Shown here one piece after another: positions 1 to 64,000 of a stretch of DNA of 64,000 nt (positions are counted from its first letter, which is position 1; every line of letters begins with the position of its first letter). A model generated the notes under the pieces. It saw nothing but the letters and a program-made list of their open reading frames with translations, ran no database searches and was not told where the DNA came from. Both the position numbers and the translations under genes were made by a program. This DNA is from Antedon mediterranea (lineage: Eukaryota; Animalia; Echinodermata): contig NC_092675.1 of NCBI RefSeq assembly GCF_964355755.1, forward strand, positions 14,666,912 to 14,730,911. The letters are read 5' to 3'.

Positions 1-924
1 GGGTAGCGTTAGTGATATAGCATATTATAGCATATTTGTCCGATGATGTATTTATATAGTTGTTGGAGTGTAGTATGAGTAGGCCTAGTATATATAGACA
101 CACGCCTAGTAAGGTTGATTTGAACATTTCTGGCAACAAAATATTCGACACTGTCTTAATAATACGTTCAGCACACAATTTATTGCGATGGTATCCGGCG
201 CCCCGTACTTTGAAAAGCGTAACCTAATACAGTAATACGGTTTCCTTATTTGGCCGTGTCCATGTTTGGACTGCGTAGCGAAAAGCCTGTGATCGTAGCT
301 GCTATAGGCCTGGCCAAACTAAGCTACAAATTCGGGTTAAACTTGCGGGATCGCAAAAATACGAAGTGTTCTAGTGTACCTATGTTGACTAACAATCAGG
401 ATATTTTATAAAGAATAATTGTATCCAACTGGAAATGCGTATTATTATTTAGGCCGATATTTAGTAATTCTTTCCGAGAATTTCAAATCTAACCACCACT
501 CATTAGCGCCACAACAAGGTCATTTTTTTTGCTAACAAACAAACAAATGAAAGCACTCAGAAACTGAGTGAAGTACTTGGCAAAATATATCCACTGACTG
601 GGAGCATGTTGAAAGATACAATTTTTGCTTTAGGTATTATCTTTACATGGTTAAAATACTGATAAGGTTAATAATTTGTGTAAATAATTTTTAATGCAAA
701 CAATTCCGGCATTGCAACAATGACCTTTCTAAAATCAAGTTTGACCAGAATAATGGTCGAGGAGTGTCTTGAAGCTGTACCGATTTGCGGCGCCTCTGCC
801 TTAACCCATGTAGTAATATATCAATTTACCTGAAAATCAATAGGCATGTTCTGTAAGTATATACCTGATGAAATAAGGAAGGACACACGCTGGTGCTAAC
901 AAAACTACTTATCAACTTACAATA

Positions 925-2261
925 GTTTAATTTGAATAACAATAGAACAGCAACGCCAAAAACAAACGGGTGAATTTGAAAAGAAATAGGTTTTTTTAAA
1001 CTACTCGTATAAAAAAGCTGGTACACTGAATCAACTTTTGTTTTAAAATTAAAAATCACAATTTATAACTCTTGCCTCTTGTACAAAAATGATGTTTTTT
1101 GGACAAGTAGTTCTCGAGAAAATGCAATTTCAGTACACTTGTTACTTTAAGACTGCTCGCCGGCTTTTGAAAATTGTCTCCTATCTTTTAACACTAGCCG
1201 GTCTGAAAATAATATCATTTTTGTTATTTGTGAAGTTATTAATAAACCAATTTTGTTGATTTTCAATAGGCATGGTCTGACAATATATACCTATCTACAC
1301 CCAAAAATTCAGAACGATAACTTGAAAACTGTAGGCGCTATCGTGCTAACAAACAAACAAACAAACAAACATACAAACATACATACAAACAAAGTGAATA
1401 CTATACTTGGCAAAATTCTTTTTTGCCAAGTAACAAACATACAAACATACAAACATACAAACATACATACAAACAAAGTGAATACTATACTTGGCAAAAT
1501 TCTTTTTTGCCAAGTAACAAACTAGCCTTCGCGCATAGCGCGATACTTGGCCAAATCAAAATTGGCCTCCTCCAATTTTCACCAAAAGTGTGTGTCTTAT
1601 GCTGTGTGATTTAGGCTAATTTCACTACAATCATGTGTATACGAGTTTGGTGTACAGGTTATGTAACCAGCCTTTCAACGAACAATAGCTTCAGTCGGCT
1701 AACAATAGAACAGCAACGCGAAAAACACACGGGTGAATTTGAAAAGAAATAGGTTTTGTAAATTACTCGCATCAAAAAACCTCTATATTAAATCTAATTC
1801 AGTTTTAAAATTACAAATCAAAAATTATAACTCTTGCCTCTTGTACAAAAATGAAGTTTTTTGGAAAAGTAGTTCTCGAGAAAATTTAATTTTAGTTTAC
1901 GTGTTACTTTAAAACTGCTCACCGGCTTTTGAAAATTGTCTCCTATCTTTTAACACTAGCCGTTCTGAAAATAATATCATTTTTGTTATTTGTGAAGTTA
2001 TTAATAAACCAAACTGTAGGCGCTATCGTGCTAACAAACAAACATACATACAAACATACATACAAACATACAAACAAAGTGAATACTATACTTGGCAAAA
2101 TTCTTTTTGCCAAGTAACAAACATACAAACAAACAAAGTGAATACTATACTTGGCAAAATTCTTTTTGCCAAGTAAAAAGTGAATACTATACTTGGCAAA
2201 ATTCTTTTTGCCAAGTAACAAAGTGAATACTATACTTGGCAAAATTCTTTTTGCCAAGTAA
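925..2261 (+). mobile_element. Tandem Helentron-associated non-autonomous elements (HINE/DINE-1-like) with reiterated 3' hairpins
   Basis: ~938-1250 is repeated at ~1700-2010. (ACAA/ACAT)n microsatellite. Hairpin TACTTGGCAAAA-TTC-TTTTGCCAAGTA occurs 2x (1404-1516) and 4x (2089-2260). Subterminal TACTTGGC at ~1544 follows the AACTAG start of the second unit. Left boundary uncertain. Confidence 0.65.
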
Positions 2262-4385
2262 CAAACACACGCTACCGATTACATATACCTCCTTGGCGGA
2301 GGTAAATAATTAAGTATAAACACATACGTAATTAAATTGATATAATATTTAAAATTCTTGTTCATTGCTGTTTTCATTATTGTATGTCTATTGTTAATCA
2401 CTTTTTCGTACAGTATACATTTATAATTTGTTAATCTATACGTGGCCTTCATGATCTATAAGAAAAATAAGTCTAAATAAAACATTAGTACATTTCGCAA
2501 ACTCTCTGTTTTTTTTTTTTAACGTAGAAAAGTACTTAATTGAAAGAAATGTGTACTCATACAAGAAATTTGATTCAAATAAAATTATTACAAGATGTTA
2601 GTACGTATCAGTTGTTTTATAATGTATTTTAGGATTTTAATTGACCTAATTTATTTTAATGATATTCATAATTTGATTTATCAATATTATATACTGTAAT
2701 AGAATTTATATATTTATTTTTTATGTATTTGTTTTATTCTTATAAATATAATTAATTTCTATTTTAAGAGTGGGCCAATACAATTTCTTGAATCTAGACT
2801 CTAGTTTTGAATTTTAACGATATTATTACCTTAAAAAAAAATTTTTTTGTAAACATTTTATTGTTTAATATGTTATTTTAATGTCACATAATAGTTATTC
2901 ACTTTGACCTAAAGTTGGATTGGCAAAAAAACTATGTACCGGAAAAAACTATAATTTAATGTAACAAATAGTCACATTTTTTTTTTATAATTGAAATCAT
3001 GTTTCTTTTTTTTTCAATTGAGTAACTTAATTAAAACTCAAAATGGCCTATTATTAAAAGTCTGAAATCTTTAGTTTTCATGATTGGGGATAATACATCT
3101 TTAACGTAAAATTTCCATCAGCCTACAATATAAATATTCATTTAATAATATTATTTTAAAAAGTATAAAAAACATACACTGTGCATAGGAATTCCTACTG
3201 TACACAATCATTTTAAATTCAAAAGTAATACATGGCATAGGCCTACACAAGCTTGGCTAGGCTAGCCATGATGGGCTATCTACAATACAATAAGAAAGGA
3301 GCCTCTCGTTCGTGACAAAAGGTCGTTCAACTTCCAAAAATAATATCTGATACGGCCTACTATTGGATCTTTAAAATGCTATTGGGTTCTTAATGTAATT
3401 ACTTAGTAGGCCTAGGCCTAGTATTTATTAATTAATGTCAATCAAAGTTTATATTTAGTGTAGATTCTTTTTACTGTTGTGAGAGCCTGTGTGGAAGCAT
3501 GGATTAAAGAATAGAACGATATGCATCGACGGTAACATCAAACGATTTTCCAACGCGCTTGCCTATACTAAAGCACTGCTGCCACTCAAACAAACACGCT
3601 CATTGAACTCCGTGTCTCTAACCGCGGCCCTCTGTAGAACGCTGCGATCATTAATTGACAACAACAATATATTGCTGAACAATTCTGTTTTAGTTTCATC
3701 ACAATTGGACGACTGTTAATTTTAAGTAGTTGGTAATATTAATAAATTAATATGCAATTTTTATATTTGATATTACCATATGAGCCTGTCATCTTCTGTC
3801 ATTAAAAATTGCGTTAATCTATAGAATATTAAATTATGAATTTGACCATGTATGTTGTTAGCGTGTCCTGTGTCCACACATACAAAAATCATGATTTTAA
3901 TATATGGCTAAGCAGTGGTTTCTTCATAGATCTCCTTAATTATCGATGTGATTATATTTAAACTGTAGTTCATGGTGATTGGCTAGTGGTTATGTCATCC
4001 ACATCACATCCAATCACAGGGCCTAATCGAATGAAAACAGCGATCCCTGATTCGGGATCGGCTGGCTATGTATTGTTGCGATACGTTACCTAGCGGTCGT
4101 TTTGAAAAGTACACGCAAGGCAAACTTACTCACGAACAAAACGAAGTACCTTGTCTATTACTATATTATTATTCACACAAGAAGTAGACAACTGTGAGTA
4201 TATAGATCATGATTACACGTTGTATCTACTACACTTAAGATTAGCCTAGGCCTACCTAAGCAGTATCAATGTCGGCAAATCATAGGATTTACTAGTTTAA
4301 GCCTATGGCATGGGCATAAGCTAGTATCCTTGCTGATTGTGTAATTTTTCAACAAATGAGAAAACAAATAGTTATTGTCTCAGAT

Positions 4386-4417
4386 CATGGAGAAATAAGT
4401 TAACTTATTTCTCCATG
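4386..4417. mobile_element. 32-bp palindromic P-superfamily-type mini-element/excision footprint
   Basis: CATGGAGAAATAAGTT-AACTTATTTCTCCATG is a perfect palindrome flanked by the 7-bp direct repeat CTCAGAT (4379-4385, 4418-4424). Confidence 0.7.
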
Positions 4418-5516
4418 CTCAGATGTAGGGCGACTACAGGTTATAAAATGCTACTTTAAGGTCATAAAAAACAATAGCGTAGATCAATCGCTGCAGAAAC
4501 CTATACTAATTACAATGATCTACAAACATCATGCTACCAAGGAACACGAAAAGGAAGCGTAGCCAACAAGGTTAAAATGTCGTTGCACATGTGCAGTAAA
4601 CAATATATTAGGCACGCGACCGTTTCGTTGTTACCATGCGGTTAATTAAACTGTAACATTGTGGGTGGTCCGCGCTCTGTCGGCTAGAGTCATGGAACCC
4701 TTGATCTTAAACTGATGCATATCCTACTATTCTTTAATCCATGGTGAAAGTAAGCTCGCGGTTTGTAAATTGTTCTGTACTAGATGGTACGCTCGCTTCG
4801 CTCGCGTACCATCTAGGTCGTGCCCACAGATGGTTCTCAAAAACATAGTAAATTCAATGTAAAAAACTGGCGATTTCAAATGTACGTAAAAAAAACCGGT
4901 GATTTATGTAGCCAACTAAAATTAGTACCCTGGCAATTACTTGAGTAAACAAACCCAATTTGTGTTTTGTAATGTAACATTAGGGTTGAGGGATGGTAAG
5001 AGGGTGGGTGCAAAGAGGAACCATTTTTAAATATATTCTTTATCCGTAACGACATATTTGATTTTATGTTTTATAAATAATAAACCACTAAACATTTGCG
5101 ATACTTTATTGAAACTGTCACTGTCATAGTCGATTGAAATAGTTTTTTTTTGTTCTCTTTTGTGGCGCAAACACCACTTTTATTCACATTCATATTATCT
5201 CATATTACATAAAATCGTATTATTTAACTTGTAAATGTCGTTACAGTTCATAAGTAACATTTTTACATATATGAATTCTGTATTACTCCTTTTTTCATTA
5301 ATTTTCTTATATTTTGTTATACACTTGACAGGATCATCATTATCATCTATCCCGTTTTAAAATAGTTCACACATTTTCATTTGTTGGTTTTCATTTTACA
5401 ACCCGGATTATACAATATATTTATATACATGATAAAAAAAAAACAATAATAGCTCAGTACCACCAGTAACCCGTATCACTGTAATTCTTTTTCAGTTAAT
5501 CGTATCAAATTAGAAA

Positions 5517-8500
5517 TTATACTATCATAATCTTATTTCTTAAAGCTACCCATTTTTCTATACTTGTTTCTTTATTGTTATATTTTTCACATTCAATGTT
5601 ATATAACATATTGCTTTTAAATGAATTCCATAAAGATTTACCCACTGGCTTATTTAGTGCAGATAACATTTTTATTCTATAAATAGTAAATGCTGCAAAC
5701 GTGTAAATATAATCTATTAGCTTATCTCCCGTTCCTAGTATTAATTGTTTAAATGATATATTATTGTGATTTAAACTTACAAAGATACTAAGCATTTTCC
5801 TCCAATATTTCTGAATAAATCTACGACTAAAAAACAAATGATTTTCATTTTCAATTTCTCCACATTTGTCACACGTTTGTGTTTCCTTAACTTTCCACTG
5901 ATACAGCCGTTTGTTGGTAGGCAGTATTCTATGTAACATCTTATAATTGAATTGTGCTAGTTTCTTATCTTTCATTTTACATACTTTCCGTAACCAAGAA
6001 GTTTTCCAATCAATGTTGTTATCATTGAAGTACTCTTCCCATTTTAGTTGTGACATTGGAGTAATGAAATATTCTTTCACAAACCATGAGTATATTAGTT
6101 TGGTAGTATTAATCTCATACTTGGTCCCAACTAATTCATCATTATCATCACAATTGAAAATATCTACCTCCTTAATAATACGTTTCCATTGAATTGGTAT
6201 TGCCTTAATAATGCACAAATACTCATTTAACCAGTTTGTTTTACATTGTAGTTTCACCAGTATTTCGTTTGATGTTAAAAAAGTGTTCTTATTAACAATG
6301 TCTTTAATACTGATAATGCCACTGTCAATCCAATGCTTGTAGAAAAGTGATTTTTTTTTTAGTTTAACGTAGTGGTTTCCCCACAGTTGCTCATTCATTA
6401 TATCGTTATAAGTTTCAGGGTTTTTTTTAGAGATTCTGTTATAATAATTTATGTAGGCTTTTATCATATTTTTGTAAAACAATGGAATTTTATCAGAATT
6501 AACATCAATAATGTTATAACATGACATATTAAGTAAAACATTAACATCACATATTTTTTTAATATAATACATTGGAATATTTTTCCATTTAGCACCATCA
6601 TCATTCATAATTCTTTATAACCAGCCACACATGAGTGCGTTAACATGAAGAGTAAAATCAGGCATTTTAATGCCTCCCATCTCAACATCACCAATTAGAG
6701 TTTTTCTTTTTATCTTTTCCCTTTTATTGTTCCAAATAAAATTATATATTAGATTTGTAACTTGTGTATATACATATTTTGGAACATCAGTGATATTTGC
6801 AGCATATGTTAATTTAGATAGTGCAAGACTTTTCAGGATTATTATTCTACCAAAAATTGAGAGATTTCTAGCATTCCATTGTTTTAAAGTCTTTTCTAGC
6901 TCTATTAATTTAACATCCCAGTTTTTTCTGGTACATTCTTCTGTATTATACCCTACATATATGCCTAAAATTTTGATCGGGTGTTTTACCCAATTTAATT
7001 CTAAAGGTCTATCTATTCTGTTCTTCCATTTACCAATCCAAAAAGCATTGGTTTTTTTTTTATTTAGTGTCATTCCAGATACTTCACAAAAACGTTCAAT
7101 TACACTGACTGCTGACTTAATACTTTTGTCATTACCAACATACAAAACAGTATCATCGGCTAATTGGCTTATTCTAGCTTCTATGTTATTTTCATTATTT
7201 GGAAGTTTAATACCCTTATAGTAATCTTTGTTTCTTATTCTAGATGCCATTACTTCAACCACTAAAATGAATAACAGAGCAGATAGAGGACAACCTTGTC
7301 TAATACCTCTTTCCATTTTAAAATTGTTTGAAACCCAACCATTGTTAACTGTGACACATTCAACGTTATTGTATAATACTTTTACCCAGTTACAAAAGAA
7401 CATTCCAAAGTTAAACTTTTCTAGAACATTGAACATAAAATCTCTACTAATAGAGTCCAAAGCCTTCTTAAAATCTACGGTAATTATTGCCCCTTCGATA
7501 TCATTACACTCTGTATAATAAAGCAGGTCTTCTATTAACCGAATGTTTTCACCAGCGAAACGGCCTTTTATATAACCTTTTTGGTCTGAACTTACTATTG
7601 ATTTAATAACCATTTTAAGTCTGTTACTTAATACATGTGCAAGAATTTTGTAATCGGTGTTTAAGAGGGTAATGGGACGCCAATTATTCAAATTTTCTCT
7701 TTCTCCATCCTTGAACAAAAGGGTGATTACACCTCTTTTTTGCGAAAAGGATAATTCTTGAGAATTATAACTTTCATTTAACGCATCGCAAATTAAATGT
7801 TTAATATTATTCCAAAAGAACACATAAAAGTCAACACTTAGACCATCCGATCCAGGTGTTTTATTTTTTTCCATCATTGAAATGGCCTTTTTACACTCAT
7901 CAATAGTGACGTAACCTTCACAATTTTCTTTTTCTATTTCTGAAAGCTTGTTTATAATAGAATTACAAAGGTATTTATTAATTTTTCCAGGGTTTATGAC
8001 ATTTTTTGCGTATAATCCTTCGAAATGTTGTATTTGTTCCTTTAAAATATCAATTGGGCTCGTTGCTAAGCTCCCATCTTTAGTAATTAAACTTTTTATG
8101 TGTTTCTTTTTACTTTTGGATCTTTCTAACCCAAGAAAGTATTTTGTATTCCGCTTGCCTTCCTCTATCCATTTTACTCTGGACCTAATTTGCGCGCCTT
8201 TTGCTTCTACATTATAAATGTTTTCAAGCTCTATTTTTTTGTTTTCAATTTTATTTTCAATGGTTATATCACAATTTTGAGTATTCATAATTGTTTCATT
8301 TAAGTTTTTTATTTGTTTTTGTAATTTTTCTTTCTTTTTATTCTGGTTTTTATTTTTTTTGTTTTCCGTATGCAATTGAAAATTCTTTTATTTTTGTTTT
8401 TACAAGCTCCCATAGCAAACTTGCACTTACAGGTTCTCTATTATTTTTTAGTATTGAAACATCAATTATTTTAATTACTAATTTTGTAAATGTTTCATCT

Positions 8501-9282
8501 TTCAGAAAGCTATTGTTGAACATCCATAAACCAGGACCGCGTTTTTTTTCATGCAAATCTATTTTAATTGATACCGCCTGGTGATCTGTGAGAATAGCTG
8601 GACGAATGTCACAGGCTAAAACATCTCCATTTGAAAAGAGATCTTCTGATATTAACCAGTAATCCAGCCTACGGAAAATGTTGTTAAATCTCTTACGCCA
8701 CGTAAATTGTCGCTTATTCATGTTTTTGGATCTCCAAATATCATTTAAATTTAAATTTTTCATTAGGTTTTTAATCGTAAAAACAGATTTATCAGACCTA
8801 TTTGCGCTACCTTTTTGGTCAATGTCACTATTCATGATGCAATTCAGATCTCCACCTAGAATGATAGAATTACCCTTCCCTCCATCAAAGTCATTGTAAC
8901 ATTTGTGTATGGTCCTAAAGAATGCACTTCTATTTTTGCTTTCATTAGGAGCATAAATATTTATAATGTCCAATTCCTTTTCATTTATCATTAAATTAAG
9001 AAATATATATCTTCCATCAATATCAGTTAACTTTTTAACAATTTTGCATTCAAGACCTTTTCGTAATAGTATCGACACTCCTCTACTATGTGAATTACCT
9101 ATACTATGGATCGCTTCACCTTCCCAAACAAAGTTTGATTTATTAATAATCTCATTTGTTAGATGGGTTTCCTGAAGCAGACATATATCCGCTTTTTGAT
9201 CTTTTACCCATTGGAATACCTTATGTTGCTTATTTATATTTCTAGCTCCTCTAACGTTTAGTGTTATACAATGTAAATTCAT
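5517..9282 (-). pseudogene. Tx1 ORF2 (APE endonuclease, reverse transcriptase, C-terminal zinc-binding region), disrupted
   Basis: APE motifs TLNVRG, LQETH, GGDLN, RLDY, TDH. RT motifs PGSDGL, WRPITLLNTDYK, RQGCPLS, QLADDT. One frameshift in an A/T homopolymer near 8355 and one in-frame TAA at 6615-6617. Confidence 0.9.
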
Positions 9283-9370
9283 AAGATTAGAGTAAAGAGC
9301 TTCCTTGGGAAATTACAATATTTAGAATACATATTATTAAGATTAAATTACTTGTTTTTGTTTCTCTTTC

Positions 9371-10672
9371 TTAAACTTCTTTTTTCAATACTCTTTGTTT
9401 TTTCTTCTGTCCTGCCTTCATTTCTGACTGTTCCTTCAGATCTCTTGCTGCTTTCTTGTTTGTGCTAACACTTTTACTTTTTTGCATACTTTTTTCAAAG
9501 TAGTCAGTTACCTTCTTCTGTTCATGCTCCTCTCTTTCCCCAACTTCCTGCTCCTCTCTTTCTTCAGCTTTCTGGTACTTTCTTCCCGGTACTTCTTGTT
9601 CCTCTCCTTCTTCAACTTCCTCCTCCTCTCTTTCGTCCACTTCCTGCTCTTCTCTCTGCTCCTCTCTGTCATCATCTTCCTGCTCATTTTGGTTTGTGTG
9701 TTGTTCTATAGTGATCACACTTGTTTCTTTCTGCGCATTTTCATCATCTGATGATTCACTACTTCCATCAATACTAAACACTTCATCATGTGTTTCTGTA
9801 TCAGATTGTACCGTAGCTCTTTTCCCGTAGTGGTTATCGTTAGCATTATTATTTGTTGGGTTTTCAAAGTTAAAAACCGATTCCCAAACTTTATTAATGT
9901 ATGCACCAGGTGAACCAGATGATGATACATTATGCGCTTCAACATTACATCTGTCCCTAGTATGCCCTGGTAAATGACACTTGAAACAGATTATATCAGC
10001 TTTGCATTGAAAAGCTAAATGCCCAGTCTTTGTACATTTGTTGCATTTCACTTCCTGACCGTCATGAAAAGCCCGTGCTCTAAAACCATTTATTATTATC
10101 TGTCTTGGTATTGGCGATTTTAGCTTTTCTACAACGACAGCTCTGTCACCGTTTAGCCAGCTGGTTAACTGACCATTAACCCTTATTTTTAGCCTTGTAA
10201 CATCTCCTATTGGTTTGCATCCTAGCGCTTTCAACTTGCTAGCAATCTCTACGTCAGCAACCGATAATGGTATATCCTTTATGACTATTCTCGTTGTTTC
10301 CATGTTGTTGTATGCCAAATAAGGATTTTTATCATGAATTGTAATATTACAATTCCTAATGTTTAGTCCATTCGTAATTAGTTTCACTCTATCATTTCTA
10401 TTATTTAGATAAATTCGCCATAGGTTCCGTATTTTTTGAACACCGATTATACTTTCTGCAGCAATTATTTTTAGTAGGGCTATACATAGGTCTTCATCTT
10501 TGAAAAAACTTTTTCCTGTTGGTATTTGATCAGCCTTCAAAAAGATTGGCTTCACTACACTACGTTCTTTGTTTACTGTTTGCCCGTTCATCCTGCTGAT
10601 TTTGTCACCGTCAGCCTGTGCAGCACTGTACATTCCTTTGTTAGTCCCGTTTCTATGGGTTTTTGACGCCAT
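9371..10672 (-). CDS. Tx1 ORF1 gag-like nucleic-acid-binding protein, 433 aa
   Basis: Two CCHC zinc knuckles (CNKCTKTGHLAFQC, CFKCHLPGHTRDRC), an RRM-like region (VIKDIPLSVAD...WLNGDR) and an acidic tail. ORF is intact. Confidence 0.88.
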   Translation of the reverse strand: MASKTHRNGTNKGMYSAAQADGDKISRMNGQTVNKERSVVKPIFLKADQIPTGKSFFKDEDLCIALLKIIAAESIIGVQKIRNLWRIYLNNRNDRVKLITNGLNIRNCNITIHDKNPYLAYNNMETTRIVIKDIPLSVADVEIASKLKALGCKPIGDVTRLKIRVNGQLTSWLNGDRAVVVEKLKSPIPRQIIINGFRARAFHDGQEVKCNKCTKTGHLAFQCKADIICFKCHLPGHTRDRCNVEAHNVSSSGSPGAYINKVWESVFNFENPTNNNANDNHYGKRATVQSDTETHDEVFSIDGSSESSDDENAQKETSVITIEQHTNQNEQEDDDREEQREEQEVDEREEEEVEEGEEQEVPGRKYQKAEEREEQEVGEREEHEQKKVTDYFEKSMQKSKSVSTNKKAARDLKEQSEMKAGQKKKQRVLKKEV

Positions 10673-12252
10673 TGTTTGGCTTTCACCGGGCTTAGACGTG
10701 AACGATATACAAATTGTTTTTTCCTAGTATTTCTTTCAGGTAAAAACTTCCACCTTAACAAAGACTTGGTTTAACTTGACTTATTTACTGTTTTATACTC
10801 ACTTAGAAATCAATCGAGATTTAGAAAACGTCAAATTTTAACTATATTTCAGGAGCTGTAAAAAACTATACCTTGGTTAAGTAAAATCACAACGCCCTCC
10901 TCGATTGAAATAGTTAAGTACATGTAATGATACACCACTATGACTTTTATATTCTTTGTAATTATTAATAATACTATTAAGAAGCAACTGTCAGTATTAA
11001 AGTTTAATTATGTGTAAACAGTACCACCACACTCGTAAAAAAAAATTGTGCTTTAAATGGGACACAAATGGTTTATGTATTTAATGTCAACGGTTTTTAA
11101 TTTATCCCCGAAGGGCACGTAAATTTGCCTACTTGTGTTATACCAAATGTGGGGAGAGATTGGAATGTTCCATTCATCGCCAAGCAATCCTTTGGTATAA
11201 ACGCATATTAAATCTATCAAAATAGTATTTTTTTAAAGAAAATCGGACTGTTTTCAACATTATGATGCTTTACTCGAGCTGTTCAACCGGTTTTCAGCTA
11301 TTAAAAACAATTATCCAAGGAGGAGATAGGAAAATGCGAAACATCCTCGTATTATTGTGTGCGGGTATTTTTCAAGACGGATATCCATTAGACAGTGTAT
11401 TCCACGATCGGAAAACACCCCTATTTGGGGCAAATCGTTGAACCTAAATTCGTTTTAATTGTCAATAACTAATTATCTAACTCAATTTAATTAGTAAACA
11501 GGGTTACATCAGGTGGTTAAAATCAGTAACGAAAGTACGAACCAACTTTATATACCATTGAGTAAAAATTCTAGAAATAACGCACGATTTACCGAATTTT
11601 GCCCTTACGTAAATTTATATATAGATTATGTTGTCACGCATCAGTGAGCTGACTTACCGAATACCAAAGAGAGTCGATTGAGTCCGAAACGAACCGATGG
11701 AGGAACTCTCAGTAGTATAATATCCCGTACAGTCCAATGAATAATTCATAAATTAATTAATGAATATTAATATATTAATTATGAGTGTAATTAATATGAA
11801 TGAATAATTAATTAGGGGGGTAGTTTTATGAATATTTAATAATTAAAATGGTATTATTTTTGAATAAATGAATAAATTAATTTGTTTAGCGATCTCAGTC
11901 CAATGAAGAAGTAATAAGATGTTTTAATATTCATGAATATTAATATATTTTTATTAATATGAGGGGTATTTTAATGAATAATTAGTAAATGAGTGATAGT
12001 TTTATGTATAATTTTCAAACGTAATACATGTATTACATAATGTTTAAATAAATATTTACATTTAAATATTAAAGACAATGTGCTTACCTTCATTGAGAAG
12101 TCTGATGTACAGTTTAATGAATAAAATCCACAAGTTTAATCAGCTTTGATTACTGTTTTTTATGTTTGTATAAGGAATAATAACATCAATTCGCTGTCTT
12201 TCCATGGAATTAGTTTACATGTGAGGCGTGGACAGGTCATTTTTTGTAATTC

Positions 12253-12698
12253 TGTGATTTTAGCGGGTATGTGACGTCATCCGGCAATGAACCAATAAGA
12301 TTCCTTATAAGCATAATGCTAATAAAATTAGAATTCGTTGTCCTTGTTGAGATATTCAAAGATATTAAAAGTTATTTAATTATTTTTTTAGTTTTTTATC
12401 CTTTTGTTTTTTCGTTTAGTTACATAACCGCATTATTTTTTAAGGGTATTCCTTCAATATATAAAGATGGTAATAAATAAATAAATAAAAATTAAAAATA
12501 ATGTGCTTACCTTCATTGAGAAGTCTGATAATATAGTATATTTTAATGAATAAAATCTACAAGTTTAATCAGCTTTAATTACTGCTTTTTTTATGTTTGT
12601 ATAAGAACAAAATCATAACATCAATCCGCTGTCTATTTTTTCAAATCCTGTGATTTTAGCGGGTATGTGACGTCATCAGGCAATGAACCAATAAGATT
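12253..12698 (+). promoter_or_regulatory. Duplicated CRE/ATF + CCAAT module in the Maverick terminal region (mirrored at ~22775-23220)
   Basis: TGACGTCA at 12272-12279 and 12668-12675, each followed ~13 bp later by CCAAT. Further CAGTCCAATGAA copies near 11730, 11896 and 12744. Function is inferred. Confidence 0.45.
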
Positions 12699-13023
12699 AA
12701 TCTACCAATCATAATTCGTTGTTTTTGTAAGCGTAGCGATCTCAGTCCAATGAATAAGTAATGAGATGTTTAAATATTCGTGAATATTAATATATTTTTA
12801 TTAATATGAGAGTGTTTTAATGAATACTTAGTAATTGCGTTGGTATTTATTCTAAGAATTATTGAATTAAGTATGATATATTTAAATTATTTTATTTTTA
12901 ACACGGTACCTGATTTACTATATATATATACACATTGTTAATTTGAAAACAGTACAGTTTTCCTGCTTTAGATTTTTAACATTTAGTCATCTGTTCTTTA
13001 TCCTGCTGTTATTATCTATCAGG

Positions 13024-13716
13024 ATGAATTCTACTCAAAATCAATCCGGTAGTAAGAGAGTTTTTTCTTCTTCAAAAGGACAGAGTGCTGTATCTAATCG
13101 AGTAAAGATACACAAAGTTTCACATCAACACGGCACAGCAGTACCTTCAAATTGTATGACGTGTTTAATGGCGATTCAACCCCCACCTCCAATGAACGTT
13201 GATTTCAATAATGTATCTAATACTGAAGAAGACGAACATTATAGATCGAGAATAATTTCTGAAGAGGAGAGGATTTTATACGACGACACGTCATCGGTAG
13301 TTGACTACCACCTATTTCTAGCAAGAAAAGCCGATGTAGAAGATGAGGTAAAAGATGAGGTGTTTGCAGAAGAGTACCTGAACCCTGTGCTGGAGGCGGA
13401 GATTAAGAAAGAAACTACCGAACTTGAGTACAAAGAAATAATGAGAACAATTGAGAAGGTTTTCATAGAAGAATTTATATTCATTCTGAAGGACATGGTT
13501 GAACGTTATAACTTTCACGGCTCAAGATATGAACAACTCCTAACATTTTTTCGACCAATTCTGGCATTGAAACTTGTGGACAATAGCGCTACCCATTTTG
13601 AATGGGCGCTAAACTACTTTCATTTACGTTGCATCAATGTTGATGCGTTCGATAAAGCCATAAAGTTGATTACAAATGATTCAGAACTTTTTAATAAGAT
13701 TCTTTACCAATTGTAA
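13024..13716 (+). CDS. Orphan 230-aa cargo protein (left-arm copy)
   Basis: Long open frame in very AT-rich DNA with ATG at 13024. HxH...CxxC motif, PPPP, acidic middle and helical-looking C-terminus. No family recognised. Confidence 0.65.
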   Translation: MNSTQNQSGSKRVFSSSKGQSAVSNRVKIHKVSHQHGTAVPSNCMTCLMAIQPPPPMNVDFNNVSNTEEDEHYRSRIISEEERILYDDTSSVVDYHLFLARKADVEDEVKDEVFAEEYLNPVLEAEIKKETTELEYKEIMRTIEKVFIEEFIFILKDMVERYNFHGSRYEQLLTFFRPILALKLVDNSATHFEWALNYFHLRCINVDAFDKAIKLITNDSELFNKILYQL

Positions 13717-13971
13717 TTTGTACAAATTTAAAATAATATCTTAACACTTTTTTAATTAATGTTACATAATTTTATAATTCTTATTTCTTTTCGGTAAATT
13801 TATTATTATTATGGTTATAAATTATATTGAAATAGAATGTGTGTTAAAATAAAGGTTGTGTTTTTTTCTTTTAAAAGCAACAAGAACGAAAATGAAATTT
13901 GATCTTTGCGTGTTATTTAAGTATTTGATTTATTTTTTTAATTTTCATTTGGGTGAATGAGGGTAATGAAT

Positions 13972-14203
13972 ATGAATGAGTACTTAAGAAAAGTATATTA
14001 AGATCCTAAGCATCCTGATAGTTTTGGTGGTGTGGACCGACTTTATCAAAATGTAAAAGACGATTTAAATATTACCAAGAGACAAGTTCAAGACTGACTG
14101 AACAAGCAATACATTACACACATCCATTCAACGTAAATTCAAACAAAACTGGGTACTTGTAAGTGCTATTGATGAACAATGGGGAATGGATTTGGAAAAA
14201 TAA
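13972..14203 (+). pseudogene. Maverick retroviral-like integrase, N-terminal remnant
   Basis: MNEYLRKVY*DPKHPDSFGGVDRLY...QVQD*LNKQ, then after a frameshift RKFKQNWVLVSAIDEQWGMDL. Matches the YYDP..P.SFGG / IDEQWQ.DL pattern of Polinton integrases. Confidence 0.85.
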
Positions 14204-15248
14204 CGTGTATAAAATTTGATTCAGACAAACTGTTTGCAAAATCAAAGGTTTGACTCTAGATTTCTAAAAATCAAAGGAAGTCAATTTTGAAATAGTTGGT
14301 AGCATGGTACGAGGAATCGGACTGGAAAAAATAACAACAACTAATCCTAACAAAATAAACCGTAAACCAAAATCTCACTTAATATTTATTTTTTATAAAT
14401 TTGTAAAAGTAGTTACCCTATTTTAATTCATGGTAAATTTATTTTTCGAATTAATTTAATTTGTTTTATTTTCTGTTGAATTTTTATTATTATTATGTTT
14501 GTAAAGTGTATTGCAATAGATTTGTTTAATAAAATAAATTAATTATGTTTTGACTTAATTTATGTCAGTGTAAATTTGTAAAAGTAGTTTTCCTATTTTA
14601 ATTCATGATAAGTTTATTTCTTGACTTTGCTTAATTTTTTCTTTTCTGTTAAAAGTAGAATGTGTATTGAAATACATTTTGTTTTTAACATCAACAACAA
14701 AAATGAAATTTGATCTTTGCGTGTTGTTTAACTCGTGTATGAAGTTTTTGAATTTGTTAAATGTAATTGCAAACATACATATTAAATGATTGTGATTAAA
14801 AATATTCTGTTTACTTTTTATTTTTTATTTTAAACAGTAGTATTTTTAACAGTAGTTATATTTTATATATAGGTAATATTACAAAAATAAACATACAAAA
14901 TGTATAAAGCATAGACTTATTAAATTTAAATACAATTTCTTTATTTCAAAATGAATTTCATTTTATACGTGTTTTCAATTTTAAATCTTTTAAGAAAGAC
15001 ACAATACGTACTGATATAAAAACGCACACAAAAGGAAACAAATTTGAGACGCACGGTTTGTAACGACACTTTCAATAAGAAGGAATATTATAAATGTATT
15101 TTTACCAAATTTATAAAGTAAATGTTTATTATTGAGAAATATACATTTTAGATAAATGATAACACATCTAAAATTAATTAGAGAGATCAATACAATATGG
15201 TGTTCATAATAATTTGTTTTGATGACTAGAGGAAACATCTGAAGACAT

Positions 15249-15818
15249 TCAACGAAAAACAAGCGTTAACACCATACCAGTCACTAAAAATGCCACTGCT
15301 TCGAAAAAAAACATCTCCCTTCCTACACAGAGACAAATTCTGAACGAAAATAATAAATAAAAATAATTAGTAAACAAAACACGCGCATTATAAATAATGA
15401 TGATGAATAATTTAAGAATATTTGTTAAACTACCCACGAACAAAAAACGAACCATACTAACCGACTCATCGTCATTACGAAGTTCAAATAACGAAAACTT
15501 TTCCTTGAAAAATCCACAGGAGACACGTTTTACATTTTCTAACTGCAATTCTGTGTCACATTGTGTCGCAACACATGTACATACAACGAGTCCTGTCACA
15601 AGTCTGCCGACGTTTATTTTTCTATCGCTCATCATTTGTTTTAATACATAATACAGCGCTTCCAAAGAAATATCTTTACACAATTCTAACACATTAAAAT
15701 TGTTTTCCAACTCTTTACAAGCACGAATAGCACTCTGGAGGATGGGTGAATCCAAAACAACTAACCCCGTCATTTTATATTCAATGTATGCTAAAACTAT
15801 TTCCTCTAAATCAACCAT
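15249..15818 (-). CDS. Bcl-2-family-like protein (left-arm copy)
   Basis: BH4-like IVLAYIEYKM, BH3-like AIRACKELENNF, BH1-like MMSDRKINVGRLVTGL, C-terminal hydrophobic anchor AVAFLVTGMVLTLVFR. Probable intron. Confidence 0.72.
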   Translation of the reverse strand: MVDLEEIVLAYIEYKMTGLVVLDSPILQSAIRACKELENNFNVLELCKDISLEALYYVLKQMMSDRKINVGRLVTGLVVCTCVATQCDTELQLENVKRVSCGFFKEKFSLFELRNDDESVSMVRFLFVGSLTNILKLFIIIIYNARVLFTNYFYLLFSFRICLCVGREMFFFEAVAFLVTGMVLTLVFR

Positions 15819-17218
15819 AACACTCGACAAAACAAATGATAATGGATGTAATTACCAAGAAAGTTACAACTTAAAACCTTTATTTTTGTTTTTAAAAAGA
15901 AGTTGTAACATAGAAACTAATTTTGTCAGGAAATGTGTTTTTATTATTTATGTGATTTATTTGTGTTTAGAAAGTTACAACATTAACATTTAATTTGGTA
16001 AAAAAATGTGAATATACGGAGCCGATTGTAATTTTTAATCCTTAGTATACTGAGAGATTTTATAAACAAAAAAAGAGCGAACGGAAATTAATGATTGCAG
16101 ATTAGACATATAGAAATGGATTGAAATTGGAAATCTACATGATCAAAGAAAAGAAACCCATTGTTCCGACAGAAGCTAATGACATTTACAAAGGATGACA
16201 CACTTTGAATAGAATAAATACCGTATAACATACTTAAATTTTGTCAAGATAGTTGTCAAAAATAAATAAAATATATTATACTGAATTTACTTTGTACATT
16301 TATTTAATTTAGGCCGTAATTAGGTTTGTTGTTCATTTATGATTGTGACAAAAAAAAAATACATACTAATAAAACAGCTATAGGCCTATAAAAAAAGTAA
16401 AAAAAAAAAAAAAATAATGATTCAATGTTATAATTTTATTTACCTGTCATTATGTTAATAAAACATATATAAATTTAATTTATGTCATGTTAGATATATT
16501 TTCAAGAACATTTGTTACATACAAATAATTTTGTAAAGAAATTTGTTACGTAAGATAAATTTGTTAAGAAGTTTGTTTCATAAAAATAGTTGTGAAGATA
16601 AATTTGTTAGGGCCTACATAAAAATAATTTTGTAAAGAAATTTGTTACAGAAAATTATTTTGCAAAGAATTAGTTGCATCAATTGATTTTATCAAACGTA
16701 TGTAACATAAAAAAATTATGTTGTTGAATAAAATATTTTGTAATTCAGTCCATTTGCTCAGTAGTTTGTTTAAGTTGTTAAGTCTTGTTTGTGTAATATT
16801 CTTGTAAATAAAAGAATTTACTTTTAACCTTTGTAATTATTTTGTAAATATCATTTATGCATTTTTTTTTTCGTAAATAATTGAATTTATTTATACTTTT
16901 TTTGTATGGGAATCAATATTTGTTTATACATTTAATTGTGATTATAGATTTCTTCTTTATTTAGTATGTCGATTAATTTCAGATTCAGAAACATGTTACA
17001 CAAGAAACAAAAATTGTCATGAAATTCGTTACATAAAAAAATAATTTATCAAGAATCTTTTTTTTACATAAATTTAAATTTATCATTAATTTTGTTATAA
17101 AATTTATTTTGTCATTACATTTTGTTACATAAAAAATAGTTGTTTCATGATTCTTGTTTCTTTTGTTCAGTACTTATATGAAAATTCAAGTTAAGAACGC
17201 AATGACAATGACTGGATG

Positions 17219-17398
17219 TTTAGCGTGATTAGCGGACCGCTTTTCTTCGGTAAATCGGTATTTGTTAACACTCTTTTAGAGAATAATTACTTTGACAAGT
17301 CGTTTGATGATATGACATAGTGTTATGGCGAATATCAAACTTAGTTTACGGAACTAATTACTGCAACATCTGACATAAGTTATAAGAAGGGTATACTT
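17219..17398 (+). pseudogene. Maverick packaging ATPase (FtsK/A32-like) remnant
   Basis: FSVISGPLFFGKSVFVNTLLEN...*CYGEYQ...SYKKGI: degenerate Walker A plus the WCYGEWQ-like motif. Two stops. Confidence 0.75.
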
Positions 17399-18077
17399 AT
17401 ACATTGGATGTTTTCGATGTTAGTAAATAACACAATGGTGAATAACTAGATGTTTACACCTTCACTGCTATAATTACAGTTAGAATGTCATGAAGGGTAA
17501 ATCGGTATTCTTTAAAGAATTAGGCCTATAAAACAATTAAATTGTCGAGTTGTTTGTGTTTACATGTGTGTCATAGTAGAGAATGAATTATAAAACCATT
17601 ACATTGTCGAGTTTCTTGACGTTAGAGAAGTAAATGCTGTTTGTGTTTACATGCGTGTCATAGTAGAGTTTTGTGTTTATATGCGTGTCATAGTAGAGTT
17701 TGTAATTACATTTTTTTTTCAATATAAATGTATTATATGTTATCGATAGTTGTTGAAAAAAAAAATGTAATTACAAACTCTACTATGACACGCATATAAA
17801 CACAAAACTCTACTATGACACGCATGTAAACACAAACAGCATTTACTTCTCTAACGTCAAGAAACTCGACAATGTAATGGTTTTATAATTCATTCTCTAC
17901 TATGACACACATGTAAACACAAACAACTCGACAATTTAATTGTTTTATAGGCCTAATTCTTTAAAGAATACCGATTTACCCTTCATGACATTCTAACTGT
18001 AATTATAGCAGTGAAGGTGTAAACATCTAGTTATTCACCATTGTGTTATTTACTAACATCGAAAACATCCAATGTAT

Positions 18078-18257
18078 AAGTATACCCTTCTTATAACTTA
18101 TGTCAGATGTTGCAGTAATTAGTTCCGTAAACTAAGTTTGATATTCGCCATAACACTATGTCATATCATCAAACGACTTGTCAAAGTAATTATTCTCTAA
18201 AAGAGTGTTAACAAATACCGATTTACCGAAGAAAAGCGGTCCGCTAATCACGCTAAA
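18078..18257 (-). pseudogene. Packaging ATPase remnant (right-arm mirror)
   Basis: Reverse complement of 17219-17398 with the same stops. Confidence 0.75.
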
Positions 18258-19656
18258 CATCCAGTCATTGTCATTGCGTTCTTAACTTGAATTTTCATAT
18301 AAGTACTGAACAAAAGAAACAAGAATCATGAAACAACTATTTTTTATGTAACAAAATGTAATGACAAAATAAATTTTATAACAAAATTAATGATAAATTT
18401 AAATTTATGTAAAAAAAAGATTCTTGATAAATTATTTTTTTATGTAACGAATTTCATGACAATTTTTGTTTCTTGTGTAACATGTTTCTGAATCTGAAAT
18501 TAATCGACATACTAAATAAAGAAGAAATCTATAATCACAATTAAATGTATAAACAAATATTGATTCCCATACAAAAAAAGTATAAATAAATTCAATTATT
18601 TACGAAAAAAAAAATGCATAAATGATATTTACAAAATAATTACAAAGGTTAAAAGTAAATTCTTTTATTTACAAGAATATTACACAAACAAGACTTAACA
18701 ACTTAAACAAACTACTGAGCAAATGGACTGAATTACAAAATATTTTATTCAACAACATAATTTTTTTATGTTACATACGTTTGATAAAATCAATTGATGC
18801 AACTAATTCTTTGCAAAATAATTTTCTGTAACAAATTTCTTTACAAAATTATTTTTATGTAGGCCCTAACAAATTTATCTTCACAACTATTTTATGAAAC
18901 AAACTTCTTAACAAATTTATCTTACGTAACAAATTTCTTTACAAAATTATTTGTATGTAACAAATGTTCTTGAAAATATATCTAACATGACATAAATTAA
19001 ATTTATATATGTTTTATTAACATAATGACAGGTAAATAAAATTATAACACTGAATCATTATTTTTTTTTTTTTTTTACTTTTTTTATAGGCCTATAGCTG
19101 TTTTATTAGTATGTATTTTTTTTTTGTCACAATCATAAATGAACAACAAACCTAATTACGGCCTAAATTAAATAAATGTACAAAGTAAATTCAGTATAAT
19201 ATATTTTATTTATTTTTGACAACTATCTTGACAAAATTTAAGTATGTTATACGGTATTTATTCTATTCAAAGTGTGTCATCCTTTGTAAATGTCATTAGC
19301 TTCTGTCGGAACAATGGGTTTCTTTTCTTTGATCATGTAGATTTCCAATTTCAATCCATTTCTATATGTCTAATCTGCAATCATTAATTTCCGTTCGCTC
19401 TTTTTTTGTTTATAAAATCTCTCAGTATACTAAGGATTAAAAATTACAATCGGCTCCGTATATTCACATTTTTTTACCAAATTAAATGTTAATGTTGTAA
19501 CTTTCTAAACACAAATAAATCACATAAATAATAAAAACACATTTCCTGACAAAATTAGTTTCTATGTTACAACTTCTTTTTAAAAACAAAAATAAAGGTT
19601 TTAAGTTGTAACTTTCTTGGTAATTACATCCATTATCATTTGTTTTGTCGAGCGTT

Positions 19657-20226
19657 ATGGTTGATTTAGAGGAAATAGTTTTAGCATACATTGAATATAA
19701 AATGACGGGGTTAGTTGTTTTGGATTCACCCATCCTCCAGAGTGCTATTCGTGCTTGTAAAGAGTTGGAAAACAATTTTAATGTGTTAGAATTGTGTAAA
19801 GATATTTCTTTGGAAGCGCTGTATTATGTATTAAAACAAATGATGAGCGATAGAAAAATAAACGTCGGCAGACTTGTGACAGGACTCGTTGTATGTACAT
19901 GTGTTGCGACACAATGTGACACAGAATTGCAGTTAGAAAATGTAAAACGTGTCTCCTGTGGATTTTTCAAGGAAAAGTTTTCGTTATTTGAACTTCGTAA
20001 TGACGATGAGTCGGTTAGTATGTTTCGTTTTTTGTTCGTGGGTAGTTTAACAAATATTCTTAAATTATTCATCATCATTATTTATAATGCGCGTGTTTTG
20101 TTTACTAATTATTTTTATTTATTATTTTCGTTCAGAATTTGTCTCTGCGTAGGAAGGGAGATGTTTTTTTTCGAAGCAGTGGCATTTTTAGTGACTGGTA
20201 TGGTGTTAACGCTTGTTTTTCGTTGA
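19657..20226 (+). CDS. Bcl-2-family-like protein (right-arm copy)
   Basis: Mirror of 15249-15818 with ATG at 19657. One amino-acid difference (V/F) inside the putative intron. Confidence 0.72.
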   Translation: MVDLEEIVLAYIEYKMTGLVVLDSPILQSAIRACKELENNFNVLELCKDISLEALYYVLKQMMSDRKINVGRLVTGLVVCTCVATQCDTELQLENVKRVSCGFFKEKFSLFELRNDDESVSMFRFLFVGSLTNILKLFIIIIYNARVLFTNYFYLLFSFRICLCVGREMFFFEAVAFLVTGMVLTLVFR

Positions 20227-21270
20227 ATGTCTTCAGATGTTTCCTCTAGTCATCAAAACAAATTATTATGAACACCATATTGTATTGATCTCTCTAATTA
20301 ATTTTAGATGTGTTATCATTTATCTAAAATGTATATTTCTCAATAATAAACATTTACTTTATAAATTTGGTAAAAATACATTTATAATATTCCTTCTTAT
20401 TGAAAGTGTCGTTACAAACCGTGCGTCTCAAATTTGTTTCCTTTTGTGTGCGTTTTTATATCAGTACGTATTGTGTCTTTCTTAAAAGATTTAAAATTGA
20501 AAACACGTATAAAATGAAATTCATTTTGAAATAAAGAAATTGTATTTAAATTTAATAAGTCTATGCTTTATACATTTTGTATGTTTATTTTTGTAATATT
20601 ACCTATATATAAAATATAACTACTGTTAAAAATACTACTGTTTAAAATAAAAAATAAAAAGTAAACAGAATATTTTTAATCACAATCATTTAATATGTAT
20701 GTTTGCAATTACATTTAACAAATTCAAAAACTTCATACACGAGTTAAACAACACGCAAAGATCAAATTTCATTTTTGTTGTTGATGTTAAAAACAAAATG
20801 TATTTCAATACACATTCTACTTTTAACAGAAAAGAAAAAATTAAGCAAAGTCAAGAAATAAACTTATCATGAATTAAAATAGGAAAACTACTTTTACAAA
20901 TTTACACTGACATAAATTAAGTCAAAACATAATTAATTTATTTTATTAAACAAATCTATTGCAATACACTTTACAAACATAATAATAATAAAAATTCAAC
21001 AGAAAATAAAACAAATTAAATTAATTCGAAAAATAAATTTACCATGAATTAAAATAGGGTAACTACTTTTACAAATTTATAAAAAATAAATATTAAGTGA
21101 GATTTTGGTTTACGGTTTATTTTGTTAGGATTAGTTGTTGTTATTTTTCCAGTCCGATTCCTCGTACCATGCTACCAACTATTTCAAAATTGACTTCCTT
21201 TGATTTTTAGAAATCTAGAGTCAAACCTTTGATTTTGCAAACAGTTTGTCTGAATCAAATTTTATACACG

Positions 21271-21502
21271 TTATTTTTCCAAATCCATTCCCCATTGTTC
21301 ATCAATAGCACTTACAAGTACCCAGTTTTGTTTGAATTTACGTTGAATGGATGTGTGTAATGTATTGCTTGTTCAGTCAGTCTTGAACTTGTCTCTTGGT
21401 AATATTTAAATCGTCTTTTACATTTTGATAAAGTCGGTCCACATCACCAAAACTATCAGGATGCTTAGGATCTTAATATACTTTTCTTAAGTACTCATTC
21501 AT
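21271..21502 (-). pseudogene. Maverick integrase remnant (right-arm mirror)
   Basis: Reverse complement of 13972-14203 with the same stops. Confidence 0.85.
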
Positions 21503-21756
21503 ATTCATTACCCTCATTCACCCAAATGAAAATTAAAAAAATAAATCAATACTTAAATAACACGCAAAGATCAAATTTCATTTTCGTTCTTGTTGCTTTT
21601 AAAAGAAAAAAACACAACCTTTATTTTAACACACATTCTATTTCAATATAATTTATAACCATAATAATAATAAATTTACCGAAAAGAAATAAGAATTATA
21701 AAATTATGTAACATTAATTAAAAAAGTGTTAAGATATTATTTTAAATTTGTACAAA

Positions 21757-22449
21757 TTACAATTGGTAAAGAATCTTATTAAAAAGTTCTGAATCATTTG
21801 TAATCAACTTTATGGCTTTATCGAACGCATCAACATTGATGCAACGTAAATGAAAGTAGTTTAGCGCCCATTCAAAATGGGTAGCGCTATTGTCCACAAG
21901 TTTCAATGCCAGAATTGGTCGAAAAAATGTTAAGAGTTGTTCATATCTTGAGCCGTGAAAGTTATAACGTTCAACCATGTCCTTCAGAATGAATATAAAT
22001 TCTTCTATGAAAACCTTCCCAATTGTTCTCATTATTTCTTTGTACTCAAGTTCGGTAGTTTCTTTCTTAATCTCCGCCTCCAGCACAGGGTTCAGGTACT
22101 CTTCTGCAAACACCTCATCTTCTACCTCATCTTCTACATCGGCTTTTCTTGCTAGAAATAGGTGGTAGTCAACTACCGATGACGTGTCGTCGTATAAAAT
22201 CCTCTCCTCTTCAGAAATTATTCTCGATCTATAATGTTCGTCTTCTTCAGTATTAGATACATTATTGAAATCAACGTTCATTGGAGGTGGGGGTTGAATC
22301 GCCATTAAACACGTCATACAATTTGAAGGTACTGCTGTGCCGTGTTGATGTGAAACTTTGTGTATCTTTACTCGATTAGATACAGCACTCTGTCCTTTTG
22401 AAGAAGAAAAAACTCTCTTACTACCGGATTGATTTTGAGTAGAATTCAT
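21757..22449 (-). CDS. Orphan 230-aa cargo protein (right-arm copy)
   Basis: Mirror of 13024-13716 with two amino-acid differences (K/E, E/G). Confidence 0.65.
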   Translation of the reverse strand: MNSTQNQSGSKRVFSSSKGQSAVSNRVKIHKVSHQHGTAVPSNCMTCLMAIQPPPPMNVDFNNVSNTEEDEHYRSRIISEEERILYDDTSSVVDYHLFLARKADVEDEVEDEVFAEEYLNPVLEAEIKKETTELEYKEIMRTIGKVFIEEFIFILKDMVERYNFHGSRYEQLLTFFRPILALKLVDNSATHFEWALNYFHLRCINVDAFDKAIKLITNDSELFNKILYQL

Positions 22450-23814
22450 CCTGATAGATAATAACAGCAGGATAAAGAACAGATGACTAAATGTTAAAAA
22501 TCTAAAGCAGGAAAACTGTACTGTTTTCAAATTAACAATGTGTATATATATATAGTAAATCAGGTACCGTGTTAAAAATAAAATAATTTAAATATATCAT
22601 ACTTAATTCAATAATTCTTAGAATAAATACCAACGCAATTACTAAGTATTCATTAAAACACTCTCATATTAATAAAAATATATTAATATTCACGAATATT
22701 AAAACATCTCATTACTTATTCATTGGACTGAGATCGCTACGCTTACAAAAACAACGAATTATGATTGGTAGATTAATCTTATTGGTTCATTGCCTGATGA
22801 CGTCACATACCCGCTAAAATCACAGGATTTGAAAAAATAGACAGCGGATTGATGTTATGATTTTGTTCTTATACAAACATAAAAAAAGCAGTAATTAAAG
22901 CTGATTAAACTTGTAGATTTTATTCATTAAAATATACTATAATATCAGACTTCTCAATGAAGGTAAGCACATTATTTTTAATTTTTATTTATTTATTTAT
23001 TACCATCTTTATATATTGAAGGAATACCCTTAAAAAATAATGCGGTTATGTAACTAAACGAAAAAACAAAAGGATAAAAAACTAAAAAAATAATTAAATA
23101 ACTTTTAATATCTTTGAATATCTCAACAAGGACAACGAATTCTAATTTCATTAGCATTATGCTTATAAGGAATCTTATTGGTTCATTGCCGGATGACGTC
23201 ACATACCCGCTAAAATCACAGAATTACAAAAAATGACCTGTCCACGCCTCACATGTAAACTAATTCCATGGAAAGACAGCGAATTGATGTTATTATTCCT
23301 TATACAAACATAAAAAACAGTAATCAAAGCTGATTAAACTTGTGGATTTTATTCATTAAACTGTACATCAGACTTCTCAATGAAGGTAAGCACATTGTCT
23401 TTAATATTTAAATGTAAATATTTATTTAAACATTATGTAATACATGTATTACGTTTGAAAATTATACATAAAACTATCACTCATTTACTAATTATTCATT
23501 AAAATACCCCTCATATTAATAAAAATATATTAATATTCATGAATATTAAAACATTTTATTACTTCTTCATTGGACTGAGATCGCTAAACAAATTAATTTA
23601 TTCATTTATTCAAAAATAATACCATTTTAATTATTAAATATTCATAAAACTACCCCCCTAATTAATTATTCATTCATATTAATTACACTCATAATTAATA
23701 TATTAATATTCATTAATTAATTTATGAATTATTCATTGGACTGTACGGGATATTATACTACTACTCTCGTACAGAAAAAAAAATCGCCCCCCCCCCCCTC
23801 CCCCCGCCTGTTGG

Positions 23815-23943
23815 AATCACTTCTCAGTGGAGTACGTCCTCTAGCCTTCGGCTTTACCTCACTGCCTGTCACTCACAGTCACACACAACCAGTTAGATGT
23901 AAAGCCGAAGGCTAGAGGGCGTACTCCAGACTGAAAAGTGATT
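23815..23943. repeat. ~130-bp hairpin MITE-like element
   Basis: AATCACTT-CAGT-GGAGTACG-CCTCTAGCCTTCGGCTTTAC pairs with GTAAAGCCGAAGGCTAGAGG-CGTACTCC-ACTG-AAGTGATT. Confidence 0.6.
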
Positions 23944-25754
23944 GATCTGGCAATGCTGGCAAGGAGAGAAAGCAAAGGTGTTATCAGGATTGTTGACGCA
24001 ATCTAGAGATGTATATACGTATAATTTGTCAAATCACTCGCAATTTCTTGATTTTTTAGTCGATAGTGTAAATAAAATTGGTACATAATGTCAATAATGA
24101 TTTTAAGCACCTAATGAAAAACAATAACACTTATTATTACGTTTAGTTGAGCAATTAGTTGTTGACATTAACACAAATTTAGGTTTAACTATTTGTGATA
24201 ACTATTTGGTGGAAAATTAAACACAGAGGACGTATTTGTGATTAAATTGTTATTGATTTATTACAAAACATAGTGGGCGCTATATATTTTTTATAAATGT
24301 ATTGTGTATTGTCTCCGAGTGGAAAAGTTGTAGCAAATAATCAGCTCGCGAATTAAGAGTTATCGAATGGAACACCTATCCAAGTTTTCATAATATGTTC
24401 GTAATTGAGGGAAAGCAACTTAAAGGTGTATTTTCTCCCAAAAATATGAATAATGAGGATTAATAAACAAAATAAGACTTTGAATAGTCCATTTCTTATT
24501 TTTATAACGTGAATTACGAGTACATTCAACAATAAATCCTTAATGTTTTTTCAGGTAAATAATTTTGTGCGATCCAATTTAGTCAAAGAAAATAATTATT
24601 AAATGTTTTTTAAATGGCTTATTCAACAAATACATTGCTAAAAATTGTTTTTTTTTTTCAGGGGGACAATTAGGCCTATCATAAACTTGAGTTCTGTCAA
24701 AAACTAGTTTGACAAAAAGTGTGATTTGCCCAAATATGGTAGTGATATATTTAGTAATGGTAGTGATATGACATCATCATATTCATATGTAACCTTTAGG
24801 CCTACTATTACACAACCTGCAAAACACAAAAAAACTCAAACTCGTATAGAAGTGTAAGAAATTGCTTTTTTTGTGTTGCTCACTTAAGACTCTGACTGCG
24901 AATGGTCTTCCTGACCATTTGCAACAAAAACGAGTCAAACAAGTATAGAAGTGTAAGAAATTGCTTTTTTGGTGTTGCTCACTTAAGCGAATGGTCTTCT
25001 TGACACTTTTCATTTGAATGTCCTGCGTTCAATGAGATAAGGACCGATGAAAATACAAGGTTATAGTTTCAACTGCAATTATTTGATTACAATGAAATTT
25101 CGGAGTTATTCATTAATGGCAACACTGACGTTAAATTATATCTTACTCTGGGAAGTGAAAATTATCTCTTCAGCAAGGAAGTTATGAATATTTTTGATAG
25201 GTTTTGTAAAGCACATGTTAAAAGATTATGGAAAAAATAGATAAATTAAGAGGCGTCTGGTTCTGTATTGCAGTGTAATTTTGTAATAGTAAAATTAGGT
25301 TTAGTTTTTTAGATAACTAATTGTTTAAAAGTGTCTGTTAATTGTTTTCGTCATAATAATTCTTTTACTTTTGCCTATTTATATTTGTATAAACAGTTAC
25401 TGTAAATACAATAGTGACTCCATGTTTTCCCTTTTTTTTAAAGCAGGTATGCATATTAACAGTTATGGTCTAAGTGGTTGCCTTTTTAATTAAGTAGCGG
25501 TGGTGGTGAACAGACTTGTTGTTTTTTTTGCTCGCTCACCAGGCCTCATCCTAACAAATGCCAATGGCCTCGCTACTCGAATCAACTCCAGACATGGAAG
25601 AATCTGACGATGCTGTTTTAAAAGCAATTCATACTGCTTTATCTGAATCGACAAAAGCTTCACCTATAACAAAACTACGAAGTGGAAAAGATACCGGACC
25701 AACTTAGACGCGGTGCTGTCCAAGGTTATTTCTACAATTCAACCTATGCTAATT

Positions 25755-28700
25755 AGGTGATCATTTAAAATAAAATGATCACCTATTGTTATTGTAAAAA
25801 ATCTTTATTAGGTGATCATTTAGAATAATGATCACCTATTGTTATTGTACAAAATCTTTATTATTGTTTTCCTTGTTGTTATTATTCTTCTTTCTGTACA
25901 CTTTTTGTGTAACAATTATCTCAAAAAGTTAAATAGCAATGATTTCAAAAATGTTACAATGTCTTTCAAATTCTTTAACTTAACCATAATAAGCTTTTAC
26001 AAGATACAAGATACAAGATAACTTTATTGTCAAAATTGTTAACAATTTCGAGATATGTTTTGTACCTGAGTAGAATAAATAATACGATGTGATAACTATA
26101 TAAATAAATACAAATGATACAAGTGACTATCTTGAAAAGTTTTTGTTAAATAAATTGCATGCTATGTACATTGGTGAAAGTATGAAACGGTTTGTGGATA
26201 TTTTTTCCTGTGTCAGTCTAACCCTTCCTGATTTACTTATAATGATATCTGAATGTAATGGGTGTGATGGGTCTTGCATAATTGTGTCAAATTTCTTAAG
26301 TATGAATGTATTAAACATTTCATCTAAAGATTTCACTTCTACACCGATAACTCTGCTGGCCTTGTTTAATCTAATCTCTGAATTTGACTTTTACTGTTTA
26401 CATTGATATGAGAAAACCAAAACAATAATACAATAAGAAATGATTGATTGAACAACAGAGGAATAAATCACATGAATGAGAACTAACATTAAACCGTTTC
26501 ATTTTGTATATAAAGTACATTCTCTTATTAGCCTTGGTATGGAGTTCTTTAGTGTTGCTCTCCCAATTTAGTTTATTATCAATTATTAATCCCAAGTACT
26601 TATGACTTTTTACTATTTCAACAATTTCATTATCGATTTCAATATTTACATGATTAGTTTTATTTTTCCTTCTAAAATCGACAATAACCTCTTTAGTTTT
26701 TTTGGCATTTAGTTCAAGAAAATTTTGTTTACACCAGACTACAAAATGTTCAACATATTCATTAAACAGGGATGTATTATCATTTGAAATTAAACCAACT
26801 AGGCAAGTATCATCTGCAAACTTAACATTAAATGATTTACTTGGGTCAATATCACTATAAAAATCAGAATATAATGAAAAAAGTAAGGGTGAGAGAACGC
26901 ATCCTTGTGGTGCACCTGTATTACAAGTTAACTGCTTAGATACGCTACCCCTAAACTTAACAATCTGTGTTATTTCATTTAAGAAATCAGAAATCCAGAG
27001 ATTTAATCATGGATTTATTCCTAACTTTAATAATTTATCTGTAAGTAAATGAGGCTGAATTGTGTTGAACGCTGCAGAAAAATCTAAAAATAATATTCTA
27101 GCATAGTTATTCGGATATTCAAGATGACCATATACCTTTTGCGTGAGCGTCATAACTGCGTCAACTACGCCCCTTTTTTCCCTATAAGCAAATTGGTTGC
27201 TATCAATCATACCCTTTGTCTCATTATTTAATATATTTTTTATCATTTTCTCAAAGCATTTCATGGGGATGGCTGTTAATGCCACTGGCCTATAGTCATT
27301 GCAAACAGTACATTTATAATTTTTTGGAATCGGTGTGATAATAGCAGACTTCCAAAGGGTTGGTACATGACATACATCAACCGACCACTGAAATAGGTAA
27401 TGAAAAATATACTTTAATTGAAAATAACAGGTCTTCAGAACTTTCCCTGAGATTTGATCTGGCCCTGTGGCTTTCTATGACTTGACTTTATTAGGGTTTG
27501 TTCCATATCAGTTATATTAATTAGGATATTGTTATTTCCTTCTTCTCTGATTGAGCTCTTAGTATTTTCATTTTGATTTTTCCCATAAATCCGAAAAGTC
27601 ACTTTTTTCAAACCTGACATAAAAAGTATTTATGTTATCCGCTGTGATGTCAGTATCCTTACTCTTATTTACTGCAACTTTGTAATTACCCGTAACTTTA
27701 TTCATACTTTTCTAAACGGTCTTGATATCACCCGACTTAAATGTGTCCTCAGTGTGTTTGGCATAGTTCTGCTTATCTCTTTTAATTACTCGTCTCACTT
27801 CTCTAATTTTACTGGCTTCGAAATCTCCTTGTTTAAACGTTTCATATTTTTCTTTCATTAGTAATCTTAATTTCTTTGAAACCCATGGTTTATTATTTGC
27901 ATAGATTTTTACGAATTTGATTTGTACAATGGAGTCCTCACATCTTTCTACCGTGTCGTCAAGTGAATTGCTCTTAAACGTATCCCAACCTGTTCTATCA
28001 AAACAATCCTTTAGATCATTTATAGCAACTTCTGACCATATCTTGACCGGTTTTTTAATGATGTTAAATTTTCTTAATTTCTGCTTATACTTTGGCAATA
28101 ATTGAATAAGATTGTGATCCGATTTCCCAATTCCATTTTTTGCTTTTGCCAGGTACGCATTCGGTATATTTCCATAACATTCATCCAATATGCTGTCTTT
28201 CCTCGTCGGTACCTTCACGTATTGATGCCAATGAGGTAGTGATCTTTTGAGCATGCAATGATTGAAGTCGCCTAACACCAGCTTTAACGCATCTGGTGAC
28301 TCACTCTCTAATAATCTCATTTCATGTGCGACTTTTTTCCCTGCTTCTATACGACTTCCTTCTTGTTGAACATATGCAACTGACACAAAGATCTGTGGTA
28401 TTTCTCTCGGCAAGTAAAAAGGGCGTAGTGCAATCACAATGAATTCAGCATCTTGACAGCAATGTTTGTTTACTACCTTGATGTTGTTACACCAACGTGT
28501 GTTAATGTATGCGCAGACAAAACCGCCTCCCTCTTTTCCTGTAACATGCAGATCTCTATCTCCCCACACGCATGAGAACCCATCAATACTGACATCTGCA
28601 GTGGTATGTTGGTCTTTAAACCGCGTTTCGGTGAAACACAGTAAGCTAGATTCTCGGAAGTCTTGTAATGCCATACACGCTTCCAGTTGATCGAGCTTGT

Positions 28701-29258
28701 TACACAGGGATTGAGCATTTCCAAAATTAACAGTTGATAGAGGAAGACGATTTAATCGTCTGAGCCTTTCCTTAATTCCCCCTCTGCGTCCCCCTCCTTT
28801 TACGTGGCTTTGGATTGTAATTTAGTCAAAGTTATACATATTTCAAAGAGCGCGCATTGCGCTTCTACGTGTCAAATTTTCTTCCAATTCCTAAATATAT
28901 TTGATCAATTCATTATCTTTCGAAATTGTCATCTTCAAATTTATTTGATAATTCCATCATACCAAAAAATTAGAACATGATGTGTGTCCCGTAATTTCAC
29001 CTACGCTACACTGTATATAGATATACAGTATATACTGTACATATTGTATATATTGTATAGTTGTACCTATTATATGCCATATTGTATATGGCATATAATA
29101 GGTACAACTATACACTATGCACTATAAGCGTATGCATCATGTCATAGGATTTTACGATCGTATGTTAACGTACATGCATGTTTTAAAAAAATTATTTTCA
29201 GTAAAATGATAAAAATGATCACCTATAATTCGTCAAAGTGACGAATTAAATTCTAGTT
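25755..29258 (-). mobile_element. HINE/Helentron-type non-autonomous element inserted at TT in LINE ORF1
   Basis: Duplicated hairpin AGGTGATCATTT..AATGATCACCT (25755-25837). Subterminal GATCACCTATAATTCGTC-AAAGT-GACGAATT...CTAGTT at 29217-29258. Removing it restores ORF1 (PMLI|SIVSAAV). Confidence 0.65.
26000..28817 (-). mobile_element. Rex1/Babar-clade LINE, degraded and 5'-truncated
   Basis: APE CFTET, RPFYLPRE, GDFNH, SDH. RT FLDFSAAFNTIQPH, TGAPQGCVLSPLLFSLY, KFADDT. (TATCTTG)n tail at 26000-26020. Many stops and frameshifts. Confidence 0.85.
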
Positions 29259-31346
29259 TCAATTGTGTCTGCAGCTGTGAACGCATCGACCAAGCACATG
29301 ATCGAGCTTCTCGCAAAGGGTGACAAAGAAAGGAACATGGCGATAGATGCAGCAGTGAACTCTGTGAGTAGAATTAAAAGTGAAGTACAGTTAAATAGAT
29401 TTGCGCTCGATAGATTAGAGCAATATAGTCGAAGAGGCAACATCAAAATATATGGCATACCAGAAGCTAGTAATGAATCCACGGACGACTTAGTTATAAA
29501 TATATAACAGCATCGTCAGATTCTTCCTGTCTGGAGTTGATTCGAGTAGCGAGGCCATTGGCATTTGTTAGGATGAGGTCTGGGGAGTGAGCAAAAAAAC
29601 ACGTCTGTTCACCACCACCGCTACTTAATTAAAAAGGCAACCACTTAGACCATAACTGTTAATATGCATACCTGCTTTTAAAAAAGGGAAAACATGGGGT
29701 CACTATTGGATTATATAAAGCTTAAATGTGTGTGGACTGAGGAGTAAACTCCAACTGGGTGTGTTAGAACAATATTTATGTAATTCAGACTTCGTATGTC
29801 GGAAACGAAATCGGATTCAATTGATGCTAATGATATTGAGGGATTTGTCCCATCTGTGAAACTGGCTAGGGAGGGCGAGCGTTTTGGTGGTTTTCACGGT
29901 CTTTGTATCCTTGTAAAAGAAGATATTTCCCAATACTGTAATCTGATATCTGGATGTAAGTCGGAAGCTGCTCTATGGATTAAAGTAGATACAGAGGCAT
30001 ACGGGCTTGAATTTGTGTTAGGTTCAGTGTATGTTCCTTACGAAGGCTAAGTTTTTTATAACAACGATTTATTTGACTCACTGGAATTCGACGTCATACA
30101 CATAAATATTACTCTGTACAACCCACCCATATAGTAATGATGGGAGATTTCAACTCTCGCACAGGCGTATTTAATGATTGTATTGCAATTGAACAGGAAA
30201 TCGCAGATGTATCTGGTATCGACACAGAGGAAGAGGACATATTGACACATGTGAGCCCGATAAACAAATACAAGGAAACAAATATTGGTTGTAAAGTTAT
30301 TTAATATGAATGGCAAGTCATCGTTGCAGCATGCACGTAAAAGGAAAACATAAAAAAGGAACATTGGGATGCTCTGAAAGGGCCAAAACACATGTCTCAA
30401 AATCGTAATTGAAAACAAAATAGAGAGGGAGCGGAGGGAGGGAAGTGAAAATTATTTTACTTAGCAAAAAACTGGCGTGGTAATCTGTTGACAGCGTGAG
30501 GTGAAGAGGATGAGATGCTCACGCTGTCAAAAGATGATTGCGAGGGCACCCCACAATCACGTGATTTTGACACATGTGAGCCCGATAAACAAATACAAGG
30601 AAACAAATATTGGTTGTAAAGTTATTTAATATGAATGGCAAGTCATCGTTGCAGCATGCACGTAAAAGGAAACATTGGGATGCTCTGAAAGGGCCAACAC
30701 AGTTGGCAACGAAGGGGCCAACGAAGCAGCCCAAATTAAGTGCAGGTAGAACCGATGACAAGCCATTCAGATGATGGTGCAACATATGTTGACACCCAGA
30801 ACGTATAGAAACTATGTGCATAGTCTACCTGGAGCAACATGTGTTGACTCCAGTACCCGGTTGACCATTAGCGCCTGATAGGTGGAGCAACCAAATATTG
30901 ACATCGAAAAACGTATAGAAACACCTACATTAGTCTACCTGGAGCAACATGTGTTGACTCCAGTACATGTTTAAACATTTTAATTAGGTAGGCAGTGCAA
31001 CCAAATTTTGATACCAAAAAACGTATTATAGAAACAATCTACATTAGTCTGCCTGGGGCAACATGTGTTGAATCCAGTACGCGTTTGAGAATTGAGTTTA
31101 ATAAACGGTGCAACCATGTTGACACCGAAAACATATAAATAACTTATTAGTCTACCTGGAGCAACGTGTTGACTCCGATTGAACATATGATTATAATTGG
31201 CGGTGCAACCTATGCTGTCAGCGAAAGAAAACAAAAATGAAATAAGTAAAACGATAAACAGAAAAAATAAGTATCAAACTTTGTTTAAGCTTGACGCTAA
31301 TACCCAGTCATGCTTAGGAAATATGCCAACCAGCCAGCACCCATAT

Positions 31347-32210
31347 TTACAACGCTGTATTTGACAAAGTTATGTGGTTCGACCATCGTCCAAAAGTCAT
31401 AATGTCTTGGTGAGAGTGTCCAAGTTGGTGAAGGTCGGTAGCTCGACCGATTCTGAAAGAATGAGTGTTAAACTGTGTATGTTCCAGACTAGCATGGCGA
31501 GCTAATTGTTTAAGCGACGAGGAAAACATTTTCCTATTTACTGGTGTTCCATTTTTAAGCAGGAAGAACGGGCCTGCCTTCAGTGGTCGCATCTTGACGT
31601 AGCGTTGCAATGCTCTCACTGGGCATATTGGGCTTCCGGATTTTTTTGTGCAAGACGAAAAGGAGGTGAGGAACGCTTAGAGTGTTTGAAAGATTTGAAG
31701 TTTATTTGGACTTTAGTAGCATGTACTGTGATATCAGTTAGCATTAGTGTGTGTTCTGCGGCCTTGGAGACTACTGCTTCACTGGCTCTGAGGCATGCGA
31801 AGTAACATATTATGAACAAGGCTCTGTAGAGGATGAATTCGTATTTGGATTTCATGCTACCTCGCATATGTCCAATTAGCGTTACAAGAATATCGGAGGT
31901 GACCGGCGGTCTGATCGGTTTGGATGGAGAGTTCGTTTTTTTGTTTTGCTACTCCTCTGCATAAATTGCTGACTGCTGGATTTGCCGTAGGGTCTTCCAT
32001 AAATGATACCCTGTGCACGAATGACATTGCGCTAAGGTAGTTTCGAATCGTGGAAATCGCCAGTGCATTTTTAGTCAGCTTACTTACATAGAGAACAATT
32101 GTCTGTGGAGTCGCTGGTAGCGGAAGGCTTAGTGATTTCCTGAATTGGTTAAAATGGTGCCATTTGCTTTTATAGTTACTAGCGGTTCTTTTGCTTAATG
32201 AGTTCCACAT
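31347..32210 (-). pseudogene. Ngaro tyrosine recombinase (frameshifted)
   Basis: N-terminal TASNY..W..F, TIRNYLSAMSFVH. Catalytic FACLRASE, HSK, THSFRIGRAT, GRWS. Confidence 0.88.
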
Positions 32211-33500
32211 TAGCTCTCGTGTGAGGATCTTGAGTTGTTTAGTGGTTCGAAGTAGATTGGTTGTAAGTGCTTTGGTATCTTTAGCGGTGTGCGGTTCATA
32301 CTGTGCTCCTCTAGCATGGCCTCCGTTTCCTGAAAACGAGAAAGAGCGTCACGTATCCTGTTTTGCTTACCAGGGATGTGCCTGGCTGTAAACTCAATGT
32401 TGTTTAGTAGTAACAAAAGGACGATAGCGCGAACCACTCTCATGACCTTTTCGTTTGATGACGATTTTTTGTTAAGCACATATACATCAGCTAGGTTATC
32501 ACAGTGGAAAACTACATGGGTGTTGGCTAGCTGTTTTGCAAAAATCGAAAGCATGACATAGATGGGGTAAATTTCGAGAACCATGATGTCGAACATTTTC
32601 CAAGATTCCGGCCAGCGGCCTTGAATCCAGAACTTTTGGAAGGTCGCACCCAGTGCGGTTTTTGAGGCATCAGAGGAGAAATGTAAACGCTGCGAGTCAA
32701 ATTTTTGTGGAGGTGAAAAATGGTAACGCCATTGTGTTTGCTAAGAAAGTCGACCCAAATTTGGAGATCCTCCTTTGCTGAGTCAGAAAGGTGAATAGTT
32801 GAAAAGGGGTTAGTTAGATCGGCCGTTAGGGCATAAAGCCTTCTTAGGAACGCCAGTCCAGAGGGTATAACCCAGGAGGCAAATTGTAGCTTTTCAAGGA
32901 GATTGGAGGGCTCTCAATGTAGTTGAATGAAGTTTTGAACTTTAAAGGGAGTAACGTAATTTTATTATCTCAGATGGAAGCCTGTCTTACATTTTCTGTA
33001 AATCAAGTTCAATACCCAGGAAAGAAATGGTGGTGGTGGGTGAAATTGTTTTGTGCGGTGCTAGAGGTATGCCAAAGCGGTCAGCAAGCGCTTTGGATAT
33101 CTTCAAGGAGTTCGCACACAGTTGGTGTGTGTCTTCAATGACGAGGATGTCGTCTAATATTTTCACGTTATTGGGCTGTTGTAACTTTTTTGTAAGGAAA
33201 ACTTATTGAATATTTGACACGAAGATCCGCCGCCTTGGGGAAGCGTTTTATCGTAGTAATACTGGCCTAACCACGTGAGACCTGTGAGGTGATATTGAGT
33301 GGGATGTAAATGTATTAGTCTGTATGCGTCACTGGTGTCCGTCTTAGCCATGAATGCCGGGTGATTGTATATGTCAATTATGTCTATTGCGTTGGCAATT
33401 GTTTCGTAATGAACTGTTATGCAAAACCCAGGGATGTTGTGATTGACAGCGTTTGAGTCGTAGGGATAGGAGAGGTTGTGGAGGATACGACATTTTTCAG
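32210..33500 (-). pseudogene. Ngaro RT/RNase H (disrupted)
   Basis: HNLSYP, MAKTDTSDAYR, YYDKTLPQG, ILDDI. RNase H SDAS, LEIYPI, FHCDN, HIPGKQN.IRDALSR. Confidence 0.85.
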
Positions 33501-34500
33501 GTACGGAATTTCCGGAAGGTTGTTGATGATAGCTTGGGAGTTAGTTGCTGTAAAAGCAGTCCCATGTAAGGTAGAAGCCATGAGCGAAACATTGGGTTAA
33601 GTAAGCGTGGTGTTTGTAACCAGATAGAAGTGCGCTTATTCTAGTGGGAATTATTGGGATCCCGAGCACTGAAAAACGAGTGGCGATACTGACAGTTTGT
33701 CTGGACACATCTATAGAATCTGTTATGGTGGGAGATACAGAAGCCGAGTGGACGCTCCACGGTTGGATGGGTTAGAGGTTTATGGTTAGCTCGTTGCGTC
33801 TAGTTTATGCAGGATCGAACCGATGACCAAGAGCAAAGTGTGTACTCCCTAGCCATTCGAAATTATCAGTCGTAAAAGTACCATTAATTTGGATGACTGC
33901 GCATGATGTATTTAATATACTTAAAATAATTTAAGATGTCCTGCGTGTATTTACTTAAATAAAATTGTGGCAAAGTCGTGAAAGGCCTAGTGCCAGTTGT
34001 GTGCGTTTAAGATGCGGCATTTGGGCTTAGGCACAAGTTCAAAGGTACCAGTGAACGTTAGCGTCAAAGCTTCAGCTGCGCTGTTGAAGTCGAGCAGATT
34101 CTGCAGCTCGATGAATTTGTGGGAGATTAGTTTCTCTTTAAGTTTTTGACAAGGTAGGGGGTTTGAGGAAGAGAGCTGCCGGTAGATTTGGCTTACCGAC
34201 ATTAATCTCAACCACAGAAGTTACCAGGGTTTCGACGATATGCCTCATGTCCTTTGATTCTTTATTTATGTCAAGTTCAGGTACTGGCACGGTTCTTTTT
34301 TGGTGCCGTATTTTTTACCTCATGTTAGTTCTTTTCCGTCCTGACATGGTGTATCTGTAAGAAAATCTTTGTGCAATTAAGACGGAAAGAAAAATGTGGG
34401 TGGACAGATATCATCAAGTTGCAGGGGAAAAAGGCCCTGCAACCATGTTAAAGGAGTGAATAAAGATTGGAAACAATGAGTCAGCATTGGGGTAGAGAAT

Positions 34501-35425
34501 GAACCAGCATGAGTCATTTAATGAAATGCTGTACTTAGAGGAGGGTGATAAGACACCACCGCTGTATGGGGTGATAGTAGGGGGACCAGCATGAGTCACA
34601 TAATGAATGCTGTACTTAAGAGCATGAGTGATAAAACACCGCCGTATGTGGGGGTAGTTAATGAACCCGCATAAGTAATTATGTGGTGGTAGTAGGGGAA
34701 CCAGCATGAGTCATATAATGAATGCTGTACTTAAGAGCATGAGTGATAAAACACCGCCGTATGTGGGGGTAGGTAATGAACCAGCATAAGAAATTATGTG
34801 GTGGTAGTAGGGAAACCAGCATGAGTCATAATATAATGAATGCTGTACTTAAGAGCATGAGTGATAAAACACCGCCGTATGTGGGGGTAGGTAATGAACC
34901 AGCATAAGACATTATGTGGTGGTAGTAGGGAAACCAGCATGAGTCATATAATGAATGCTGTACTTAGGAGCATGAGTGATAAAACACCGCCGTATGTGGG
35001 GGTAGTTAATACCAGCATAAGTAATTATGTGGTGGTAGTATGGGAACCGGCATGAGTCATAATGAATGCTGTACTTAAGAGGATGAGTGATAAAACACCG
35101 GCGTATGTCGGCGTATGATCGAACCAGCATAAGTAATTTATGTGGTGGTAGTATGGGAACCAGCATGAGTCATATATGAATGCTGTACTTAAGAAGATGA
35201 GTGATAGTGATAAAACACCGCTGTATGTGGGGGTAGTTAATGAACCAGCATAAGTAATTTATGTGGTGGTAGTATGGGAACCAGCATGAGTCATATAATG
35301 AATGCTGTACTTAAGAGGATGAGTGATACAACACCGGCGTATGTCGGCGTATGAACCAGCATAAGTCAATTATGTGGTGGTAGTATAGGAACCAGCATCA
35401 TATCGTCATAATGAATGCTGTACTT
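34501..35425. repeat. ~114-bp tandem repeat (~8 copies) inside Ngaro
   Basis: GAACCAGCATGAGTCA...AATGAATGCTGTACTTAAG...GTGATAAAACACCG recurs at ~34699, 34813, 34931, 35044, 35157, 35278 and elsewhere. Confidence 0.9.
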
Positions 35426-35754
35426 GATAAGATGAATGCTATACTAACTATAAACCATTCAGGTTTGTGCAAAATATTTGCCAGTTTAGCGTAGCATCAA
35501 GAAAGAAAAACAACAAGTTATTATTTATTTCTTTTGGATGTAAAACAATGGGAAAATAATAAATGGTGTCAACAGTGTATTGCCTGGCATTTTGTTTTGT
35601 TTATTCTGTTTAATTATGTATTTATTTTCCTCTAAAATCCGGTTCCGGATTGTCCACAGTGACTGCAGTAGTAGTAACAGATAATAAGATTGTTGTTATT
35701 TAATGGCATAAGTTAGCATAAGAGGCTCCGTGCATTAAAGCAGACCTTACTTTT

Positions 35755-36000
35755 TAACTAGGTCATTCGATCCGAGGTCGATTATCAAAAATCTGGCTTG
35801 AATGTTGCCACTTGATTTACAAAATTAGTTAGGTCGTTTATCTTTAGGCCAGGCACCCCCCAAAGAACAGTATTATCATAGTGATGACTGATTCGGAAGT
35901 CAGGCAAAGGTCGATGTGAACCGAGTATGGAGTCGGACGAATTACCCAAGCCGTGATGGAAAGCGAGGCTTTCGCTCAAACCAGAAACGAATGAGTTGAG
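35755..36000 (-). pseudogene. SGNH/GDSL hydrolase-like remnant in Ngaro
   Basis: SFV...LWGVPGLKI...FKPDF, then after a frameshift IIDLGSNDL (SGNH block III GxND). Confidence 0.6.
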
Positions 36001-37024
36001 CCTAGCCTAGGACACAACCAGACAACATAATTACAGAAAAGTACGAAAAATCGAACAGAATGGGGGTAAGATAAGGTGTTAGATAAATTCCAGTCAAAGT
36101 ATATTGTGTGAGTTCACACAGCCTATAAGTGTATGAGGATAAAATGAACTGGTAAATGTAAAAGTGAAAATTATTTTACTTAGCTAAAAACTGGCGTGGT
36201 AATCTGTTGACAGCGTGAGGTGAAGAGGATGACATGCTCACGCTGTCAAAAGATGATTGCGAGGGCGCCCCGCAATCACGTGATATTCTTTACCAAATCA
36301 AAATTGAAAGACTTTGGGATTGAAGTTAGGAGATTTAATAATGACCACCTAGTTAATAACAATGGTCGAAAGCTGGTTCAAATGTGTAGAAATCTAAACC
36401 TTTTAATTGTAAATGGCAGATGTGGTGTTGATAAGGAAACTGGTAAAGCAACATGCCACAAAGGTGGTGAGTATTGTAGATTATGTACTTGCTTCCCCGA
36501 GACTACATTGTTAGAAATAATGATTATGTAACTGTTAAAAACACCTGGAATCACAGTCTTGCAATGCCATTTCATGATGCGTGCGGTAGAGTTGCTATAA
36601 CTAACCTGAACACAAAAATGTATAAAACGAACGCTAATAATATATCAAATGACGAGATGGATTCTTTAGTTAAGAACTTAGATAACATATATATGGTTTC
36701 AGCTAAAAAAACTAAATATACTTAAAACAAATATACCTAATACTTCTCCTGCTAAAAAAAGAAAGCCCACTTCAAACAAGCCATGGTTTAATAAAGAATG
36801 TAAAAACAAACGAATTGAATATGTAAAGGCAAAAAATAAACTTTAAAAAACTAATTCAACAGAGGCAACAGAACTATTAAGAAATCTAAAAACACAAAAT
36901 CCTAAACATTATTTGGCTATTCTGAACAAAGAAAAGATGTTAAAAATGCAGATATAAGTTTAGGTATATTTAGAGAACACTTTAAAAAATTGAGTGAAAG
37001 TAAAGATAACGAGGATAGTGATTT

Positions 37025-37628
37025 TATCACCTGTAATCACCTGTCTTGTCGGGCTCGTAAGTAGACCATCCATTTCTGTATGGTACATGTCATGCCCTCC
37101 CAATTTCTTCAAGTCATCCTTGCATGTTTTTTTTTGTTTGTTTTTTTTCATTCGTTTCCTTGATTTAAATTCTTCTGCAATACACTTTATCCCATAAAAG
37201 TAAATTTGTTGTATTTTCTTTCAATGAATTTATCAAGTTTATTTTTAAAGGCGTTTACTGTGGTAGTGTTAACGGCTTCCTCTGGTAGACTATTCCATAG
37301 GTTAACAATTCTGTAAGAAAAATTGTACTTGCGGATATCCAGTTTAGGTCGTCGCTTATATTATGGTGTATCTATGTCTTCTTAGGTTTCTCTCGTATGT
37401 TTCCATAGGGAAGAAGTTACGCATTCCACTACCACTTGCCTGTCACCATTTTAAAAACTTGAATCATATTTCCTCGTAATCTTCTAAAGGCCAATGTTGG
37501 TAGATTTAGTCGTTTTAGGCGTTCTGTATAATCCAGGTCTTTTAATGATGGAATTGCTTTTGTTGCCCTCCTTTGAACTTTTTCAATGCATGTTATATCT
37601 TTACGAAGAAACGGAGACCATACACAGT
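37025..37628 (-). mobile_element. CR1-clade LINE 3' fragment
   Basis: VWSPFLRKDITCIEKVQRRATK...LNLPTLAFRRLRG...FSYRIVNLWNSLP...AFKNKLDK, followed by a 3' UTR with repeated CAGGTGAT. Confidence 0.8.
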
Positions 37629-38731
37629 AGGTAGGTAAATGTATGTCTGATCAGACCAACAACTCTATTGGCTCTATTACTGACGATTCCAACGTGTTTG
37701 CTGAACTTGCACCCGATTCTGCTACTGTCCACAGGTGCTATCTGTAAAACTATAGCAAGTTATACACGTTGCTGTCTGCTATAAATGCTGTACTTTTAAC
37801 ACACGGTACACTGTCTGTAGCACAGTGTGTGTTGACAATTTACAATGATGTACAACCATAGGCAGGTTTTCGTACTGCCATGCAAGAATGGATAGGTGTT
37901 TTCCGCCGCTTTTAGGCCTTCTAGTCAATTATTGTTATTATACGAATTACGTAATTAGTCTAGTAGCTCATCTACCTTTATAGCAGGGCAAAATGAATAT
38001 TGTAGCTAGGCTAGGCCTACGAGTCTAGCGGGAAATCAACCAATTATTTGGTTGGATACGAGTTTAGGGTAGGAAGTTAAGTACGAGTTGGCATGGGTAC
38101 GAGTCGACTAGGTGTGAATCGACCAGGGTACACCCGGCCGCCCTACTAGAGCATAGGGAAAGAATATATATCACAAGAATGAGTATTCCGCGATTTTTGC
38201 ATGAGAAATTTGTAACAGAGAGCTCCAGAGAGTGATGCCCGCCCTCATAAGGGCGGATGTATACATACTAAATAATACTTGATTTAATAGATATTATACA
38301 TGTCCCATTAAATAGAATTATGATAATATATTTTGCAATTGTAAACTATTTTATAATACATATTTATTAACAAACTAGTGTACATTCACTTTTACAGACA
38401 ATTATTTACTAACATGCTAAATTAGTTCACAAAAAAGGCCTAACACAGCAACACCAAAAATCAACGAATCGTTACTCAACACGGCCTATTCTTTACCATT
38501 GCCGGGTACTACTCTATGCCCGGTAAATTAAGTATTGTTTTTATGATATAAATTAGTATAAAATACATGTTATTAATAGGATAAAATGTTAAATTTCATT
38601 AACATTTATTTGTTTTACCAGAAACAATTTAAATATAGGAATATTAAACTATCCTTTGTGAAAACGCGTAAACACCAACACGCCCGGTCACGCTATCGTA
38701 GCGCCCGGTTGATAAAGGGAACTGTTTATAC

Positions 38732-41700
38732 GGGTGTCACGAAACCTAAGATCACGAAAGCTAAGACCCCCTAAGACCTAAGATCACGAAAGCTAAGACC
38801 CAAGACCTAAGATTACAAATTCTAAGATATACTACAGCTTAAAAACAATACTTGTTTATCCATACATAATTTTAAACACAGTAGTTTCATTTATTACCAT
38901 AAATATAATTAAATACTACCGCAAAACATAGATAAACTCACATTATTTTCGCCTGTTGAGTAAATGTATACTTTTTTCTTTACAACAAACAAGCTTGACG
39001 GGTTGTTTGTTGGTATATATTTACTCCATTGTGTTGGTTCAGAGGATGTTTTTCTTACGCACCTGCCTTTCTTGTATTTTGACTCCAAATTTGTTGACTA
39101 ACTTTATCTTTATATGAATACCACACTTTAAAATTAGGATTTATAAGTACTTTCAAACGGAGAAACACATAAAAACAAATAAATAAATCCTTTAAATTGA
39201 TGATTTTACAGACATGTTTCTTTGTATACTGTAATTCCTCGAGCTCCCTCATGCTCAATGTTTTTGTTTCTATGGAGCGCCAAAAGAGCAACAATAATAG
39301 TACAAGTATAAAAACAGAAAGAAAACGAAACAAATCATGATTTTTAAATTAAAATTTATTTGCCAGTATTTATTTCTTCGTACTTGCATGATTATACTAT
39401 TATCATTACATTTTTAATTTTACATTGTTCCATCCACACTGTAGATGGACTCCACAGAGTTTTCAGCCCTCTATATAATTTTTGCTCTTTTGACGTTCCA
39501 TATAAACAAAAACATTGAACATGGTACGCCTACTGCTAACTGTACTGTAGGCTAGTCATGCGAAATTCGCAAACAGTTTGTGTGCGAGAAAAACGTCTGT
39601 TAAATCTTCAATTTAAAAATGTATTTGTTACTTTTTATGTGATTCTTTTTCATAAAAGTGCCAATTCTAAGGTGTGGTATTCAGAATAAATGTTGGGAGT
39701 TAAAATACAAAGGCAGGTGCGAAAGATAAATATTTGTAATCTTAGGTCTTGGGTCTTAGCTTTCGTGATCTTAGGTCTTAGGGGATCTTAGCTTTCGTGG
39801 TCTTAGGTTTCGTGACACCCCTGTTTATACGGCAGTTTTTAATAAATGAATTGCATAAAACCATAGAGATATTATCACTATAATATCTCTATGATAAAAC
39901 GAACAATTAAATATCCAAATAGTATTTAACCTGATGTTTGCATGTAGTTGATAACATTTTTTATCATGAAGATACTACCGGTGGTCCAGCCTTTGATTAG
40001 TGAAACCGTCACAAAAAGTTGTATACATCCCAGATACATCCACACTTATGGCGGCGCCCTACCACAGGGTGTCACGAAACCTAAGATCATGAAAGCTAAG
40101 ACCCAAGACCTAAGATTACAAATTCTAAGATATACTACAGCTTAAAAACAATACTTGTTTATCCATACATATTTTTAAACACAGTAGGTTTCATTTATTA
40201 CCATAAATATAATTAAATACTACCGCAAAACATAGATAAACTCACATTATTTTCGCCCGTTGAGTAAATGTATATTTTTTTCTTTACAACAAACAAACTT
40301 GACGGGTTGTTTGTTGGTATATATTTACTCCATTGTGTTGGTTCAGAGGATGTTTTTCTTACGCACCTGCCTTTCTTGTATTTTGACTCCAAATTTGTTG
40401 ACTAAATTTATCTTTATATGAATACCACACTTTAAAATTAGGATTTATAAGTACTTTCAGACGGAGAAACGCATAAAAACAAATAAATAAATCCTTTAAA
40501 TTGATGATTTTACAGACATGTTTCTTTGTATACTGTAACTCCTCGAGCTCCCCCCATGCTCAATGTTTTTTTTTCTATGGAGCGCCAAAAGAGCAACAAT
40601 AATAGTACAAGTATAAAAACAGAAAGAAAACGAAACAAATCATGATTTTTAAATTAAAATTTATTTGCCAGTATTTATTTCTTCGTACTTGCATGATTAT
40701 ACTATTATCATTACATTTTTAATTTTACATTGTTCCATCCACACTGTAGATGGACTCCACAGAGTTTTCAGCCCTCTATATAATTTTTGCTCTTTTGACG
40801 TTCCATATAAACAAAAACATTGAACATGGTACGCCTACTGCTAACTGTACTGTAGGCTAGTCATGCGAAATTCGCAAACAGTTTGTGTGCGAGAAAAACG
40901 TCTGTTAAATCTTCAATTTAAAAATGTATTTGTTACTTTTTATGTGATTCTTTTTCATAAAAGTGCCAATTCTAAGGTGTGGTATTCAGAATAAATGTTG
41001 GGAGTTAAAATACAAAGGCAGGTGCGAAAGATAAATATTTGTAATCTTAGGTCTTGGGTCTTAGCTTTCGTGATCTTAGGTCTTAGGGGATCTTAGCTTT
41101 CGTGGTCTTAGGTTTCGTGACACCCCTGTTTATACGGCAGTTTTTAATAAATGAATTGCATAAAACCATAGAGATATTATCACTATAATATCTCTATGAT
41201 AAAACGAACAATTAAATATCCAAATAGTATTTAACCTGATGTTTGCATGTAGTTGATAACATTTTTTATCATGAAGATACTACCGGTGGTCCAGCCTTTG
41301 ATTAGTGAAACCGTCACAAAAAGTTGTATACATCCCAGATACATCCACACTTATGGCGGCGCCCTACCACAGGGTGTCACGAAACCTAAGATCATGAAAG
41401 CTAAGACCCAAGACCTAAGATTACAAATTCTAAGATATACTACAGCTTAAAAACAATACTTGTTTATCCATACATATTTTTAAACACAGTAGGTTTCATT
41501 TATTACCATAAATATAATTAAATACTACCGCAAAACATAGATAAACTCACATTATTTTCGCCCGTTGAGTAAATGTATATTTTTTTCTTTACAACAAACA
41601 AACTTGACGGGTTGTTTGTTGGTATATATTTACTCCATTGTGTTGGTTCAGAGGATGTTTTTCTTACGCACCTGCCTTTCTTGTATTTTGACTCCAAATT

Positions 41701-42429
41701 TGTTGACTAAATTTATCTTTATATGAATACCACACTTTAAAATTAGGATTTATAAGTACTTTCAGACGGAGAAACGCATAAAAACAAATAAATAAATCCT
41801 TTAAATTGATGATTTTACAGACATGTTTCTTTGTATACTGTAACTCCTCGAGCTCCCCCCATGCTCAATGTTTTTTTTTCTATGGAGCGCCAAAAGAGCA
41901 ACAATAATAGTACAAGTATAAAAACAGAAAGAAAACGAAACAAATCATGATTTTTAAATTAAAATGTATTTGCCAGTATTTATTTCTTCGTACTTGCAGG
42001 ATTATACTATTATCATTACAATTTTAATGTTACATTGTTCCATCCACACTGTAGATGGACTCCACGGAGTTTTCAGCCCTCTATATAATTTTTGCTCTTT
42101 TGACGTTCCATAGAAACAAAAACATTGAACATGGTAGGCCTACAACTGCTACTGTACTGTAGGCTAGTCATGCGAAATTCGCAAACAGTTTGTGTGCGAG
42201 AAAAACGTCTGTAAAATCATCAATTTAAAAATGTATTTGTTACTTTTTATGTGATTCTTTTTCATAAAAGTGCCAATTCTAAGGTGTGGTATTCAGAATA
42301 AATGTTGGGAGTTAAAATACAAGGCAGGTGCGAAAGATAAATATTGTAATCTTTGGTCTTGGGTATTAGCTTTCGTGATCTTAGGTCTTAGGGGGTCTAA
42401 GCTTTCGTGGTCTTAGGTTTCGTGACACC
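38732..42429. mobile_element. Three copies of a ~1.06-kb MULE-like MITE (38732-39820, 40067-41125, 41372-42429)
   Basis: TIR GGGTGTCACGAAACCTAAGA with CTAAGA subrepeats. 10-bp TSD CTGTTTATAC around copy 1. 1305-bp period. Confidence 0.8.
39862..39893. mobile_element. 32-bp P-type mini-element/footprint (duplicated at 41167-41198)
   Basis: CATAGAGATATTAT-CACT-ATAATATCTCTATG flanked by 7-bp ATAAAAC direct repeats. Confidence 0.7.
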
Positions 42430-43182
42430 TACCACATGGACAATATTACTGTTACAGGAAAAATCGCGGATTACTCATTCTTGTGATATATATTCTTTGA
42501 TAGGGAAAGAAGATATATATTCTTTGGCAAAGGCTACAGGCCTGCAGGAATGGGAAATCTGTCCTAGCTATAGGCATAGGCCTACATTGGGACGCCCAAA
42601 AAAGCCATCCTATGAGCATAAAAAGGCCTCGTAGAGCCAGACATGTTAACATATACTACACAGTACTAGTACGTCTACCATTTATTATAGTTCCATGGTA
42701 TTACCATAGAGATATTATAGTGCGGATCACTACTATCTAGGTCTAGTAGGCTAGGGTAGGGTTCCAGTAATTTCGGTCGCGTTTTTTCAGGAGGGCATGT
42801 GAGAGGTGAGGTAGGTTAGCCCAGCTAGGCTAAACTAACATGTAAGTAGTATTCTACCATGGGATGGGAAGAACGAGTCGGCATGAGGGTACGGGTTGAT
42901 CTTTATCCGTTTTCTAGGGTGCTGGTCAACCCGTAACGTACGCATGTCAACTCGTACCAAACTTGGCTAACTCGTACCCAAATAATTGGTCAACTCGTAC
43001 CAATAGCTTTATAGATTTATTGATAGCTGGGTTCAAATCTAGGTTGGGACGGTTTTTTCTCATTCTAAAACAGATTTCCTTATAATAATAAAATAATATC
43101 GACCTATGAATTTAACTGTAATATTGTATTGTATACATAATATTAGTAGCTATAGTAATTCCCATTGCATTTATTATTATAA

Positions 43183-44414
43183 CTAGATAGTCGTGCCCAC
43201 AGATGGTTCTCGAATACACAGTAATTTCAGCCGGGATTTCAGCGAAACAAAACTGCCGATTTCAAATGTACGTACCGCAGGACTATAATACATTGTCGTT
43301 TACAGAAACGAATAAATAGACACGATGATTTATGTAGTCAACTAAAATTATCACCCTGGGAATTACTTCCGAAAGAGAAACTTACCACAAAATGAGTCCA
43401 AATTTTTGGAATTTGTGTTTTGTATGTAATAGGGTTGAGGGATGGGAAAGCGGATAGGTACCAAGAGGAACAATTTTTAAATATATTCGTTATCAACTCA
43501 GTAACAATAATATACCTCTAAATACAGTAAAACATTTGCGATTTAATACTTTGTTAAAACTGTCACTGTCATAATCGATTGAAATATTAAAGCACATGTC
43601 ACACACCACTACGACGTTTATATTATTGGTAATTATTAATTAATACAAACGTTGAGAAGGAACTGTCAGTATAAAGTTTATTTGTATATCTAACAGTAGA
43701 GCCTATCCACAATCTCAGTAATAAAGTTTATTTGTATATATTTTTATATTACATCTAACAGTACGAACATTCACAGTAAGAAATGCTCGATTCAAATGAG
43801 GACCAAAAATAGTTAATAGATATTTACAGTATTGTCAAAAATTGCAAGTTTATTCTCAAAGGGCCCATATATTTACCTACCGTATGTGTTAAACAAAGGG
43901 CTCATAAATTTACCTACTTGTGTTAAACCAAACTCTGGCAGACTGAGAGATTGGGATGTTCCATTCATCGCAAACCAATACATTTGTATAATCGTATATT
44001 AAATCTATCAAAACAGTATTTTTTAAAGAAAATCGGCCTGTCTTCAACATTATGATGCTGTACTCTAGCTGTTCAACCGGTTTTCAGCTATTAAAAACAA
44101 TTATCATAGGAGGAGATAGGAAAATGCGAAGCCTCCTCGCATTTTTGTGGCGGGTATTTTTCAAGATGGACATCCATTAGACAGTGTATACCACGATCGG
44201 AAAACACCCCTATTTGGGGCAAATCGTTGAACCTAAATTCGTTTTAATCGTCAATAACTAATTATCTAACATAATTTAATTAGTAAACAGGGTCATATCA
44301 GGTGGTTAAAATCAGTACCGAAAGTACGAACCAACTTTATATACCATCGAGTAAACATTCTAGAAATAACGCGCGATTTACCGAATTTTGCCCTTACGTA
44401 AATTTATATATAGA
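43183..44414 (-). mobile_element. Non-autonomous Helitron (3' hairpin deleted)
   Basis: TC...CTAG termini at an A|T site. Absent from the mirrored position (~59698) in the right arm. Confidence 0.85.
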
Positions 44415-44921
44415 TATATTTTACGGTTACCCCTTAATTATACTATAGTATAACTTCCTTGTTATATTTTACAATATTTTCTTCATAATTCAACAATTTT
44501 TTTTCACAGCTAATTATCAAACTGAATCATCACACACCAAATCTCATGAAATCTCTAGTGTATTTCTCCAAGCTAATCCAGCTACATGGTATTGCCTTGA
44601 GGCTAAACTACACTGTATACTGGGCACTACCATCATTCCTGGCCCGTCAACCTGGACCACATTATGGTCCAACACAGTCGTGTACTACTGATTCCAAATA
44701 GTAAATTACATCCTGTGGTCAAGGATTTATTTGCACTTATGCTTATTTCCTCTAACATACAGAGTACGTAGGGCTTTTAATTTGCTTTTATACCTGTTCG
44801 TTTATGCCTATTGTTGCATAAAGATCAAATTTAGACTGTAAATACTGGGATGATCATTCACCCTAAATTTTCTTTTTCATTTAACAATTTTATATTTCAC
44901 AGCCAGAAAAAAGCATACAGA

Positions 44922-45014
44922 TTTTTAGTCGCGTGGAAGCGACTCTATAGTTCACTATGTCGGTCGGTTGGTCGGTCTGTCTGTCTCTCGGTCTGTCTGT
45001 CGGTCTGTCTGTCG

Positions 45015-45057
<43 letters not shown>

Positions 45058-45750
45058 GGTCCGGTATCACTATGCGTTTTATCGCTTATGACCTTATCTT
45101 GATATCAGTTTAATCTAGCTAAGTCAATTTTTCACAGAATATTCCTTATGGCCAGGAATCGATGTGGTTATGTTTTCACGGTGCGCAATAAAAAATTACG
45201 CGGTCTACGCACGATTTAACGAAATCACGTTTGTAATCATATCTTAACAACCATGAATCACAATTAAATAAAATTTGGTACTCATAAATTTCAGGGCATA
45301 AATCATCAAATGGCAATACAATTACGTGCGTAGCGCATGTAACGCATGCATACGCGCGATTAAAATTTTCAAAATTTATTTTCGATGAAATAAGAGTACG
45401 TTTCAGGCAATTTTAAGCGTTTACAAAATTGCCATGAGTGCGCAGATTTTTGCGCGCGCACTGCGCGTTAAATTTTATTGCGCTCTCTTTTTGCCCGATT
45501 TCTGTTTTCTTGAATTACTTTTCAACTCGAAATTACGTTATACGAGCACGTCAAAAGTGACAGGCTACGCACGTGTAAATTAAAAAAATATAAATGTTTT
45601 TAAACATTTCAACATTTTTAAACATGTTCAGTAATTTCGGTCAGTATAGTTCACTATGTCGGTCGGTCCGTCTGTCTGTCGGTCTGTTTGTCTGTCGGTC
45701 CGGTATCACTATGCATTGTAGCACGCGACTTAATGGCTGTTGGCCTTGTT
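44922..45750 (-). mobile_element. HINE/DINE-1-like element
   Basis: Hairpin AGTCGCG-TGGAA-GCGACT, (GTCT/GTCG)n microsatellite, subterminal CGCGACTT...CTTGTT, T-rich target. Absent from the right arm (~57245). Confidence 0.75.
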
Positions 45751-47964
45751 TTTATTCATAACTGTTGAATTGCATCCCAATACATGGTACCTATTGGTAT
45801 TATATCTATAATAATAAAGTACTCTCTTATAAATAAATGTATCTCTCCAAACTACTCCAACTACCTAATCTAATAATAGTACTATTAGCATACTACTGTA
45901 CACTTTGTAGACAAGAAATAAGTTGTATCCACCTAGAGGACTTATGTTAGTACTGTACAGTCGATCGTCCTCTCACTGGTCTGGTCAACATAATCTACAC
46001 CTAGATTATTACAGTAATTAAAGTACATTATTACAGGGATTTTTTTTTTTTCAGAAATCAAAGTTATGTGTATAGAAAGCAGTACTCGTATTAAAAACTA
46101 AGCAGGTTGTACTCTTGAACGCAAACTGGCAGGAAAATTTTGAATATTTTTTGTTGTTGAAATGATGGAATCCTAACTTCAATTTCCACGAACTGGAGAC
46201 GAAGACATATTACGACCCTTTTATTTAAATTTATTTGGATAGACCTCCATGTAAATTTATTAAAGGCTATATGATTGTTTTATATTTTAATATGTGATAG
46301 TAGAAAATCATTGTGTATAATGAGGACTATGAATCTGATATTTACTTGCATTCTCATCTTTTTTAAATTTTATTTATAATGCTGGTAATGAATTTACTAT
46401 TGAAAAAGTCATGTGTCCACTTATCTTAAATTGTGGCACACCTCTAACCTTGCTAGAACTGACTGTGTTCTATATGAGTACATTTAATTTGCCATATAGT
46501 AGTGTTTCCACCATACTTCAACCTGGTAATTGAATACATTTCATGGGGGTAAAATTATCACCTTTAACATAAAGTATCCTCCTGAAACATGTATTTGTAC
46601 TGTACTTCATCTACTATTCATTTAATTACTTAATACTAATTTGAGTGATTTATGTCTAGCTTCAGGAATGATCTGAGGCTAGAAGAACGAATTTCTGCAC
46701 ATATAATTTATATAAAAAATAAACCAATGTTTTCCTAAAAATTTAACCCCTAGGTTGATAACTAACAAAGAAATTATTGAAATTGTGTTCTCACAATATA
46801 TGTGTACTGTATCTACATATGCATACTGCAGTACTTGTTTTTAACCGCATAATGGCATTAAAAAAAAGAATGTTTTATAATTATTATGTTATTTCCAAAT
46901 ATTAAAGGTCTGAAACAGAAACTAAATGTTACCAAACTATGTTTTTGAAAATCTCTATGATATAATATAATAATATGAACATAATATTAAATTATATTGA
47001 CTATTTTTGATAATCATCATGTCCTTATAAATTCATTTATATTTCTTTTGTGTAATATAGTTCATATATTATGTATTAAATAAATTGGTAAGGCCCTATA
47101 CTGTTTATATTTAAGGAAAGTTTATATACACTATTATTTTATGCCTACCAATATTAGTATTAATTTTTTATGTAACTATTTTGTCTAATTGCATTGATTT
47201 TTGTATAGGCCAATGGCATTAATGTTTTCTCAAATCAAATTAGCCTAATAATGCCATATTTAGAAACATAATTCATTGATTTCTGATATTCTGTACTTGT
47301 GTATGCATTACTAAAATAGTAGTTATTTTATTTCATTTATAATGTATGTATAAACTTTTATTCAGTTTTTTTTAACATTTTTAAGTTTAAAAATTATTAA
47401 AATACCTATCTACCTTTCTGTTATTGTTACTATTATAATATTTTTTGAGGCAGATTGATTTCAATAAAAAAATTTTAAACAATTAATTTGACTTATACTG
47501 TACTATGTTAGTTCAGGAGATGAAGTGTGTCTTGGTAGAATCTGGTGTGTTGGAGGTTGGTGATGTGAGGTGTATTTTTGTCACTTTAAGACCTAAATTA
47601 GATGTTTTCTGAAGAAAAGAAGTAAGTGGATAGGCTTTCAAACAACTCCAAGAAGATTCACACAAAAATAATTACTTCCCAATAAAATAGTATGTAACAG
47701 TGTATATTACACTACATTGAATAAACTCGAGCGGAAAAATAACACACATAAAAAATCATTCATTTCCTTGTCGAAAAGCGCCCTCTCTAGTTTTCTATTA
47801 ATTTATTAATAATTATTATTAATTAATGAGTAATATAAACTTATTTTTAACATTTAATGCTGGAAGCTGATTCTACTCCTAACAAGGTGTCATACCTCCA
47901 AATGTTGTCAACGTATTCAAAGCACTTCAATAAATATCACATTGAACATTAAAAATTAGGGTTA

Positions 47965-49369
47965 TCTATATATAAATTTACGTAAGGGCAAAATTTCTAC
48001 TCGATGGTATATAAAGTTGGTTCATACTTTCGGTACTGATTTTAACCATCTGATGTAACCCTGTTTACTAATTAAATTGAGTTAGGTAATTAGTTATTGA
48101 CGATTAAAACGATATAAACGAATTTAGGTTCAACGATTTTCCGATCGTGGTATACACTGTCTAATGGATGTCCATCTTGAAAAATACCCGCCACAAAAAT
48201 ACGAGGAGGCTTCGCATTTTCCTATCTCCTCCTACGATAATTGTTTTTAATAGCTGAAAACTGGTTGAACAGCTAGAGTACAGCATCATAATGTTGAAGA
48301 CAGGCCGATTTTCTTTAAAAAATACTATTTTGATAGATTTAATATACGATTATACAAATGTATTGATTTGCGATGAATGGAACATTCCAATCTCTGTTTC
48401 ACAAGTGTCTATTCCCTCAGGCGTCGTAAAGGCAAGTACAGTACTGTATACTCGAAATTCGATCCATTTTTGTTTTCAATCTGTGCTGCAGAGGTTGGAT
48501 ATAATTTTTTTTTAAAGGGATAATGAGCTAGCGTTTTCACTCGCCGTATATTATGTACAAATCTTTATTATTGCAGTTAAACCACCCACATCATCACCTT
48601 TCCCTCACTGGCATGAGTAGCGTTGTAAAACCAGTAGAGAATAGGCCTACGGTACATCACATGCCCTAAACGCAGAACAACTTTGGTGGGTAGGGTAGGA
48701 ACCAACTTAAGTATGAATTGGCTCTAAGAAACAATTGAAAACCATTAGGCCTACTAATTAAGTTGAGTTAGATAATTTAATATGTATTGACGATTAAATC
48801 GAATTTATGATTTTCCCCGAATAGAGGTGGTTTTCACAAATTGTTTTACATTATATTATAAACATATACACGTCGTAGTGATGTATCGTTACATGTGCTG
48901 TACTATTTCAATCGACTAGGACGGTGATAGTTTCAACAAAGTATTACATCGCAATGTTTTACTGTGTTTAGTGGTATATTATTTGTAAAACATGAAAGCA
49001 ATTAATATTTCGTTACTAAATGGATAAAGAATATATTTTAACATTGTTCTTCTTTGCACCCATCCTCTTCCCCATCCCTCAACCCTAATGTTACATACAA
49101 AACACAAATTAAGTTTGTTTAAATTTGACTTAAACAATTGTTCTTATTTTGTGACAAGTTTCTCTTTCGGAAGTAATAGGGTGCTAATTTTAGTTGAGTA
49201 CATAAATCACAGTGTCTATTTATTCGTTCCTGTACACGACATGTATTATTGTCCTGCGGTACGTACATTTGAAATCGCCAGTTTTTTAACGCTGAAATTA
49301 TTATGTATTCGAGAATCATCTGTGGGCACGACCTAGATGGTACGCGAGCGAAGCGAGCGTACCATCTAG
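47965..49369 (+). mobile_element. Non-autonomous Helitron, first unit of a tandem dimer
   Basis: Starts A|TCTATATATAAATTTACG and ends with the hairpin and CTAG at 49366-49369. Confidence 0.88.
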
Positions 49370-50568
49370 TCTATATATAAATTTACGTAAGGGCAAAATT
49401 CGGTAAATCGCGCGTTACTTCTAGAATGTTTACTAGATGTTATATAAAGTTGGTTCGTACTTTCGGTACTGATTTTAACCACCTGATGTAACCCTGTTTA
49501 CTAATTAAATTGAGTCAGATAATTTAGTTATTGACAATTAAAACGAATTTAGGTTCAACGATTTGCCCCAAATAGGGGTGTTTACCGATCGTGGTATACA
49601 CTGTCTAATACATGTCCATCGTGAAAAATACCCGCATACAATAATACGAGGATGCTTCGCATTTTCCTATCTCCTCCTACGATAACTGTTTTTAATGGCT
49701 AAAAACCGGTTGAACAGCTCGAGTACAGCTTCATAATGTTGAAGACAGGCCGATTTTCTTTAAAAAATACTATTTTGATAGATTTAATATCCGTTTATAG
49801 AAATGTACTGATTTGCAATGAATGGAACATTCCAAATTATTGCATACCTCCATGGTTTAACACAATTAGGTAAATTTATAGACCCTTGGAGAATAAACAG
49901 AAATAGTATTGTAATACTATACAATACTGCAAATAGGTATTAACCACTTTTGATCGCCATTTGAATCAAAAGTGTGTTGGTACTGTTAGATATAATAATT
50001 ATAAACAAATATACTAATAAACGTTATCACTGTGAGTGTGGGTAGCCCCTACTTGAGATTATAAACACATAATAATATATACTTTATTACTGTCAGTTGT
50101 TTCTCAACGTTTGTATTAATTAATAATTACAAAAATATAAACGTATTAGTGGTCTTTAAATGTACTTTACTATTTCAATCGACCATGAGACAGTGACACT
50201 TTTAATAAAGTATTAAATCGGAAATGTTTTACTCTATTTAGTGGTATATTATTTATAGGCCTATATAAAAAAAATATTTCGTTGCTGATTGGATAATAAA
50301 GAAATATAAAGAATAATTTAACAAAATTGGGTTTGTTTAAATGAGTCCAATAACAAATTTCGACTCATTTTGTGACAAGTTTCTAGGTGCTAATTTTTGT
50401 TGACTACATAATCATTATGTCTATTTATTTGTTTCTGTAAACGACAATGTTTTATAGTCCTGCCGTACGTACATTTGAATTCGCCAGTTTTTTTACGCTG
50501 AAATTACTATGTATTCGAGAACCATATGTGGGCACGAACTAGATGGTACGCGAGCGAAGCGAGCATAC
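49370..50568 (+). mobile_element. Non-autonomous Helitron, second unit (3' end clipped)
   Basis: TCTATATATAAA begins directly after the CTAG of unit 1 and ends inside the hairpin (GCGAGCGAAGCGAGCATAC). Confidence 0.85.
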
Positions 50569-51553
50569 AAACATATACAAAAAACATCGATAAAAAATAC
50601 TTTTCGAATTTAAAAACATTTGAAACTTCTTTTATATGTTCAATATAGGTTGCTCTATTCACAGAAACCAAATTTCATTTATGAACGTTTTTTTTTGTTG
50701 TTTTTTTCAAAATCGTTATTAGGTTTAAAAAATGCATTGGAATTTTATGGTCTTTCATATGTGTACATTTTGTAAAAACGTAAATTTTAAAAATCAGTAA
50801 GATGGCTCCATAGTTATTTTTTTTTTTTTTTTGCAATATGGATGGAGCAGCCTATATTGAACATTTATACCAAGTATCAAATGTTTTTGAATACGAAAAA
50901 TATTTTTTATCGATGTTTTTTGTATATGTTTTAAGCAAAATTCTATCCATAACCCTAATTTTTAATGTTCAATGTGATATTTAATGAAGTGCTTTGAATA
51001 CGTTGATGAAATTTGGAGGTATGAAACTTTGTTTGGAGTAGAATCAGTTTCCAGCATGAAATGTTAAAAAATATGTTTATATTACTCATTAATTAATAAT
51101 AATTATTAATAAATTAATAGAAAACTAGAGAGGGCGCTTTTCGACAAGGAAATGAATGTTTTTTTATATGTGTTATTTTTCCGCTCGAATTCATTCAATG
51201 TACTTTAATATACACGGTTACATACTATTTTATTGGGAAGCCTATTCGCTTCTTTTCTTCATAAAACATCTAATTTAGGTCTTAAAGTCACAAAAATACA
51301 CCTCACATCACCAACCTCAAACACACCAGATTTATTTATTTATTTATTTATTTCGTTTTCTTTCAGTAGGGTAGCCCTCTCAGTAAAAATAAAACTGCTC
51401 TTCCGAGGGGCCCTACGGCACATTTAAACAAAATTTGAAAACAACTTAAACTAAACTTAAACTAAAACTTAAACTAAAACTAAACTTCAATGCATGTTCT
51501 CATTATTATTATAACTTTTATACCATATTTAAATATATTTCACTGGAACCATC

Positions 51554-54443
51554 CTAGACCACCAGCAACAATAAATGAATCTTAACAAGTGATTTAAAAC
51601 GGTTATAATTGTTTTGTTTTCTTAATTCATAAGGTAGGCCATTCCAGAGTGAACTTCCATAATAAACAAAACTACGTTTGTATATTTCGAGGTTACATCT
51701 GGGCAAATACAACAGATTATTTTCATAGTTTCTGGTTTGAATATTGTGTACACTACTAATATATTGCAAAACATCACATAAGTATGAAGGTACAGATTCT
51801 TGTAAACATCTAAATATTGTACAAATTGTATGATATTCAATTCTTGTCTTAATTGTTAGCCAACCTAAATCATAATGCATTTGTCTAACAGGAGTTCGAA
51901 TATCAGCACCTAGTATTAATCGCGCAGCTCTATTTTGTACCCTTTGCAATTTTAAAATATGGGCGTTTGAACCAGTACCCCAGACTGTTGAACAATAGTC
52001 AATATGTGATAAAAATAGAGCATTGTATAATCTTTTAATAATTTTAGGAGATGTAAAACTTTTCAATCTATAAAATAGATGTAGAATTTTTGATAGTTTT
52101 GCACATATAGAATCAATATGTACTTTCCATGAGATTTGTTCATCAAATGTAAGTCCCAAATATTTAAACGTTTCAACTTTCTCAATCGGAATGTTATCAA
52201 AAATTACTGTTTCATCTGTTGTTTTATTAACACGTGCATGAGTACCAAAAAGCATGTATTTGGTTTTATCAATGTTTAGAGATAATTTATGTTTATCTAA
52301 CCATTGTTTTACATTTTCCAACTGTTCGGTTAAAACTGTTGTAAGCTCTTCATTTGATTTACATGCATAAAAAAGCGCAGTGTCGTCTGCATAGAGGACT
52401 GTTTTACAAATCCCATCAACACTATCATGTAAGTCATTTATGTATAAAATAAACAACAAAGGGCCAAGAATTGAGCCTTGTGGTACCCCATAGTTGACAT
52501 TTAAAATTTCAGATTTTTTTCCATTAAAATTAACAAATTGTTTGCGATTTTTTAAATAATTACTGAACCATGCAAGCTCAGTGTTTATCATTCCAAAGGT
52601 GCATAATTTACGTAATAAAATATCGTGGTCTACCGTATCAAACGCCTTTTTTTAGGTCAAGAAAAATTGCTCCAGTTACCAAGCCATTATCAATATTTTT
52701 ATATATATAATTGCATACATCTTTCATAACAATAGGTATAACAGATATTGGATGGTAGTTGTTAAGTTCATGTTTACATCCTCCTTTATAAAGCGGAGTA
52801 ACCTTAGCACATTTCCATTCACTTGGAATAACACCAGATCTTAATGACCAGTTAAACAAAAAGGCAAGACTTTGAGAAATTTGTGAAGATGCAATTTTAA
52901 GTAACCTAGCGGAAATCCCATCAATTCCAGTAGCTTTTCCAATTTCTAACTTTTCCAACAAAGCTTCAATTTCATTTCCATTAATATCTTTAAAGTTGAA
53001 ACGTTGTTGAAATTGTGATAACGATTCAACGGTAATATCGTTTTGGTTGTCATTAAAATGGGATGCAAGTTCATTAGAAATTGAACAAAAATATTTATTA
53101 AAATGATTAGCAATATCAGTTGGATTGTTTATTTCATTACCGTTTACATTGAGAGTTGTTTTAGTTTGTTTCTTTTTATTGGGTAAAAAGTCTTTCATGG
53201 TTTTCCATAATGTTTTAGTGTCATTAACATTATCCTTTAATTTATTATTTATATAGTCGCGTTTTAGTGATTTAGACAAATTATTTAATTTATTTCTTGC
53301 CTTTTTGTAAGAATTCCAATCATCTATGTTCTTAGTTTTTTCGGCTTTTTGTTTTAAATAATCACGGTCACGAGAAAGGGAAACAAATTCGTCTGTAAGC
53401 CATGGAATATCAGTTCCCTTCCTCCTGACCGTCACCATAGGAGCATGAATATCACAAATATCAGTAAAAATGTGTTTCCAAATGTCCCAAGCCTCGTCAG
53501 CATCCTCGGACGCCTCACAAATACTCCACGGAGCAGATGCAAGATCAGAAATAAACAAATCTTTGTTAAATTTCCGGAAGGTTCTCGTATGTAAAATACG
53601 CGGGGGCAATTTTATTTTAGTTCTTTTACGTATTGCATATATCAATGAGTGATCGCTAATTCCAATTGGTACAACTCCAGTTTTGCTTATAAAGTCATCC
53701 CTATTTGAAAAAATTAAATCAATACAACTACTACTGTTTTCCGTTACGCGCGTTGGAGTTTTAATATACTGGTTTAATTGGAAAATTTGGTGGAGGGTTT
53801 TAATGTTCCGAGAATGCTGTTTATCAAATATATTCTAATTTAAGTCACCAACAACAATAATCTCTCTTATACTATCTAGTATAAAAGATATTTGATCATG
53901 CATTATATCAACAAATCCAGTACACGAATTTGGTGGTCTATAAACATTACCTATAACGAACGGTTTAGTGTTAACCGGCTTAATTTTTATCCATACCGAT
54001 TCAATTGTATTTTCACCAAAGTCAATGACATCAAAATCAACATTTTCGTTTACATAGATAGCCACCCCACCTCCGTGTCTATTTCTGTCTGTTCTAACTA
54101 ATAGGTATCCTGGGATTGCAAGTTCACTATTATGTATATTTTGATCTAGCCAGGTTTCACTAATTCCTAAAACATGGAAACGGCATTCCGAAAGTAAACT
54201 CCGAACATGGTCCACCTTATTATAGAGACTTCTGACATTTAAATGACCAATTTTAAAACCCTTTGTACAATCAATCTCGCATAATTTGCATAGTATGCCA
54301 AAAGCAGGATAAACAATAGAGTCGTTACGTAATTCAGCGTCGTCTACGTCGTTGTCTAAAAGGCTTCCCGTACGATGTTCGTTTAATAATTGAATTGGTT
54401 TAAATGGTTTATTACATGCGTTACAAATAAAATCTAAAATCAT
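51554..54443 (-). pseudogene. LINE ORF2 (APE + RT), disrupted
   Basis: HLNVRSL, ISETWL, GDLN then a stop. Internal deletion after PISVIPIVMK. Frameshift at DLKKAFD. GVPQGSILGPLLF, LYADDT. Confidence 0.88.
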
Positions 54444-54497
54444 CTTATCTACATAAAATACAATACAAATTTAGGACATTTAAAATTCTATTACACA

Positions 54498-55283
54498 TTA
54501 CCTTTTACATTTAGGTAATTGTTTAAGATCGGAAGTTCTGGATAAAACAACTTTCTCGTTACTGCCAGTGATTATGGTATGTATGCGACCATCTTGTGTC
54601 CAAACTGCAGATACCACTGATGCATAGTTTTGCTTTACAGTACGTAGTAAACTTGATCTTTTGCTCGTAAGGTTTTCATGAATGTAGATATGGCTCCCCT
54701 TTAATTTTTTCTTTGCTTTATATACTTCATTTCTAACATTATACGAACTAAACTTTACTATTATTCCTCTTGCTCTTCCGTTTTTCTTAACTTTTGGCCC
54801 CAATCTATGACTCCTGTCTATGCATGTTTTATCTACTTCTACGCTTAGCTTTTTCTTAAACAAATCCAAAACTATATTGTCTGTTATCTCACCTTGTTTC
54901 TCTTCTATTCCTTGAATAATCAAACAGTTCCTTCTTGAATATTGTTCTGCTTCATCTAGCTCATTTTGTAAGTTCTCTACCTGATGTTCTACTTTGCTGA
55001 GACGATCTTTAGTATCGTCAAGTTCGAAACGTATTGCTTCAATTGCTGCATCCGTTACAATTTGTGTAATGCTTTCAATCAGCTGGTGTTTAACAATGCT
55101 CGCAATTTTCTCGGCTAGGTCATTGAAAATACTCGTATTTCCTTTAATTATATTGGAAATTTCATTTTGTACAGTAATGGTAAGCGGTTCCACATCAATG
55201 ATAGGTGCTGTATCAGTGTTCAGTTCGCAACACTCCTTACCGCTGTCCTTTTTGCCACCTTTCCTTGTATTCTTTCCGGCCAT
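54498..55283 (-). CDS. LINE ORF1 (coiled coil + L1-type RRM/CTD), 261 aa
   Basis: EAEQYSRRNCLIIQGIEE, IDRSHRLG, IIVKF, IYIHENLT, VWTQDGRI. ORF is intact. Confidence 0.85.
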   Translation of the reverse strand: MAGKNTRKGGKKDSGKECCELNTDTAPIIDVEPLTITVQNEISNIIKGNTSIFNDLAEKIASIVKHQLIESITQIVTDAAIEAIRFELDDTKDRLSKVEHQVENLQNELDEAEQYSRRNCLIIQGIEEKQGEITDNIVLDLFKKKLSVEVDKTCIDRSHRLGPKVKKNGRARGIIVKFSSYNVRNEVYKAKKKLKGSHIYIHENLTSKRSSLLRTVKQNYASVVSAVWTQDGRIHTIITGSNEKVVLSRTSDLKQLPKCKR

Positions 55284-57452
55284 GATGGTGTATTAATACG
55301 TACATGTACAGCAGACAAACACCGACAAGTAAATGCTAGGCTAAAGGAGTGCCCTAACACAACAACTGTCCTGCGGGAAATTTGAACTGTCACTGCGTAG
55401 TGAGGCTGAATGTAGTGAGGCTAGAGAGAGCGATTTAGGACACGTCTGCTCTTAACGACGACTACACTACAACTACACTACAATTCTACCAACACACACT
55501 TCATCTCCTGAACTAACATAGTACAGTATAAGTAAAATGTTTTAAATTTTTTTATTTAAATCAATCTTCTGCGAAAAATATTATAATAGTAACAATAACA
55601 GAAAGGTTGATAGGTATTTTAATATTTTTTAAACTTAAAAAGGTAAAAAAAAAACTGAATAAATGTTTATACATACATTATAAATGAAATAAAATAACTA
55701 CTATTTTAGTAATGCATACACAAGTACAGAATATCAGAAATCAATGAATTATGTGTCTAAATATGGCATTATTAGGCTAATTTGCTTTGAGAAAAACATT
55801 AATGCCATTGGCCTATACAAAAAATCAATGCAATTAGACAAAATAGTTACATAAACAATTAATACTAATATCGGTAGGCATAAAATAATAGTGTATATAA
55901 ACTTTCCTTAAATATAAACAGTATAGGGCCTTACCAATTTATTTAATACATAATATATGAACTATATTACACAAAAGAAATATAAATGAATTTATAAGGA
56001 CATGATGATTATCAATATAATTTAATATTATGTTCATATTATTATATTATATCATAGAGACTTTCAAAAACATAGTTTGGTAACATTTAGTTTCTGTTTC
56101 AGACCTTTAAAATTTGGAAATAACCTATAATAATTATAAAACATTCTTGTTTTCAATGCCATTATGCGGTTAAAAACAAGTACAGCAGCATGCATATGTA
56201 GATACAGTATACCTATATATTGTGAGAACATAATTTCAACAATTTCTTTGTTAGTTATCAACCTAGGGGTTAAATTATTAGGAAAACATTGGTTTATTTT
56301 TTATATGTGTACAGAAATTCGTTCTTCTAGCCTCAGATCATTCCTGAAGTTAGACATAAATCACATAAATTAGTATTAAGTAATGGATATTAGATGAAGT
56401 ACAGTACAAATACATGTTTCAGGGGGATACTTTATGTTAAAGGTGATAATTAGTTTAAATGTTACCCCAATGAAATTTATTCAATTACCAAGTTGAAGTA
56501 GTATAGTGGAAACACTACTATATGTACTCATGTAGAACACAGTCAGTTCTACCAAGGTTAGAGGTGGGTGCCAACATTTGAGATAAGTGGAAACATGACC
56601 TTTTCAATAGTAAATTCATTACCAGCATTATAAATAAAATGTTAAAAAGATGAGAATGCAAGTAAATATTAGATTCATAGTCCTCATTATGCACAATGAT
56701 TTTCTACTATCACATTATTAAAATATAAAACAATCATATAGCCTTTAATGAATTTACATGGAGGTCTATCCAAATAAATTTAAATAAAAAGGTCGTAATA
56801 TGTCTTTGTCTCCAGTTCGTAGAAAATGAACAAACAATATTCAAAATATCCTGCCAGTTTGCGTTCAGTACAACCTGCTTAGTTTTTAATACGAGTACTG
56901 CTTTCTATACACATAACTTTGATTTCTGCAAAAAAAAAAAAATCTCTGTAATAATGTACTTTTTAATTACTGTAATAATCTAGGCGTAGATTATGTTGAC
57001 CAGGCCAGTGAGAGGACGATCGACTGTACAGTACTACCATAAGTCCTCTAGGTGGATACAACTTATTTCTTGTCTACAAAGTGTACAGTAGTATGTTAAT
57101 ACAGTAGTACTATTATTAGATTAGGTAGTTGGAGTAGTTTGGAGAGATACATCTATTTATAAGAGAGTACTTTATATTTATAGATATAATACCAATAGGT
57201 ACCATGTATTGGGATGCAATTCAACAGTTATGAATAAAACAAACAAAAAACTCTGTATACTTTTTTCTAGCTGTGAAATAAATTTTGGGTGAACATTCCA
57301 GTATTTACAGTCTAAATTTGATCTTTATGCACCAATAGGCATAAACGATTTTTAAATTAACCGGTATAAAAGCCAATTAGAAGCCATACGTACTCTGCAT
57401 GTTAATGGAAATAAGCATAAGAGCAAATAAAGCCTTGACCACAGGATGGAAT

Positions 57453-59425
57453 GGGTGCAGGTCAACTCGGCCCTAAACCGTCTCGGCCAAAGTCAAGTCG
57501 GCCCCACGTCAAGTCGGCCCCAAGTCAAGTCGGCCTCAAGTCAACTCGGCCTCAAGTCAATTCGGCCTCACGTCAACTCGGCCTCAAGTCAACTCGGCCT
57601 AAAGTCAACTCGGCCAAAACTAATCCGTCAACTCGGCCTTTAAAAAGTATGGAACGCAAAAAGTGCTAATATAGTAGTTCATTTATTACAATGGCAGGAT
57701 ATAGTACGGTTAGGCCTACATAATAGACGAAATAAAACGGAAATTTCAATGTAAATTATAACACACTGGCTGATCGTTTTTCGTTTAATTGATAGGTAAT
57801 TTTTATTTATATTGTTGGTTGGTTTGTCTCAGTAAGAACCCTCAGTAATGTGTTTGTTAGATCTATTTTGAGGATGTTCCCAGAAATAATCGCAAATATT
57901 CTTAGAAGGCCTATATATTATATAGGCCTAGATATTATTAGATTAATACAGTAAAATAAAAATGTTTTTTTTTTGTATATATTCTCTCTCAAGTTATTAG
58001 CAATATGTCACGGTCAAAGTGAATAACTATATGTGACATTAAAATGGTATATTACAGCAACAAAATCTTTTCACACATTTATTGACGATGTCAATCAAAC
58101 TACCGAAGAGATTATGGAAACAAATTCGGAATGTTCTGTCATGTTAAATTTCTATTGCAATTGTGCGCTATTCAAATTGTTTTTATTACTTTTGTGATTT
58201 GATTATAATGGAGAATCCAATGAATACATTTATGGGAAATTAATCTAAAACACACTGAAGAAATCATCATGAATAAATGGTGTATTTTTATTTTGTCAAG
58301 TATAAAAACTAATCTAAAACACACTGAAGAAATCATCATGAAAAAATGGCGTATTTTTATTTTGTCAAGCAAAAACTAAACATATTGTTTGAGTCACCGC
58401 GCCCTGTATTGTTCAATAAAATTGATCACCTAAAGGCGCATTCCCACCGTCCGTACCTGTTCCGTTTCGCGGACGGCGCCGTTTTTTCAACGTGACGCGC
58501 GCCCGTTCACCGTTCCGTTTTAAACATTCACACCTGTTCCGTTTTGTGACTTGACGTTAAAATAGCAGCCGTTTCTGGATGATCATCGGATGATAGTGAG
58601 GAAGAAATTATTCTTTTTAGTTTAATTAAAAATGATATTACAAAACGGGACACAAGATTCCCGAAGATAGTATAACAACACACACCATGACAAATTCCAT
58701 GAATCCATAATTAAATACAATAAAATCACAATCACATCCCTATGGACTGTTATGGAAGCAAATTTCTCTCTTCCCATGGTGTACTGTATTAATTATGAAT
58801 AATTATGAAGTACTAAGCGAAATGAAAATAAAAATGTCATACAAAAAAAACCGTAAGGCCTATTTGAAAATAATGCACATTCATGTCTGGGGTGTGTGTG
58901 TATGTAACCTATACCCATAATGCTTATGTAATTTGTTTTCTTGCCTTTTGATTTGTTTTGATTTTAATGTCATTTTAGTCTTTTTATATTGATGTATATA
59001 CAGTTGTAGACCGAAGTATATTGTTTAAATATTTTTTTTTTTAATGTCTTCTTCGACAGTTATTCCTGTATACAAAATGTGAAGAAAGATTTGTTTATTT
59101 CAAACAATATAAATAAATACTACCTATCAATTAATATTATATAATCATTTATATTGAATTTTCCGTTGTATTTCGTCTATTATGTAGGCATAACCGTACT
59201 ATATCCTGCCATTATAATATTAACTACTATATTAGCACTTTTTGCGTTTCATAGTTTTTAGAGGCCGAGTTGACGTGAGGCCGAGTTGACTTGAGGCCGA
59301 GTTGACGTGGGGCCGAGTTGATGTGGGGCCGAGGTGACGTGGGGCCGAGATCACTTGGGGCCGACTTGACGTGGGGCCGACTTGACTTTGGCCGAGACGG
59401 TTTAGGGCTGAGTTGGATCGAAACC
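57453..59425. mobile_element. Foldback-type non-autonomous DNA transposon (MULE/Phantom- or Merlin-like), right arm only
   Basis: 8-bp TSD GATGGAAT (57445-57452, 59426-59433). GG...CC ends. ~300-bp TIRs containing 16-bp GTCAACTCGGCCTCAA arrays. Confidence 0.78.
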
Positions 59426-60258
59426 GATGGAATCAGTAGTACACGACTGTACTTATGTGTGGGCTAGGAATGATGGTAGTGCCAGTATACAGTGTAATTT
59501 AGCCTCAAGGCAATACCAAGTAGCTGCATTAGCTTGCAGAAATACAGTAGAGATTTCATGAGACTTGGTGTGTGATGATTCAGTATGATAATTTGTGCTG
59601 TGAAAAAAAAAATTGCTGAATTATGAAGAACATATTGTAAAATATAACAAGGAAGTTATACTATAGTTACTATAATTAAGGGTTAACCGTAAACTATATA
59701 ATAATAATAATAATAAATGCAATGGGAATTACTAATGTTATGTAAACAATACAATATTAAGTTAAATTCATAGGCCGATATTATTTTATTATTATAAGGA
59801 AATCTGTTTTTGAATGAGAAAAAGCCGTCCCATGCCAACCCAGATTTGAACCCAGTATCAATAAAGCTATAAGCAGAATAGACCATTATTGTAGCCGGAA
59901 TTTAGCGTAGACCTACTCGAGGCCTAGTAAGATTAGCTAGAAGAATACAGGTCAACCCGTACCAATTCCAACTCGTAACCAAATTTTGGTTTATTCGTAC
60001 CCCAAATGTTGGCTCACTCTCGCAATCATCAAGGGCTGGCTCGTACTCTTCATGGGCTGATCAGTATCCATTTTTAATGCTATTAAAAGTTTGGGTACAG
60101 GTTAGCCAAACTTGGTACGATTTGACCAATTATTTGAGTACGGGTTAGCCAAATTGGGTACGAGTTGGCATGGGTACGGGTTGACCAGCACCCTAGAAAA
60201 TGATAAGGGTCAACCCGTACCACTGTGCCAACTCGTTCCCATGCTAGAATACTACTTA

Positions 60259-63200
60259 TAGTAGAGCAGTTAACGCCATAAAAATAGCCAAGTTGTGCAC
60301 TTTATTACCAAAGCATGAAACTTTCCACAAAGTTTCTTTGATGTATATAGATTCAAAATATCGGGGGGTGCCAAGTGTCCAACGTCCGGTATGGCGGCCA
60401 TCTCCATTTCAAAATGGCCACCATAAAAACAAAAAGTGTTCATATCTTGGCAACTATAAACAGTAGAGACTTGATTCTGGTGTTAAATTGTTCACAAACC
60501 ACATATTTCTATTTGCTCTAATGAAAAGTTTCGTCCAAAAATGACCGGAAATGACGTTTCTTCCAATTTGACCTTTGACCTCTTATCTGTATATCTCAGT
60601 AACTACTGATCATTTTCAATCGATTTTGGTGTCATTTTGTTCAGAATAGAGACATTTATATTTGTAGTAATGAAACATTTTCACATAAAATGACTGGAAA
60701 TACAATTTATAACCTTTGACATATATAATTATGACGTGAACATACTGTATGTGGTTTAATTGGTACAAATGCACCTAATTTTTTTACCGAAATAAATGAC
60801 ACGGAATTATTATTCTGAATTTTTAACTTTTGATGTGATAGGATAGGCATAAAGTATGACAGATCACTGAGCTCATCTATGCCGTTTTTTCGTTGCATCT
60901 AAAAAAATGTACTCCATTTTTATGGTAATGGGCCTTTGGTGTAAACCTTTCATCTGAATCCTTTTCCTCGATTTTCTCTAGTAAATCTAGTCAATCTAAA
61001 TCAATTCGTAAAAGACATCTCAATATAATTATTCAAGTAATCCTCAAATTAGTGACATGGACCTACAATATACTGTTCTGTACAAGACCGGTTTAGGCAT
61101 CCACCTGTGGACTTTCACTTTAAAGGTCTTGGTTTCCTAATCATACAAGAAACAATGTCTAATTTAGTCAATCAAAGTAGTGGGTCCAGACAAAGAAGGG
61201 GGTGTAAGACCATCCACAGACAAAGAAGGGGTTGTAAGACCATCCACATACAAAGAAGAGGGTATAAGACCATCCACAGACAAAAAAGGGAGTGTAAGAC
61301 CATCCACAGACAAAGAAGGGGGTGTAAGACCATCCACACACAAAGAAGGAGGTATAAGACCATCCACAGACAAAGAAAGGGATGTGAGGCCATCTACAGA
61401 CAAAGAAGGGGATGTAGGACCGTCCACAGACAAAGAAGGGGGTATAAGACCATCCACTGACAAAAAAAGTGGTATAGGACCATCCACAGACAAAGAAGGG
61501 GGTGCAAGACCATCCACAGACAAAGAAGGGGGTGCAAGACCATCCACTGACGAAGAAAGGGGTATAGGACCACTTACAGACAAAGAAGAGGGTATAAGAC
61601 CATCCCCAGACAAATAAGGGGTGTAGGACCATCCACAGACAAAGAAGGGGTGTAGGACCATCCACAGACAAAGAAGGGGAGAAGACCATCCACAGACAAA
61701 GAAGGGGATATAAGACCATCCACAGACAAAGAAGGGGGTATAAGACCATCCACAGACAAAGAAATAAGACCATCCACAGACAAAGAAGGGGTGCAAGACC
61801 ATCCACAGACAAATTAAAAGAGTGCAAGACCATCCATACACAAAGAAAGGGGTGTATAAGACCATCCACATACAAAAAAGGGGTGTAATACCATCAACGG
61901 ACAAAGAAAGGGGTGTAAGACCATCCACAGACAAAGAAGAGGGTGTAGAACCGTCCACAGACAAAGAAGGGGGCGTAAGACCATCCACAGACAAAAAAGG
62001 GATTATAAGACCATCCACAGACAAAGACAGGGGTGTAAGACCATCCACATACAAAGAAGGGATTATAAGACCACCCACAGACAAAGACAGGGGTGTAAGA
62101 CCATCCACATACAAAGAAGGGGGTGTAGGACCATCCACAGAAAAAGAATGGGATGTAGGACCATCCACAGACAAAGAAGGGAGTGTAGGACCATCCACAG
62201 ACAAAGAAGGGGTGTAAGACCATCTACAGACAAAGAAATGGGTGTAAGACCATCCACACATAAAGAAAGGGGTGTAATAATACCATCAACAGACACAGAA
62301 GCGGGTATAAGACCATCCACAGACAAAGAAGGAGGGTTAGAACCATATTAACCGAGGAAGCATACAAAAATAAGATGCAATCAAAATAGGCCTACTCTTG
62401 GAAAACAATACAATTGTAGAAAAACTGTGGCTTAATTGTTGAAATAGAAAGGGTTCTTTGTAAGGTCATTAATAATATATTGATATAAACACGATCACCA
62501 TACTAGTCATTTGACAATCAAATACAGTCTATCTCGAAAAGAAGCTCACACTATCACCTTTTCGAGATTTTACGGTATTCAATAACATGTATGTTATTTC
62601 CTCTGTCAAACTATTAAAACTTTTAGCGAATCAGAAGGTGCCAACATCATTAAACTAATGGTACCACCAAGCACAATGTTTACCAATTTTATGTACTATA
62701 TACAATTTAAGTCCATTAATCATTTAATATAATTACGCCTATCAGGTTAAAGTTCAAAATTAGGTGCACTTTAGACCAACAAAAACCACCTACAGTATAT
62801 TCACATAATTAAAAATCAATAAATTAATGTCAAAGGTCATAAATTGTATTTCCGGTCATTTTATGTGAAAATGTTTCATTACTACAAATATAAATGTATT
62901 TATTCTGAACAAAATGACACCAAATCGATTGAAAATGACCAGTAGTTAAAGAGATATACAAATACGAGGTCAAAGGTCAAACTGTAAGAAACGTCATTTC
63001 CGGTCATTTTTGGACGAAACTTTTTATTAGAGCAAATAGAAATATATAGTTTGTGAACAATTTGAGACCAGAATTAAGTCTCTAATGTGTATAGTTGCCA
63101 AGATGTGAACATTTTTTGCTTTTATGGTGGCCATTTTGAAATCAAGATGGCCGCCATACCGGACGTTGGACACTTGGCACCCCCCGATATTTTGAATCTA

Positions 63201-63279
63201 TATACATCAAAGAAACTTTGTGCCAAGTTTCATGCTTTGGTAATAAAATGCACAGCTCATGTCATTAACTGCTCTACTA
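60259..63279. mobile_element. Academ-like non-autonomous DNA transposon, right arm only
   Basis: TAGTAGAGCAGTTAA...TTAACTGCTCTACTA termini, ~450-bp TIRs, 3-bp TSD TTA. Empty site in the left arm (~42845). Confidence 0.75.
61187..62335. repeat. 30-bp minisatellite (~38 copies)
   Basis: Unit GGTGTAAGACCATCCACAGACAAAGAAGGG. Confidence 0.95.
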
Positions 63280-64000
63280 TTACAGGTTAGTTTAGCCTAG
63301 TTGGGCTAACCTACCTCACCTCTCACATGCCTTCCTGATAAGTAGGCCGAAAACGCGACCAAAATTACTGGAACTCTAGCATACTAGCTAGGCCTAGATA
63401 GTAGTAGTGATCCGTAGTATAGTACCATGGAACTATAATAAATGGTAGACGTACTAGTACTGTGTAATATAGGCTAACACGTCTGGCTCTACGAGGCCTT
63501 TTTATGCTCATTGGATGGCTTTTTGGGCTTCCCAATGTAGGCCTATGCCTATAGCTAGGACAAATTTCTCATTCCTGCAGGCCTGTAGCCTATGCTCTAG
63601 TAGGGCGGCCGGGTGTACCCTGGTCGATTTCACCCCTGGTCGACTCGTACCCATGCCAACTCGTACTTAACTTCCTACCCTAAACTCGTATCCAACCAAG
63701 TAATTGGTTGATTTCCCGCTAGACTAGTAGGCCTAGCCTAGCTACAATATTCATTATGCCCTGCTAAAAAGGTAGATGAGCTACTAAACTAATTACGTAA
63801 TTCGTATAATAATAACAATAATTGACAAGAAGGCCTAAAAGCGGCGGAAAACACCTATCCATTCTTGCATGGCAGTACGAAAACCTGCCTATGGTGGTAC
63901 ATCATTGTAAATTGTCAACAGACACTGTGCTACAGACAGTGTACCGTGTGTTAAAAGTACAGCATTTATAGCAGACAACAACGTGTATAACTTGCTATAG

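Follow-up and report, generated by a model that had tools for sequence, protein, structure and literature searches.

A stretch of the Antedon mediterranea genome contains a Maverick/Polinton-derived insertion that is palindromic over its whole length. In the window, the 64,000-nucleotide stretch of DNA that was analysed, self-BLAST places 11711-23762 in a single inverted alignment of 99.6% identity; the element measures 12,052 bp and its inverted repeat accounts for 99.75% of it. This palindromic insertion is confirmed at the sequence level. We consider it rather probable that it is a non-autonomous, deleted Maverick derivative that folded back during protein-primed replication and was then integrated with the aid of a helper. 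The parts of the insertion are as follows.

11705..11710, forward strand: left copy of the target site duplication (TSD), ACTCTC, 6 bp
11711..17722, forward strand: left arm, 6012 bp, opening with the (AGT)2 end motif
17723..17752, no strand: asymmetric 30-bp spacer (hairpin loop)
17753..23762, reverse strand: right arm, 6010 bp, closing with the (ACT)2 end motif
23763..23768, forward strand: right copy of the TSD, ACTCTC, 6 bp

The element ends are AGTAGT..ACTACT, and ACTCTC stands on both flanks in direct orientation, a 6-bp match expected by chance at about 5e-4. Beyond the termini none of the first 12 bases is complementary, and the symmetry stops exactly at the ends. The arms differ by 12 substitutions, nine of them transitions (0.20%), and by four one-base indels that sit within short single-base runs; the differences are evenly distributed over the arm length (KS p=0.55). 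The sequence-only reading had described a giant hairpin with these termini and a direct TSD, arms of about 6 kb around a 30-bp spacer and roughly a dozen substitutions between them, and the alignment of the arms, the measured lengths and the exact end of symmetry bear it out on each point. Within the window the spacer has no second copy (best other match 20/30), and no empty-site copy of the flanks is present. The window also holds a second palindrome, at 37750-64000, which is older and unrelated to the Maverick-derived element.

The Maverick/Polinton origin had been proposed from the ends and the TSD. Both agree with the (AGT)2..(ACT)2 motif and the 6-bp TSD published for Mavericks (PMC8097293, as excerpted) and with those of L005, a complete control Maverick, and three core-gene remnants can now be added. 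Intact vertebrate Mavericks have terminal inverted repeats (TIRs) of 46-1447 bp in that excerpt and those of L005 are 646 bp, whereas the inverted repeat here is 6.0 kb. The length, also expected to be near that of normal Mavericks, falls towards the lower limit for intact elements, just below the smallest intact vertebrate one of 12,723 bp (PMC8097293). Fourteen profiles, built from the open reading frames (ORFs) of two long Maverick loci, were run over the whole window; they found three core-gene remnants inside the palindrome only and one weak match outside it (iE 0.08). Eleven of the 14 have no match in the window; Pfam gave their ORFs no name, and from size and recall we take them to include capsid and protease. 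The element thus combines the end motif, the 6-bp TSD, terminal inverted repeats and core-gene remnants in each arm. Core genes are common ground with other Maverick/Polinton elements (PMC8097293 and PMC4196379, both as excerpted, and L005), but none is intact here: in place of the integrase, polymerase B and ATPase genes of an autonomous Maverick there are broken remnants of 45-80 codons. Lying in each arm, these remnants show that the palindrome descends by deletion from a Maverick with an rve integrase and a protein-primed polymerase B, and they tie it to Mavericks by descent, beyond the end motif alone. The analysis thus adds to the note, for each arm, remnants of three Maverick core genes, with the start of the integrase fused to the tail of the polymerase, and a Bcl-2-like ORF. 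The features of the left arm and their mirror positions are as follows.

11711..12870, no strand: non-coding, AT-rich end region that contains old internal duplications
13024..13716, forward strand: open ORF of 230 aa; mirror 21757-22449 (reverse strand), 2 residues differ
13972..14194, forward strand: Maverick-type rve integrase, reduced to a broken N-terminal remnant; mirror 21280-21502 (reverse strand)
14220..14369, forward strand: protein-primed DNA polymerase B, reduced to a remnant of its C-terminal tail (iE 2e-6); mirror match 21165-21251 (reverse strand)
15249..15818, reverse strand: open ORF of 189 aa with weak likeness to the Bcl-2 family; mirror 19657-20226 (forward strand), 1 residue differs
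16492..16690, no strand: degenerate AT-rich 30-bp tandem repeats; mirror 18786-18971
17195..17440, forward strand: A32-like packaging ATPase, reduced to a broken N-terminal remnant (Walker A region); mirror match 18129-18254 (reverse strand)
17551..17708, no strand: three related 30-38-bp repeats adjoining the fold point

The terminal region, which likely contains the terminal repeat and the origin of the parent, has one internal duplication at 84% (12047-12199/12472-12634) and two at 92% (11887-11988/12734-12834 and 12236-12302/12631-12698). The integrase remnant corresponds to residues 1-77 of P0001, a PF00665 protein (E 3e-14; profile iE 4e-7), and carries two in-frame stops and one frameshift before it is truncated. 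The polymerase tail follows directly, with a large deletion joint near 14200-14220. Among 713 ORFs the ATPase remnant matches best one that bears Pfam Pox_A32 (E 2e-4; profile iE 3e-4); by itself it has no Pfam match and no useful phage match. The 230-aa ORF found no relatives in protein searches. The 189-aa ORF is likely accessory cargo; it matches Pfam PF00452 at E 3e-4, under the cut-off, fowlpox FPV039 in PDB at E 0.29 and Bcl-2 clusters in the atlas at 0.91, a value of low recognition power, while two further protein searches gave no match and its single-sequence fold prediction, with pLDDT 43, is unusable.

In the course of events that we favour, internal deletions would first have produced a gutted Maverick family with its ends kept. 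Strand-displacement synthesis from one end, carried out by the protein-primed polymerase of a helper, would then have switched template about 6 kb in, turning back at 17722/17753 and copying to the same end, leaving the strand as a hairpin whose loop is 30 nt long. A new round of initiation at the duplex end would have opened the hairpin out as a 12-kb duplex with the same origin at either end, an integrase acting in trans would have joined both ends to host DNA with a 6-bp stagger, and both arms would have mutated independently since insertion. Only one end of the parent Maverick appears to be represented in the palindrome. Every strand displaced from such a molecule would fold on itself to form a complete duplex origin, so the molecule would multiply parasitically on intact Mavericks. 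In phi29 a protein-primed polymerase has been documented to switch templates (PMC4974454, as excerpted), and the replication of animal Mavericks has been deduced from their genes to be protein-primed with a racket-shaped single-stranded intermediate (PMC4196379, as excerpted). Protein-primed strand displacement would be expected to yield such an element as a by-product, palindromic throughout, with its ends intact and its integrase footprint clean. The sequence-only reading, that one Maverick end was copied back on itself, stands in part: fold-back before integration is the likeliest origin that we infer, but the template was probably not simply the end of an intact Maverick and would already have been a heavily deleted derivative, one present in multiple copies in a related sample, S4. 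Searches for an autonomous parent with this terminus gave no match to the terminal 22-mer in metagenome or in viral contigs, and no locus of the P0001 integrase in viral contigs.

S4 is not from the individual of the window and shares 55-57% of words with it; runs X2 and X3, with 7-10%, were left out of the comparison, in which short contigs (X4) were set against the left arm only and contig depth does not equal copy number. S4 contains several copies of the arm sequence; they diverge from the window by about 1%, which is five times the divergence between the arms. Because X4 record 14, a gap-free contig of high depth, spans the deletion joint between integrase and polymerase, the deleted form is multi-copy in S4. 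The window and eight pieces of X4 contigs disagree at 31 of 2949 bases (1.05%); the two arms disagree at 12 of about 6010 (p 2e-7). This makes it likely that both arms were copied from one template; the 1% could also be a difference of lineage, and gene conversion between the arms could keep them alike. The same distances bear on the least probable of the alternatives, that two separate family copies were fused centre to centre, through ectopic recombination or through an integrase that used the outer ends of two neighbouring inverted copies. The family is multi-copy in S4, and in C. elegans inversions do arise through Polinton copies (bioRxiv 2024.01.15.575659, as excerpted), but arms 0.2% apart against about 1% to related copies are unexpected of such a fusion, as is the same internal end base for both arms around the 30-bp spacer.

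The S4 bases agree with the right arm at four listed sites of arm difference and with the left arm at 11918 (difference counts in overlapping contigs), so both arms have changed. An assembly artefact, in which fold-back chimeric reads of an ordinary element would have led the assembler to repeat the left half in mirror image and then to exit by the genuine right terminal repeat, is hence very improbable. Long palindromes are a known source of trouble in long-read and amplified libraries, and the position of the four indels in single-base runs would suit it; a mirrored read, however, predicts identical arms or random errors rather than evenly spread substitutions, mostly transitions, on both arms relative to S4, and the symmetry would not be expected to halt exactly at both termini. 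One S4 joint, 12323-12696, taken at first as a 372-bp deletion, was rejected as such: another S4 contig covers 12252-12464 equally deeply, and 12631-12698 duplicates 12236-12302 at 92% identity.

Fold-back before integration has a more serious, though still unlikely, competitor in extension in place. A deleted Maverick would have been inserted with its TSD, and a later break in its right part would have been repaired from its own left end or from a sister copy, copying 6 kb inward as a one-off chromosomal rearrangement. This route keeps both ends and the TSD and yields near-identical arms; it was proposed by Marzo et al. (PMC3573991, as excerpted) for Galileo copies of the form TIR1-F1-F1-TIR2, and the same authors state that inverted-repeat expansion has been reported for Polintons. 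This genome does make large palindromes, as at 37750-64000. Related copies may also run beyond the fold point: X4 record 16 (1053 nt, depth 69) tracks 17172-17671 and its remaining 528 nt are absent among the matches listed, so that most S4 copies may continue differently there. Among these matches, which come from short contigs compared with the left arm, no contig crosses the spacer and one departs at 17671. On the other side, the longest Galileo TIRs are about 1.26 kb (PMC3573991, as excerpted), against 6 kb here with 30 bp left over. The S4 depth ratios of terminal to centre-proximal sequence are 1.0, 1.5 and 0.9, about equal and roughly nearer to the 1:1 of palindromes than to the 2:1 of ordinary TIR elements, which fits palindromic copies a little better; depth in mid-arm is 2-3 times that of the arm ends.

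One-end palindromes similar to that proposed here by fold-back occur in other protein-primed replicons, as end-duplicated adenovirus genomes and as yeast linear plasmids turned into hairpins or palindromes. Helper-dependent palindromes that run the full length of the molecule and repeat one genome end are also known among snap-back defective viral genomes (PMC13506859, as excerpted) and the subgenomic molecules formed by template switching in phi29 (PMC4974454, as excerpted); the palindrome here likewise spans the whole element, and the DNA cases use protein priming as Mavericks do. Those molecules, however, are free replicons, whereas the present element is chromosomal with an integrase footprint, and its origin by polymerase switching is deduced. 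Galileo/Foldback elements (PMC3573991, as excerpted) are also non-autonomous, have drawn internal sequence into their long inverted arms and contain internal tandem repeats, but Galileo is a cut-and-paste element of the P superfamily whose TSD is 7 bp and whose TIRs reach about 1.3 kb, in contrast to the Maverick ends, 6-bp TSD, 6-kb arms and near absence of a spacer here. A six-frame Pfam scan of the arm found no transposase family, P-type included. Non-autonomous Polintons are a recognised category, with Polinton-1N1_DR (PMC9341505) and Polinton-N1A_NV (PMC11296320) named in excerpts; they were compared by name only and some may already be palindromes. The literature searched, mostly at abstract level, describes no palindromic Maverick, though some Polintons of repeat libraries may qualify.

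If the fold-back reading is true, the element is likely a fossil of the Maverick mode of copying. If it proves to be one of a multi-copy family, it would be evidence, drawn from a genome, that replication takes place outside the chromosome and that Mavericks have a parasite. More tentatively, at rather less than even confidence, Mavericks of animals may be accompanied by a class of snap-back defective-interfering genomes of their own, integrated, sized for the capsid of the helper, with both arms from one template and spread by the polymerase and integrase of a helper. The present copy would then be transitional, with deleted core genes still visible and an open Bcl-2-like gene held twice, perhaps keeping the host cell alive while the helper replicates. 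Palindromes of 12 kb with 30-bp spacers should act as fragile sites and be difficult to assemble, and the class could for that reason have escaped notice before long-read genomes. Among 63 integrase loci examined, on short-read contigs in which palindromes would collapse, no whole-element palindrome was seen; inverted repeats of at least 150 bp are present in 10 of the 63, none above about 650 bp per alignment.

Self-comparison of the window yields a single inverted alignment, 11711-23762 (99.6%), with the following parts:

11711-17722, left arm, 6012 bp
17723-17752, spacer between the arms, 30 bp
17753-23762, right arm, 6010 bp

The element begins with AGTAGT, ends with ACTACT and is flanked on both sides by the 6-bp direct repeat ACTCTC (chance probability ~5e-4); just outside the termini, 0 of the first 12 bases are complementary. 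Between the arms there are 12 substitutions, 9 of them transitions (0.20% divergence), and 4 one-base indels, all within single-base runs. These differences are uniform along the arm (KS p=0.55), and DNA comparison found no further match to the arm elsewhere in the 64-kb window. The sequence-only reading had described this symmetry, with its termini, target site duplication (TSD), arms, spacer and roughly a dozen substitutions, and the arm alignment with its 12 substitutions proves that description accurate. Judged from the sequence, the palindromic feature is real; an assembly artefact is highly improbable and hard to square with differences that lie on both arms and are rich in transitions.

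The ends are those of Mavericks (Polintons). L005, a Maverick of complete appearance in a metagenome contig (384-15912, 15.5 kb) used as a control only, has the same AGTAGT..ACTACT ends and a 6-bp TSD. Its terminal inverted repeats (TIRs) are 646 bp long, and its genes for polymerase, ATPase and integrase are open, with Pfam matches to polymerase B, A32 ATPase and rve-chromo integrase. According to excerpts of PMC8097293, the TIRs of intact vertebrate Mavericks measure 46-1447 bp and the whole elements 12,723-24,620 bp; as regards putative packaging, the present element, at 12,052 bp, falls just short of the latter range.

Remnants of core genes lie inside the arms. The piece 13963-14100 matches P0001, a protein carrying an rve integrase domain, at 81% identity (E 3e-14; one protein among four candidates), and residues 1-77 of P0001 align at 13972-14194 (two frames, two stops) and also at the mirror position. 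Loci on metagenome contigs were fetched with P0001 (63 of 227 candidate stretches, L005 among them), and 14 profiles built from them were run on both strands of the whole window. Three profiles gave matches, all inside the palindrome except a weak integrase match at 27676-27825 (iE 0.08); the other 11 gave none on either strand of the whole window. Each arm contains an integrase start (iE 4e-7), directly behind it the C-terminal tail of the protein-primed polymerase (14220-14369; iE 2e-6 and 3e-5 in two profile searches), and a packaging ATPase start (17222-17350, iE 3e-4). Six-frame Pfam scans of the arm gave a weak Bcl-2 match only; the short broken remnants were recognised by reading frames. 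On these matches the arm is without an intact core gene, and because remnants of all three genes are found inside the palindrome, it descends from a Maverick via large internal deletions. End motif, 6-bp TSD, inverted repeats and descent thus mark a non-autonomous Maverick derivative, and the element does not qualify as an autonomous Maverick. A deleted derivative of a Maverick has here become a 12-kb palindrome. Non-autonomous Polintons are known as named entries in repeat libraries, from excerpts of PMC9341505 and PMC11296320 that give names rather than structures. No description of whole-element palindromes was found in the Polinton/Maverick literature, mostly abstracts, with excerpts of PMC3014272 among the sources, so that an earlier description is possible; the word palindrome is absent from the accessible text of PMC6431247, PMC5499653, PMC5718144, bioRxiv 2024.01.15.575659 and PMC8097293.

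Two ORFs, of 230 aa and 189 aa on opposite strands, are open in both arms. Protein searches found no relatives of the former. The 189-aa ORF may be Bcl-2-like on three signs, each weak: a Pfam Bcl-2 match below cut-off (E 3e-4), a match to fowlpox FPV039 (E 0.29) and an atlas score of 0.91 for Bcl-2, where 210 features are shared yet the recognition value is low. An anti-apoptotic role of the predicted protein, like that of the anti-apoptotic adenovirus protein E1B-19K, would be a guess.

Structure, ends, TSD, gene remnants and a multi-copy relative are observed directly; from them we infer every step of an origin that is probable, if far from assured. One end of a deleted element would have served as the start site for a helper's protein-primed polymerase. 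After ~6 kb the enzyme would have switched template and copied in the reverse direction, leaving a hairpin strand whose loop measures 30 nt. Initiation a second time would have produced a 12-kb duplex carrying the same origin twice, to be inserted by a helper integrase. Precedents for a fold-back origin are the end-duplicated genomes of adenovirus and, in yeast, hairpin derivatives of linear plasmids. In the portions of the sources consulted, subgenomic phi29 molecules arise by template switching (PMC4974454), snap-back genomes are defined as palindromes over their whole length (PMC13506859) and the standing Polinton model is a racket-shaped intermediate (PMC4196379). The main rival, a one-off rearrangement in which repair extended the terminal repeat after insertion, is rather unlikely; the ends and TSD would be alike under both routes, and excerpts of PMC3573991 propose such extension for Galileo and state, via reviews, that Polinton inverted-repeat expansion was previously reported.

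Sequence-word matching found the region 10700-19700 partly present in seven public runs. Four runs of S4, a sample of organism B, contain 54-57% of its words, and S4 is therefore a relative rather than the source individual. Contigs from three S4 runs and one organism A run were aligned to 10900-17765, and each of the S4 runs covers all 30 bins. Depth, in rough units set by the shallowest single-contig joints and not equal to copy number, is 7-9 over the terminal 1.2 kb, 17-24 in the middle and 6-8 near the centre. Since a gap-free contig of depth 222 (record 14 of the S4 run X4) spans the integrase/polymerase joint, the deleted form is multi-copy in S4. A contig of the organism A run X1 also crosses this joint region (14029-14379, with 11 other letters and 24 gap letters); the deleted family may thus be older than the divergence of the two species. 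The small indels of S4 contigs within the 189-aa ORF indicate that it is not uniform among copies. What looked like a 372-bp deletion in S4 was dismissed as an artefact of repeat placement.

The window differs from X4 at 31 of 2949 bases (1.05%; 8 listed of 2496 pieces), compared with 0.20% from arm to arm (p 2e-7). Of the 12 sites at which the arms differ, the S4 contigs listed give the base at five: the right arm's at 12324, 12772, 13351 and 15822 and, by counting differences in overlapping contigs, the left arm's at 11918. The two arms thus likely stem from a recent common template, each having changed since. Fusion of two family copies is likewise highly improbable and accords poorly with the 0.2% arm distance and with a breakpoint common to both arms. 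Counted against the fold-back reading is X4 record 16 (1053 nt, depth 69), which tracks the arm over 17172-17671 and then leaves it, its other 528 nt being unmatched among the rows listed; this contig points to a longer arm, another centre or no palindrome in many S4 copies. No contig crosses the spacer among the S4 and organism A contigs listed, and the terminal 22-mer has 0 matches in metagenome contigs and 0 in viral contigs. That the palindrome is a copy from a mobile snap-back satellite family has somewhat less than even odds.

The surrounding sequence is eukaryotic, 33% GC and rich in repeats, with broken LINEs. Three broken non-LTR retrotransposons are consistent with a repeat-rich animal genome:

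5517-10723, minus strand, reverse transcriptase and endonuclease matches
26398-28821, minus strand, reverse transcriptase match
51554-55292, minus strand, reverse transcriptase and endonuclease matches

A dispersed 0.5-kb repeat (11111-11629, 43896-44419, 47992-48395 and 49370-49887; copies 88-92% alike) has very high depth in S4, and one copy stops 80 bp short of the insertion site, on its left side. Immediately right of the insertion lies an imperfect 130-bp hairpin (23815-23943). Tandem arrays occupy 34565-35425 (period 115 bp, 7.5 copies) and 61187-62337 (period 30 bp, 38.6 copies). An insertion at 38159-42498 has 40-bp terminal inverted repeats and contains ~3 tandem 1.3-kb units, 97-99% alike, each bearing its own terminal inverted repeats.

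A second palindrome, 37750-64000, is older, decayed and nested, with its centre at ~50750; it is interrupted by later insertions and extends beyond the right end of the window, with no termini visible. Its colinear inverted pairs include:

37750-38157 and 63589-64000, 96%
42527-42851 and 63275-63595, 85%
44414-44645 and 59461-59699, 91%
45750-47541 and 55483-57239, 91%
47675-47965 and 50949-51240, 94%
50569-50655 and 50845-50931

DNA comparison shows no similarity to the 12-kb element, and the 14 profiles run over the whole window find no Maverick gene remnant in it. With this older palindrome, unrelated to the first, large fold-back structures are seen to recur in the Antedon genome.

Follow-up and report, generated by a model that had tools for sequence, protein, structure and literature searches.

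What kind of gene is the 189-codon frame that lies open on the plus strand at 19657–20226 of this window (the whole 64-kb stretch of Antedon mediterranea DNA that was analysed), and what carries it? An earlier inspection of the letters (hereafter the sequence-only reading) had taken it for a duplicated and possibly novel Bcl-2-like cargo gene of a defective Maverick, with BH4-, BH3- and BH1-like segments in order and a C-terminal membrane anchor. As described there, BH1 reads NVGR (codons 69–72), GGW is absent from the frame, and the last 19–21 residues are hydrophobic (hydropathy 2.18). The order of the BH segments stood in part. A BH4-like helix and BH1 were recognisable; against the motif consensus used for comparison (Leu and Gly-Asp in BH3, GGW in BH2), the BH3-like segment lacked Leu and Gly-Asp and the BH2 region lacked GGW, both being degenerate. 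According to the accessible text of PMC7022251, BH motifs can be missing in viral Bcl-2 members.

The Pfam profile PF00452, a check proposed earlier, matched the whole frame (E 2.8e-4, 21.8 bits) and codons 1–119 (E 1.1e-4, 23.1 bits), for which it was the only Pfam family at E up to 1, but both scores stayed below the gathering score of 31.4 bits. The sole match in a sequence search of the PDB was fowlpox FPV039 (E 0.13–0.3). The ESM Atlas placed Bcl-2 first (0.93, 218 of 256 features) with the best ten family matches all in one clan (10/10), at a recognition of 1783, below 2300. A single-sequence model of codons 1–119 contained six helices (pLDDT 51) and, at this low confidence, a helical bundle around a central helix 5. 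When this predicted model was compared with the PDB by Foldseek, as had also been proposed, all 46 of the 46 matches listed belonged to the Bcl-2 family (probability 0.99–1.00, TM 0.53–0.70), and none of those listed reached E 0.001. VIA, which served as a second look only, gave Bcl-2 family members in 50 of the 50 matches listed (best Z 13.1, rmsd 2.2, 111 residues aligned; for helical bundles, a Z of about 13 lies at the borderline) and placed model residues 1–116 on residues 8–197 of Bcl-2. Identity to the structural matches was 11–20%, and the top BFVD matches were BALF1, E1B-19K and F1L. The model of all 189 residues was weaker (pLDDT 48, best E 1.0, TM under 0.32). Each of these lines is modest, they agree with one another, and the Bcl-2 likeness is beyond chance; codons 1–119 are predicted to adopt the Bcl-2 fold. 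Sequence homologues of the 189-residue product were absent from the 58 candidates examined at E 0.01 (lengths 103–331), from 1.84 billion representatives at E 0.001, from viral and metagenome contigs, and from 963 frames of 63 loci with a Polinton integrase at E 1. Hence, no tree against host paralogues could be built.

Codons 120–160 are predicted to be an intron, and the frame was divided as follows.

19657–20013, plus strand: predicted exon 1, codons 1–119, with BH4, the BH3-like segment, BH1 and the degenerate BH2 region
20014–20135, plus strand: predicted 122-nt spliceosomal intron, codons 120–160, from splice signals, composition and indels
20136–20226, plus strand: predicted exon 2, the hydrophobic tail

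The candidate donor (G/GTTAGT, phase 0) was the best of 10 GT donors. The candidate acceptor, CAG behind a T-rich tract with 12 of 15 pyrimidines, was the best of five AGs, and a TACTAAT branch motif, the only one within the scanned 20061–20135, lies at 20103, 26 nt upstream of the acceptor. The composition of the stretch (24% GC, 53% T) is like that of the non-coding flanks, as compared with 36% GC before it and 40% after it. Nine indel rows were obtained from related contigs. Five fell inside 20014–20135 (X5 and X10 contigs) and two in the T-run 20164–20171, counted as exon 2; the two from X12 (19786 and 20113) were left out, being matches under 45 nt of low identity that became unlike thereafter. 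No indel was seen in exon 1 among the X5, X10 and X15 contigs of this comparison. The clustering in the predicted intron gave p of about 0.003–0.01, with X10, X12 and X15 contributing small shares of partial cover. An open read-through of the 122 nt is uncommon but within chance, a few-percent coincidence: 5.6% of 20,000 shuffles of the stretch were free of stops. These sequence features suggested that the hydrophobic middle is probably an intron read through, so that the 189-codon frame, although open as stated earlier, is probably not the real protein.

The predicted intron lies directly 3′ of the stretch coding for the globular domain. Since model residues 1–116 align to residues 8–197 of Bcl-2, the globular domain would be encoded entirely by exon 1 and the tail by exon 2. 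Cellular Bcl-2 genes share a conserved phase-0 intron in BH2. In cellular pro-survival genes, as outlined in the available part of PMC7022251, the BH motifs normally lie on one exon and the TM anchor on another, and the order of a BH4-to-BH2 exon followed by a tail exon probably represents this layout.

A near-identical second copy exists, as the sequence-only reading had noted; it is, however, a mirror image within one palindrome and not a gene duplication. The segment 11711–23762 (12,052 bp) is a single palindrome of two arms of about 6 kb and a 37-nt spacer.

11705–11710: left target-site duplication, ACTCTC, 6 bp
11711–17719: left arm, 6,009 bp, beginning AGTAGT
15249–15818, minus strand: mirror of the Bcl-2-like gene in the left arm, differing at 2 bases
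17720–17756: unpaired, asymmetric 37-nt spacer, the foldback centre
17757–23762: right arm, 6,006 bp, ending ACTACT
23763–23768: right target-site duplication, ACTCTC, 6 bp

The arms share 99.75% identity, with 12 substitutions and three one-base indels. An independent duplication of the gene was ruled out, as every feature of the arm is mirrored. The sequences outside the two ACTCTC duplications differ from each other, and no empty site for the insertion was found within the window. The clean target duplication and the 0.2% divergence of the arms point to a recent insertion, unless the arms have been homogenised. A contig from run X5 has a joint at 17736, within the spacer, with a shorter side of 67 letters. 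No Rfam match was found in 11500–24000. The AT-rich end of the arm (11887–12840) contains internal direct repeats (108 bp at 91% and about 260 bp at 74%), possibly subterminal origin or promoter repeats.

The Maverick signature consists of 5′-(AGT)2//(ACT)2-3′ ends and a 6-bp target duplication, and intact vertebrate Mavericks have inverted repeats of 46–1,447 bp and intronless genes (PMC8097293, accessible text). Of the (AGT)2 or (AG)3 ends that accompany terminal inverted repeats in Mavericks/Polintons, the palindrome carries the former, and ACTCTC on each side provides the 6-bp duplication. The arms also contain remains of core genes.

13972–14194, plus strand: N-terminal piece of a Polinton rve integrase, broken by stops and a frameshift
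21280–21502, minus strand: mirror of the integrase piece
14223–14369, plus strand: weak scrap of protein-primed DNA polymerase B (pPolB), E 3e-4 in the window and 0.01 in the mirror arm
17225–17395, plus strand: broken Walker-A piece of an A32-type packaging ATPase
about 18084–18254, minus strand: mirror of the ATPase piece

The integrase piece shows 71% identity to an rve protein (P0001), which as a query yielded the 63 metagenome loci with a Polinton integrase. One of these, locus L005 (384–15912), a metagenome contig that served as control, contains a complete Polinton of 15.5 kb, with AGTAGT ends, the 6-bp duplication AGCAGA, and genes for pPolB, A32 ATPase and integrase. Three of the 11 profiles seeded with L005 matched the element (integrase, ATPase and pPolB); the other eight gave no match under E 0.3 within the window. 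Intact pPolB and rve integrase are absent from the element, which holds only broken pieces of 50–75 codons. The capsid module (ATPase, protease, major and minor capsid) is represented by the ATPase scrap only, and no ORF of at least 100 aa is present in the element besides the Bcl-2-like frame and a 230-aa cargo frame. The Maverick ends, the 6-bp duplication and the core-gene scraps therefore identify the element as a non-autonomous Maverick/Polinton derivative. Thus, the Bcl-2 fold and the defective Maverick of the sequence-only reading were supported, while the predicted intron and the build as a single palindrome had been overlooked.

In this copy the predicted intron is 122 nt long, so its removal leaves the tail exon out of frame. 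The reading frame breaks within the T-run 20164–20171, where an indel distinguishes both arms from the X5 and X15 contigs. From its sequence this copy is probably damaged by a frameshift in the tail exon after the predicted splicing; because the tail would stay in frame if the intron were retained or the weaker 135-nt splice pair were used, the damage is probable rather than certain. Related copies occur in the 16 runs listed, four of them with half or more of the words, and were confirmed by contigs in three organisms (A, B and C). None of these 16 runs is listed as RNA; X5 is guessed to be, but its contigs run over the predicted intron and non-coding DNA and no splice joint was listed among the contigs compared over the gene, which speaks neither for nor against expression. 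In X1 and X6 the contig depth over the gene was far above that of the flank, depth being no measure of copy number. One X5 contig joins position 17736 of the spacer to position 20078 of the predicted intron at a depth of 123, as against 47 for the contig of exon 1; a variant without exon 1 seems to exist in X5.

The Bcl-2-like gene could be a dead passenger that was useful only to an autonomous ancestor and works in no copy of the palindromic family, having survived owing to its place near the left end and the youth of the family. The probable frameshift of this copy is consistent with this, and the arms, only 0.2% apart, leave little time for decay. At the six exon-1 sites where all four runs differ from this copy, there were five replacements and one silent change, a 5:1 split as drift would give. 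X5 and X6 also hold deleted copies: joints in their contigs skip 19778–19913 and 19972–20293, and 13 gap letters interrupt exon 1 of X6 record 18. On the other side, exon 1 carries no stop or indel, whereas the integrase, polymerase and ATPase scraps of the same arm carry several, and two X5 contigs that are about 18–19% diverged (records 14 and 15) align to exon 1 without gaps for 57 and 90 nt, respectively. Among the exon-1 variant sites listed, 7 of 20 were synonymous against 20% expected (p 0.09), an excess of silent changes that is not significant in a rough test of hand-classed sites drawn from 40 of 257 variant rows and 6 of 17 differences of X5 record 15. Hence, the earlier proposal that an apoptosis gene was kept while the replication genes were lost is borne out by gene content, but not by this test of purifying selection. 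Taken with the two gap-free X5 contigs, purifying selection on the gene in the family is suggested, and we regard the dead passenger as unlikely.

A further possibility is that the product is the unspliced 189-residue protein, or that of the weaker in-frame splice (GT 20018, AG 20152), and that this copy is intact with a membrane tail. The frame is open through the tail, the 135 nt of 20018–20152 are divisible by three, and the genes of intact vertebrate Mavericks are described as intronless in the accessible text of PMC8097293. The composition of 20014–20135 is nevertheless non-coding, and the model of 189 residues matches Bcl-2 less well than that of codons 1–119. In X5 record 20, the only related contig across the region, the net length of the indels is not divisible by three and the 189-codon frame is lost; in X5 record 21 the AG at 20152 is missing. 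An intact, unspliced or alternatively spliced copy is therefore improbable.

We favour, with moderate confidence, an inserted, non-autonomous 12-kb palindromic Maverick, each arm of which contains a likely two-exon, likely host-captured gene for a protein of predicted Bcl-2 fold, likely pro-survival at the level of the family and probably damaged here. The gene was likely captured from an animal host. As no cellular or viral homologue was found, the case for host capture comes from the gene layout, and the combination of intronless genes in intact vertebrate Mavericks with an intron here points to capture as genomic DNA. A Maverick would first have acquired, from genomic DNA and with its intron, a pro-survival Bcl-2 gene of cellular origin, and most core genes would then have been lost by deletion. 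During protein-primed strand-displacement copying, the polymerase would have folded back at a point some 6 kb inside one end to give a copy-back genome with the identical terminus at both ends. The palindrome has the form of such a product: an identical terminus at both ends, a self-complementary body and a small loop. Because both ends share the terminus, the pPolB and integrase of a helper Maverick, an element not seen here, could have copied and inserted the palindrome in trans.

In intact relatives, the product of splicing would be anchored by its tail and, with a groove that retains the BH1 Gly-Arg, would engage Bax/Bak or the BH3 motifs of the host; cells supporting replication of the element or its helper would thereby die later. 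Nearly all viral Bcl-2 proteins that inhibit apoptosis are tail-anchored, as reported in the available text of PMC5691641. From the sequence motifs, namely the retained BH1 Gly-Arg and the absent canonical BH3, we infer that the protein would be better suited to receiving BH3 motifs than to killing. A Bcl-2 fold put to a non-apoptotic or pro-death role, like that of the poxviral NF-kB modulators, or to that of an addiction factor, appears very unlikely. The loss of the BH3 and BH2 signatures and the poxviral Bcl-2-fold proteins in the lower ESM Atlas and BFVD matches are in line with it, and functions outside the groove are on record (PMC7022251, accessible part), but the BH1 Gly-Arg, BH4-like helix and tail anchor typify the apoptosis-inhibiting forms (PMC5691641, accessible part). 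Most of the top VIA matches were pro-survival proteins, albeit a group that is abundant in the PDB, and the missing canonical BH3 speaks against a role in promoting death (PMC7022251, accessible part).

Near-perfect long palindromes are a familiar artefact of long reads and no raw read or related contig was seen to cross the centre, but both ends stop exactly at the Maverick terminus, the flanks differ, the 6-bp duplication is perfect, the arms differ by 12 substitutions and the spacer is asymmetric, so that an assembly or foldback-read artefact made from a one-armed remnant is barely credible.

The inserted palindromic Maverick was then compared with known systems. Homologues of Bcl2 and IAP have been observed in adintoviruses (Polinton/Maverick) by Starrett et al. 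2021 (PMC8502044, accessible text), so the cargo is known in kind and that part is ordinary; the palindromic build is the less ordinary part. Both cases show a Bcl-2-family accessory gene on an animal Polinton-type element. Unlike the adintovirus case as presented in that text, the carrier here is palindromic and without an intact core gene, and an intron probably interrupts the gene; splicing goes unmentioned in the main text of PMC8502044, as far as accessible. With autonomous Mavericks/Polintons (PMC8097293, accessible text, and L005), the element has in common the ends, the 6-bp duplication, and an integrase, pPolB and A32 ATPase ancestry, but in place of repeats of 46–1,447 bp its repeat measures 6 kb and makes up 99.7% of the element, with the core genes reduced to scraps. 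FPV039, E1B-19K, BALF1/BHRF1 (EBV) and ASFV A179L share with the gene the predicted fold, low identity, eroded BH motifs and, as predicted here, a tail anchor (PMC5691641, accessible text); the probable intron sets it apart from these viral pro-survival proteins, and the likeness is one of predicted fold.

In AAV genomes of the copy-back or snap-back type, one end is likewise copied back to give a self-complementary, helper-dependent molecule (PMC11575299, accessible part). The product here differs in being integrated with a target duplication and in belonging to a family found in several organisms, and the mechanism proposed above is drawn by analogy. The Burro giant LTR retrotransposons of planarians are also mobile elements with a BCL2-like motif, but they are retroelements in which the motif is a polyprotein domain (PMC6431247, accessible part). 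In the accessible text of the Halocafeteria preprint the palindromes are short and terminal only, that of PMC5499653 gives Tlr1 only and no whole-element palindromic Maverick, and "bcl" is absent from the main text of Buck et al. (PMC11071296). No whole-element palindromic Maverick was found in the literature searched, most subscription papers, including the original Polinton/Maverick descriptions, lying outside the search.

If the intron in its cellular position is real, it would show that Mavericks take up host genes in their genomic form and continue to splice them, contrary to the rule that intact Mavericks are intronless. A protein-primed copy-back product should look like a palindrome of the whole element flanked by a clean target duplication; such palindromes may therefore be genomic fossils of Maverick replication, by which the strand-displacement model becomes testable. 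Should selection on the gene within the gutted family be borne out, the element would be a satellite that interferes in the death of host cells. We advance only tentatively, as a doubtful extension with the arm-by-arm check of the palindrome covering one insertion only, the wider proposal that palindromic copy-back Maverick satellites without replication genes, in several animal species, keep a selected, host-derived and spliced pro-survival Bcl-2 gene that spares cells while the helper copies.

The second long frame of the arm was also investigated.

13024–13716, plus strand: 230-aa orphan ORF
21757–22449, minus strand: mirror copy of the 230-aa ORF

Profile and sequence searches, including the frames of the 63 Polinton-integrase loci, gave no match to this ORF. 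Over 21757–22449, the long contigs listed from X5, X6 and X9 are gap-free, and the ORF may be a second retained cargo gene. An acceptor-like pyrimidine tract with AG lies directly 5′ of its ATG.

Several other features were observed in the window. A short inverted repeat at 23815–23943, just right of the target duplication and very deep in three runs, is probably a MITE. At 5517–10672 on the minus strand lies a near-complete L1/Tx1-like LINE, with a zinc-knuckle ORF1, endonuclease and reverse transcriptase across several frames. Integrase SAM-like and RNase H-like pieces at 31857–32596 on the minus strand are probably a decayed DIRS-type element. A 1,305-bp unit is present in three tandem copies (38776–42429), and a 30-bp tandem array at 61103–62353 yields spurious ORFs.
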